In this document: piece by piece, positions 1 through 64,000 of the stretch
Position numbering within the stretch: position 1 is the first letter of the stretch
Layout of the letters: each line of letters begins with the position of its first letter
The notes under the pieces: generated by a model
What the model was told of the DNA's origin: nothing
What the model saw: only the letters and a program-made list of their open reading frames with translations
The model's database searches: none
Origin: Squalus acanthias
Lineage: Eukaryota
Assembly (NCBI GenBank): GCA_030390025.1
Contig: CM059431.1
Coordinates: forward strand, 104,348,001-104,412,000
Length of the DNA: 64,000 nucleotides
Direction: 5' to 3'
Program-made: the position numbers and the translations under genes

Positions 1-459
1 TACTTTCACCGAGATAACGGACGAGGTTAAAGAAGACAGCTGCCCCGCTACACCCTGAGAGATTGTGGAAATGTTAAAGCTGCTTTAGCATTAGAGAGAG
101 AGGGAGGATGGAAGGCTACTGAGAAGTTTGGTTTGCCAGAAGCCAGGGTATAAAGAAGGACTGTTTGACCCTGTAAAAGAAGAATAGTAAAGGCTGCAGT
201 CGGTGGGGAAGGAATGCACTGTCCAAGAAGAAAAAAAGATGTCAGGCGCGCTCCCCACAGACAAGGGCGTGATCATCCCTTTGTTTTGGGTGTTATACAG
301 ACGTTCCTTTTAAGGTTGTATTATTGTTAACTGTTTATTGAATAATTGGACTAAGTAATAAAGCATCGTTGACTTTACCAATACCTTGACTTATGTTTGT
401 GATTGATCTTCCCTTTGGGTTTGAACCTAAAATCTATAGACGTTAGAGCGAAATCCTAC
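1..459 (+). mobile_element. Possible 3' part of an LTR, cut by the window edge
   Basis: AATAAA near 357 and a ...CCTACA terminus at 459, like the solo LTR ends elsewhere in the window. The 5' end and TSD are not visible. Confidence 0.35.
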
Positions 460-1022
460 AAAGTGGGTAAAATCCTAGTGATGTATCACACGATTAGCTG
501 CCACACTTACTGCTGGGGAATCTGTAAAGTCAGTTATCACCGAGTGCTGATACAAACTGTGCTATACTTGGATAAATTAGGAAACATCTCTGTGGGTCAA
601 CTGAGAAAACTGGGTTGATGCCGACAAACTATAATTGTATTTGTACATAAAGCACCAGGTTACTGGCCCAGAATTTGCACCTCACGGCGTGCCCTGTTGG
701 TTAGACTTGTTCCTGTGCCCTTCAGCTGAAAACATTTTTGACCACAAAGTCGCTGGAAGGGCGAGCGGACAACGGGGCGTCTGGGACCTCGGTGGATGAC
801 GGGACCAACAGTCTATCTCCTTAACCCCGTGGGAGTTAAGGACACAGGAACAAGTTGTTGGAGGAGAAATTAGGGTGAATTAGAGTCAAATCAGGTACAG
901 AAAGAGAAATAAAGAGAGGGAAAGAAAGATTGGATTAATAGAGAGATAGAGAGAAGAGACAGAAAGGAAAAGTAAGAGAAAACTGTAAAAATGTAAAATT
1001 TGAGATTTTTAAAATCTCCAGC

Positions 1023-2910
1023 TGTGAAGGAATAAGCCATATAACCTATTCAGAAAAATACACTGGGGCAGAAATTCGGGTCTCCACGGGTGAGTACGCG
1101 CTGTGTACTCACCCGTAGGGCCACCGGAAGTGCCGGTTTCACGCATGCACTGCACATGCGCGGGAAATCGGAACTTCCGGTCTCGTGAAAGAAGGGGTTC
1201 GAGGGTCAACCGCGTGCGCCGGAGAGGCAGCGCGCACGCAGCGAACTTCAGGTTTCTCCGTGAGGGTAAGAACGGAGAAGCTGCGCAGGAAAAAAGGAGG
1301 CGCAAGGCCTGCTTTTAACAAGGTAAGTGGTGAATTAAGTAGAATTTAAACATTTTTTCAACAGGTTTATCTTTTTTACATACTTTAAAGAAAGGTAAGT
1401 TTATTTTTAGCACCGTTAAAAAGTGTAATTAATTTTTCAAAAATTTAAATTTTTGTTTAAAGTAGTTAATTTATGTAATTTATAGTTATTTTAAAAATGT
1501 GATGTTTCTTTTTAATTTATTTGAAGTTTAAGTGAGGTTTTGGGGCCGATCTCTATTCATAGATTTAACAGGTCTTCCTGTCAAAATCTATGAATGGAGA
1601 TTCCCTGCTCCGATTGGCTCTCCATGGCCCACGTGATCCCAGGAGACGCTTCGAACTAACTGCGCCCCTGGGATACGCAAGCACTGTGCGCTGGCAGCTG
1701 CAGGAGGCGCAGGAGCCGAAGTCCACGCGGACCCGAAGCACAACGGCAGGCGCGGTAGGTAAGTACGCGCGCGATCCTTGCACCCGCGGGAAGACGGAGA
1801 GCCGAATTTCTGGCCCACTATCTTATGAAATAATTCTGGCCTTATTAAAGCATGACAAACTGGGTTTGGAAATTTAGAAACCTAACTATGAAGTAGCTAT
1901 GAAAGCATTCTGGCTATTGAGATAAGACAGTTGTTGACCCTGAATAAATAACCTTATTGAAACAGAAGGTGAAGGGCTCTGACAAGCTGAACTTTTGGGA
2001 ACAAAACAATGGTTACCCTGGATAAGGTGTTCTAATTTACACTTCGTAAAGATGCACATAAGATAAGGAACATCAGCCCTCGTAAAGATGACATAAAGTA
2101 AGGAACACCTGCTGTCACACCATTTTATATGGTAAACTTAGAACACCTAGAGATGAGACATGATTCTGGCTGAGGTGGCAGTAAGAATTGCAGAGGTCGG
2201 CAGAAAAATGACAAGAGATAATTAGCTTGCATCAGCAGAAAACCTTAAAAGAAATACCACTGGAAAAGGGTATAAATATTGAACTCTCAAATGGGATAAC
2301 AGACTCGCTTTAATCGGGCAAAGCGATTCTCGGCTTCAGAGGTGGCTCTGTAGTTTACCACTCTTTGTACCTCGGGGATCAAAAGTATTTGATGGATATC
2401 CTGTATAAGAACTTTAAGAACTGTAATATTGTAGTGAAGTTAAGATTTAAAAGTAAGATTCTCTGTTAATAATAAGATAGCATTTTTTCTCTTTTTAGAA
2501 CGGTTAATGTTGCGATTGACTGATTCACTCACTGTAAATTGCATGTCAGTTCTTTAATAAATCTATATATTTTTAGAATTGTCTCACATAAGACTTCTGT
2601 CTCAAAAACTCGCGAACTCAATCTCTGTACACTCTTTGGTGAGGAGCTGCAGAATTCTGAGGGAGTTTTTCGGACCCTCATAATATCCAGGACGTTACAG
2701 TCTAGCTAAACTTATTAAAAGTGCTATCTGGAGGACGGTAACATTCTCGGGTTGTTCCTTTCCTTTAGGGAGAGATAGCCTGGACCATTAGACCCAATTA
2801 AGCGTCTTTAAGACTCGGCTACCTCAAACTTTATTTGAAAGTGAACGTCTGAGAAATACGCCTGATCCGGGGTAGCCCCAAAGAGGCTAGGACTAGTAAA
2901 TATCCCTTCA
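1023..2910 (+). mobile_element. Solo LTR (about 1.1 kb without the nested MITE)
   Basis: TGTGAAGG...CCCTTCA termini; 4-bp TSD CAGC (1019-1022 and 2911-2914); TATAAATA near 2271; AATAAA near 2556. Confidence 0.8.
1065..1816. mobile_element. Harbinger-type MITE (family B) nested in the solo LTR
   Basis: TIR GGGGCAGAAATTCGG / CCGAATTTCTGGCCC; perfect 3-bp TSD ACT; AT-rich core; close inverted copy at 44499-45250. Confidence 0.85.
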
Positions 2911-3378
2911 CAGCAACAATTCACTACCTGAAGGAATAAGACTCCACATTTTTAATTGTTCACTTTCTGAGCCAGTGAGGTTGATTGGCAGTCATCAACA
3001 ATTATCATGTCTTTAAAAGGGTACTTACGTTGTTAATTATGAAACTTAATTATTTGTGGCGAGTTTAAGGGGCAATCAATGTGCAAATGCAGCAACTTCA
3101 TGAAAATGGCGGGGAGGTTGAGGGCGAGGCACAAAGCTATCGTTCAGCAACTTGTGGCGATCTGCAGTTCACGGGGTATCTCTTCTTCGTCACGAGTTGC
3201 TGGCCGATTTGCATGTTAATAACGCCATGCATCGTTCACGTACTGCTATTTGTTTTAGCAAATCCTGGGCTAATATTTTTTTTGATGGACCACCTCAACC
3301 AAGTTTTAACAGCTGGTGGTTATGGAAACGTGTCATTCAGAAGAACAGAAGGAAAAGTCAAGAATGAGAAAAGACATT

Positions 3379-4100
3379 GGCCCAGATATTGCGCGCCTGA
3401 TGATGGCATGCACTCAGCCTATGCTGTCGGAGGCCTTCAGAAAGGACCCCACAAGTTCAGGTTTTCACACGCACTGCGCATGCACGAAAACCCAGAACGT
3501 GCGATCTGCCAAGGTTTGCCTTGATAGATCATCCGCACCCACTGAAAAATCACTTTCACTGCCGCAGATTTGAGCTATTTGCCCAACTACTGCCCAGCAA
3601 ATGCCCATGAAACCCTTATGCCTGGCGAAAGCGGGAGCAGGGCCTGCTTTCACCAGCATAAGAGTTAATATAAATGTTACATTAAAAATTTAAAAATCAC
3701 GCACAAACATTTAAAATTTGTTTATGTAAATTTTGGCCCAAATTAAAATATTTAAAATTACTTTTCAAAAAATTACATTTTTCTTGTACATGATTTATTG
3801 AAGGGACTTTTAAATTAATTTGAAAATGGGAACATTTAGTTTTATTCCAGTTGTATAAATGATTTAATTATTTGGGGATTCTTAATATGCTTCCGTTCGT
3901 AAATGGAATCCCCATAACCATATGAGGAATCCCTCTTTCTGATAGGAGGACCTTGGCCACGGGCGGTTCGGAAGCGTCCCTGGGATCCGTGGGCCTTTAC
4001 GTAGGTGCGCGCCCACGGGCCCAGGACCCAAAGTCTCCGTAGCCCAGGAGCCTGAAGGTAAGTGCGGATATTTTTATCATGTCGGAGGCGTATTCCGCAG
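3379..4100. mobile_element. Family B-related MITE with one end degraded
   Basis: Starts GGCCCAGATATT and has the same GC arm / AT core / GC arm layout as 39822-40567. Confidence 0.65.
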
Positions 4101-4655
4101 TCAGTCTATTACAGCTCATCCCTTTAAAACCCTAACTCGCATCCACTTACATTTTAAAAGCTCATAATGTCCTTGACTCTCTGTTTTCTGTAAATTATTC
4201 CAAATGTTTATCACCTTTGAGTAAAGATTTTTTTTCCAATTATCTGTTTTTAATTTATTTTTCACCAATTTCAGCTGCCAAGCATCACCAATGTAATTTG
4301 ATGTCTTCTTGTTCTGCTGACCTTGAAGTAATATGCAATGTTCACCATATTACATCATTTACTACTTCACATATCTCGATGAGATCCCATTGAACCTTCC
4401 ATCTATACTGTAGAGTTTAAGCTTCTCTAATCTTTGCTCAGAGCTCCGCACATTTTTACTTGGTTCAAGGAAGATTTTCTCCGTGTTCTGTTTATAGCAA
4501 AATTGTAAGTGCATTCTTTAATAATAAGGTTATATTTTCTTTGTATGTAGCAGATATAAGATGTCTCCTCCAAGGATCATTCATGTTGTTTTTATCTGCA
4601 AGCTTCAAGTGTGAGTATGTCTCTTTTGATGATTGTCCTAAATTGTACACAGTAC

Positions 4656-5126
4656 ACAGCATCGAAGCTTTGACCACGCTCAATCAGGCCACATCGTCTG
4701 CATGCCTGATACGAGACTCCAAAAACAAGCGCTCTACTCGGAGCTCCGACACGGCAGGAGAGCCCCAGGTGGGCAGAGGAAACGCTTCAAGGACACCCTC
4801 AAAGCCTCCTTGAAAAAATGCAACATCCCCACCGACACCTGGGAATCCCTGGCCCAAGACCGCACAAAGTGGAGGAGAAGCATCCGGGAAGGCGCCGAAC
4901 ACCTCGAGTCTCTTCGCCGGGAGCAAGCGGAAGCCAAGCGCAAACAGCGCAAGGAGCGCACGTCAACCCAAGCACCCCACCCACTCGCCCCTTCAACCAC
5001 CGTCTGCCCCACCTGTGACAGAGACTGTAGGTCCCACATTGGACTCATCAGTCACCTGAGAACTAATTTTTAGCGTGGAAGCAAGACATCCTCAGTTCCG
5101 AGGGACTGCCTAAGAAGAAGAAGAAG
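4656..5126 (+). mobile_element. 5'-truncated RTE-clade LINE 3' end
   Basis: ORF 4702-5073 contains MPDTRLQKQALYSEL...GGQRKRFKDTLK...WESLAQDRTKWR and a C2H2-like CPTC..HIGLISHLR; (AAG)n tail; TSD ACACAGTAC on both sides. Confidence 0.88.
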
Positions 5127-5159
5127 ACACAGTACTCTAAGTTTGGTCTGACCAAAGTT

Positions 5160-5462
5160 TGGATCCCTCCAAAACCTCTGCGCTCCACCCATTCTTTCAG
5201 TCCACTATTGCCAGCCGTGCCTTCAGCTGCCTAGGCCCTAGGCGCTGGAATTCCCTCCCTAACCCTCTCCGCCTCTCTACCGCTCTCTCCTCCTTTATGG
5301 CGCTCCTTAAAACCTATCTCTTTGACCAAGCTTTTGGTCACCTGTCCTAATATCTCCTTCTGTGGCTCGGTGTCAAATTTTGTTTGATAATCGCTCCTGT
5401 GAAGCACCTTGGGACATTTTACTACGTTAAAGGCGCTATATAAAGGCAACTTATTGCTGTTG
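5160..5462 (+). mobile_element. L2-clade LINE 3' end
   Basis: RAFSCLGPRRWNSLP..LR...FMALLKTYLF terminus and GGCGCTATATAAA tail; several copies in the window. Confidence 0.8.
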
Positions 5463-6598
5463 ACCAGTGCTGTATAGATCGTCACCACAATCTCTGTACA
5501 TTTATATTCGATTGCTCTGGCTGTGCATCTCAAATTGTTTCTCCAGACTGTCTCACTGTTGATAGTGATGAATCTACAGTTGCTCTTGGATGTAAATCTT
5601 CCAGTGCTAATTTTATTCCCTTCATTGCATACCACCGTTGCATATTTTTTTTTCAGCCAGTATGAAACACTACATTTGTCAGCATTACATTTAATTTGCC
5701 ATTTGTCTCCCAATTGGGTAATTGATCGAAATCCTTTTGCAGAGTGTTCACTGCAACCTTCATCCATCCTGCTCGCCCTATGACTGCAAATTGAACCAGC
5801 TTGGTATCTGTATTCAGGTCATTCATATAAATAGTATACAATAGAGTCCAATCCCACTTATCGTACTGCACTCAACACCACTCCCCACTCTAACACTACC
5901 TCTTTCACAAGATTTAAGTTGAAGTCCTATCCTGGCTCCACTATTTTTTATCCATTTTGTTAACCTGCCCCATTCTCAAACCAGTGTCCTTATAGTTATT
6001 AGTTTGATGAGTAATCTGTCATGGTGGACCTTCTCGAATTTCTCTCTGAAAGTACAAGTAAGTACTATCACGGGAATTCCACAACCCTCTTTTTCTGCAA
6101 TGTTCTCGAGGATTTGTCGTGCCGAACATTCTCCTTCTAAGTTTATCCTGATGGTTTCTCCTTAACATACTGCTGTACAGGCATTCTTCCAGACAGCTCT
6201 TTGGAATTGCTACCATTATTTAGCCCACTATCAGTCTTACTGGTTTGTCATTCCCAGGATCAGATTTGTCACCCTTTTTAAATGTAGGTGCTATGATTGA
6301 TTGTTTCCAATCTATTCCTCAGACAGTATGACTAGCTGGGGGGAAAAAAAAACATTCCCAAGGGAAGTTATTGCAGCAACATGTCACCTGCACTTCATAC
6401 CAGCGGTTTCCTCTGATTGGACTTGCTAGACGTATCATGTCATCAGGTTCTGAACAAAAAGTCGGCTTAGTTATTCAAACAGACATGGTAACAGTTTTTG
6501 CTGATGCAGTTCTGGTGCTTAGCAATATCAATTGTAGTTTTTTTAAGCATATATGTCACAATAGGATATGCAGCGCAATAGTCATTATCAAAGGTAAT

Positions 6599-7287
6599 GA
6601 CCCGGATTTTTGCTCTCAGCGGCAAAGGAACCTTTTTTGACTAATCCCATATCTGATCCAGCGTGGCATCCTTTACAGCGGATCTGTGGCGTCTGTGAGC
6701 AGGTAAAGCAGCAGAGAGGCTCTTCAGCCAATGAGATTGAAGAATCCTCACTGAGACACGCAGACTGCAAACCAGGATGTAAAAAAATCAGGAAATCTAA
6801 ATGACATTTAAATGATTGTACAAGAACAAAATAAAGATTGGGACATACAGATGGGATTAAGGGAGAGAGATTAAAGAGGAAAAAAATAGAAAAACTATTT
6901 TTTTTTTAAATTTTCTTCTGAGGGAATGAGCCTCTGCACTTGAAAGATTAATTTTTCAGGGCCAGAGAGGTTGTTCAGCAGTAATTATCACCTATCATGC
7001 CGTTACCAACTCACTTACTCCTGAATGCACTAGCCCTAACGTTTTTCAGCCATCTCTAGTGCGGAACTAGCGGGTAAGTACCCTAAGTTCACGCCATTGC
7101 AGTGACTTCAGTGCCGAGCCTGGCGGTGAGGACTGCAATGGCGCACCCTGTGGAGGAGCGGGGTATCTCTGACAGCATCTTCTGGATTTCCGCGTTTAAC
7201 TGCGTGCGTGCGTTGCTGTCAGATTGACCCTGTAATAACGGCGAACGCTGACAGCCTCACTGTTATTATTACAGCAAAATCTGGGCC
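6599..7287. mobile_element. Family A-related TIR element
   Basis: Ends GACCCGGATTTT / AAAATCTGGGCC, flanks AAT/ATT; similar to 45290-46880 in reverse. Confidence 0.65.
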
Positions 7288-8496
7288 ATTAACTCTAGAG
7301 GGGGATAAAATAGTCAGACGGTCATTAATATCATGTAGCATTGCAAATTAGGGTGCTGATGCTGGGAGAGCATGTGTTAGAAGGAAAACTTTTCTAGTTG
7401 ATGTACTCTGATTTTTGAATCGCTGTTTATAAATGGTCTATGTATATCAATCATTTACTGTGAATAAAGCAATCATTATAATTCTGAAAGTACCATTTTG
7501 GTGAACTTAGAATACATTGCCCTTGAAAAGTTATCTGCAGCTCTGAAGGCTATTCGAAGAGTTATGATATTTGAGCAGAAATGAGATTAAATCTAATTGG
7601 AAATATATCTATCAATGAGGACATAGGCGGATGATGGAAAAAAGCATCCTTCAGCAATTTCACTACCACTTTCAGCATAGATAGGGGTCTGTGCTCGCAA
7701 AGAACATAAATATCCCTTGCCTGGAAATTGGGACAACTTGGCAAAATTCCAGGACCCTGTTATCTTAGTGCCTATCAAGAAATTGACAAAAAATAATGTG
7801 TGAAAGACTTAACGACTTGAAGGATAGATTTCAGGAACATAACACCCATGATGTCAACTGCTATAGGAAATATCTGACAGGTCAAGAAAATCATGGTTAC
7901 GACTTACTGAAACTAATATTTTAGTGCAGTTTGTTAAAAGCTCCAATATAATCAGTCTTCGGCTTACCAAGTAAGGTTAATGGGACATAGCTGATGCTTC
8001 ACCATAAATATTACAGCAATGGTATAAAAATGTAAATGTCATCGTTATTAAAGACAATTAAAGTAGCTCAAGGACAAACAGAGGATTGGGTGGAGAAGTC
8101 TCTCCTTTTACCTCTCGCCAACGTACAATGATTTCCTGAAAGGATATTGTATGTCTTCTTGGCGTAGTCGTATTCAACCAGTACAGGACGGCTTTGTTTT
8201 CGTATATTTACATAAACGAGTTGGACGCGGGAATCGGAAGTACAATTTCAAAATCTGCGGATGACACCAAATTGGGGGGTGAGGAGGACAGCGACAAACT
8301 ACAGGAAGACATTAATAAACTTGCAGAATGGGCGTGTAATTGGCAAATGAACTCCAATATAGAGAAGTGTGAGGTAGGACATTTTGGTAGGATGAATAAG
8401 GCGGCCACATACTCCTTGTAAAATAAGCATCTAAACGGGGTAGAGGCACAGAGGATCTGGGGGTACAAATATACAAATTACTAAAAGTAGCAACGC

Positions 8497-8810
8497 TACA
8501 ACAACCAACAGCTTGTATTTATATAGCGCCTTTAATGTAGTAAAACGTCCCACAGCGCTTCACATGAGCGATTATCAAACAAAATTTGACACCGAGCCAC
8601 ATAAGGAGATATTGGGGCAGATGACAAAAAGCTTGGTCAAAGAAGTAGGTTTAGAGGAGCATCTTAAAGGAGGAAAGAGAGGTAGAGAGGCGGAGCGGTT
8701 TAGGCAGGGAATTCCAGAGCTTAGGGCCTTGGTAGCTGAAGGCACGGCCACCAGTCGTGGAGTGATTAAAATCGCGGATGCTCAAGACGCCAGAATTAGA
8801 GGAGTGCAGA
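8497..8810 (-). mobile_element. L2-clade LINE 3' end
   Basis: Reverse strand GGRAFSYQGPKLWNSLPKPLRLS and (TTG)n-like tail. Confidence 0.8.
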
Positions 8811-9082
8811 TAATAAGGCCATAAAAAAGCAAACAAACACTGGGGTTCATTTCTAGAGAGCTAGAATTGAAAAGCAGAGAAGTTATGTTAAACGTGTATT
8901 GAACCTTGGTTAGCCCACACTTGGAGTACTGAGTTCCGGTCTCCATATTATAAAAAGGATATAGAGGCACCGGAGAAGGTGCAAAAAAGATTTACTAGAA
9001 TGATGCCAGAACTGAGAAGTTAGACCTATCAGAAAAGATTGAACAGGCTGGGGCTCTTTTCTCTGGAAAAGAGAAGGCTGAG

Positions 9083-11492
9083 GAGTTCATAGAGTGTATC
9101 TGGGATGGTTTTCTAGAACAGTGTGTAATGGAACCAACCAGGGAGCAGGCTATCTTGGCTCTGGTACTGTGTAATGAGACAGACTTAATAAATGATCTCA
9201 TAGTAACGGATCCTCTAGGAAAGAGTGATCATAACATGGTTGAATTTCAAATTCAGTTGGAGGGTGAGAAAGTTGTATCTCAAACCAGTGTCCTGATCTT
9301 AAACAAAGACCATTACAATGGCATGAGGGCAAAACTGGCTAAAGTGGGCTGGAAAAATAAATTAAAAGGTAAGACAGTTGAAATGCAGTGGCGGACATTT
9401 AAGGAGATATTTTATAACTCTCAACACAAATATATTCCAGTGAGAAAGAAAGATTTTAAGAGAAGGGAGCACTATCCATGGCTAACTAAGGAAGTAAAGG
9501 ATGGTATCAAATTAAAAATGAAGGCATACAATGTTGCCAAGATTGGTGGGAGGCCAGAGGATTGGGAAGTTTTTAGAAAACAGCAAAGGATGACTAAAAA
9601 AATAATAAAGAGAAAGACGATGAATTATGAGAGTAAACTGGCAAGAAATACTAAAACAGATAGTAAGAGCTTCTACAGGTATATAAAAAGGAAGAGAGTA
9701 GCTAAAGTAAATGTTGGTCCCTTAGAGGATGAGAATGGGGAATTAATAATGGGGAACAGGGAAATGGCAAAGACTCTGAACAAATATTTTGTATCTGTCT
9801 TCACTGTAGAAGACACTAACAACATCCCAATAATGGACAATCAAGGGGCCACAGGGAGGGGGGAACTAATGACAATCACTTTCACTAAGGAGAAAGTACT
9901 TGGTAAAATAATGGGACTAAAAGACGACAAGTCCCCTGGACCAGATGGCCTGCATCCCAGGGTCTTAAAAGAAGTGGCTGCAGAGATAGTGGATGCATTG
10001 GTTACAATATACCAAAATTCCCTGGACTCTGGAGAGGTCCCAGAGGATTGGAAAACCACAAATGTAACACCCCTATTTATGAAAGGAGGGAGACAGAAAG
10101 CAGGAAACTATAGACCAGTTAGCCTAACATCTGTCATTGGGAAAATGCTGGAGTCCTTCATTAAGGACGCATTAGCAGGACATTTGGAAAATCATAATGC
10201 AGTCAAGCAGAGTCAGCATGGTTTTATGAAAGGGAAATCATGTTTAACAAATTTGCTGGAGTTCTTTGAGGAAGTAACGAGCAGGGTGGATAAGGGTGAG
10301 CCAGTGGATGTGGTGTATTTGGATTCGATAAGGTGCCACATAAAAGATTACTGCATAAGATAAGAGCTCACGGAGTTGCAGGTAATATATTAGCATGGAT
10401 AGAGAACTGGCTAACTAACAGAAAGCAGAGAGTCGGGATAAATGGGTCATTTTCCGGTTGGCAAACGGTAACTAGTGGGGTGCCACAGGGATCGGTGCTG
10501 GGGCCTCAACTATTTACAATCTACATTAATGACTTGGATGAAGGGACCGAGTGTAATGTAGCCAAGTTTGCGGATAATACAAAGATGGGTGGGAATGCAA
10601 GTTGTGTAGAGGACTCAAAGAATCTGCAAAGGGATATAGGCAGGCTAAGTGAGTGGGCAAACATTTGGCAGATGGAGTATAATGTGGGAAAGTGAGAGGT
10701 TATCCACTTTGGCAGGAAAAATAAAAAAACAAATTATTATTTAAATGGAGAGAGATTACAAAATGCTACAGTTCAGAGGGACCTGGGGGTCCTTGTGCAT
10801 GAAACACAAAAATTAGCATGCAGGTGCAGCAAGTAATCAAAAAGGCAAATGGAATGTTGGCCTTTATTGTAAGGGGATTGGAGTATAAAAGCAGGGAAGT
10901 CCTACTACAACTGTACAGGGTATTGGTGAGACCACACCTTGAGTACTGCATACAGTTTTGGTCTCCTTATTTAAGGAAGGATATACTTGCATTGGAGGCA
11001 GTTCAGAGACGATTCACAAGGTTGATTCCTGAGATGAAGGGTGTTGACTTATGAAAAAAGGTTGAGTAGGCTGGGCCTATACTCATCGGAATTTAGAAGA
11101 ATGAGAGGTGATCTTATTGAAACATAAGATACTGAGGGGGCTTGACAAGGTAGATGCAGAGAGGATGTTTCCCCTCGTGGGGAACTCTAGAACTCGGGGA
11201 CATTGTTTTAGAATAAAGGGTTGCCCTTTTAGAACTGAGATGAGGAGGAATTTCTTCTCTCAGAGGGTCGTAAATCTGTGGAATTCTCTGCCCCAGAGAG
11301 CCGTGGAGGCTGGGTCATTAAATACATTTAAGGTGGAGATAGACAGATTTTTACAAGATAAGGGAGTGAAGGGTTATGGGGAGTGGGCAAGGAAGTGGCT
11401 TTGAGCCCAAGATCAGCCATGATCTTATTGAATGGCGGAGCAGGCTCGAGAGGCTAAGTGGCCTATTCCTGCTCCTATTTCTTATGTTCTTA
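9083..11492 (+). pseudogene. 5'-truncated CR1 LINE ORF2 (end of endonuclease plus reverse transcriptase), frameshifted
   Basis: ORFs 9128-10363, 10333-10695, 10818-11054 and 11108-11404 contain GKSDHN, KSPGPDGLHPRVLKE, NYRPVSLTS, GVPQGSVLGP and KFADNTK; TTCTTATG repeat tail. Confidence 0.93.
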
Positions 11493-12359
11493 TGACCTGC
11501 TGGAGAGATCTTTAAGATTATGAAAGGGTTTGATAGAGAAGATGTTTCCACTTGTGGGTGAGACCAGAACTAGGGGCCATAAATATAAGATAGTTACTAA
11601 TATATCCAACAGGAAATTCAGGAGGACCTTCTTTACCCAGAGAGCGGTTAGAATGTGGAACTCACTACCACAGGGAGTAGTTGAGGCGAATAGCATAGAT
11701 ACATTGAAGGGGAAGCTAGATAAACACATGAGGGGGGGAGGAATAGAAGGATATGCTGATAGGGTGAGATGAAGAAGGGTGGGAGGAGGCTCGTGTGGAG
11801 CATAAACGCCGGCAAGGACCAGTTGAGCTGAATGGCCTGTTTCTGTGCTGTAAACACTTTGTAATACATTGATTGGATGCTACCTGGCCACAGAAGATTA
11901 ATAATTTTGACTAGTTGTTGTTCTAAAATATTAAAAAGGTTGATGGTGGAGCAGATATGGATAAGCTACATTCATAGTATTGCGCATAGGCATGACTGCT
12001 TATGATTCAATAATTATAAATCAGCATATGCTGAGCAGTAATAATAATTATAAACATAAAGAAAAGGACACAAAGTAACAGGAGCCATGGTTACCTCTCG
12101 GAAAAAAATAGCCGAGATGTCCAATTTTCATTGAAATGTATGACTTGTTAATAAAATCGCAGAAATGCGCAGTTTATAGACATGCAATTTCTCAAATGAG
12201 ATTTAATTAGCAGGAAGAAAGAAAAAAAAAGTCGCCAATCACAGGGCACCTGCATTAATGACCCTTTAACGCCTCCCGAACAGATAATGATCCACTTAAC
12301 GGGTATAAATGTCAAAAAGCAATTTTTATGAAAAATGGATTGATGCTAACCGCCTGTTT

Positions 12360-12560
12360 TTACAGATTAGACTTTGGAGGCAATGGTCACCTGTTGGCTG
12401 GAACAAGCTGTGGAGGAGCAGAAGCCTCCAGCAAGGCAAAGGCAATAGCATAGCAGGATGTCATGGAAGGAATCAACGTGATTGCAGTGACTCTGCAGAT
12501 CTTATGGTTGGTCTGCAAAATGTTATATGATCACAAAATAGCATAAAGATAAGTGATGAA
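12360..12560 (+). pseudogene. Highly degenerate Harbinger Myb/SANT exon-1 remnant
   Basis: Manual translation gives TLEAMV...IA*QDVMEGINVIAVTLQILWLVCKMLYDHKIA*R, loosely aligning to VWREVAQSVSSRSMVPRTHVQCRKKFNDLTRVVR of the 29.7 kb element. Confidence 0.4.
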
Positions 12561-12895
12561 AACTACTACAAAGTACCAGCACAAGGGTATATGGAGGGGA
12601 AGGACCATAGCCGTAAAATGTACATTCAAGAATAGCTGTGCTGACGTGGAAAGGTGTTATTATTGGATGTAATGGGTAAGGTTGGAGGAATGAATATAGG
12701 AGGGCTATGCAAATTATATTATGCGATCGCCCTGTCTCAATCCACAAGTTTAAAAGAGAAACTGGTGTAAAGTCAGAGGTGACAGCACCCAACAGTTACT
12801 GGAGCCCTGGTCAAGAAACAGCCTTATGCTTCAGAGAAAAAAACATTGTCAATTTATCCGAGAGTGAAAGCTTGGAAGACTTGGGACCTTTGCAA

Positions 12896-13465
12896 GGGGG
12901 AAAAATTCGGTTGGTTAGCGCTTCCCGTTAGTGCCTTCGGGGGGGGGGTGGGGCGCTAACGGGGCGCTAGGAACTTAGCGCCCGAGCGCGGTGATTTTAG
13001 CGCCGCTCGCGAAATTGACCAGTCGTTTTGCGGCAGCGTTAAACAATACCGCCACGATCTCCTGTGCCCGCAGATCGTGACATGAGTCGAGCGTGCAACG
13101 CCCCCGTAACGTGCCGGAACGGATATTGAGTCGCTCCTCCTGCCTTAGCGCCTGCCACTAGGAATAACAGGTAGAGGGGGAACGTTTTCAAGTCGGGAAG
13201 GGGCTGGGGGAGCGCTATTTAAAGGTGTGCGCTTCCTGACTTTTCTTGTCAGCAAAACTTTTGGTACATGCAGGTTGAGAGGGAGAGAGACGTCTGGAGA
13301 GATTTAACGCTGTCCGAAGGAGTTTTGGTCCTCAGCACCACTTTTGAGGATCCTACGCGCCGAGCTCTTTCCCTGGGCCTATCCATTAGTGCTTCCAACA
13401 CAGTTGCTTTAGAATTCTCTCCAGGCTGAGATTTAAAGCTGCAATGAGCAGGGTGTGGCTGGCTA
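12896..13465 (+). mobile_element. Internally deleted Harbinger derivative (one end only)
   Basis: TIR GGGGGAAAAATTCGGTT plus about 500 bp similar to 29724-30480, joined to CTCTCCAGGCTGAGATT..GCTGCAATGAGCAGGGTGTGGCTGG, which matches 33810-33855. Confidence 0.8.
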
Positions 13466-13499
13466 GATCATAACAACTCGCTGCGTAAAAAAATATTCC

Positions 13500-13765
13500 C
13501 TTTCTCTCCCCCTTTATCTTTTGCCAAATATCTTAAATATGTGTCCTCTGGTTACTGACTCTCCTGCCAGTGGAAACAGCTTCTCCTTATTTACTCTATC
13601 AAAACTCTTCATAATTTTGAACACCTCTATTAAATCTCCCCTTAACCTTCTGTGCTCTAAGGAGAAAAATCCCAGCTTCTCCAGTCTCTCCACGTAACTG
13701 AAGTCCCTTATCCCTGGTACCATTCTATTAAATCTCCTCTGCACCCTCTCCAAGACATTGACGCC
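13500..13765 (-). mobile_element. CR1 LINE 3' fragment
   Basis: ERVQRRFNRMVPG...LRGDLIEVFKI. Confidence 0.85.
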
Positions 13766-13819
13766 CTAAGTTGGGCATCCAGAAAACATGGTGCTATGGC
13801 TTACTTCCTGCCGACCATT

Positions 13820-14653
13820 GGGGGTGATTTTATCAATGGGGACATGATGGAGGCGGGAAAGCTGCTTGTCGGGTTTTAGTCCCGCCTCCATCGACATCTG
13901 GCCAATCCACGCTAGTTTCCCTTGATTGGCCTTGTTAAGCCCGCCCTGCGGGCTTAGCCGGCCAATTAAGGGAAAGCCGGTGACAGATGACGTCAGCGTA
14001 TGACGCTTCATCTGTCAAGATTTTTTGACAGATGAATTGTCATCGTTTGACAGCTCTGTGAAGCTGTCAAACACTCACAATCTGTCTTCTAAGTTGAGAC
14101 CTTGGACACAGGCTCATTTAGGAAGCTTTCCTGAGCAGAAAGCAGAAGGCTGCTGCATTTAAGAATGCAACGGCCATTCTGTTTTCTCTGCCGGTGAGAT
14201 GAGGCAGCTCCGCAGCCTAAAGGCACGAAGCCTGGAGGAAGAAGCAAAGGTGAGTAATCTTATTAAAACACTTTAGACTCACCTCACACACTTACCTCTC
14301 CACACTTGCACTCATCACTCACCTGCACACCGGACATTTCAGCCCCTTCGACCCGCTCCAACCCACGGCCCACCTCGCTGACCCTGGTGAGGTTCGGAGC
14401 CGTTGGGAAGCCCACACTTTAGGGCTCAAAATAGGGATTAGCCAAAAAACTACCTGTTAACAGGCAGTTAATTGGCACTAATCCCCTTCCCGCCTCGAGG
14501 AGACGGGACCCGGCGCGGGTCGGGTACGCGCCTCCTGGGAAGATGGCACAGAGGCGGGTTGGGGGTGGGATGGGTACCCGCTCCCAGATTCTGCCATTTT
14601 CCCGCCAGTCCCGCCTCCATACCCGCCTCCCCAGGGCTGGCAAAATCGCCCCC
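13820..14653. mobile_element. Harbinger-type MITE (family C)
   Basis: Ends GGGGGTGATTTT / AAAATCGCCCCC; homologous to 45840-46682, 59426-60300 and 63093-63961. Confidence 0.8.
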
Positions 14654-14689
14654 ATAGAGTCAGTTGGGGTCTTGGTGACAACACAAAGA

Positions 14690-15317
14690 ATTCCAAGTAG
14701 GCTATCTTTGTTCTTTACCCCTGCCCATGGTGATAAAGTCCAATCAGGGCCTTCTGGCTGCCAATCTCCATTGGTCATCAGAAGGTCCTGATCTCCAAGG
14801 TCTGACATGCAGCTCCAAGCCTAAGGGCACTTGCCTGCTCCTACTGCCAACACTTGGCCTTGCCAGGGAAATGTGATCACATTCGTGGCCCTGGCAAATT
14901 GCTTGTCAGTTACTTGATTGATACAATTGTGAAATGACGGTTAGGACGTGCGACAGGAGATCTCCCAGTGCAGTGCTGAGGGAGTGCTGAACTGTTGGAG
15001 GTGCCTGGAAGAAAGCCTGTTGTGTAAAAATTCAAAGCAGCTGTAACGTGGCAGCCATTGACAACCATTCCTGTGCTGGAACTGGTCTCAAAGTATGGCT
15101 GCAGAAGTGTACGGAGATCAGTGAGGGCTTCCTTCAGGAAATTAAGTTGGCACTGACAGATTTCTTCAGGCAGGACCAGTAGAGAAACCCTAGTCCTATA
15201 TACACAAGTGTCAGAATCAGGACGTGTCCAAACAGGGCATCTAAAGTTCAGTCTCACTTGTCTAGTATAATTCCTCTGATCTTCCTCCTCCAGAATCTTC
15301 AAATGAAGATGTATCAC
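14690..15317 (-). pseudogene. Old degenerate Harbinger (HARBI1-like) transposase fossil
   Basis: VYRTRVSLLVLPEEICQCQLNFLKEALTDLRTLLQP...VTAALNFYTTG and, further on, SFHNCINQVTDKQFARATNVITFP align with the intact ORF at 30523-31686. Confidence 0.75.
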
Positions 15318-16006
15318 TGAAAGTTAACATGCAGTTACAGCAAGCAATTAGGAAAGCAAATGGTATGTTGACCTTTATTACAGGAGGATTTGAGTATAAG
15401 AGTAAAGACGTCTTACTGCAATTATACAGGGCCGTGGTGAGATCACACCTGGTGTATTGTGTACAGTTTTGGTCTCGTTACCTAAGGAAGGATATACTTG
15501 CCACAGAGGGAGTGCAACAAAGGTTCATCAGACTGGTTCCTGGGATGAGGGGATTGTCCTATGAGGAGAGATTGAATAGACTAGGCCTATATTCTCTAGA
15601 GTTTAGAAGAATGAGAGGTGATCTCATTGAAATATACAAAATTCTTACAGGGCTTGACAGGGTAGATGCAGGGAGGATGTTTCCCCTGGCTGGGGAGTCT
15701 AGAACCAGGGGTCACAGTCTCAGAATAAGGGGTCGGCCATTTAGGACTGAGATGAGGAGAAATTTCTTCACTCATAGGGTGGTAAATCTTTGGAATTCTC
15801 TACCCCAGAGGGCAGTGGAGGCTCAGTCGTTGAGTATATTCAAGACAGAGATCAATAGATTTTTGAATATTAAGAGAATCAAGCGATATGGAGATAGTTC
15901 AGGAAAGTGGAGTTGAGGTAGAAGATCAGCCATGATCTTATTGAATGGTGGAGCAGGCTCGGAGGGCCAAATGGCCGACTCCTGCTCCTATTTCTTATTT
16001 TCTTAT
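15318..16006 (+). mobile_element. CR1 LINE 3' end
   Basis: ORF 15329-15916 (KANGML...YCVQFWS...RVVNLWNSLP) followed by a CR1 tail. Confidence 0.9.
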
Positions 16007-16067
16007 GTGTGCTTACCAGAATTGTCATAACTGAACACTAATGATCTCTCTAATCTAATTTGGCTCT

Positions 16068-16890
16068 CCAGTGCAGTGCTGAGGGAGTGCTGAACTGTCG
16101 GAGGTGCCATCTTTTGATAAGATGTTAAACCGAGGCCCCGTCTGCCCTCTCAGGTGGACGTAAAAGATCCCACGGCCACTATTCAAAGAAGAGCAGGGGA
16201 GTTCTCCCCGGTGTCCTGGCTAACATTTATCCTTCAATCAACATCACTAAAGCAGATTATCTGGTCGTGGTTGGGTCCAGTAGCACAGTGGTTATGTTAT
16301 TGGACTAGTAATCCAGAGGCTTGGACTAATGAGTCCGAGATCACCACGGCAGTTTGTGAATTTGATTTCATTTAATTAAATAAATCTAGAATAAAAAGGT
16401 AGCATCAGTAATAGTAGCCATGAAGCTATCGGATTGTCGTCAAAACTCAACTGATTCACTAATGTCCTTTAGCAAAGGAAATCTGCTGTCCTTACCCGGT
16501 CTGGCCTATATGTGACTCCAGACCCACAGCAATGGGGTTGACTCAAAACTGCCCTCTGAAATGGAGGGCCAATCAGTTGAATCAAACCACTACTAAAAAA
16601 ATCACCACAAGGACTGCAGCGGTTCAAGAAGGCTGCTCACCACCACCGTCTCAAGGGCAGTTAGGGATGGGCAATAAATGCTGGCCTTCCCAGTGACGCC
16701 CACATCCCGTGAATGAATAAAAAAAAATGATCTCATTGCTGTTTGTGGGAGCTTGCTGTGCGCAAATTGGCTGTAGCGTTTCCTACATTACAACAGTGAC
16801 TACACTTCAAAAAAAGTACTTCATTGGCTGTGAAGCGCTTTGGGACATCCTGAGGTCGTGAAAGGCGCTAGATAAACGCAATTCTCTCTT
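16068..16890 (+). mobile_element. DeuSINE-like (SacSINE1-like) SINE split by another SINE
   Basis: Body and L2-like tail match the copies at 41398-41860 and 50430-50885. Confidence 0.75.
16268..16727 (+). mobile_element. tRNA-headed SINE (possibly MetaSINE-like) with a LINE-derived tail and poly(A)
   Basis: A-box-like TAGCACAGTGG; last about 120 bp match the 3' end of the LINE derivative at 42250-43075. The family name is from memory only. Confidence 0.7.
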
Positions 16891-18958
16891 TTTATCAAGT
16901 ACCGCTGTGCAGTCAATGACAAAAGAGGCAGTACAGCTTTAAATAACTAACTGGGAGGTCGCAGAGGGCCCTTTCCCTGCCTGTATGTTCGTAAATAATA
17001 AAGTAAGTAATTTTGAACAAAATTCATCCAATCTATCATCTGCCAGAGGCTGTTAAAGTAACGCGTTTGTACACACTTCTTGAGAGTTATTTTGGCAGCA
17101 TTTGGTAGCGTTTGTAGACAGCAATGAAAAGTTTGTCAAATGGAAATTTTCATTGTCCAGCATGACCCTTTTTTTACTATCTGACAATATTACGTCAGTC
17201 TGCCTGCAAAATAAGCATTACCCTGTACAGCAACAATTATTGTGTAGTTATTGTGCTGTTAATAGTGTCGTCTATATTGTGGGAATGGACTGTACAGGCA
17301 AAGGGACATTTGAAACAGTGTAAAAGATCGCGGAAACGACCGCGTAAAGGGGTTATGGGCGCAACCCACTTAGGCTTAAAATTCTGCAATCCTTTGCAGT
17401 TTTTCATTTCATCCCGCCCAGATCCCGCTGCTATTTGGCCGGAAATCATGCCAAACTGATTACATTTTTTGAAGTCTCGCTGCTAAGCATTGACTTAGCT
17501 GGAAAGCCGCATGTCAGCGCTGAATATGGCCACTGGAGCAAGAGCTGCTTGGCAGTGGATATTGGAGCTCCGAACAGTTTAACAGCCTGCGAAGTCCAAG
17601 TTACATTCAGCGAAACTCCGGGCATGTAGAGTGCCGAACAGCTGTATGGAATTTAAGTGGACAGAGTACGCCCAGAGACAAGCACGTGCATTGATTTACA
17701 ATGGAACCTGTCAGCACAATCCATTTGAGCACAATGGATTTGTCTGGTATTTTGTATTTCCCCAGGTACTTACCTCTGTCTCACTTTAATCTTATTGTAC
17801 ATTGCAGTTGGACTGCTTCAAACCTCTTTATGTAAACAGTCCGTTCTTTCATTAAACTCAGAAAAATGCATGTCACTGGTCGTCCCTTTGAAGTGAAAAG
17901 AAGGCGTTTTAGTTAAGTGCGTTTCTAACGATCTTTAGCACCTTCGCTTCGTGACAGTCAGGAATTTATTTTCTCTTGTTCCCCTGTGAAGCAAAAGCTA
18001 AACTTTATCAAGAGAACTGGGAACAAATTCCACATTGCGGACCAGTTATATCTCAATTGGCAGTGATAGGAAAGGGCTCCTGAGTACATGAAAAAGTCGT
18101 GATGTTTTCAGCTGCATAGAGTGACACCACTATTCCTGGTCAGAATGGAGAACGGGGTAATTCCCCCGTCAATCACGCCTGGAGACCGCATTGCTGTAAG
18201 TGACTGGGATTGATTTTATGCACATCATTTGTATTCTGTAACTATTCCCCACTCACTGCATTACGCTGGAGAAATAATTTTGCTTTTATCGGGAGATGTT
18301 GCTGTAGTTCCGGTCATGAGTTCTGTTTGCTGTAAGTTCATAGAGACTCTTTTTAAATAGACTCTGTAGACTGCTGTAGTGCACTGTTTAAATAGACTCT
18401 ACTTGCTGTAAAATAGACTCTGTTTGCTGTGAATTTTTCCGAAAGTCCCGGCTCGCCTCCAACTCATTGGCTGACACAATGGTGTCAATAGGCACTCTGG
18501 ATGTTTTCACTCCATTTTCTGAAATCTGCTGTGAGGTACCATTACTTTCTAAGAACAATAACCTTTTAAATTGGCTTATATTTTAAACAAAACTTCAATG
18601 GATTAGGGTTTATTTACAGTTAGGGAAGAGTCATTTTTTTGCACTTAAATGGCATGGACCTATCTCTACACTAGAGCATTCCACTTGCTTTGACAACCAG
18701 CACCATTCAACTTGAAAACAATTCCAATATCAGTTAACCTATATGTGTTTCCTCATCTAACTTATTTAGCAATATGTACTTCATTGTGGAAACATATTGT
18801 TATTTTTGCATTTGCATGCATTGCCAAACATTTGTGATCCAATGCAAAACATACCCTTAGATGCCACCTTTTATTCTTATGCCCAATGGCTAATTCTCAT
18901 TAAAATATCTTTGATTAAAATGCACACTACTTTCATTATTTTAGCTGAGGACATTACT

Positions 18959-20967
18959 GGCCCAGAATTTGTTGTTAAAATAATGGTGAGTTTAATGGCG
19001 CTCGCCGTTATTAGTGCATAAATCGTCCAGCAACTTGTGGTGAGGAAGGGATACCCCCTGTAAGGTTTCCAAAATTTGCAGATCCCCAAAACCTAAGGAA
19101 AAAGGACTTTGGAACTACCCCAGAGTGATAAAAATGCATTTGGGCCTAACATAAAGAATTTAAGACCAAAAAACAAGTTTTGGCATTTAAAAAAAAGACA
19201 TGTCTGGACCTGTAAGGGAGAAAAGGCTGCACAGGAGGTGGGTTCAACCTCTGTAATAGCAGTTTTGGGTATTGCAGTTAAATTGCATTGTCTGGGAATC
19301 GGGATGACCTCACTCAAGCCCCAGCAAGCATTAACATTTGGACAATAGGCCCTGGGAGAAGGCAGCCCCACCCAAAACACAGGCACCATTAAAACCTATC
19401 AAAACCATGCACAATTCAAATCGCTCAGGAACATTCTATAGAAAAACCCGAGTCCAGCCTAGAAACCCAAAACACGAAACCAATCACCTGTAATCAACTG
19501 AAGAGATCGACAGGACGCAAGCCATTTGACACTTAGTAAAGTCGTTACTGTTAACGAGGTCTTACAATGACCAGGATTTGATTTGGTTTTGACAAGGCCA
19601 CTTCAGTTTAGTATAATTGAAGGCTCATCAAGCAGTTACAACAGTTGAAGTTCTCCAGTAAAGAGTTCAAGTTCAACAGAATTGAAAGCCTGTGTTGAAC
19701 AGAAGTCAGGGCTGGAGGTACAGAGTTCAGGACAAGCAGGCAGAAGGCAGTTTCCACAGTTCTGCAAGAAGGCAGTTCCACAGCTCGGAAGAAGACAGTT
19801 TAAACAGAGGCAGAGTTACAGCAAGAAGTTCAACAAAGAAGGCCAACAACTTCACAAGCAGACCGACACGCAAGAAGAAACCAGAGTGACTGCCTCAGTG
19901 ACCATCGGACACCTCGCGGCAACAAGGGCCTTACAAAACCTTTTACTCAAAAGACTCTAAATCCTAACTCTAAACTGTCAAGGATTCATTTGGTGAGCAT
20001 TATTCCTGGTTCTCCAGAGTCCAACCTAGCTAGTGAAGTGGGATTGGGAGGGGTGAAGTATGCTTCTAATGTTATTTCCCTCGCTTGTACCGAAGTGTTC
20101 CCCACCTTTAGAGTGGTAAGAGTGTTTGTGTTGTGTTTTACTTCCTTGAATAAAAGTCAAAGTCCTTTCATCAAACCTGTTGTCTACTGCACCTTTGTTC
20201 ACAACCCCAAAGTAAGTCCAAGGTCTAGAACCAGGGACGTGGGAGCGATTCGAACTGCTCACTGAGTCAGAGGTGAGACTGACCCCACACATCACCCCCT
20301 ATACCCTTGAGTTGCGAATCGCCACAAATTGCTGGACGATTTGCGCCGCTCCACCGTTATCCCCGCGAAAACAGCATCTCGCCTCAACCTCCCCGCGAGT
20401 GTCAAGGAATTGCTGTGTTTGCGCATTAATTGCCAATTAAACTCAGCACAGAAAGTTAAGGCTGGTACTTAACAATATAACGACCCCTTTAATGACAAGT
20501 TTTGTGTTCCTGCATTGCAACTCAACCTCTCCCACCCAGAAAGGGAACAATTGAAACTGTGGAGTCTCATTCCTGCAGGTAGTAAATTGTCCTTAGAGAT
20601 TTTTAAAATGTAAAATGTAATTTATTTTTGAAAAACACTTGCTTTTCCTGTCTCTTTTTTCTCCCTCTCTTAATCCAATCTTTCTTTCCCTCTCTTTATT
20701 TCTCTTTCTGTACCTGATTTGACTCTAATTCATGCTATTTCCTTCTCTGTCGTTCCTCTGTTTCCTTTCTCAGTTCTTAAATCTCATGGGTTCAGGAGAT
20801 AGACTGTTGGTCCCATCGTTCACTGAGGTCCCAGATGTCCCATTGCCCTCGCCGCACCGCTAGCAGCTCGTACTCCCAGCAATTTGTGTCGAAAAAAAAT
20901 TCCGAGCTGAATGGTGAGGGGAAAGTCGAACTAACGGCGCACGCCCCGCTCCAGCAAGGTCCAGCCC
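18959..20967. mobile_element. Family A TIR element split by a solo LTR
   Basis: Starts GGCCCAGAATTTG; both halves together match the reverse complement of 55871-56606. Confidence 0.75.
19059..20303 (+). mobile_element. Solo LTR
   Basis: TGTAAGG...CCCCTATA ends; flanks CCCC/CCCT; AATAAA near 20149; homologous to 24927-26731 and 47651-49285. Confidence 0.8.
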
Positions 20968-21671
20968 ATAAATAAATAAAAACAACAGGATCTTAACTGG
21001 TTCTGGGAGAACTCTGCTGATTACATGTCCTGCCTTTCATAAACTGGTGCTGAACTGTATTTATTGCCTTGTGTTCAATGCTATGGATTTCTTCCTTATA
21101 ATTGATTCCATTATTTTGCAATTATAGGTGGCAGCTATCAGGTCTATAATTCCTTAGATCATGCTTTTGACCTTTTTGTTTCAGAGATTAGAATAATGTT
21201 AGCAATGTTTCACTCTTCTGGTGCTACCTAGTAAGGAGCATAGCATGTTTAACACAGGAGCAATGACGTTTACTCTATTTTCTGAAAGTACGCCCAACAC
21301 ATTTGATCTGGGCTTATTGGGGGGAAAATTCGGTATCAACCATTTTCGGGCGCGAACATCGCCCGGACACAAACTTTAGCGCTCAGCGCTAATTACTGCC
21401 GGTGACCGCGAAATTCAGTTTTCGCGCCCCTCGAGGGAAGTGGAGCTAAATCAAGCGCTACACACTTCTCTTAGGGCGCTAACGTCGGGGAACGAGGTGC
21501 TACCTCAGAGCGCTACTCAAGTTCCGGTGCTGTCAATTACAAGTCCTCAGACAGACTGGCACCTTCCAGTTCTTAAAGGGGAGGTTCAATCATGGTGCAC
21601 AGCCTCACTCTGATCATTGCTGCTTGTGACCTGGGCCTGCAAGGAGCTGCAATCCATGAACCACAAATCTC

Positions 21672-23460
21672 ATGGCTGATCAGAGGCCCAGGGAGAGAGC
21701 TCACCGGTTCAGCGACCAGGCATTGGAGGCTCTGGTTGTGGCTGTAGAACGCCGACAGACAGTGCTCTTCCCGGACACTGGCAGGAGGTCATTGCCGCAG
21801 GAGTTCATAAGGACGAGGAGGGAGGTGGCCCAGTACATCTCAGCCAGAAGCCTGGTCCAAAGGACTCACACCCAGTGCCTCCCCAACACTCACTCACCAA
21901 CTATGCCCATCTACTAAAAGTCACATCCGAATCTCACGCCTTGCATACATTAGCAGCTATTCAACTATGGTAGGCACATCTGCCAAACACATGGCTGCAA
22001 ACTCACTCACACACTGTCCTTTTTCTTGCAGGCCAAGCTTGCTCATAGCAGAAGGGAGCAGCAATGCACGGGAAGAGGTCAGGCGGAGCTGCATCCCTTT
22101 ACACAGCTGGAGGAGTGAGTGCGCAGCATCATCATGGCCCAGGTTGTGGGCGCTGTGGCTGTCGGAGAGGTTGACCCCCTTGGGGACAACAACGGTATGG
22201 TCATCACCTTTCCCTCTTCTCTCATACCACTTCCCCCTCACAACACAAGCCCTTCCCACTTTCCATCTAAGTATACTGTCTCCATCCCTTGCTCCCTTCC
22301 TGCCCCCCTCCCCTGATGTTAAACCCACTCTTGTGCCTTTATGCTTTCAGATAATCAGCCACCATCTGACCAGCCTGTCCCGCAGCCTCCCAGTGGCAGC
22401 GATGCGGGAGAGGAGGAGGAACAGCAAGCCGGAGCCTCATTGCCTGCGTCTCCCGAGGGCGAGACATCCGATAATGGGGCCACGCGGTCGCTGGAGGGGA
22501 GCAGAGGAAATGGCTCTGATGTGGGTGAAGCTCTGGGCCCCAGCGGGTTGCAGCAATGCCACGGGGAAAGGGAAGCTCGGGGGCCATCTCCCCGGAGGGT
22601 GAGTGTGCGCACGAGTTCTGCTGCACAGGACTCGGATGAGGACCTCGAAGTGGAGGCGATGACCACACAGGCGATGAGCATGCACACTGAGCTCATGGGT
22701 GCAATGGCAAGGGTGCCCGAGAGCATGGATGCACTGGCTAGGAGCGTGGAGGAGTCCGCCTCCAGCATTGCTCTCATCTCTGCTCACACCATCGAGCCCA
22801 TTCTTGGCACTTTGCAGAGGATGGTTGACTCGCAGAAAGACCGTGGGGACCCAGACCTCATGCCGCGTGTCATGGGTGAAGTGGCAGCAGCGATTGCAGC
22901 ACAGGCCGAGGCAATGCAGCGGCTTAGTGCTGTAATGGAGTCAGTGGTTGGTGGCATCGAATGTCAGACTGCTCTCATGCAATCTCACGCAAGCACTGAC
23001 TGCTGCCATTGTCGCTGGGTCGCCTATACTCAACCGGGGATCTCACAGTGCCGCAGCAGGCCAGCAATCTGTGCTCAAGCAGATTGCTCCAGATGCTGAT
23101 GTACTGCCCCGGGGGAGTGGCAGTGTGTTGGTTGAGCAGGAAGGTGCTGTCCTCTCTCAGGATGACAGCATTCCTGTTCCCACCACTGCCACTCCACCAT
23201 TGCACTTGTTGCAACCTGTAACACAGCCATCCCAGACTGCTGCCGCCCATGCAGAGGTGGTGCAGTCTGCAGCCGGGCCTTCCAGCCCAGAGTTGGCCGA
23301 GGGCGTCCTGCAAGACCATCTGCAGTCTCTGGCTCCCAGACTCAGCAGCCTTCCACCAGCCTTGCTGCAGCCACTGGGGCCACATTACGGAGGAGCAGTA
23401 GGGTTGGGAGGGGGGAGTTGCAAAGGGGAGGGAGATCATTTAGGAAGGCCCAGTAAATAA
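21672..23460 (+). pseudogene. Harbinger Myb/SANT-like DNA-binding protein gene, 3 exons (21672-about 21880, 22032-22194, 22351-23460)
   Basis: RERAHRFSDQALEALVVAVERRQTVLFP Myb/SANT-like start. Exon-1 end and donor deleted, TGA in exon 2, frameshift near 22985. Confidence 0.82.
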
Positions 23461-23726
23461 AATGTTAATAGCAAATGGGGGGAGTGTGTGTACAAAAGTT
23501 GTAAATATATTGTTCAGTTTGCTAAGAACCAGTTGTGATTGTTCATAAATTGTGTTTGTTTATTATTGGTTGTGTTTGATAAGAGAAAGTTATGAAGAAT
23601 AATAAATGTTTATTTCGACGTCGCAAATTTTGTGATGTTTCTCATCTGAGCTTTGCCCGGTGATAGGGGCTGCGAGCTGGCTGTAATGATGTGGTTGTTC
23701 TGTGCAAATGCCATGTGCTATCCCAT

Positions 23727-24896
23727 TTATTGGAAGCGCTGTGTAATGAGACGTTCACGAACGGCCCTTGCAGAAGCAACACTGAGTGGCTTCCTCCTAT
23801 GTTGGTGCTGCTCCTCCTCCTCTTCATCCTCCTCCTCCTCCTCCTGTCCCTCTTCCTCCTCCTGAGGTGGTGCACCAATCCCTGGTGGCAATGGCTGGGC
23901 CCTCAGAATGGCCATGTTGTGCAGCATGCAGCACACAAGAATGAAAACGGAGACTTGATAAGGGGAGTACTGCAGGGCTCCTCCAGAGCGGTCAAGGCAG
24001 CGGAACCGTTGCTTTAGCATGCTGATAGTCTTTCCGATCAGGTTCCTGGTGGCGGTATGGCTCTCATTGTATGCATGCTGGGCAGGAGTGTTGGGGTTGC
24101 TAAGGGGTGTCATCAGCCAGGTGGCGAGTGGATAACCCTTGTCCCCGAGCAGCCAGCCGCGACCTTCATGTGGTGGATGGAACAGTGCTGGGACACCAGT
24201 CTGTTGCAGGATGAATGCATTATGGCTGCTGACAGGATAGTGGGCATTGATGGCGAGGATGCGCTGTCTGTGGTCGCACGCCAACTGAACGTTCAGAGAG
24301 TGGTAGCCTTTGCGGTTGCGGAACACCTCTGAATTGTGATGAGGTGCCCACAATGCCACGTGGGTGCAGTCAATGGCGCCCTGAACCATAGGGAAGCCCG
24401 CTATCCTTGCAAAGCCACATGAGCGTTCATGCTGTTTGTCTCTGGTCATGGGGAATGAGATGTACTCCCTTCTCCTTCTGTACAGAGCATCTGTGACCTC
24501 TCGGATGCAGCAATGGACAGCGAACTGTGAAATGTTTGCAATATCCCCTGTTGAAGCCTGGAAGTAGCCGCTGGCATAGAAATTGAGAGCGACTGTGTCC
24601 TTCACTGCCACTGAGAGAGACGTCCTTGTCCTGAGCTGAGGCTGGAGGTCTTGCTGCAGGAGATGGCAGAGCTCTGTGACCACATCCTTGCTGAAGCGAA
24701 GCCTTCTGAGGCACTGCTCCTCTGAGAGATGAATGTAGGAGAACTACTCCCTGAATACTCTGGGAGGTTAAAGTCTCCTGCTGGGAGCCGAGTTGGCCCT
24801 CCTCCCTCTGGCCACGTTTTCCAATCTTTCTCTCTGCCTCCGCTGCCTCCGACAGTGAAGCTGGAGGGCGCGGACCCATGCCAGTACAGCCCCCAT
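23727..24896 (-). pseudogene. Harbinger DDE transposase (HARBI1-like), inactivated
   Basis: 390-codon frame from ATG 24896 with two early in-frame stops (TAA at 24770-24768 and a TAG shortly after). GAIDCTH and GDKGY are kept, but the third catalytic E is G (RNLIGKT). Confidence 0.9.
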
Positions 24897-24926
24897 TAAG
24901 TTTTGGAAATGTTTCAGTATCAAAAG

Positions 24927-26731
24927 TGTAGGCTTCGCAAAATCCCCCAGAAACTTGCATAGAACCCTAAAGGGGGTGATGAAGGAATTTGAGGTCAAAG
25001 CCTCAGTTGTGAAGACATTTTGACGGGAATCAAGGAAGGAAAATACAGAACCTGAGGAAAATGACTTTGGATGATAAAGATACCTTTTTAAAAGGGCCAT
25101 TGGGTAAACCTGCAGTCACAGAAGCACAGGCTGCGGGAAGGGGCGTGGTGAGGCAGTGGACAGCTTTTGGCTATTGGGACCAAGTCAAGCTGTCTGGGAG
25201 ATGTTTGCACTGCAATCCAACCAAGGAGGAAGAGCCTCATCCAAAACCTCACAAACACATTCAAAAATGAATAACCCAAAACCCCTTTTGAAATCCCCAG
25301 GTTCAGACAGGATACTGGAAGTCTGAAAACAATAAAACTGCCAGTATACAGTTTCATAGCCCGTCATCCCATCAAAACCCGATTAGCCAAGTATCGACAG
25401 GAACAGTTTAACAAGCCCGCCAAAAACCTAAGACAAAAGAAGCGAGATTTGGCGGGTAGATAGAAGCCCTGTCTCAATGGAAGACATCGGTAGCCATCAG
25501 GACAAGTTAACACTAAGTTAAAGTCATCAGACTTAACGAGCCCGCCAAACACCTAAGACACAGGAACCGAGATTTGGCGCGAAGATAAACAGGCCTCAAC
25601 TGAAACCTAAATCACTTTAACGCAAAATCGATTAGTAAAGCAGTTTTGGCGCGCAAAACACAATAGACCTGACCAGTATAATTGGGGGCCTATTCCCCCA
25701 AGAAGCAAGCAGCGAAGAGGAGCGAAGAAAGAGAGCCACACAGGTTCGACACCAGAGCCAAGCAACAAGGAACCTTCGGAAGGCAGGCAGGCCTACAGCC
25801 CCGGGCAAGAAGACACGAGGAACCCGAGAGACACTGTGGTGTTGTCTGTTCAAGCCGTGCGGTTTGTTACAACACTATACTTAAAGTTAGTTCAAGGCTG
25901 TCCAGAGAGGCAATTTAAAGTTAGTAACAGTACCGAGGCACGCAAGGACAACATGCCACAGTAAGGGGGGGGGTCATCGATGGACCCGACTGGGAAAAGG
26001 GTTCCCAACCACCTCGCAGCAATCAAGGCCCCACGAACCAACCAACACCACGCCACCGACCAACCAGGTGCGAACCAGGCCGCCGCGACCACCGAAAGAC
26101 CAACACCAGGAAAAAACGAAGACACGCAAGTTTCCACACTACAAACTAATCCTGACTTACCCCTGGGTAAGATTTTCCCTTAAAAGAACTCTAAACCCTA
26201 CCTCTAACGAAGAAAAATTGGGTACTCACCTGATACAATCCAATACGCACCTTACCGCATCAGCGGACAGACCCAAACTGACCTGGAGTGCAGCTGAAGT
26301 CTTCTACCACGTCCAGGGTACGGCAGGCCCCAACAACCAAAAACCCCAGTGAACCCCGAAATTGCGAAATACCTCAACTGTCAAGAACTGTCAAGGAGTG
26401 GTGAGCATTCTCCCTGGTCCTCTGGAATCAAACCTAGCTAGGCAGTGGGATTGGGAGGGATAAGGGGTTTTGTATACTGTAATTCTCCCTCGCCTGTACC
26501 GTGTGTTCCCCAACCTGTGTTTAAGTATTAAGTATGTTTTAAGATCGTTTGTGTTGTATTTACCTTTTCTTGACTAAAAGTTAAAGTTCTTTCATCAAAA
26601 CCTGTTGTTTGCTGCACCTTTTGTTCACGACCCCCAAATAAGTCCAAGGTCTAGAACCAGGGGCGTGGGAGCGATTCGAACCACTCGCTGAAGTCAGAGG
26701 TGAAGCTGACCTTACCACATCACCCCCTACA
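24927..26731 (+). mobile_element. Solo LTR inserted 30 bp upstream of the transposase ATG
   Basis: TGTAGG...CCCCTACA ends; perfect 4-bp TSD AAAG. Confidence 0.87.
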
Positions 26732-27342
26732 AAAGTGAGACAAGTAAACCTGATAAATTTTTGTCAGGAGCAAAACTTCTTCAAGCAGGAAAACCTCAAA
26801 TGGGTCAAAACGCCTGTCTGCTTCTGTCAAAGTAACAAGGCAGCCGATAAAAACACCCAGGAAGTGCGCGCCTTTAAATAGCACTCCTGCAGCTCCCAGC
26901 CGACTGCAAACTGCCTCCTCTACCTGTCGTTCCTAAGGGCAGGCGCTGAGGCAGGGGGCGAGAATGAATTTCCGGTCCGGGGCGCTAACGGGACGATGCA
27001 CGCTCGGATGATGTCACGATCTCCGGGCGCAGGAGATCGTGGCGGTCGTGTTTAGCACCACCGCAAATTGGCAGGTGAATTTCACCGGCGGCGCTGACAT
27101 CGCCGCGCTCGGGCGGTAAGTTGTTAGCGCCCCCTGGAGGCGCTAACAGGAGGCGCTAACCAACCGAATTTCTCCCCCAAATTTTCGCCACCCATCTGGC
27201 TATCATACTGTTTACATGATTTCTGTTTGTCCCTAATAAACTGGCTTACAGGTGATCTCATTGCCTACTTACGTCAAAGTGTACATAACATGAAAGAGTG
27301 CTTGTGGACCCTTGACAGCCAATCAAGATCTTGAGCTATACG

Positions 27343-27490
27343 ACAGAAAACGTTCTGACGAAGGGTCATCGAGCTGAAACATTGACTCAGTTTCTCTCTC
27401 CACAGATGCTGCCTGACCCGCTGAGCGTTTCCAGCATTTTCTGTTTTTATTTCCAATTCCCAGCATCCGCAGTATTTTGCTTTTGTATGA
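27343..27490 (+). mobile_element. Penelope-type terminal repeat fragment with a hammerhead-ribozyme-like core
   Basis: CTGACGA (27355-27361), short stem-loop, GAAAC (27376-27380), followed by CACAGATGCTGCCTGACC..GCTGAG; related relics near 38420-38550, 39315-39400 and 62440-62520. Confidence 0.55.
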
Positions 27491-27631
27491 CAGAAAATGC
27501 ATTGGTCTTCCCCTTAATACCAGCCCTCTCCAGCTACCAGAAGCTGTTATCTATGTACTTGCATTAGTCATTTGAAATTATAATATCCAGTATATGGTGT
27601 ATGATAACGTTAGTAGACACAGCAATGCCAG

Positions 27632-27900
27632 TGGCGATTTTAACCCTACTCGCTCAGCAGAAACCTGGCAGGTGGGCAGTTAAAATCACCCCTGGCTCTT
27701 ACCTGTCCGAAAGCCGCCATGATCGCAACATCCGCAACTTTAACCTGCTCTCCCGAGCAGGCGGCAAGGACAGGCGGCCGGAGGCAACAGGGTCCTTCTT
27801 TACACAGGCATGTTGCGGCCCGATGACATCATGGAGACCCGACTGTAATTTTAACTCGGGCCTGAGCGGGGAATCCACCTGGAGTTAAAATCGGGGACCC
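27632..27900. mobile_element. Short TIR element related to family D
   Basis: Inverted ends CGATTTTAAC / GTTAAAATCG. Confidence 0.5.
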
Positions 27901-28394
27901 AGCTGCAGATCTCAGTCTGTTCCTTTGAATTTTCAATGACCAATTTTAAAACTTAAAAATTGAAGGAAGCATAACTTCAGAGATGATAGCTTGCATCAAA
28001 TGAATATGTTGTCTGCACAAATGCTAATGTGCGCTGTTAAACTACAGGACTGAGATTTTAAGAGGGGAAAGGCACAAGCATTTAAAATTTAAAAAAACCC
28101 AGAAAAGATAAGTCATCCACTGATGTCCATCTGAAATGCGTCATGAATAATTAAAGCTGTTGCTGAAGCCACTGACTAGTTTCAATGAAAATTTGTCAGC
28201 ATCCCAGCTGGTAATATGCATCTTCAAAATTGACATTATAAGCCACTTGCGAAGAGCACGAACTGTAAAAATGCAATTGGTCTGAAGATGGCAGCTTTGA
28301 TGTGTTTGGCCATCATGTTTGAGGGAGGGGCAATTGAAGATAAAACAATCATGGCAAATGACATGAAAAGCTCTCTTAGTTGCTGCCCCAGTTT

Positions 28395-28642
28395 CCATGG
28401 CTCCACCATTGGCGGCCGTGCCTTCAGCTGCCCGGGGCCCCAGGCTCTAGAACTCCCTCCCTAAACCTCTCCGCCTCTCTCCCTTCCTTTAAGACGCTCC
28501 TTGAAACCCACCTCTTTGACCAAGCTTTTAGTCACCTGCCCTAATATCTCCTATATTGCCCGGTGTCCAAGCTTTGTTTGATAATCGCTGCTGCGACGTT
28601 TTACTACGTTTAAGGCGCTATATAAATACAAGTTTTTGTTGC
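28395..28642 (+). mobile_element. L2-clade LINE 3' end
   Basis: Matches 5160-5462. Confidence 0.8.
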
Positions 28643-29180
28643 CCGGAGCTGTTGCTCCAACAGCAAATACAGTCAAGGTATATGAGTGCGTGCACAATAA
28701 TGTAGGTTGACTCAAATCAATGCCTATCAGTTTGGCAAATTTTGTTTATCAGATTAAGTATAGAGACTAAGCAAGTAATGGTCTTCATGGCAATGCATCA
28801 ACAAATTATTGACCTTAAGCTCTGTAGCTCATAAATCATAGCAGATTAACCATTGCTACTATTACAACAACTTGCAGTTGTACAACGCTCTTAACGTTAC
28901 AAAATGTCCCAACACGCTTGACATGGGAAAGAGACCTCCCGATGATTTGCCCCATATGGCAATGTGATGCAAATTTAAATGTTCTCATTCCTGCATTATA
29001 CTGGTCATTTATACTGGCCTGTGATGTAAGAAAACTACTAGGCACTTGGTCTAAGCATTAAACAAGGCTTTAATCAACTGGTTTTCAACATGGAGATCTA
29101 GTTGTGTCCTTCACTGGTTCCTGTTAAAGAACGTCCTAAGCAAGCTGGGCCCGTGCCCAAGTATTTATACTCTCCCTGGA

Positions 29181-29199
29181 CAGCGCCACCAGCAGGCCA
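29181..29199 (-). promoter_or_regulatory. Candidate CTCF site
   Basis: Minus strand TGGCCTGCTGGTGGCGCTG resembles the CTCF core TGGCCACCAGGGGGCGCTA; lies in non-repeat sequence. Confidence 0.4.
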
Positions 29200-30005
29200 C
29201 CCAGAATTATTCCATAAGTCATTTCCACATGAATGACAAGATTCATGTCAGCCTGTATTTTCCGACCCCCACGGGTGCGTACGAGCTGCGTGCACACCCG
29301 TAGGGGCCTCGCAAGTGCCGGTTTCAGGCATGCCAAGCGCATGCGCTGAAAACCGGCACTTCCGATCTCTGAAGAATTCTCTTGACAGATCCTCCGCCTG
29401 CCTGGGAGAAGGGCCTCTGCGGGGGGGTGGGGAGAGTTTTGCTTTCTGCAGAACCTCCGCCCGCTGAAAACCTTTAAAAATCTTACGCCTGGTAAAAATC
29501 TGTGCAAGGCCTGCTTTTACCAGCATAAGAGTTTAAAAAAGAAAAAAAAGAAAAAAAAATTCACTCAGTTATAATTTAAAAATACTTTTAAAAAAGGTAA
29601 GTTTATTTTTAGCCCCGCAAAAAACTTTAATTTTTTTTCAAAAGATTAAATTTTTGTTTAAAATATTTAATTTAATGTAATTTTAACTAATTTTAAATAT
29701 GTGATTAAAAAAATATATATTTAGGGGTAAAAATTCACTTGGTTGCGCCTCCCGTTAGCGCCTTAAGAGGGCGCTAATGGGGCGTTAAGCCGCTAACGCC
29801 CGAGCGCAGCGCTGTTTGCGCCGCTCGAGAACTTAACTTGAGATTGTGCGGCGGCGCTAAAACTTACTGCTGCGACCACCTGCGCGCGCAGATTGTGACG
29901 TCATTCCATGGTGCAACGCCCTTGGGGCGCCCCGGTGCGGAAATTGAGTGGCGCCCCCTGCCTTACCGCCTGGCGCTTCCAACGACCGGAAGACTGGAAC
30001 GTTAT

Positions 30006-30287
30006 CATAGAAACATAGAAACATAGAATCTAGGAGCAGGAGTAGGCCATTCGGCCCGTCGAGCCTGCTCCACCATTCAATACGATCATGGCTGATCATC
30101 CAAATCCAGTACCCTGTCCCTGCTTTAATCCCCACAGTACACATATCCCACCCTACCCCCGTAACCCCACGTATTTAATTCCCCCTAACATATCCCATCC
30201 TATCCCCATAACCCCACATATTTAATACCCCCCTAACACTAAGGGTCAATTTATCATAGCCACATCAACCTAACCCGCACATTTTTG
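30006..30287 (-). mobile_element. 5'-truncated HE1-like SINE inside the Harbinger element
   Basis: Near-identical to 37262-37520; CATAGAAA repeat tail; GTTATCA duplicated on both sides. Confidence 0.82.
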
Positions 30288-30522
30288 GTTATCAATCGGT
30301 GTGGGGCTGGGGGGGGCGCTATTTAAAGGGGGCCTCTTCCTGTCTTTTTCTGTGGTCGACATTTATGCACCACTCGTTCTGAGAGAGAGAGAGAGATTCG
30401 GAGAGAGAGAGAGAGAGACTTCTACATTGACTCAACGCTTTGTGAGGTAGTTTTGCCTAGTTCATCCTAACTTTGTTGCTACTTTAGTTGCTGTACCTCA
30501 TTACTTTTCTGGCAAAGAGAAT

Positions 30523-31686
30523 ATGGGGGCTGCAATGATTGGGGGCGTCGTCCTGCTCCAGCTGAATCGGAGGATACGGAGACGCAGACAGAGAGTGGCA
30601 ATGATGGCCAGACGGAGGAGGGCCATCAGGCGCATGTACAGGAGAGCTTACCCTCCCAGGGTATATCGTGAACAGCTCTCCTACATCCATATGTCCGAGG
30701 AGCTGTGTTTGCGAAGGCTGCGATTCAGCAAGGAGGTGGTCACTGAGCTCTGCCACCTGCTGCAGCCAGATCTGCAGCCTCAGCTGAGGTCCAGGACGTC
30801 TCTGTCGGTGGCAGTGAAGGTCACAGTGGCTTTGAACTTCTACGCCACTGGCTCATTCCAAGCTGCTGTTGGGGACCTCGCCAATATCTCCCAGTTTGCG
30901 GTGCATCGCTGCATCCGGCAGGTCACCAATGCCCTCTTCAGAAGGAGACGAGACTTCATCTCTTTCCCTATGACCCCAGACAAGCAGCGTGACCGTGCTC
31001 TGGGCTTTGCGAGGGTAGCAGGCTTCCCCATGGTGCAGGGCGCCATTGACTGCACGCATGTGGCTTTGCGTGCTCCGCGAGAGAATGCAGAGGAATTCAG
31101 GAACAGAAAGGGGTTCCATTCCTTGAATGTGCAGTTGGTCTGTGACCACAGACAGGTGATACTCGCTGTCAATGCCCACTATCCGGGCAGCTGCCACGAT
31201 GCTTTCATCCTGCGCCAGACTACTGTGGCAGAGGTTTTCGAGGCACCGCATCAGCCAGTTGGTTGGCTTCTGGGGGACAAGGGGTACGCATTGAGCACCT
31301 GGCTGATGACACCGCTCCGTACGCCAAACACCCGTGCTGAGCTGCGGTACAATGAAAGCCATCAAGCAACCAGGAACATTATTGAGCGCACAATCGGCAT
31401 GCTGAAACAACGGTTCCGCTGTCTGGACCATTCCGGAGGAGCCCTGCAGTACTCGCCTGAGCAAGTTTCGAACTTCGTAGTCGTGTGCTGCATGTTGCAC
31501 AACATGGCAATCCTCAGGACCCAGCCAATGCCACCAGGCCTTGTAGCACCACCAGAGGAGGAGGAGGAGGAAGAGGAGGAAGAGGACGAGGACGATGATC
31601 ATCAGCAGCACCAAGGCGGGAGGGCGGCCCACAATGGTCAAACTGCAAGGGCCGTCCATCAACGACTAATAGCAAGCCGCTTCTAG
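30523..31686 (+). CDS. Harbinger DDE transposase (HARBI1-like nuclease), intact 387 aa
   Basis: Uninterrupted ATG-to-stop ORF with GAIDCTHV (D), FRNRKGFHSLNVQLVCD, PGSCHDAFI, LLGDKGY (D), IIERTIGMLKQRFRCL (E) and CCMLHN; Arg-rich N-terminus and acidic tail. Confidence 0.93.
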   Translation: MGAAMIGGVVLLQLNRRIRRRRQRVAMMARRRRAIRRMYRRAYPPRVYREQLSYIHMSEELCLRRLRFSKEVVTELCHLLQPDLQPQLRSRTSLSVAVKVTVALNFYATGSFQAAVGDLANISQFAVHRCIRQVTNALFRRRRDFISFPMTPDKQRDRALGFARVAGFPMVQGAIDCTHVALRAPRENAEEFRNRKGFHSLNVQLVCDHRQVILAVNAHYPGSCHDAFILRQTTVAEVFEAPHQPVGWLLGDKGYALSTWLMTPLRTPNTRAELRYNESHQATRNIIERTIGMLKQRFRCLDHSGGALQYSPEQVSNFVVVCCMLHNMAILRTQPMPPGLVAPPEEEEEEEEEEDEDDDHQQHQGGRAAHNGQTARAVHQRLIASRF

Positions 31687-31980
31687 GGCCCCTGCCATTG
31701 CTACAAACACTAATCAACCCAGCACGCAACCCCTAAGCCGGCCAAGGCACCAATAATTCCAACCACCAGCCATGTATATTTTGAATACAGAAACTTATTT
31801 ATTTTACAAACTCTGTGTGTGTCAATTCCTCATGACAAACTCATAGAAATAAACACAAAAAAACAGTCAATAACATAACTGGTTCTCACAACCTGGAGAT
31901 AATGTCCAAAACACTAAACAAAAGTTGGACCATGAACCTCGGCCTTTAATAAAAAAATGACCAGCATTTTGGCACACCTC

Positions 31981-33783
31981 CTACTTTTTGCCCTTCGAGG
32001 GTGATCTCCTTCCCTTGCGCACTTCCCCCCTTCTAACCCTACTGCTCCTCCGTAATGGGACCTCAGTGGCTGCAGCAAGGCTGGTGGAAGGCTGCTGCTC
32101 GTCAGACCCTGACACTGCAGATGCCCCTGAAGGACGGCCTCGACCACTTCTGGGCCTGGAGGGCCCGGCTGCAGACTGCACCAACTCTGCATGGGCGGCA
32201 GCAGTCTGTCCTACAGGCGGTGGCAAGTGCAGTGGAGAAGTGACAGTGTTGGCAGCAGGAATGCTGTCATCGTGAGAGAGGACAGCAACTCCCTGCTCGC
32301 CCGACACACTGGCACTCCCACGGGGCAGCACTTCAGCATCCGGAGCAATCTGCCGGAGAACAGATTGCTGGCCTGCTGCGGCGCGGTGACAGCCCCGGGG
32401 ACATGTGCACGAACCATCGAGGTTGGCAGCAGTCTGTGCTCGCGTGGCCTCCATCTGAGTCTGTATGAGAGCAGTCAGAGGTGGGATCACGGCAGCCAGT
32501 GACTGAATTGCAGCACTAAGCGTTAGTGTGGCATCCGCCTGTGCTACAGCGAAGTGCTCCACACTCCTTGCCAGTGACTCAATGCAATCGGGCACCCTTC
32601 CCACTGCACCCATGAGCTCAGTGTGCATGCCCACCGCCTGGGTGTTCATTTCTGCAATCAGCCGCTCCTCCTCTGCGTCCATTGCAGTAGGAGTGTCTGG
32701 CATACTCTCCCTCTGGGGAGAAGGCCCCCGTTCTTCCCTACCCCCCCCATGGCGTTGCTGCAGCCCGCTGGGTCCTGGAGCTTCACCATCATCAGCCCCT
32801 TCCCCCCTGCTCCCCTCCGGGGAAGGCGTGTTCCCAGTGTGGGCATGGGCTTCCTCGGGAGAGGGTGGCACTGATGCTCCGGCTTCCTCTTCCTCCTCAG
32901 CTGCAGCATCACTCCCAGTGGCAGCTTCAGGGCCCGTCTCCTCAGCTGGTGAATCACCATCTGAAAGCAGGGAGGTACAAGAGTGGCTTTAGCGTGAGGA
33001 CAGGGTGGCAGTAAGGGAGGAATAAGTGCAGCGAGTTAGCAAGTTGGATTGAAAGTGTCAAAGGCTGGTATTGTGAGGGACAAGTGGAAGGACAGAGGAC
33101 AAAAAGGTGATGACCTTACCATTGCTGTCCACAACGGGGTCGGCGTCTCCAGTGGCGACGGGACCGATCACCCGGCTTGCCACAATCCTGTGGACGCGCT
33201 CCTCCAGATCGCTGAGGGGTTGCAGCTGAAGCCGCCCTCCACCCGTCCGTTGCTGCTGTCTCCGATTATGAGCCAGCTTAGCCTGCAAGAAAAAGGACAG
33301 CATCTGAGTAAATATACAGCCATGGTCTTGCCTGATGTGCCTCCCATAGGTGAATAGCCCTTACAATATACAGCCATGGTCTTGCCTGATGTGCCTCCCA
33401 TAGGTGAATAGCCCTTACTGTATGCATAGTGTGGAATGTGTGTGTGTGTTTGATGAAAGGGCCATAGGTGTTGGATGAGTGTTGTGCATTGGGGTTTTAA
33501 GACCCTCTGGCCATAGAGTGAGGTTGAGATGGAGGGATGGAGAGGTATTGAGAAAAAGCCACTCACCCTGACGACCCGAGTGAGGTCGTTGAACTTTTTT
33601 CGGCATTGAACATGGGTCCTGGGCACCATGCTCCTGGAGGAGACGCTCTGAGCCACCTCCCTCCACACTCTTCTGAACTCGCGTGGCAAAGGCCTCCTGC
33701 CACTCTCCGGGAACAGCATGCATCGTCTGTGCATCCAAGGCCCGCTCAGTGAAGCGATGAGCGCGTTCTCTCACCCTCTCCGT
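31981..33783 (-). pseudogene. Harbinger Myb/SANT-like protein gene, 3 exons (about 33783-33567, 33282-33120, 32960-31981)
   Basis: RERAHRFTERAL...WREVAQSVSSRSMVPRTHVQCRKKFNDLTR; GT-AG introns in phase 0 and 1; exons 2 and 3 open. Exon 1 has an approximately 20-nt frameshifting deletion relative to the 21672 copy, and ACG where ATG is expected. Confidence 0.85.
33311..33418. repeat. Perfect 54-bp tandem duplication in intron 1 of the Myb-like gene
   Basis: AATATACAGCCATGGTCTTGCCTGATGTGCCTCCCATAGGTGAATAGCCCTTAC x2. Confidence 0.92.
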
Positions 33784-34649
33784 GCTTGGCAGCAAAATGG
33801 ATTACAGGTCTCTCCAGGCTGAGATTCAAGGCTGCAATGAGCAGGGTGTGGCTGGGGAGCAAGTGCCCCCCCCCGCTTTAAGAAGTGTCCGGCGCCAGTG
33901 TGTCTGTGTTCCCTCGCTAACTGGCAGCAGCTGCGCTGCGCTCGTGCGCTGAGTTAGCACCTCACTCCTTGGCCTTTGCGCCTTAAGAGAGGTGTGCAGC
34001 GCCTACTTTAGCGCTCCACTCACCTCCCGGGGCGGTAAAAGTGAAGTTTCCTGTCAGTGCCGATAATTAGCGCCAGGCGCTAATATTTGCATCCGGACGA
34101 TATTTGCGCCCCAAATGGGGCGCGACCTAATTTCTACCCCTTAATGTTTTAGTGTGTTTTTTGAGTGATCCCCATTCATACTTTTGACAGATCTGTGCGG
34201 AGAAACCTGTCAAAAGTGTGAAGGGGGATGCCCTTCTTTGATTGGCTCCCCATGGCCCACGTGATCCCAGGGACGCTCGCGAACCGCTTGCCTGCGCCCC
34301 TGGGATACCTGGGCCTCTGCGGCGCGCACCAGGAGAGGCCCAGGATTGGAAGTGTCGGGACCTATGGAGCCAGCAGGTAAGTGCATAGATTTTTTTCCAG
34401 ATCGGAGGCCTCTGCCCGCAGGAAGCCTCTGATCGGAAAATCTGGCCCATTGAATATCTATCCAGTGGTTGTTTATCCATGGGAAAGTTTAATTTTGTAC
34501 AGTTTTATCCAGTTACAGCCTTTTATGTCATTCAATTGCCATATTAAAGAGATGGAAATTACAGTTACTTTCAAAGGGCAAGTAGGTCTCACTTTGGATT
34601 TTTTTTTGGTGTCAATGTTCTTCCATTTTCTTTCTTTCTCTTCTCCTGC

Positions 34650-35030
34650 AGGTGTTGGTTCCAGTTGGGCACAGTTCACCCTGGTCCCTCACCCAAGAGG
34701 CCATTCCTCTTGTCTGAGCTTAGTCAGGGAGGGCTGGAAAACTACTTCATCACGGGGTGTCACAGCTGAGCCCAGTATTATCCTCACTGGACGTCCATGC
34801 ATGCTCACCTTCCAACTGTTGTCACTGAATTGAAATCAAGAGAGGGAAGCTTGGCCAGTTATCCCTTCGCCAAGTTCAGAGATGTTGGCATGTAAGATGT
34901 AATGCCCCCTCCCCCCGCCTTTGGCACTTTAGCTGAGATCAGATAGCTTCAGTACAGACCAGGAGGTGAACATTTTGGTCATTGTAACTCAGTTACCTAA
35001 CTCTGACCAGAAACTGAGATCCCACGGAAG
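34650..35030 (-). mobile_element. Old SINE relic, LF-SINE-like
   Basis: Minus-strand blocks CCTGGTCTGTACTGAAGCTATCTGATCTCAGC, GGCTCAGCTGTGACACC and GAATGGCCTCTTGGGTGAGG recall LF-SINE; recognised from memory only. Confidence 0.4.
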
Positions 35031-35059
35031 CCTCGTGCCATTTTTATCCTCGCCAATGT

Positions 35060-35440
35060 GGTGTCAGCCATGATTCAGTGGATAGCACTCTTGCCTCTGG
35101 GTCTAGAAGGCTGTGGCTTCAAGTCCTGCTCCAGGGAACTTGAGCGCAAATTCTAGGTTCCCAGTGTAGTACTGAGGGAGTGCTGTACTGTCAGAGGTGC
35201 AGTCTTTCAGATGAGATGCTAAACTGAGGCCCCGTCTGCCCTCTCAATGTAAAAGATCCAGTGACGCTCAACCAGCATCACTGAAAACAGATTATCTGGT
35301 CATTATCACATTGCTGTTTGTGAGAGCTTGACTGCCGTATTTCTTACATTACAACAGTGACTACACTTCAAAAAGTACTTCATTGTCTGTAAAGCGCTTT
35401 GGGACCTGACCTGATGTTGTGAAAGGCGCAGCATGAAGTC
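35060..35440 (+). mobile_element. DeuSINE-like SINE with an internal deletion
   Basis: tRNA-like head and L2-like tail; matches 41398-41860. Confidence 0.78.
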
Positions 35441-36245
35441 TTTCTTCCTTCAACACAGGCAGAAAAAAAGGGAAAAGTAAGATGTTAGGCTGATGACTGA
35501 CTTAGTTTTACTTCATGTCAACACAGTCTCAACAGCATTGGAAAGACAGGGAGGACAAAAATGCTTGAAACTAGTTCCAATATTCATTTACCATTAACAG
35601 CAGGTGAAAAACAAGTTTGTGGACTGCTTCCAGTTTTCTTGCACAGGTATTTTATTTTCTTGTACCGATATGGTGCTGTTTAGTAATCATTTTCATTGTA
35701 AATAAGGTTGCTCAGTAAGCGATGTAGTGGGCACCCTATGTGTTCTCCAGTAAGCACTTGCCCGTGATTAGAGCTCGTTGCCTGTCTTGGGCTGGACTCA
35801 CGCAGTGCAAGCAGGGACCCGCTCCTGACTTGAAACTGTCGAGCTAGTTACATGAGGGAAAAAGTGTCGGGAAACTGTAACAGTGTCAAGTAGAGCTGAA
35901 AATAGCGCACGGAGGAATTTCAATCCCCTGCTTTACTGAAGCTTCCCAATGTCTTAAATGGAGAAAGTGAAACCGTTTTTGCTATTGAAAATGAATTTGA
36001 ATGACTATGTAAACCCCCTTGTGATGTGGAAAACATAATTCATTGTGGTTGCTACTTGCCCAAGAATATTTACCATAATCCTTCTATTTTAGTGTTTGGA
36101 TTATATTTTTTTGTGCGCTGGCAGAAAAGTTAAAGGTTTGAAAGAAGATGTTCGCTGCAAGTTTTAGCAATGTTTATATTTCTATTGGTTATTACCAAAA
36201 ACTGTGTTATGGATCTTGAGGCTAAGTTTTTTTTGGCTTCTGTAG

Positions 36246-36310
36246 GATCACGGGGATTATGATTTGACATCATCGCTCTTGACAGCCATTCAGAAAGCGT
36301 TGACAGAAAC
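36246..36310 (+). CDS. Candidate internal exon of an unidentified host gene (DHGDYDLTSSLLTAIQKALTE)
   Basis: T-rich acceptor TTTTTTGGCTTCTGTAG, donor GTAATC, only one open frame, unique sequence. Confidence 0.45.
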
Positions 36311-36589
36311 GTAATCATTCTGTTCCATTTGTGATTAAAAACTATTCTGGCATTCGAGAAATCTGATCTAGATAGCTTGATGGCTCTGGGGGTGGGCTAA
36401 AAAAAACTGTCAACAGAACGGCTGCCAAACACTGTAGGAAGGGCCGTGCTACATCACATTGCTATCCTTTGTAAGACTGAGGGGCAGTCAAGACAGAAGT
36501 ACCATCTTACTACAAATAATCTTCAAGCAGATGCAAAAGTCTTCATTCAGTGATAGAGGAAATTGTTTTTGTGAATTTGCCATCTTTAT

Positions 36590-36806
36590 CAGGAGGGTTA
36601 TGAATCTTTGTAATCCTTTACCCCCAGAGGGTTGTGGAGGCTCAGTCGTTGAGTATATTCAAGACACAGATCGATAGACTTTTGGATATTAAGGGAATCA
36701 AGAGATATGGGGATAGTGCGGGAAGGGGAGTTGAGGTCGAAGATCAGCCATGATCTTATTGAATGGCGGAGCTGGCTACTCCTGCTCCTATTTCTTATGT
36801 TCTTAT
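36590..36806 (+). mobile_element. CR1 3' end
   Basis: Matches the tails at 11270-11492 and 15780-16006. Confidence 0.8.
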
Positions 36807-37261
36807 CAGACCAATGAATATGTCTACAAAAAAATTGAGTTCATAATAAACTCATGAATGATAAAATTGCTTCCTCTCAAATACAATCATTTAACTAAAG
36901 TCAAAACTTCACATTTGCGATCGTACTTAATGTAGCACATGTGCTACATTAGGAATCTTTGATGAATTAGCCTATCAAAATTTCTCCTGTGAGGAGTATA
37001 AAACGAGACATCACTGAACATCAACCCTTTGACTTGGCTGAGGCAAAAGAGGTGAGAAACGCCATAGTGAGTTTCAAACGTATTTAATCCCGGAAGTTTT
37101 AGGAAAATGTCCTACAATTTTCGCTGTAGAACTCTAAAAGTAACTCTAAGAAGCTCAGTGAAGATAGGGTTCAACAATACTGGTGGGGAATATCAGATCT
37201 TGGTCAGTCTTTGGTCACTCCTTACGAGCCAATACAAGTGTCCTTTCTTGGCAGGTTGTTA

Positions 37262-37662
37262 CATAGAAACAAGGAGCAGGAGTAGGCCATTCGGCCCGTC
37301 GAGCCTGCTCCGCCATTCAATACGATCATGGCTGATCATCCAAATCCAGTACCCTGTCCCTGCTTTAATCCCCACAGTACACATATCCCACCCTACCCCC
37401 GTAACCCCACGTATTTAATTCCCCCTAACATATCCCATCCTATCCCCATAAATTTAATCCCCCCTAACACTAAGGGTCAACTTATCATAGCCAAATCAAC
37501 CTAACCCACACATTTTTGGACTGTGGGAGGAAACCGGAGCACCCGAAGGAAACCCACGCAGACACGGGGAGAATGTGCAAACTCCACACAGACAGTCACC
37601 CGAGGTCAGATTCGAACCCGGGTCTCTGGCGCTGTGAGGCACCAGTGCTAACCACTATGCCA
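37262..37662 (-). mobile_element. Full-length HE1-like V-SINE with CR1-derived tail
   Basis: Minus strand TGGCATAGTGGTTAGCACT (A box) and GGTTCGAATC (B box); V-domain-like TGTGTGGAGTTTGCACATTCTCCCCGTGTCTGCGTGGGTTTCC; 3' end shared with CR1. Confidence 0.85.
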
Positions 37663-38084
37663 TCTGGTTGGGATGTGTCAGAGTAGTTACAACTAAATAC
37701 AAAACCACCTTGTGAGATGTTCATTTTAAAGTGTAGATAGTGCCCATGCATTTCACTGCACCACCCTTAAACCTGAATATTATTACAGAGCCAACAGAAT
37801 AGTTGACTGTTCACCAACATTAAACAGTTCACCAGCAATTGAACAGCGGTAAGCAGAGCTGTCCTTTCCCTTATTTGGGGGCAACTGGAGAACATAACCC
37901 ACCATTGCCAACTCTCACCACTCTTAAAATTGTACCAGTGTAAAACCGGTGGGCCTTGCACAACAGCACCAGCTCAACCACAGGGATTATCAGCAAACTA
38001 TCTTGCCATCCCCAAATAGCTCATTATCCTCACAGTATGCACAATCATGACACCAATCCTTATCTACCGTTACGATGTAAGTGC

Positions 38085-38390
38085 CGTGTTTGATAGGGTA
38101 GATGTAGAGAAGATGTTTCCACTAGGGGCGATCAATATAAGACAGTCACCAATAAATCCAAGAGGGAATTCAGGAAAAACTTTGTTACCCAGAGAGTGGG
38201 GAGAATGTGGAACTCGCTACCACAGGGAGTGGTTGAGGCGATTAGCATAGATGCATTTAAGGGGAAGCTGGATAAGTGCATGAAAGAGGAAGGAATAGAA
38301 GGTTATGCTGATAGGGTGAGATGAAGTAAATAGAGTGGAAGGAGGTTCATGCCTGTTTCTGTGCTGTAAATTCCATGTAATTTTATGTAA
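38085..38390 (+). mobile_element. CR1 3' end
   Basis: Matches 11525-11870. Confidence 0.8.
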
Positions 38391-38554
38391 AACAGCACAG
38401 TAACTTCACAAAATATATGAGAACAGAAAATGTTGGAATTATACAGGAGGTCAGTCAGCATTTGTAAAGAGAAAAAGACAGATTATGCAAGTCCAGTTAC
38501 GTACTCTGCAGCAACTCTGTTCTGATCAGTATTGATAAAGGGTACAAACCTGTA

Positions 38555-39311
38555 GGAGGGAAAATTGAGTCGCGCCCCCTTTGGGGCACTAACTTCGCCG
38601 GGGCGCTACTTTTAGCGTCCCGAAAAAATTAGCGCCCCCGCGGCCGAAATTCATCGGTAGCACCCCAAGAGGGAGACAGGGCACTACTGGAAGTGCCCCG
38701 CCTCCCTCTTAGGGCGTTGCGAGGGAATATTGCGGCGCGAAGTGCTGCAGCACCATGCGCTGGGGCACGTCGCACGCGGTACTGCAGGTCTTCCTCCATT
38801 ATTAAAGGGGAGGGGCCTAGTGCAGCGCAACCCGAGGCCCAGCTGGGCCACCAGGGATCGGAGTGCCGGCAAAAGAGCCCGGCCCTCAAGAGAAGGGCCG
38901 GGCTCATGGAGTGCAGCCGGCACTCTGCAGGGGAGCTGGTCAGGAGGCCGGGGACGGTAACGGGGGCCAGCAAGAAAAATTGCTGCCCGGCACCTCCCCT
39001 TTAATTAGCGCCGCCCCGGCCGCAGGTAGGCCCCCCTGACCCCGTTGGACATAGCGTCCGGCGGTAAGTCAGGGGGCGCTACCAAAGATCGCGGCCGGGG
39101 TGCGAGCGGGGCGCGAGTGGGGCGCTGCACACGGCGATGACATCATCGCTGGCAGCGCAGCACTGTGGGGTGCTAACGGCTAATGCTAACCTCCCGCTGA
39201 ATTTCGCGGGAGGCGTTGGTGGCGCCGTGCCCGGGCGCTAGTTGCTTTGCGCCTCGTTAGTGCCCTCTTAGGGCGCTAACGGGAGGTGCAAAGCAACTGA
39301 ATTTTTAGGCC
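38555..39311. mobile_element. Non-autonomous Harbinger derivative with subterminal arms like the autonomous elements
   Basis: Ends GGAGGGAAAATT / AATTTTTAGGCC; perfect TSD GTA; many TAGCGCC/GGCGCTA motifs. Confidence 0.82.
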
Positions 39312-39821
39312 GTAATGTCACAACTCGCCTTTTCTCTTTACAGATGCTGATTGACCTACTGTGTCCATGTTCTGCTTTAATTTCAAATTTCCAGTTTTAC
39401 TTTTTTATTCAAGCGCATTTTATATAAGCACACACATTTGAGAGCAAAGCTTATAAACTGATTGATATCTATTATAGATAGAAATTCTTGGTTATGACAC
39501 ACACTGTGACAGATGCAACATCTTAAGAAATAAGAAAACCAGTTGTTGGCCTTGAGCCTGAGGGCTCAAAAGCAATTTACTGACCTCTATTTGACCTGAG
39601 TAATTTCCAAGCCTCTACATTTCCCTACGATATATTTACGCCACAACAATGGAGTTGCTAGTTTGCAGTATAAATCCAGTTTGCACAAATGCTACACTGT
39701 ACTGTCAATACTCCCCTAGATCCCCATAGGGAGTGCTTGAGCAGTGGCCTGAAGGAAAAAGACATGGGCCATGAATTTGCGGTCGGTATGACGGCATACT
39801 CTCAGAGTACACCGTCATATT

Positions 39822-40567
39822 GGCCCTGAATTTCCGATCGGAGGCTTCCTGCGGGCGGATGCCTCCGATCGGAAAAAAATCTACGCACTTACCTGCTGGC
39901 TCCGTAGGTCCCGGGGCTTCCGATCCTGGGCCTCTCCTCTTGGGAATGCACAGAGGCCCAGGTGTCCCAGGGGCGCACGCGGTTCGCAAGAGCCCCTGGG
40001 ATCACGTGGGCCAGCTCAACCAATGGAAGAAGGGAATCCCCATTCATACTTTTGACAGGTCCGTACGCACAGAACTGTCAAAAGTATGAATGGGGATCAC
40101 ATTTAAAAACACACTAAAACATTAAATATATATTTTTTAATTACATAATTTAAATTAATTAAAATTCCATTTAATTAAATATTTTAATTTTTTTAAATGT
40201 TTTTACAGGGCTAAAATTAAACTTACCTTCATGAAGAGTATTTTTAATTTATAAATGAGTTATCAAATTTCATTTTTCTATTTTTCAACACTCTTATGCT
40301 GGTAAAAGCAGGCCTTACGCAGGCTTTTACCAGGTGTAAGATTTTTTAAAGGTTTTCAGTGGGCGGAGGTTGTGCAGAAAGCGGAACTCTCCCCCCGCGG
40401 AGACCCTTCTCCAGGGCAGGTGGAGAATCTGTCAAGAGAATTCTTCACAGATCGCAAGTGCCGGGTTTCAGCGCGTGCGCTTCGCATACCTAAACCCAGC
40501 ACTTGCGCGGCCCCTACGGGCGCGTACACACCTCGTACATACCCGTGGGGGTCAGAAAATTCGGCCC
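39822..40567. mobile_element. Family B MITE nested in an older related fragment (about 39766-40800)
   Basis: Ends GGCCCTGAATTTC / GAAAATTCGGCCC, flanks ATT/AAT; close to 52726-53447. Confidence 0.82.
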
Positions 40568-41397
40568 AATGGCTTTGAAACTGACCACAAGTTCGGGATT
40601 TCCATTGCGCACGGGCTAAATCCTGAACTTGCGATCTGTCAAGTTCCGACTGCACATAGGCATCGCTGCATCTTTCACCTCCTCATACAAATGAACGCGC
40701 TGCCAAAAAGATTGTGCTAATTGCCGACCTCCTGCGAGGTAATTACGCTGAATAGTTTTAAGTCTGGTGCAAACAGGCGCAGGAAGCATGCTGCACAGCA
40801 TGAGGGGACTGGTATCCTGGATTCATTAACTGTCCAATATCTTTACACTCGTTTTCCATTTGGTTAACCCTAACAGTTTAAAGTCGATGGGTGATTTAGT
40901 TAATGTGAACAAACTGCGGTATTTTCATGCACACATTGGATGACCAAGGCAGTGACTTTTTTTTTTAAAAACTCATAAAAAGAAAGAAAAAGATAACTGG
41001 GACAAGGGGACAAAATGAGAATATGGGGATAAAAGTAATAAACAACTAGCATCATTTCACATTACACTAAATCCAAATTGTTAACCGGTGCCGTACAATA
41101 GGTAAATATGTCTGTTCAATTACTCGCTGCCAATGGATAGGTGTAGCTTTTCATTTTAAACCATGGGCCTACCTATTCTACACCTAATTGCCTCAACATT
41201 TCTTTGTGTAGGAAATACAGTTTGTTGACTCTGAATATTTTACAGCACCCCTGATATAAACCCCTTTACAAGTGGCCGTACGTTTCACTTCCATCACATC
41301 AAACAAGGGGCATTTTCTTCTCATCTATTAGAAAAATGTATAATTCCAAAACAGTTACTTTTAGAAGTAAGTCGATTTTAGTACCACGCGGCTGTGT

Positions 41398-41860
41398 GTG
41401 TCAGCCGTGGCTCAGTGGGCAGCACTTCTCGTCTCTGATGGTAGACAGTTGTGGATTCAAGTCCCACTCCATGAGACTTGAGCACAAAATCTCCCAGTGC
41501 AGTGCTGTGGGAGTGCTGCACTGTCGGAGGTGCCGTCTTTCAGATGAGATGTTAAACCGAGGCCCCGTCTGCTCTCTCAGATGGATGTAAAAGATCCCAT
41601 GGCACTATTTCAAAGAAGAGCAGGGGGAGTTATCCTTGGTGCCCTGGCCGATATTTACCCCTCAATCAACATCACTAAACACAGATTATCTGGTCATTAT
41701 CACAATTTTGTTTGTGGGAGCTTGCTGTGTGCAAATTGGCTGCCGTGTTTCCTACATTACAACAGTGACTACACTTGAAAAAAAAAGTACCTCATTGGCT
41801 ATAAAGCGCTTTGGGACGTCCGGTGGTCGTGAAAGGCGTTATAGAAACGCAAGTATTTCT
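41398..41860 (+). mobile_element. DeuSINE-like (SacSINE1-like) SINE, full length
   Basis: TGGCTCAGTGG A box, GGATTCAAGTCC B box, conserved core and L2-like tail. Confidence 0.82.
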
Positions 41861-42249
41861 TTTTTTCTTCTTTCTTTAAAGAAACCTCCACTTTATTTTG
41901 CATCGCAGGAAATCCTTTTCAGATCCATTCAGTGTGCCTTAAACGCTGGCTACAGTCACCTCGGGTTTCTATGACAACCAATTAAAAAAATTAAATGACC
42001 ACAAATAGATCTTACATTGTATGCTAGTGAAGTTTGCTCAATGAACACCACACTGGTCGCATTACCCCGTTTGCCCAGAGCTTCTCTTCCGGAGTATTGG
42101 ATTGGCGATTGGCTAAGAATCAGGAAGTGAAAGGAGAACCGTGCGCCCTCACACGATCCCAGTTTCGCAGACGCACAACGGTGCGCTCCTGGGCTCTGTG
42201 GGGCATTACCCTGCGCACAACTCTGCAGCATTTGAAAGCAAGTTGTTTT

Positions 42250-43075
42250 ATTTTTTAATTTGTTTATGGGATGCGGGCGTCGCTGGCAAGGCCAGCATTA
42301 TTGCCCATCCATAGTTGCCCTCGAGAAGGTGGTGGTGAGCCGCCTTCTTGAACCGCTGCAGTCCGTGTGGTGAAGGTGCTCCCACAGTGCTGTTAGGGAG
42401 GGAGTTTCAGGATTTTGACCCAGCGACGATGAAGGAATGGCGATATACTTCCAAGTCAGGATGGTGTGTGACTTGGAGGGGAACCCTGGAGGTGGTGGTG
42501 TTCTCACGCGCCTGCTGCCCTTGTCCTTCTAGGTGGTAGAAGTCGCGGGTTTGGGAGGTGCTGCCGAAGAAGCCTTGGCGAGTTGCTGCAGTGCATCTTG
42601 TAGATGGTACACACTGCAGCCACGGTACGCCGGTGGTGGAGGGAGTGAATGTTCAACATGGAGGAGCACTGATTCATCAGCCGAGGGAGGGCAGTAGGTG
42701 GTAATCAGCAGGAGGTTGCCCATGCTTGACCTGAAGCCATGAGACTTCAGGGGGTCCGGAGTCAATGTTGAGGACTCCCAGGGCCACTCCTTCCCGACTG
42801 TATACCACTGTGCCACCACCCCGGGTGGGTCTGTCCTGCCGGTGGATACAGGACATACCCAGGACTGGTGATGGAGGAATCTGGGACATTGGCTGAAAGG
42901 TATGATTCTGTGAGTATGACTATGTCAGGCTGTTGCTTGACTAGTCTGTGGGACAGCTGTCCCAATTTTGACACAAGTCCCCAGATGTTGGTGAGGAGGA
43001 CTTTGCAGGGTTGACTGGGCTGGGTGTGCCATTGCCATGTCCGTAGCCGGTGCCGAGGTCGATTTCCTTGCGACG
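42250..43075 (-). mobile_element. Internally deleted LINE: APE endonuclease N-terminus fused to the 3' end
   Basis: KVLLTNIWGL...PDIVILTESYL...DRPTRGGGTVVY...TTYCPPS joined near 42650 to HSLHHRRTVAAVCTIYKMH and an A-rich tail; no RT domain. Confidence 0.82.
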
Positions 43076-43384
43076 CCGGCGGCGTATGCCTTAGCTGTGC
43101 CACCGACCACCAATTCAGGGCCATGGTTAACAACTAAACATGGTCCAGACCACCTCTACAGAACTCCATCGAAGGAGCTCCAGTTTATTACGAAGGCTTT
43201 AGTTCACATACCAGAATGTAAGATCTCAGTAACGTGTCATCAAAGGGTTCAATTGGTCTTTTGATCTACTGTCTTCATGGAATCTCAGAAACCAAGCTTT
43301 GCACTCAGCTCAAAGCCAGAACATTGCCTGAGTCTCGTACCCATTGATACATGTGAAGTACAGTCCAGATGGGTTATAATACTC

Positions 43385-43605
43385 ATAGGAACAGGAGGAG
43401 GCTAATCAGCCCCTCGGAGCCTGTTCCACCATTCAATTAGTTCGTGGCTGATCTGTATCTTAACTCCATCCACCCGCCTTGGTTCTGTAACCCTTAATAC
43501 CCTTGCCGAACAAAAATCTAGCGATCTCAGTTTTGAAATTTTCAACTGGCCCCCCAGCCTCAACAGCTTTTTGGAGGAGCGAGTCCCATTTTTCCACTAC
43601 TCTCA
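43385..43605 (-). mobile_element. CR1 3' end
   Basis: RVVEKWDSLLQKAVEAG..FKTEIARFL. Confidence 0.75.
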
Positions 43606-44124
43606 GATTTACTAGCCTTTCTGTCACTTGCTGCGGTACTGCACTCGCTTTTATAAAAATTGTTAGAAAAATGTGCATGGCTTCTTTGGGCCTGTTCTTT
43701 TATTGATGAGAGGATTTTTTTTATCTTGTTTAAATCCACAATCTAATGGACGGCTAATAAATCTCATCTCCCACTTGGGACAAGACGGGCTTCTTTGGGC
43801 AAATGTGTCCATCTGGCCGCACAGGCAATGATATGATGAGCATTCATCTTTGCCTTCAGCTATGCTTAACTTATTTTTCAGCATCTTTATCTATTGGGAG
43901 AATTGGCATAGAACGTGGGACCATTCTTAGCAAAGGTACAACGGAGCTTGAAACTTAAATAGCCTTGGGCTCGTCAGGATTGTATGTCCTCTGATAAACT
44001 ATTGATGACAGTACAGGTCATAATATATGAATTCGAGATCACACTCCAAAATAATGTTTTATGAACAGTTCCAGCCTGCTTCAAATGCATTTTGATGAAT
44101 TATTTAATAAACATACAAAATTAT

Positions 44125-44498
44125 GGCCCGTATTTTCCGGTGCGTACGAGGTGAACACGCGCCCGTAGGGGGCCGCGCAGGTTCCGGGTTCAGGCATGCG
44201 CTGCGCTTGCGCGAAAACCCGGAACTTGCGATCTGTCGAGAATCTTCTTGACTGATCATCCACATCCCCGGGAAAAGGGTCTCTGCGGGCGGAGAGTTGA
44301 GCTGTTTCTGCCCAGCGAATGCCCGTGAAATTCTTATGCCTGGTAAAAGCAGCAGTAAGGTCTGCTTTTACCAGCGTAAGAGTTTAAATGAATATAAAAA
44401 TAATTTTTTTCTATCATTTAAACGTTAGAAAACCTATACAATAAGGTATGGTTATTTTGAGCCCATTTAAAACGTTTACATTTATTTTTCAAAATATT
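44125..44498. mobile_element. Half of a family B-related MITE
   Basis: Starts GGCCCGTATTTTCC and ends in the AT core where the next MITE begins. Confidence 0.7.
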
Positions 44499-45250
44499 GG
44501 GCCAGAAATTCGGCTCTCTGGCTTCCTGCGGGTGCAAGCATCACGCGCGTACTTACCTATCGCACCTGCCGTTGTGTTTCGGGCCCACGAGGACTTCGGG
44601 TTCTGGGCCTCCTCCAGCTGCCGGCGCGCAGTGCTTGCGTATCCCAGGGGCGCGGTTAGTTCGAAACGTCCCCTGGGATCATGTGGGCCATGGAGAGCCA
44701 ATTGTAGCAGGGCATTTTCATTCATAGATTTGACAGGAAGACCTGTCAAATCTATGAATAGAGATCGGCCCCAAAACCACACTTAAACTTCAAATATTTT
44801 TTTTTTTTAAATCACATTTTTAAAATAACTATAAGTTAAATAAATTAACTACTTTAAACAAAAATTTTAATTTTTGAAAAAATTAATTATACTTTTTAAC
44901 GGTGCTAAAAATAAACTTACCTTTCTGTAAAGTATGTAATAATGATAAACCTGTTGAAAAAATGTTTAAATTGTAATTAATTAACCACTTACCTTGTTAA
45001 AAACAGGCCTTGCGCCTCCTTTTTAAATGTGCAGCTTCTCCACGGAGAAACCTGAAAAAAAAAACGAAGTTCGCTGCGTGCGCGCAGCCTCTCCCGCGCA
45101 TGCGTTCAACTTCTGAACCCCTTCCTTCAGGGGAATGTAAGTTCCGGTTTCCCACGCATGCGCAGTGCATGCGGAAAACCAGCACTTCAGGTGGCCTTAC
45201 GGGTGAGTACACAGTGCGTACTCACCCGTGGAGAGCCGAATTTCTGGCCC
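44499..45250. mobile_element. Family B MITE
   Basis: TIR GGGCCAGAAATTCGGCTCTC perfect over 20 bp; inverted homolog of 1065-1816. Confidence 0.87.
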
Positions 45251-45289
45251 ATAGTATTGTAAATAATGGCACACACTTTGTGTTAAGAA

Positions 45290-46880
45290 TAACAGTGAGG
45301 CTGTCAGCGCTCACCGTTGTCATGGAGTAAATCGGGCAGCAACTTCTGGCGTCCGCACATGCACAGTTAAACGTGGAAATCAGGAAGTTGCTGTACGATA
45401 TGCCCTGCTCCTCCACAAGCTTCGCTAGACCGGTATCTCGCAGTTAGACTCGGCATTTAAACACATGAAGGGTGTGAAGTTGAGATACTTACCCACTAGA
45501 TACCCATTAATCATGCCAGAAAAAGTTAGGGCTTGACCATTCAGTGAAAGTGAATTTTTAACGATGTAATAAGTGATAATTACTGCCAAACAACCTCTCT
45601 AGCCCTGAAAAGTTATAGTTACAAGTCTGGAGTCTCAGTCCTTCAGAGGTGAATTATTGTTGGAGGTTTAAAAATAGTTCTAAATTAAAATAAAACTTTT
45701 TTTTCACTTTTTCTTTCTGTCTCTTTTATCTCTCGCTCTCTTAATTCCATCTTTCTTTCCCTCACTTTATTTTGCTTTCTGTACATGGTTTTACATTGAA
45801 GTAAATATTCTAACTTACACTTCCTGGTTTAGACTCTGAGGGCTGGATTTTCAATGACCCGTGGAGTCGGGTTTGGAGGCGGGCGGGGGGGTTAAAGTTG
45901 CAGATTCGGGGGTCCCGACCCCATTCTGCCTCCAACCCGCCTCCATGCCAGTTTCTCTGACGGCGGGTACCCGACCTGTGCTGAGACCCGACTCCCCGAG
46001 GCGGGAAGGGATTAGTGACAATTAACTGCCTGTTAACAGGTAGTTAACAGGCAGTTTTTTGCATAATCCTTTTTTAAAAAGAAAAGTGTGGGCTTCCCGA
46101 CAGGTGGCAACCACGGCAAGTTTTCGGGGCGGGCCGTGGGTCTGTAGGGGTTGGAGGGGTCGATATGTCCTGTGGGCAGGTGAGTGATGGGTGCATGTGT
46201 GCAGAGGTAAGTGTGTAAGGTAAGTGCTAAGTGTTGGAAAAAGTTTTACTTACCTTAACTTCCTCCTGCAGGTGTCAGCCCTTCAGTTCTCGGGAGTTAG
46301 AAATCTCACCGGCACAGAAAGCAGGAAAGCTGTGGTCCTGTCAAAAACTGCAGCCTTTTGTTTTCTGTGTTGGAATGATTTCTAACTCAGCCTGAGAGGA
46401 AGGACTAAGTTAGAAATCATATTGTGAGTGTTTGACAGCTTCACAGAGCTGTCAAACGCTGATACTTCATCTGTCAAAAGCTCTTGACAGATGAAATGTC
46501 AGTCTGTGACGTCACCTGTTGCCGGGTGGCCCTTAATTGGCCTGCTGAGCCCACTGGGCGGGCTCAACAAGGTCAATCAAGGGACAATACAGTGGGTTGG
46601 CCACATCTCGATGGAGGCGGGTTCACAAGCCAGAATGTGTGATTCCCGACCCCAACCCGACCCCAGATTCAAAATCCAGCCCTGAGTGCCTCAGTGAGGA
46701 TTCTTTAATCTGATTGGTTGAGGAGACCCGCTAATGCTCAACATGCCACAGATGACCTGCAGAGGATGCAGCGCTGGAAATGGATCTCTAGGAAATGTAA
46801 TTTTCCGCGCACAAGCCCGCGAAAAGTCTGTGAGCAACTGTAAGCGTGATGAATGGCGAGCGCCATTCCTTTGCCGCTGA
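45290..46880. mobile_element. Family A-related element split by a family C MITE
   Basis: Colinear in reverse with 6599-7287 once 45840-46682 is removed. Confidence 0.65.
45840..46682. mobile_element. Family C MITE
   Basis: TIR GGGCTGGATTTT / AAAATCCAGCCC; perfect TSD TGA. Confidence 0.85.
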
Positions 46881-47280
46881 CAACAACAACAACTTATATT
46901 TACATAGCGCCTTTAACGTAATAAAACGTCCCAAGGTGCTTAACAAAAAGTGTTATCAAAAAGAACCAAAATTTGACACCGAGCCATTTAAGGAGATGTT
47001 AGGGCAGGTGACCAAAAGCTTGGCCGAAGTGGTAGGTTTTATGGAGCGTCTTAAAGGAGGAGAAAGAGAGGTAGAGAGACGGAGAGGCTTAGGGAGGGAT
47101 TTTCAGAGTTTAGGACCTAGGCAGCTGAAGGCGCGGCCGCCAGTGGTTGGAGCGATTAAAATTGGGGATGTTCAAAAGGCCAGAATAGGCAGGGCACAGA
47201 AGTTATGGGGAATTTTAGGGCTGGAGGAGATTACAGAGATAAGGAGGGGCGAGGCCATGGAGAGATTTGAAAACAAAGAT
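46881..47280 (-). mobile_element. L2-clade LINE 3' end
   Basis: Reverse complement of the 50050-50400 type sequence with a (TTG)n tail. Confidence 0.8.
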
Positions 47281-47650
47281 CACCAGGCCATTATGTTACC
47301 ATAAAAATATAACAGTTGCCAAATCTAAGTGCACATTCAAAAGTAATGCACTAAAATCCAGCGTGTTTTCTCAATACTAGGTGTGATATTTACAGTGCAC
47401 ACTGTTTAGCAGGACACATATATCATGCTTCTATCAGGAGCAACATACGTACCCATTTATCTGCACTTCTCAAAGATACTAGACAAATATCAGTAGTTTT
47501 CTTCTCAAAACAGCATGCCTGGTTTTAAATACCCGGGCTCATAAAATCTGCAGGCTTTATTCCAGCGTCAATGGAAAGGGAGATCGAGCAATCTGTATGA
47601 GGGGCAGCCAATTGGCTCTTGATGATGGACATAATGTGGTCTTGGTGTGA

Positions 47651-49285
47651 TGTAGGGGGTGGTGGTTTGCGTCAGCTTCACCTCTGACCTCTGAGCGGTT
47701 CGAATCGCTCCCACATCCCTTGGTTCTAGACCTTGGACTTATTTGGGGGTTGTGACAAAAAGTGCAGCAGACAACTGAGTTTGATGCAAGAACTTTGATC
47801 TTTATTCAAGAGAGTAAAACACAACACAAACACTCTTAACACTTTAAAAATGGGGAACACTTCAGTACAAGCGAGGGAAATGACAGTAGAACAATACTTC
47901 ACCCCTCCCAACCCCACTTTACTAGCTAAGTTAGGCTTTGAAGGACCAGGGATAATGCTCACCAATCCTTTGACAGTTGGGCTAAATTGCGGTTATGGGG
48001 TTCGCTGTTTATGGCGGTTAGTGTCTGCCATACCCCATACGCGGTAGAGGACTTCACCTGCGTATCTGGTCAGTCTTCGCGAGTCCGCTGATGTGGTAGG
48101 ATGTCATTTTGGATTTATCTGGTGAGTACCCAATTTCTTTGGTTTAGCAGTAGGGTTTAGAGTCTTTGGGGAAAATCTTACCCAGGGGTAAGTCAGGAGT
48201 AGATTGTAGAGTGGAAACTTTGCGGTTCTTCGGGTTTTTCTTCCTTTGAGTTGGTCTTTGTTGGTCGCAGTGGCCTGCTATTACCCGGTCAGTTGGGGGT
48301 AATATGCGGTTGTTGGTTTCTTGAGGCCTTTGGTTCCCGCGATGGTTTTAGGCCTCGTCTAGTGTGTCGGTCGACCTCGTGGAGCCGTCGGTGACTTGTT
48401 GCTGCTTGTTGCTCCGGGTGACTGTGTTGGGACCGTTGTTGGAGGTCCGTCGAGGTGGTATCTTCACGAGCTGGACTCAGGTGTGTCTGAGTGGTGAGCG
48501 ATGCCGACTCGCTTCCAGCTCGGCTTGTCTTCTTCTTTGTTTCTTCTTCTTCTGATGACCCCCCTGAACTGCTTAACGGGCCTTCAATTATACTGAATTG
48601 AAGTGGCCTTATCTACCCGCCAAATCTACTCAGTTCATTTTTTGGTTTTGGCGGGCTCGTTAATCGGTAACGACTTACTAGCGTGTTAACTGGTTTTTTA
48701 ACAGGCCTTCAATCTCACCCATTGAACATAGCCTTATCTACCTGCCAAATGTGCTCAGTTCATTGTTTGATTTTGGTGGGCCCGTTACCATTAACTGCTC
48801 TGTAAGTGTCAAATGGCTTTTGGGATGGCTTGCATCCTGTCGATCTCCTTGGTTGATCACTGGTGATTGATTTCATGTTTGGGTTTCTAGGCTGGACTCA
48901 GTCTTTCTATAGAATGGTCCTGAGTGGGTTTTATTATGCATGTTTCTGATGGGCCCTGTAATCGGTTTTGATGGGGCCTGTATTTTGGGTGGGACTGTCT
49001 TCTCCCAGGGTCTATTGTTCAAATGTTAATGTCTGCTGGGGCTTGAGTGAGGTCATCCCGGTTCCCCAGACAGTGTCATTAACTGCAATAGCCAAACTGC
49101 TTTTACAGAGGTCGAACCCACCTCCTTGTCCCTTTACAGGCCCAGACATGGTTTTAAAATGCCAAAACTTGGTTTTTGGTCTTATATTCCTTAGGTTAGG
49201 CCCAAATGCATTTTTATCACTCTGAGGTAGTTCCAAAGTCCTTTTTCCTTAGGTTTTGGGGATCTGCAAATTTTGGAAACCTTAC
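47651..49285 (-). mobile_element. Solo LTR inserted in a minisatellite
   Basis: TGTAGGGG...CCTTACA ends; perfect TSD GTGA; homologous to 19059-20303 and 24927-26731. Confidence 0.88.
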
Positions 49286-49795
49286 AGTGATGGACACAAT
49301 GTGGTCTTGGTGTGATGGACATAATGTGGTCTTGGTGTGATGGACACAATGTGGTCTTGGTGTGATGGACACAATGTGGTCTTGGTGTGATGGACATAAT
49401 GTGGTCTTGGTGTGATGGACACAATGTGGTCTTGGTGTGATGGACACAATGTGGTCTTGGTGTGATGGACACAATGTGGTCTTGGTGTGATGGACATAAT
49501 GTGGTCTTGGTGTGATGGACATAATGTGGTCTTGGTGTGATGGACACAATGTGGTCTTGGTGTGATGGACACAATGTGGTCTTGGTGTGATGGACATAAT
49601 GTGGTCTTGGTGTGATGGACATAATGTGGTCTTGGTGTGATGGACACAATGTGGTCTTGGTGTGATGGACACAGTGTGGTCTTGGTGTGATGGACATAAT
49701 GTGGTCTTGGTGTGATGGACATAATGTGGTTTTTGGTGTGATTGACACAATGTGGTTTTTGGTGTGATGGACATAATGTGGTTTTTGGTATGATT
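49286..49795. repeat. 25-bp minisatellite, about 20 units (one more unit at 47626-47650)
   Basis: TGGACA(C/T)AATGTGGTCTTGGTGTGA repeated head to tail with no spacers. Confidence 0.95.
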
Positions 49796-50049
49796 GATGT
49801 ACACTAGGCACAAGACTTCTACCTGATCAGAACTGGATGCAGTATTAAAGAACAGCATACAGTTTGATCATTACCTCTTCTGACTTGTATTCTACTGTTT
49901 TTGCAATGTAATTTGACATCCTATTAGTTTTGTTGATCTGTATTACTTGGACATATTCAGCGTTAAGTCTTCTGAGACTCCTAGGTCACTTTCAGCTTCA
50001 TTCTTAGCTACTTCAATGCCATTTATGAAATACGTGTGTTGTTTTCAAA

Positions 50050-50400
50050 TCCCACCATGGCCTCAGCCCCTCCTTATCTCTGTAACCTCCTCCAGCCCTA
50101 CAACCCTCCAAGTTCTCTGCGCTCCTCCAATTCTGGCCTCTTGTGCATCCCCGATTTTAATTGCTCCACCATTGGTGGCCGTGCCTTCAGCTGCCGAGGC
50201 CCTAAGCTCTGGAAATCCCTCCCTAAATCTCCCTACCTCTCTCTCCTCCTTTAAGATGCTCCTTCAAACCTACCTGTTATCTGCCCTAATGTCTCCTTGT
50301 GTGGCTCAGTGTCAAATTTTGTTTGATAACGCCCCTCTGAAGCACCTTGGGACATTTTACTATGTAAAAGGTGCTATATAAATACAAGTTGTTGTTGTTC
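50050..50400 (+). mobile_element. L2-clade LINE 3' end
   Basis: APPYLCNLLQPYNPPSSLRSSNSGLL...GGRAFSCRGPKLW; (GTT)n tail. Confidence 0.85.
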
Positions 50401-50429
50401 TTGTTTATTTTACACCCTATAAAAGAAAG

Positions 50430-50885
50430 AAATATTTGCATTTATATAGCGCCTTTCACGACCACTGGATGTCCCAAAGTGCTTTGCAGCCAATGCAGTC
50501 CTCTTGAAGTGTAGTCACTGTTGTAATGTAGGAAACACGGCAGCCAATTTGCGCACAGCAAGCTCCCACAAACAGTAATGTGATAATGACCAGATAATCT
50601 GTTTCAGTGATGTTGGTTGAGGTATAAATATTGGCCCAGGACACCGGGGAGAACTCCCTCCTGCTCTTCTTTGAAATAGTGCCTTGGGATCTATTTACAT
50701 TCACCTGAGAGAGCAGACGGGGCCTCGGTTTAACGTCTCATCCAAAAGGCGGCCCCGCCGACAGTGCAGCACTCAACTGGAGTGTCAGCTTAGATTTTTG
50801 TGCTCAAGTTCCTGGAGTGGGATTTGAACCCACAACCTTCTAACAGCAGAGGCGAGGGTGCTACCCACTGAGCCACGGCTGACAC
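50430..50885 (-). mobile_element. DeuSINE-like SINE
   Basis: Reverse complement of 41398-41860. Confidence 0.82.
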
Positions 50886-51450
50886 ATGTGTGCAGCACTG
50901 TGCACTTGTCTACATTAAATTGCATCTGGTATTGATCTTCTCACTTATATTTTATCCAACTCATTTTTGTAATTTCTGATCGACCCTCTTAGTTCAGTAA
51001 CGTTTGGAGATTCGACCACTTGGCATTGAGTTTCTGAATCAAAGGGGTGCTTTATGCAAATTACAAACAGTAGTGGTCTGAGCACCGAGCCCTGAGGTAC
51101 CACACTCAGTCCTTCCCCCCCTCCCCCATTCCTGTAGTGAGTCCTTATTGGTTCCTATCCTTCAGCCATTTTCGTATCCAATCCCAGGGTTTACCAGAAT
51201 TCCCACAGCTTTGAGTCCACTGAATAGCCTTTTGTGTTTGAACTTTGTCAAAAGCCGTTCAGAAGTCCAGTACAACACATTCCCCTTGGGTTATCACTTC
51301 ACTACTACTTCCTCAAAGAAGTCAAAGTAGCGGTTCAGGCATCTGAATCCCCGCTGACTGCTGCTTATTATGTCGTTATTGTACAGACAATCCTCAAATT
51401 TACTCCTGGTAATCAGTTTAGTGATCGTACATGAATTGAAGTAAGACTTA

Positions 51451-52212
51451 GGGGTGAATTTTAACCCCCAAAAGCAGGTGGGTTGGGGGTCGGGTGAGAT
51501 GTTAAAACTTTAAAAATCCCAAACCCGACCACAACCCACCTCCAACCCACCCACTTCCGGTTTAACGGAGGCGGGACAAAGGACGGGTAGCCAACCCGCT
51601 CCCAGGAGGCGGGTTGGCCATGTAAATATTTTAATGAGGCTGGCAGCCTCTGATTTAACCTGTTTTACAGGTTTAACCCTGGCCAGCCAAATTTCCCAGG
51701 CCTCGGGAAACCCGATAGATCAAGGGAGGTGAGGACAGCTTTGGGGAGAAGTTACAGCACTGCTTGTGGGCCAGGAGGATCACGAGTGCTTCCCCCCAAA
51801 TTCCGCACCCCTCCCCAAGCTTACCCTCTTGCCTTGGATTGGATCCCCCCCCTCTCCCATACAAAGACCCCCAATCATGGATTGGACTCTCCCTGGGGTC
51901 GGGGATCGGTCCCCCCTCCCGGGTTGGATATCAGATGCCCCCCCCCACCGCGCACTCCCCCTCCCCCCCCCACGCTTCCAGTAGCAGCTGCAGACCCCAC
52001 ACCTGTTCCTGTGGCCCGCTCCGGAGTGCTCCCCACCCGACTGGGAGACAAGCCTGTCAATCAGGCTGACTTCCGGCCGGGGAGCCTGGCAAACCAAAAA
52101 ATACGTGCGCTAAACTCCACAGCATGTGGGAGACCCGGACTCCCGGGTTTCCCGACCGAAACTCTGTCCCCCACCACCGCCTACGCAACCTACCCCTGTC
52201 AAGATCGGGGCC
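51451..52212. mobile_element. Harbinger-type MITE (family D)
   Basis: Ends GGGGTGAATTTT / AAGATCGGGGCC, flanks TTA/TAA; inverted homolog at about 58583-59100. Confidence 0.7.
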
Positions 52213-52725
52213 TAAGGATCTATATTGGCCCTGTGTCTGTTTTGCCACCCTTTTTGAATTTGGCCACCACATTAGCCTGTTTCCGATCTGCTGGCACTCC
52301 CCCACTGTCCATTGCCTCCCTCATAATGATTGTCAGTGCCTCACAAGTCTCCTGGCTAATCGCTCGGAACTTTAGGATAAGTACCATCTATCCCTCGGGA
52401 TTAATTGGTTTGGAGCTCATTTAGCCTGTCGAGGATTTCCATCTCATTTGTAACAAAGTCATTGATTATATTTCGGATATCTTTGTCTGTAGAGGGAGTG
52501 TTGCTCGTGTCTTTTCCCTTGTGGATACTCGGAGGAGATACTCTTTCAGGATATTTACTATTTTGTGCAAATCCTCAGTTCCAAGCCTGTTTGAGGCTTT
52601 TATGGCTTTTAACTCTTCTCTGACTGTCCCTCTTGCTGTTGTGTTACTGAAAGGATTGTTTACTGATCTGCCTAGCCTGAGCTGCCATTTCCAGGTCTCC
52701 CTTTGCCCCTCTGGCCATTAATGAT

Positions 52726-53447
52726 GGGCCAGATTTTCCGATCGGAGGCTTCCTGCGGGCGGATGCCTCCGATCGGAAAAAATCTAAGCACTTACCTGCT
52801 GGCTCCGTAGGTCCCGAGACTTGCGATCCTGGGCCTCTCCTCTACGAAATGCGCAGAGGCCCAGGTATCCCAGGGGCGCAGGCGGTTCGCAAGCTCCCTG
52901 GGATCACGGGGACCATGGGGAACCAATCAAAGAAGGGAATCCCCCTTCACACGTTCGACAGGTCTCTACGCACAGATCTGTCAAAAGTATGAATGGGGAT
53001 CAGTTAAAAAACAGTTAAACATTAAATAAATTTTTTTAAATCATGTATTTAAAATGAGTTAAAATTACATTAAATTAAATATTTTAAACAAAAATTTTAT
53101 TTTTTGAAAAAAATAATTAAAGTTTTTTACGGGGCTAAAAATAAACTTACCTTTTTTTAAAGTATTTTTAAATTATAAATGAGTGAAAAAGATTTTATTT
53201 TTGTAAACTCTTATGCTGGTAAAAGTAGGCCTTACGCAGGCTTTTATCGGGCGTAAGATTTTTAAAGGTTTTCAGCGGGCGGAGGTTGTGAAGAAAGCGG
53301 AACTCTCCCCCCGCGGAGGCCCATCTCCCGGGCAGGCGGAGGATCTGTCAAGAGGATTCTTCACAGATCGCAAGTGCCGGGTTTCAGTGCGTGCGAGGCC
53401 CCTGTATGCACCCCGTACGGACTCATGGGGGTCAGAAAATCCGGCCC
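52726..53447. mobile_element. Family B MITE
   Basis: TIR GGGCCAGATTTTC / GAAAATCCGGCCC. Confidence 0.83.
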
Positions 53448-54074
53448 AAAGTGTTTCTACATTTAACATATTCATCGCAGTGAGCCCCTTTATCCTTGCT
53501 GGATTTGTACAGAGAACTTTTCCTTTCTGTCTCACTTTTAACTTGTTTGTTAGTCCATTCAGGGCAGCATTTGCTTCCTCAGAGATTGTTGGATTTATGA
53601 ATGTATTTATCTGACCTGCTCAGCATTGTATTCCCTTGCGGTCATGACGAGCGGTGATGTTCCCAGGAGAGGCAAGGATTGGGATGCTTTAGGGAACAGC
53701 TAGTCACACTATCTGTAGCCTGGAGCTAACCAAAAAATTGGGAATATTTGCTGACCAGAGATCAGCATCCTGAATGAAAAGAGGAATCTCATTATCACTA
53801 AATGGTATCGGGGATATGCTTTTTTCAGATTCAGAGGCACTCACGGTAGTCATTTAAATACTGTTAGTATTTGTCATTTTGATTCCATCAACAAAATGAC
53901 AACAAAGCAACTGAAGTAAATACAAATGTAATTTTAAAGATCGACTAGACATTTAGAATTCTTGCAAAGAGTCTTCTTCGCATATTACGTGCTACAAGTG
54001 GCTGCCTGCTCGAAGACTCCACATAGGGTAGCAAGAAACACATTTATAGTGGTTAAATATTTTTAATCTTTATG

Positions 54075-54832
54075 AATAAATGAAGTTGAATTTATATAGT
54101 GCCTTTCACTGGCCCAACAGCGGATGTCCCTGTCTTCGACCTCCCTCGGAGACAGTGGACGGCGCTCAACCCAATCCGCACAGGGCCTGGACGCTGCGGC
54201 CGCCTGCTGCACAAGTGGAAGAGGAGGGACGGCCCGAAGTGCGACTGTGGCCGTGAGCCCCAGACCGTGGAACACATCACATCAACCTGCCCACTGAGAT
54301 CTGTTGAGGGAGGCACCTCATTTCTCCACTCAGCATCTCCGGAGGACAGCGAATGGATCACCAAACTAGACATCCCATTATAAGCTTCTCCCGTAGGAGT
54401 AGCAGCGGCTTTCACGACATTGCGTTGTCCCAAAGTGCTCTACAGCCAATGAAGTACTTTTGAAGTGTAGTCACGGTTGCAATGTAGGAAACGCACACAG
54501 CAAGGTCCCACAAACAGCAATGTGATAAATGACCAGATTATCTGCGCTTTTAGTGATGTTGCTTGAGGGATACATATTGGCCAGGACACTGGGGGAAACT
54601 CTTCTTCAAAATAGTGGCCGTGGGATCTTCTACATCCACCTGAGCGGGCAGACGGAGCCTCGGTTTAACGTCTCTTCCAAAAGTCGGCCCCTCCGACAAT
54701 GCAGCGCTCCCTCAGCGCTGCACTGGGAGTGTCAGCCTGGATTATGGGGCTGAAGTCTCTGGAGTGGGGGCTTCAACCCACAACCTTCTGACTCAGAGGC
54801 GAGTGTGCTACCCACTGAGCCACGGCTGACAC
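54075..54832 (-). mobile_element. DeuSINE-like SINE whose tail is split by a LINE fragment
   Basis: Reverse complement of 41398-41860; the tail resumes at 54075-54109. Confidence 0.78.
54110..54402 (+). mobile_element. 3' end of an Ingi/Vingi-like (I-group) LINE
   Basis: FDLPRRQWTALNPIRTGPGRC..LLHKW..CDCGREPQTVEHITSTCP (CCHC knuckle); CTTTCAC duplicated at both flanks. Clade assignment is tentative. Confidence 0.7.
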
Positions 54833-55769
54833 GAAATTAATTTACAATCAATTATAAAAGTTTGGGTGCCACTGCAGTGAAATGGCAGAAACCTCAGCAC
54901 CAGAGCTGGTAGTTGTGTCTCATGTTCAGCGACAGTCCGGTTGTCGAACGGAGGAGCTCCGCTGACTAACGTGGAGATGTATTGTGAGACCACACAAGTG
55001 CTATAGTGAAAGTAATTTAAAAAAAACAAGCGAAGTAAAATGACTTTAAAAGGCCGAACAAATTGCAGGCTTTATTTTAGAAGCAAGATTTCAATGGCTT
55101 GTAATGACAAAGATCAGATAATAAGTCTACGAGCTGCGGAATATTTCTAATTAACAAATGACAAACGCTTTTAGATTTATTGGATTTTTTGGGGGCAAAA
55201 GGAGTATCAGAAACTAGAAATAGCATAAAATAAATCAAGAGGGTAAAATCACGTCATTTTACAATGTTTAGTGCAGCCCTATATTCTCAAAGTAATATAG
55301 ATTTGTTTCTTCCACGCAACAAATGTAATGTTAATTATACTAAAAAAAACAGAGGTCTGGAGTTTTAATCAGTATAATGTACATGAGCAGGCAAATAAGT
55401 TTAAAAAAAATTAAAAAAACAGAAATAAGTGCTGATCATCATCAGAACACCTGAGTATGATTTAGAGAATTGCTTTTAGGAGTAATAAAGTCAATATGCG
55501 GAAATAAGATACAGGAGATGAAATATGAGTTTCTTCACTGCAATAACGTTATGCAATGGCCCTCATCTGCACTCTTTCATACCTTCCAATCTGGGACATT
55601 CGTCATTGCGCAAGATGCTAATGTACCATTAAAAATTTGTTTTTATCATCAGAAGTGCGGCTTGTGGCAGGTGCTGTACGCCATCCATATCTGTTTCATG
55701 CACTATTTAACATCCCATAAATCTCTACAGCCTCTGAATGTTTCTCAGTGCCATTTTTTTTTCTCTAAG

Positions 55770-55803
55770 GACAATGCCTGGTGAGCTACTATCTCCCCCA
55801 TCA
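55770..55803 (+). CDS. Candidate 34-nt exon of an unidentified host gene (TMPGELLSPPS)
   Basis: Acceptor TTTTTTTTCTCTAAG and donor GTAAGT; phase 2 in and phase 0 out, fitting both neighbouring candidates. Confidence 0.45.
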
Positions 55804-55870
55804 GTAAGTGTACGCTGTATTGATGAAAGAATTAATTTAGCTCACGGACACACACGTGTGTGTATATAAT

Positions 55871-56606
55871 GGCCCAGACCTGGATGGAGCGGGGCATCCC
55901 GGGGCATGCTCCGTTAGTTAGACTTTTTCCCTCACCCTTCAACCTGAAGACTGTTTGCCCAGTAACTTGCTGGGAGTTCGAGCTGATAACGGCGCGGCGA
56001 GGGCAACAGGGGGCATCTGGGACCTCGGTGAACGACGGGACCAACAGTCTATCTCCTTAACCCATGAGATTTAAGGATTGAGAAAGAAACAGAGGAACGA
56101 CGGAGAAGGTAATTAGGTGAATTAGAGTCAAATTAGATACAGAAAGAAAAATAAAGAGAAGGAAAGAAAGACTGGACGAAGAGAGGGAGAAAAAAAGAGA
56201 CAGAAAGGAAAAGTAAGAAAGAAAGAAAAAATTTAAAATTGAAAAGTTTTTAAAATCTCTAAGAATAATTTACTACTTACAGGAATGAGACTTCATAGTT
56301 TCAATTGTTCCCTTTCTGGGCTGGAGAGGTTGAGTGGCATTGCAGGAACGTAAATCTCCTCATTAAAAAGGTACTTACGCTGTTAAGTATCAGCCCTAAC
56401 TTTCTGCGGTGAGTTTAATGGGTAATTAATGCATAAATGCAGCAATTTCTTGAAACTCACGGGGAGGTTGAGCGCGAGATGGCATTTTTGCGAGGCTAAC
56501 GGCACAGTGGTGCAAACCGTCCAGCGACTTGTGGTGATTCGCGACTCATGGCGTGCCTCTTCTTTACCATTAAACTCGCCATTATTTTGGCAGCAAATTC
56601 TGGCCC
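55871..56606. mobile_element. Family A TIR element, uninterrupted
   Basis: Ends GGCCCAGA / TCTGGCCC; perfect TSD AAT. Confidence 0.8.
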
Positions 56607-58258
56607 AATAGATATAGTTTTGGAATGATGAGGCCATGTATAGCTGCAATAATAGAATCATACAGCACAGAAGGAGGCCATTTGGCCCATCGTGCCTGTG
56701 CCGGCTCTTTGAAAGAGCTCTCCATTTAGTCCCACTCCCCCCTGCTCTTTCCCCATAGCCCTGCATGTGAATAAAGCCAAAAGCATGTGAACAATTCCTT
56801 TGGGGATCGAGCTCAGAGATTTAACTTGAACTACATTTTGTAGAAAGGGTTAGTTCATTGTTCGTAGTAATTATGTGATCATTTTTTTTGCAACTAGAAC
56901 AGTTGGCTTAGTGTGTAAGCCCAGGTCATGACACAATCGAACGATTCGGCTGAAGTCTTGGAGCACGAGAGATTTGTGCGGTGTGTGAAGTCCTCTGAAG
57001 GCTGTGATTGGGTGACTGCCTCAAACCCTGGACTGCTTTCTGTACAAGGACCGCAATCACGAACTCTCCCCCTCACTCCCGAGCCCACCTTCAACAACAT
57101 TACAGCTTGTTGATAAAAGGCCCAGAGAGACACATGGAGCAGCTCTCCTGCTGAAGACTATGGGTGACGGAGACATGCGCTACCTCTGAAGCCCACTCAC
57201 ACTGGGACTGCATCATGTGACAGGGCAAAGCGTAGAGGCTGTTAGTTTTGCCAGCGGAATACTGAGATACTCACTATCTTACATGCGTTATTACATTTTT
57301 CAAACCTCACTTCATAGAATCGTAGAATCATACAGCACAGAAGGAGGCCATTCGGCCCATTGTGCCTGTGCCGGCTCTTTCGAGGAGTAGTCCACTTCTG
57401 ATACATTTTACCAAAATTAAAACAATGTTTCAAAGTCCTCTCTTTTTCAACCAATGACCATCAAGCCGCTCAATTACATGAAAAAAAGAATAGTTTCAAA
57501 AGTAAATTGGAGGAAAAAAAATTGGTTGGAAAGAAAGCAAGTTCCTTGTCAGTAACTAGAATGAGTAATGGTGATGGAGAAAATGATGGTAAATGCATTT
57601 TAGAGCTAATTTCTATTTCTGCAATAACATAACCCATAAGTGACCCTTTCAGCAAGTGAACGGAAGAGCATTTTGCAAACTGTGTTCACTGGATGCCACA
57701 TCAGTATTTCCACGGGTGTGAAGGTTAATCGGCAGCTACATGTGTTTATATTTGTGTTGTTTACGGTTTAATTAATGTAATCTGATGAGGAGATATAAAA
57801 ATATGTACAGGCTAAGATTAGGGGGGCATTATTAACATTAAAGTGCGTGGGGCTCAGCACTCTTAACCATCGGTCCTCTGTATAAATAGGCACTTAGGAT
57901 AAAAAGGGAGGAAAGAATGAGAGTTCGATTTGAGTCAATATCAGGAAAGCCTGGATAAGAAGTGAAATATGAATATTTCCTTTTAAACAGCATATTTTGC
58001 TGCTGGCTGGAATTATAATGGGGTTACAGCGGTCAGGTTGGTATGAGTATTCCGTCTGGATCGCATCCAGTAACTGTAGGTGCAAGATTGGTTTAAAATA
58101 TCATTATCCAAATAGTTGAGTGGCACTGACTTGTGTGGCTGAATATCTTTTTGCACATGAGACAAACAATCAGCTCAATTGCCTGGGAGATGGTGCAGAT
58201 GTCAACGTTTGTCTCCTTTATTGTTACTTCCCCTTCCTCCGCCCCCGCCCAACCCCAG

Positions 58259-58329
58259 GAAACAAAACACGAGCTGGTTCGACAAAAACAGTCGAATAGT
58301 GTAATTGTTCTGTACACACTTGTAAATCG
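58259..58329 (+). CDS. Candidate 71-nt exon of an unidentified host gene (ETKHELVRQKQSNSVIVLYTLVN)
   Basis: Long pyrimidine tract then CAG; donor GTGAGT; only frame 0 is open. Confidence 0.45.
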
Positions 58330-58582
58330 GTGAGTTTTCTGCACTGTTCATAATATGGGTATATTTGGTACACCCTGTAAATTCAGAACTGAGTCTTGAA
58401 TCGATTTTCAGTGCTGAGTAGAAAGTACAATAAGGAGGGATTTTAACTCCCTCTGCCCAGTGGAAGTCAGCTGGACCAGGAGTTAAAATGAAGGTGGTAC
58501 ACATTTAGCGATCTTTGACTTCCCCACGGCCTTATTTACACCATTGTTTTCCTGAACGGTCGAGACTCCCTTTACGACTCAC

Positions 58583-59100
58583 GGGCCCCGATCTTGACTG
58601 GGGGTGGGTTCGGTAACCGGGGGTGGGGGGGCGGTGGAGTTCCGGCCGGGAAATCCGGAAGCCGGCATGCTGTGGTGTAAAAACTCCACAGCATGTGTGT
58701 TTTTTTTTACAGCAGGACCACGGCCTGGAAGACTGATAGGCAGGGAGCGCTGCAGTGTAGGCCGCAGCCCCAGGTAAGGAGCCTGCAGCTGCTAGTGGGA
58801 GCGTTGGGGAGGCTCGGGGAGGGCTCCAATTCGCGACCGGGGGGGGTGGATCGGTCCAATCCCCGATCGGTGGGGTTTTTGTATGGAGGGTTTCTGATGG
58901 GGGTGGGGGTACAATCCCAGGGAAGCAGGTAAGCTTGGGAGGGGGGGGGGGGAGAGTGGGGGGGGAGGGGGTGGAAGTACTCCTGCTCCTCCTGGCCAAG
59001 CAGTGCTGTCAAGCCACTTACCTTCTCACCAAAACTGTCCTCGCCTCCCTTCAGCTGTCGCATTTTAACATATTATAATTTTAACATCTGACCTGAGCCC
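58583..59100. mobile_element. Family D MITE, partial
   Basis: Starts GGGCCCCGATCTTGAC, the reverse complement of the end of 51451-52212. Confidence 0.65.
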
Positions 59101-59104
59101 AACC

Positions 59105-61990
59105 CACTCGTGGCTAACAAGAGAAGTTAAAGATAGTATTAGATCAAAGGAAGAGGCTTATAATGTTCCAAAAAGAGAAGTAAGCCTGAGGATTGGGAGG
59201 ATTTTAGAATTCAGCAAAGGAGGACCAAGAAATTGATAAGGAAAGAGAAAAAAGAATATGAGAGTAAATTAGCAAGAGATATAAAAACAGATTGTAAACA
59301 TTTTTATATGTAGGTATGTAAAAAGGAAGAGATTAGTGAAAGTAAACATGGGCCCATTAGAGGCAGAGACAGGAGAAATTATAATGGGCAATTAGGAAAT
59401 GGCAGAGACATTAAACAAATAATTTGGCCGGAATTTTGCTGGTCCTCAGATTGCGGGATTGGAGGCGGGACCGCTGTCAAAATCGCAAAGATTGACAGTG
59501 GGCAGGAAACCCGCTGTCAACCCGCCTCCAATCAATCTTCCCAAGTGTCGGGTCCCTAATTTGCATAAGCACCCGACACCTAGTGGCTGGAAGAGGATTA
59601 TAGCCACTTACCTGCCTGTTAACAGGTACTTGATACTTGTTAACAGGCTCTTTTTCAATTTTGCCGCTTCTGCCTCGGGCTTCCCGATGTCCGGACACCA
59701 CGCCAGGTAAATGTGGCATGTTGTGAGTCTGCTGTAATGTTTCTGCATTGATGACAGCTGCAGAAGTGGTGTGAAGGATCCAATGGTGCACTGGTGAGTT
59801 TCAGAGTTAAGGAAATGTTGAGAAAATCATTTCTAATGCATTTACACTTTTCTGTCGGTAACAAGTTTTGAATTGGCTGTCTAGCCCCACCTCATTGGGA
59901 GAACCTCTCTCACCAGTGACAGACCGCTTCTATAACCTCACCTGCAGCTGCCATCTGTTCTAGCCTGAGGAGGGAGTCACTGGAGAGCCTGGGTGCAAGA
60001 GTTCACCTGTGAACAGTCATTGTCAGTGTTTGCAGGACCTCAATGCTGTCAAACACTGAGAAATCAGTTGTCAAAGAAAAATTGTGCATGGTCCCTTTAA
60101 GAAAACCGGCAGATGACGCGTCATCAAATGACGTCATCTGACCGGCTTCCTCTTAATTGGCCGGCAAGCCCACAGGGCGGGCTTAACAAGGCCAACCGAC
60201 GTAAAATCACGTCCGTGGGCCGGATGCAGTTCGGGGCGGGACTGGAACCGGAAACCAGCTAACCCGCTCCCAACCCGCATCCATTTGCAAAATCGCAGCC
60301 TTTGCATCTGTCTTCATGGTAAAAGACACAAAACACATTCTGGAAATAATGGGGAACCAAGGGTCGAGAGAGAATGAGGAACTTAAAGAAATCAGTATAA
60401 GTAAAGACATAGTACTGGAGAAATTAATGGGACTAAGTGGCGACAAATCCCCATGACCTGACGATCTGCATCCTAGGGTTTTAAAAGAGGTAGCTGCAGA
60501 GATAATGGATGCACTGGTATTAATCTTCCAGAATTCCCTTGATTCTAGAACAGTCCCCAAGGATTCGAAGGTAGCAAACATAACCCCGCTATTTAAGAAA
60601 GGAAGAAGAGAAAAAAACGGGGAACTATAGGCCAGTTAGCCTGGCATTAGTAGTAGGCAAAATGCTAGAATCTATTATTAGGGACGTGGTAACAGGACAC
60701 TTAGAAAATCGTATTATGATTAGGCAGAGTCAACATGGTTTTATGAAAGGGAAATTGTGTTTGACAAATCTGTTAGAGTGTTTTGAAGATGTAGCTAGTA
60801 GGATGGATAAGGGGGAACCAGTGGATGTAGTGTATTTGGATTTTCAAAAAGCATTCGATAAGGTGCCACACAAGAGGTTATTACACAAAATTAGGACTCA
60901 TGGGATTGGGGGTAATATATTAGCTTGGATTGAGGATTGGTTAATGGACAGAAAACAGAGAGTAGGAATAAACGAGACTTTTTCAGGTTGGCAGGCTGTA
61001 ACTAGTGGGGTACCACAAGGATCAGTGCTTGGGCCTCAGCTATTTACAATCTATATTAATACCTTAGATGAAGGGACTGAGTGTAACGTATCCAAATTTG
61101 CTGATGACACAAAGTTATGTGGGAAAGTAAGCTGTGAGGAGGATGCAAAGAGGCTGCAGAGAGATATAGACAGGTTGACTGAGTGGGCAAGAACATGGCA
61201 AATGGAATACAATGTGGGAAAGTGTGAAGTTATCCACTTTGGTAGGAAACACAAAAAAGCAGAATATTTTATGAATGGTGAGAGATTGTGAAATGTTTGC
61301 ATTCAGAGGGACCTGGGTGTCCTTGTACATGAATCAGAGAAAGTTAACATACAGGTACAGCAAGCAATTAGGAAAGCAAATGGTATGTTAGCTTTTGTTA
61401 CAAAGGGATTAGAGTATAAGAGTAAAGAAGTCTTACTACAATTATACAGGGCATTGGTGAGGCCACACCTGGAGTACTGTGTACAGTTCTGGTCTCCTTA
61501 CGTAAGATAAGACATACTTGCCTTAGTGGGAGTGCATCGAAGGTTCAGTAGACTGGTTCCTGGGATGCCCTATGAGGAGAGATTGAGTAGGTTGGGCCTA
61601 TATTCCCTAGAGTTTAGAAGAATGAGAAGTGATCTCATTGAAACATATAAAATTCTTAGAGGGGCTTGACAGGGTTAATGCTGGGAAAATGTTTCCCCTG
61701 GCTGGGGAGTCTAGAACCAGAGGTCACAGTCTCAGAATAAGGGGTTGGCCATTTAGGACTGAGATGCGGAGAAATTTCTTCACTCAGAGGGTGGTGAATC
61801 TTTGGAATTCTCTACCCCAGAAGGCTGTGTCGTTGAGTATATTCAAGACAGATGTCGATAGATTTTTGGGAACTAAGGGAATTAAGGGTTATGGGGATAG
61901 TGCAGGAAGGTGGAGATGAAGTAGAAGATCAGCCTATTCAGCTCGAAGGGCTAAATGGCTGACTCCAGCTCCTATTTCTTATTTCTTATG
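59105..61990 (+). pseudogene. 5'-truncated CR1 ORF2 (RT), degenerate, split by a MITE
   Basis: QHGFMKG, YLDFQKAFDKVPH, GVPQGSVLGP, KFADDTK; CR1 tail. Confidence 0.92.
59426..60300. mobile_element. Family C MITE inside CR1
   Basis: Ends GGCCGGAATTTT / AAAATCGCAGCC; TSD TTT; the CR1 sequence rejoins across it. Confidence 0.85.
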
Positions 61991-63012
61991 TTTTGGCTGA
62001 TACGTTTTCTACATTACAAACGTTCAAAAGTACTTCATTGGCTGTAAAGCGCTTTGGGTGTATTAAGGTCTTGAAAGGCGTTATATAATGCAAGTTCTTT
62101 CTCTTCTATAGTGAATAATATCGTTACCTATCCCTAACTCACAGTGATTTACAAATGGCCCCAGTACTGCACTGATATCTATGATCCACTGATATTGTTT
62201 ATGACAGCATAAAGGCTGCCAGTGTTTCAGTCTGATTAAGACTATTATAAACATTAAAGCCTTGTATAAATATTTAATAAACATCTATCCCCTCAGTGGA
62301 TATTTATCAAGGATTCAAAATGGTTTTGAACCAGCAATCTATGTTGGACATGTCAGTGCTCAAAGGGTCTTATAAACCAGGCTGCCTGCAACCTTAAATA
62401 ATATGATATCGTGCTTGCAATCCCAAAATAACATTCAGTAAAAAGAGAAATTGCTGGAAATTCGCAGCAGATCTGTCAGCATCTGAAAAGAGAAAAAAAA
62501 AGGTTGAGACTCTTCGTCAAATTTGATAAAAGAAAGCCAGACAGCCCCTTGACGAGGGCTATAAGTGGTTTGCCCACATTTTGTTATCTGTTCAATAAAG
62601 ATCTTAAAAGCAAAACGTAAACTTGTCTTTTCACTTTTGAGCCACTGACAGTGTACTTCCTTTGTGTCTCAAATATCTAGCTTTTTCATCTTTCCAGACA
62701 CGCAGCCCGCGATTCTCCGTCTATTTATTTCGATGGAGAGAAATCAGGAGCTGCGATGCACAACATTGCGTGGTGTGTGCCCACTGGTAGCTCAGGGGTT
62801 GTGGAATCAGGCCTCAAGTAGACACTATTCGGGGCAGATTTTCAGGCCAACCACTGGACCAAGACTGGGGCAGTAGCGCTCTTGAAAATAGTGGGGGTGG
62901 GGTGGAGGAGACTGAAACTGTGACTGGTGCTATCCTCCGAAGGGCCGACCACCTGGAGTACCCGCTTGAGTCAGACGGTGGGCCCTTTAAATATTCAAAC
63001 CGAGGTCCTCCA

Positions 63013-64000
63013 GTGTCAGCCGTGGCTCAATGGGTCGCACTCTCGCGTCTGAGTCAGAAGGTCATTGGTTCAAGTCCCACTCCAGAGACTTGGGGCTGGA
63101 TTTTACTCACCGAGATGAGTTGGGGGCGGGACTGCTGCCTTCCGGGTTCTAGTCCCGCCCCCAGCGACGTCCGACGCACAGACGCTATTTTCCCCTGATT
63201 GGCCTTGTTAAGCCCGCCCTGCGTAGCTTGCTGGCCAATTAAGGGAAAGCTGGGGTCAGATGACGTCAGTTGATGACGCTTCATCTGCCGGTTTTCTTAA
63301 AGGGACATGTACCATTTATTTTTGACAGATGATTTGACAGTGTTTGACAGCATTGAGGTGCTGTCAAAACACTGACAATCACTGTACAAAGGTGAGCCCT
63401 TGCACCCAGACTCTCCAATGACTCTCTCCTTAGGATAAAACAGATGGCAGCTGCAGGTGAGGTTACAGAAGCGATCTGTCACTTCTCCCAATGAGGTGAG
63501 GCCACACAAACACTTCAAAGCTTGTCACCTACAGAAAACTCCAAACACAATAAAAATGACTTTCCCAACATTTCCTTACCTCTGATACTCACTAGTGCCC
63601 CATTGCATCCTTCACACCACTTCTGCAGCTGTCATCTATACACAAACATTACAACAGACCCACAGCACGCCTCCCTTACCCTGGCGGGGTTCCCCGACAT
63701 CAGGAAGCCCGCAGCAGAAGTCTCAAAATGGGAAAAAGCCTCTTAACTGCCTGTTAACTACCTGTTAACAAGCAGTTAAGTGGCTATAATCCTCTTCCCG
63801 CCGCTAGGAGTCGGGTCCCTGCGCAAATCGGGGACCCGACTGCCAGGAAGATTGGTTGGAGGCGGGTTGGCAGCGGGTTCGGGACCCGCTCCCATTCTTT
63901 TTGATTTTCCCAGCAATCCCGCCTCCAGACCCACCTCCTCATGGCTGGTAAAATCCAGCCCTTGAGCACAAAATCTAGGCTGACACTCCAGTGCAGTACT
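63013..64000 (+). mobile_element. DeuSINE-like SINE head split by a family C MITE
   Basis: GTGTCAGCCGTGGCTCAATGG...CCAGAGAC-TTG-AGCACAAAATCTAGG is restored on removing the insert. Confidence 0.8.
63093..63961. mobile_element. Family C MITE
   Basis: TIR GGGCTGGATTTTAC / GTAAAATCCAGCCC; perfect TSD TTG. Confidence 0.88.

Follow-up and report, generated by a model that had tools for sequence, protein, structure and literature searches.

A full-length two-gene PIF/Harbinger transposon with a broken helper gene, from a young and abundant family in the shark Squalus acanthias

A 4,417-bp element at positions 29724-34140 of the Squalus acanthias sequence analysed here (64,000 nucleotides of contig CM059431.1, assembly GCA_030390025.1, positions 104,348,001 to 104,412,000; hereafter the window) is very probably a full-length, two-gene copy of a PIF/Harbinger transposon, which entered an older MITE at a TTA, has since lost the beginning of its helper gene and is likely to be mobile only with helper protein from another copy. 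The family to which it belongs is young in sequence and very abundant. Window coordinates of all features are collected in Table 1.

Table 1. Features of the element, its host MITE and the neighbouring sister copy, in window coordinates.
Feature	Position	Strand	Description
Second Harbinger, dead, sister family	21319..27178	-	Transposase 24896-23730; Myb gene from 21672; opposite orientation
Host MITE, left part	29250..29720		MITE of ~780 bp with Harbinger-type ends, left terminus degenerate; element inserted here
TTA target-site duplication, left copy	29721..29723	+	End comparison and empty paralogous sites
Left TIR, 12 bp	29724..29735	+	End comparison
Left subterminal region	29736..30000		Repeated GGCGCTAA-type motifs, 5 hits against 0.56 expected; predicted Myb-protein binding sites
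Retroposon 3' fragment, 280 bp (30008-30287)	30001..30294	-	7-bp direct repeats at 30001-30007 and 30288-30294
DDE transposase ORF, intronless	30523..31686	+	387 aa, free of stops; D176, D252, E288
Convergent 3' region	31687..31980		AATAAA signals on both strands: +31848, +31948, -31798
Myb/SANT exon 3	31981..32960	-	Open to stop
Myb/SANT exon 2	33120..33282	-	Flanked by GT-AG introns
Perfect 54-bp tandem duplication, intron 1	33311..33418		Missing in most other copies
Myb/SANT exon 1	33567..33783	-	ACG at the start position, 33783; 20 nt lost at 33729/33730, within the first helix
Right subterminal region	33870..34128		GGCGCTAA-type motifs, 3 hits against 0.56 expected; reached in 17 of 1,000 shuffles
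Right TIR, 12 bp	34129..34140	-	End comparison
TTA target-site duplication, right copy	34141..34143	+	End comparison and empty paralogous sites
Host MITE, right part	34144..34448		Colinearity with MITE paralogues

The element displays the features by which PIF/Harbinger transposons in the broad sense (PHIS) are recognised, beginning with its ends. The TIRs, which the initial annotation had claimed, read GGGGTAAAAATT on the left (at 29724) and its inverse on the right (34129-34140); they agree at 11 of 12 positions, a match with a chance probability of ~2e-6 for a given end pair, and their first base conforms to the G or A of the group. They are short, and past 12 bp similarity is found only with an indel. 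The perfect TTA duplication, also claimed, was tested by the older MITE itself: when the element and one TTA are removed, the MITE is restored, and two paralogous copies from the window align to it through the junction without a break (693 nt at 86.8% and 773 nt at 82.4%). Since these empty paralogues are colinear across the junction, the duplication is real, and the element has the 3-bp target-site duplication of the group. The context of this single site is ATAT-TTA-ATGT. None of the contigs listed from public sequencing runs joins the element to unique flank; the element lies within a high-copy MITE.

The transposase is as uninterrupted as had been reported, with all three DDE residues in place, and its product matches the Pfam family DDE_Tnp_4 (E 5e-39). 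In an AlphaFold model (pLDDT 89) D176 lies in a strand, D252 just past a strand and E288 in a helix, which are the positions (strand, strand-helix, helix) described for the triad by Han et al. 2015 (PMC4482050). No helix-turn-helix match was found in Pfam at E 0.1, and the model shows a helical N-terminal region. A Foldseek structure search returned nothing at E 0.001, the weak rows being DDE transposases and integrases; in the PDB this search gave distant DDE enzymes only. When compared with 73 homologues of at least 300 aa, out of 120 listed hits, the transposase deviates at none of the 93 columns in which 80% or more of them agree, and the enzyme of this copy may still be functional. Four residues that are rare at columns conserved at 60-80% (A236, A256, T333 and H379) could nevertheless have disabled it, which counts against our main reading.

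The second gene expected of the group, encoding a Myb/SANT protein, is present and broken in exon 1. It lies convergent with the transposase gene on the minus strand, and its three exons are separated by GT-AG introns of 284 nt and 159 nt, confirming the structure first proposed. Its Pfam matches are to Myb_DNA-bind_4/5; that to Myb_DNA-bind_5 (PF13873; E 1e-4) scores 22.6 bits, just over the cut-off of 21.7, and the homologue P0121 carries PF13873 as well. For exon 3, no homologues were found at E 1e-5 among 8,000 candidates, and the ESM Atlas yielded only unnamed chordate clusters and Myb/SANT leads below 0.9.

To assess the lesions of this copy we examined other copies through all contigs of four (X1, X2, X6 and X8) of 21 listed public sequencing runs, X6 being labelled as a second organism; five public runs from a single organism contain 74-76% of the sequence words sampled. 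The exon 1 deletion, first put at about 20 nt, is exactly 20 nt long: one X8 contig (contig 32) has 3+17 extra letters at 33729/33730, loose contig ends in X2 and X6 agree with this length, and between 33729 and 33730 contig depth drops to 0.09-3.8% of its former value. The extra letters in other copies, together with this drop in depth, indicate that the deletion is nearly private to this copy. The ACG start had also been noted; at this position ATG stands in a loose contig end from X2 (42 contigs, agreement 0.95, aligned by eye), and a related subfamily keeps the start codon. With a frameshift and an ACG start in Myb exon 1, the two open reading frames expected of an autonomous element are not both intact. 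Since the deletion falls in the first helix, this copy, as judged from its sequence, is likely to make no DNA-binding helper protein.

Two further lesions, missed in the initial annotation, lie outside the coding exons; its statement that the only visible lesions of the Myb gene are in exon 1 stands for the coding sequence. The first is the retroposon fragment, which is 94% identical to 37261-37519 in the window. Contig joints skip 287 bp at 30000-30290, with 7 ambiguous letters, and these skips in other copies identify the fragment and its 7-bp target-site duplication as a later insertion. The second is the duplication in intron 1: contigs carry other letters at 33365, 33366 and 33370, and most copies therefore do not have it. 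Without the retroposon insert, the intron duplication and the 20-nt deletion, the length of the family is ~4,096 bp. A search of Rfam gave no match.

The other Harbinger in the window, with its Myb gene from 21672, had been taken to show what the deleted segment encodes. In part it does: its version has the correct length and 6 of 7 residues. However, it belongs to a different, dead family, 67-77% identical to the element at the DNA level over four blocks (~74%; transposase dS 0.92), and 5 of 21 bases of the segment, compared by hand, differ from the family's own. Its end at 27178 was assigned by similarity, and its target-site duplication does not match. Its transposase has two stops and has lost the catalytic residue (E288 to G); its Myb gene has lost the end of exon 1, exon 2 is interrupted by a stop, and exon 3 has a deletion of 11 nt. 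The claim that an intact transposon could be rebuilt from the window was therefore not upheld: the product would be a chimera made on the wrong template, and the family's own version of the lost segment is present in its many other copies. Exon 3 of the sister copy is 135 nt longer than that of the element. We considered the corresponding gap as a lesion of the element and rejected it, because an X8 contig (contig 29) crosses it without extra letters, making exon 3 length a difference between families. The dN/dS ratios between element and sister copy, a check that the initial annotation had proposed, are 0.22 for the transposase (0.16-0.29, 384 codons) and 0.50 for the Myb gene (0.38-0.67, 331 codons). 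These values indicate that both genes have been under purifying selection since the two families split, that is, in active ancestors and not in these copies.

Both subterminal regions contain repeats of a short motif. Seven element ends, 1,923 bp in all, contain 16 occurrences of GGCGCTAA, as against one in the remainder of the window, an enrichment to be read with the fact that the seven ends were picked by homology. From this enrichment we predict that GGCGCTAA is the binding site of the Myb/SANT protein. In an intact family, by analogy with zebrafish Harbinger3_DR, this protein would bind the repeated subterminal motifs and would carry the transposase to the nucleus and to the element ends; the transposase would then excise the element and reinsert it at a new 3-bp site, which would be duplicated. 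For the present copy the target was the TTA inside the older MITE, and four changes followed insertion, namely the 20-nt deletion, the ACG start, the retroposon insertion and the intron duplication. Having lost the helper start, the copy could be mobilised in trans and might itself supply transposase. The family would have reached its thousands to tens of thousands of copies in a burst that, judged by sequence, is recent, and families like it may have driven the many Harbinger-type MITEs of the window.

The abundance of the family was assessed from summed contig depth. Within the element the median is 5.2e5 in X1 and 6.9e5 in X2, with the outermost flank bins at 6-35; relative to unique flanks, the element is 10^4-10^5 times deeper. 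Its depth is 1.4-4 times that of the host-MITE bin and 0.09-0.18 of that of the retroposon bin. Depth of this order excludes a low-copy family, and a family size between thousands and tens of thousands is likely, with the qualification that summed depth is not copy number, being inflated by overlapping short contigs. In run X8 repeats are covered and unique flank is little covered, from which we infer that X8 holds trace DNA and that its contigs give the majority sequence of the family.

Copy divergence, likewise proposed as a check, was taken from these contigs: over the seven listed X8 contigs inside the element, 22 of 2,135 nt differ (1.0%, Poisson interval 0.6-1.6%), the listing comprising 8 of 289 aligned contigs. 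One of them (563 nt, 1 difference) supplies 32 of its bin's depth of 35, which suggests that a single subfamily of low divergence is dominant. Older subfamilies are abundant too, as the commonest likeness class of aligned contigs is 90-95% (30,446 of 76,306 in X1, SINE and MITE contigs counted in), and this argues against a single clean burst. The tables of differences and joints behind these comparisons are excerpts, shorter than the full ones by 390 and 301 rows. In the unique flanks, the window differs from same-species runs at 6 of 571 (X1) and 6 of 923 (X2) positions, or 0.65-1.05%, and from the second organism at 3 of 237. Since a family divergence of ~1% is on the order of these flank differences, the insertion counts as young by the standard of the species itself. 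The initial annotation called the family recently active, and this is right in that the family is young in sequence, ~1% from the majority-like contig, whereas the recency is relative. With the epaulette-shark mutation rate of 7e-10 per generation (interval 1.4-14.1e-10; PMC10587355), a rate from a different shark, the one such estimate found, and with a wide interval, 1% corresponds to ~15 million generations (range 7-74 million), and a retroposon has since inserted into the copy.

It is conceivable, and to our minds rather doubtful, that the family is still transposing, with intact autonomous copies elsewhere in the genome. Its small distance from the majority-like contig, similar to the flank differences, would suit such a family, as would a neutral simulation at 1% divergence, in which 2-19% of copies, depending on the assumed indel rate, keep both frames open. 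By this simulation intact-looking copies are likely elsewhere, and some copies of the family probably do keep both frames open. However, an open frame is not activity, the same 1% spans millions of generations, and the second organism (X6) shares the majority alleles, so that the burst may predate the split.

Far less probable is a regulatory role for the broken Myb gene, in which an N-truncated protein would not bind DNA, would still hold the transposase and would repress the family. With the start lost, the predicted transcript has its first ATG at 33734; it is in frame with the remainder of exons 1-3 and opens a 436-aa reading frame to the normal stop. Yet this ATG has no purine at -3 and is followed 11 nt later by an out-of-frame ATG. 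Moreover, the exon 1 lesion, being nearly private, has not been amplified and would affect one copy among thousands, and no precedent was found at the level of titles and abstract openings. Slightly weaker still is the idea that the transposase is a domesticated, HARBI1-like host gene between relic ends: database matches are named 'putative nuclease HARBI1' and the transposase frame is open beside a broken partner, but the ends and target-site duplication are intact within a MITE, family depth is very high, other sharks have no short-branch orthologue (end branch 0.32), and at 1% divergence 16-46% of neutral copies should still have an open transposase frame.

Returning to a mobile element that has lost its helper start, we compared it with known relatives. 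The closest proteins are shark and ray 'putative nuclease HARBI1' models, chiefly from Pristiophorus japonicus, at most 70% identical among the matches listed; at this level the family is not represented in that protein collection. Matches in bony fish, amphibian and lungfish show 40-49% identity. In a quick tree of 57 rows, including 55 of 120 hits picked for length and species spread, the shark HARBI1 models share the clade of the transposase (SH-aLRT 83 for the group); the two best of these matches have no catalytic E, whereas the element retains E288.

Zebrafish Harbinger3_DR (Sinzelle et al. 2008) has been rebuilt and is active in human cells (as cited in PMC3016246, PMC9392472 and PMC9179366). 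Compared by description, the two elements have in common a DDE transposase with a Myb/SANT gene, a 3-bp duplication and a vertebrate host. In Harbinger transposition both proteins are required, the Myb-like protein binding the ends through its trihelix, binding the N-terminus of the transposase and importing it into the nucleus (PMC9392472, PMC9179366). The target of Harbinger3_DR is AAACACCWGGTCTTT, with a CWG core (PMC3016246), in contrast to the ATAT-TTA-ATGT context found here. As described by Han et al. 2015 (PMC4482050), the TWA duplication of the PIF/Harbinger group is matched by the TTA of the element, at its one site; the CWG duplication of NuwaI does not fit, and the NuwaII target C-TNA-G fits the core of T-TTA-A and not its flanks, again at one site. 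The 12-bp TIRs starting with GGG and the Myb/SANT partner are Nuwa-like, as the lack of a Pfam helix-turn-helix match may be, and the family length of ~4.1 kb is close to the average of 4,124 bp in the same work. The target-site duplication of the element thus fits PIF/Harbinger and its GGG ends fit Nuwa, both groups being set against its sequence by description.

The family also resembles Harbinger-Snek, which makes up 8-12% of sea krait genomes and is a young, very abundant two-gene Harbinger of a marine vertebrate, with numerous broken copies as well as short derivatives (PMC8437027). Harbinger-Snek came by horizontal transfer (PMC8437027), in contrast to the shark family, whose nearest proteins are shark Harbingers; the listed protein matches give no sign of such transfer.

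Among cartilaginous fish, Etchegaray et al. 2022 (PMC9179366) reported no Harbinger in elephant shark and called for tests in other species. PIF-Harbinger is listed in whale shark (PMC8455134), and Tourist and Harbinger are given as the commonest DNA transposons of grey reef shark (PMC12498223). With the superfamily already reported in sharks, the novelty for this lineage suggested at first was overstated. Harbinger was not found in the main texts of the genome papers on spiny dogfish and Greenland shark, whose supplements may list repeat families. Among the papers listed from the open literature we found no description of a full two-gene shark Harbinger family.

The single copy matters little and the family modestly. 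To describe in full the anatomy of a two-gene shark family that is both young and abundant would close the gap left by passing mentions. As its majority sequence is easy to obtain from the other copies, the family would lend itself well to building a second functional vertebrate Harbinger, whose target site would differ, and likewise to structural work, for which the PDB search gave distant DDE enzymes only. A bolder picture, which we hold as a tentative minority view, is that full-length, near-identical copies number in the thousands to tens of thousands, that some are intact and transposing, and that the family is an undescribed major driver of genome growth and MITE load in this shark lineage. 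On that view, the family would be a vertebrate two-component transposon that is active in nature and has an AT-rich target.

In the main element, the nearly intact PIF/Harbinger copy, the exon-1 deletion in the Myb/SANT gene has put an ATG at 33734 (minus strand) in frame with what remains of that gene, and the ORF starting from this ATG encodes 436 aa and lacks the first helix. The target into which the element inserted (29717-29720 / 34144-34147) reads A-T-A-T [TTA] A-T-G-T, a single site.

We identified one deleted derivative by sequence identity to the main element. Its left end is 71% identical to the main element, and the 47-nt piece joined to this end is 96% identical to the main element's Myb 5′ UTR, a combination which suggests recombination between families. 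The 64-kb window also holds at least seven MITE-sized elements of 720-840 bp with Harbinger-type GGG... ends, only some of which have exactly matching 3-bp flanks.

Harbinger-related and LINE-like features in the window
Feature	Position	Basis
Fragment resembling LINE reverse-transcriptase ORF	4702-5073	judged by eye
Fragment resembling LINE reverse-transcriptase ORF	9128-10363	judged by eye
Fragment resembling LINE reverse-transcriptase ORF	15329-15916	judged by eye
Fragment resembling LINE reverse-transcriptase ORF	60662-61291	judged by eye
Deleted derivative	12896-13462	sequence identity to main element
MITE-sized element, Harbinger-type ends	1066-1816	
MITE-sized element, Harbinger-type ends	13821-14652	
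MITE-sized element, Harbinger-type ends	about 38560-39311	
MITE-sized element, Harbinger-type ends	39766-40567	
MITE-sized element, Harbinger-type ends	44499-45250	
MITE-sized element, Harbinger-type ends	45840-46682	
MITE-sized element, Harbinger-type ends	52726-53447	

Other repeats were also observed. An inserted repeat (about 25300-26730), possibly an LTR, sits between the transposase and the presumed left end of the dead sister-family copy, with similar sequence at 19973-20301 and 47651-48277. A retroposon 3′ fragment with a tail of octamer repeats occurs at 30008-30287 and 37261-37519, and is presumably similar to the HE1 SINE/CR1 tail of sharks. Open repetitive frames at 49191-49858 (minus strand) arise from a tandem repeat.

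In a quick tree of 57 rows, some Harbinger-type transposases of sharks and rays, homologues of the main element's transposase, form five cross-species clades with short branches and SH-aLRT of 100 (P0008/19/29/20/14/25, P0004/05, P0010/13, P0039/40 and P0022/26/67). At least one DDE residue is absent from 13 of the 15 proteins in these clades. HARBI1 is the sole vertebrate transposase-derived gene named in the passages of PMC9392472 considered here. The five clades are candidate domesticated transposase genes specific to elasmobranchs.
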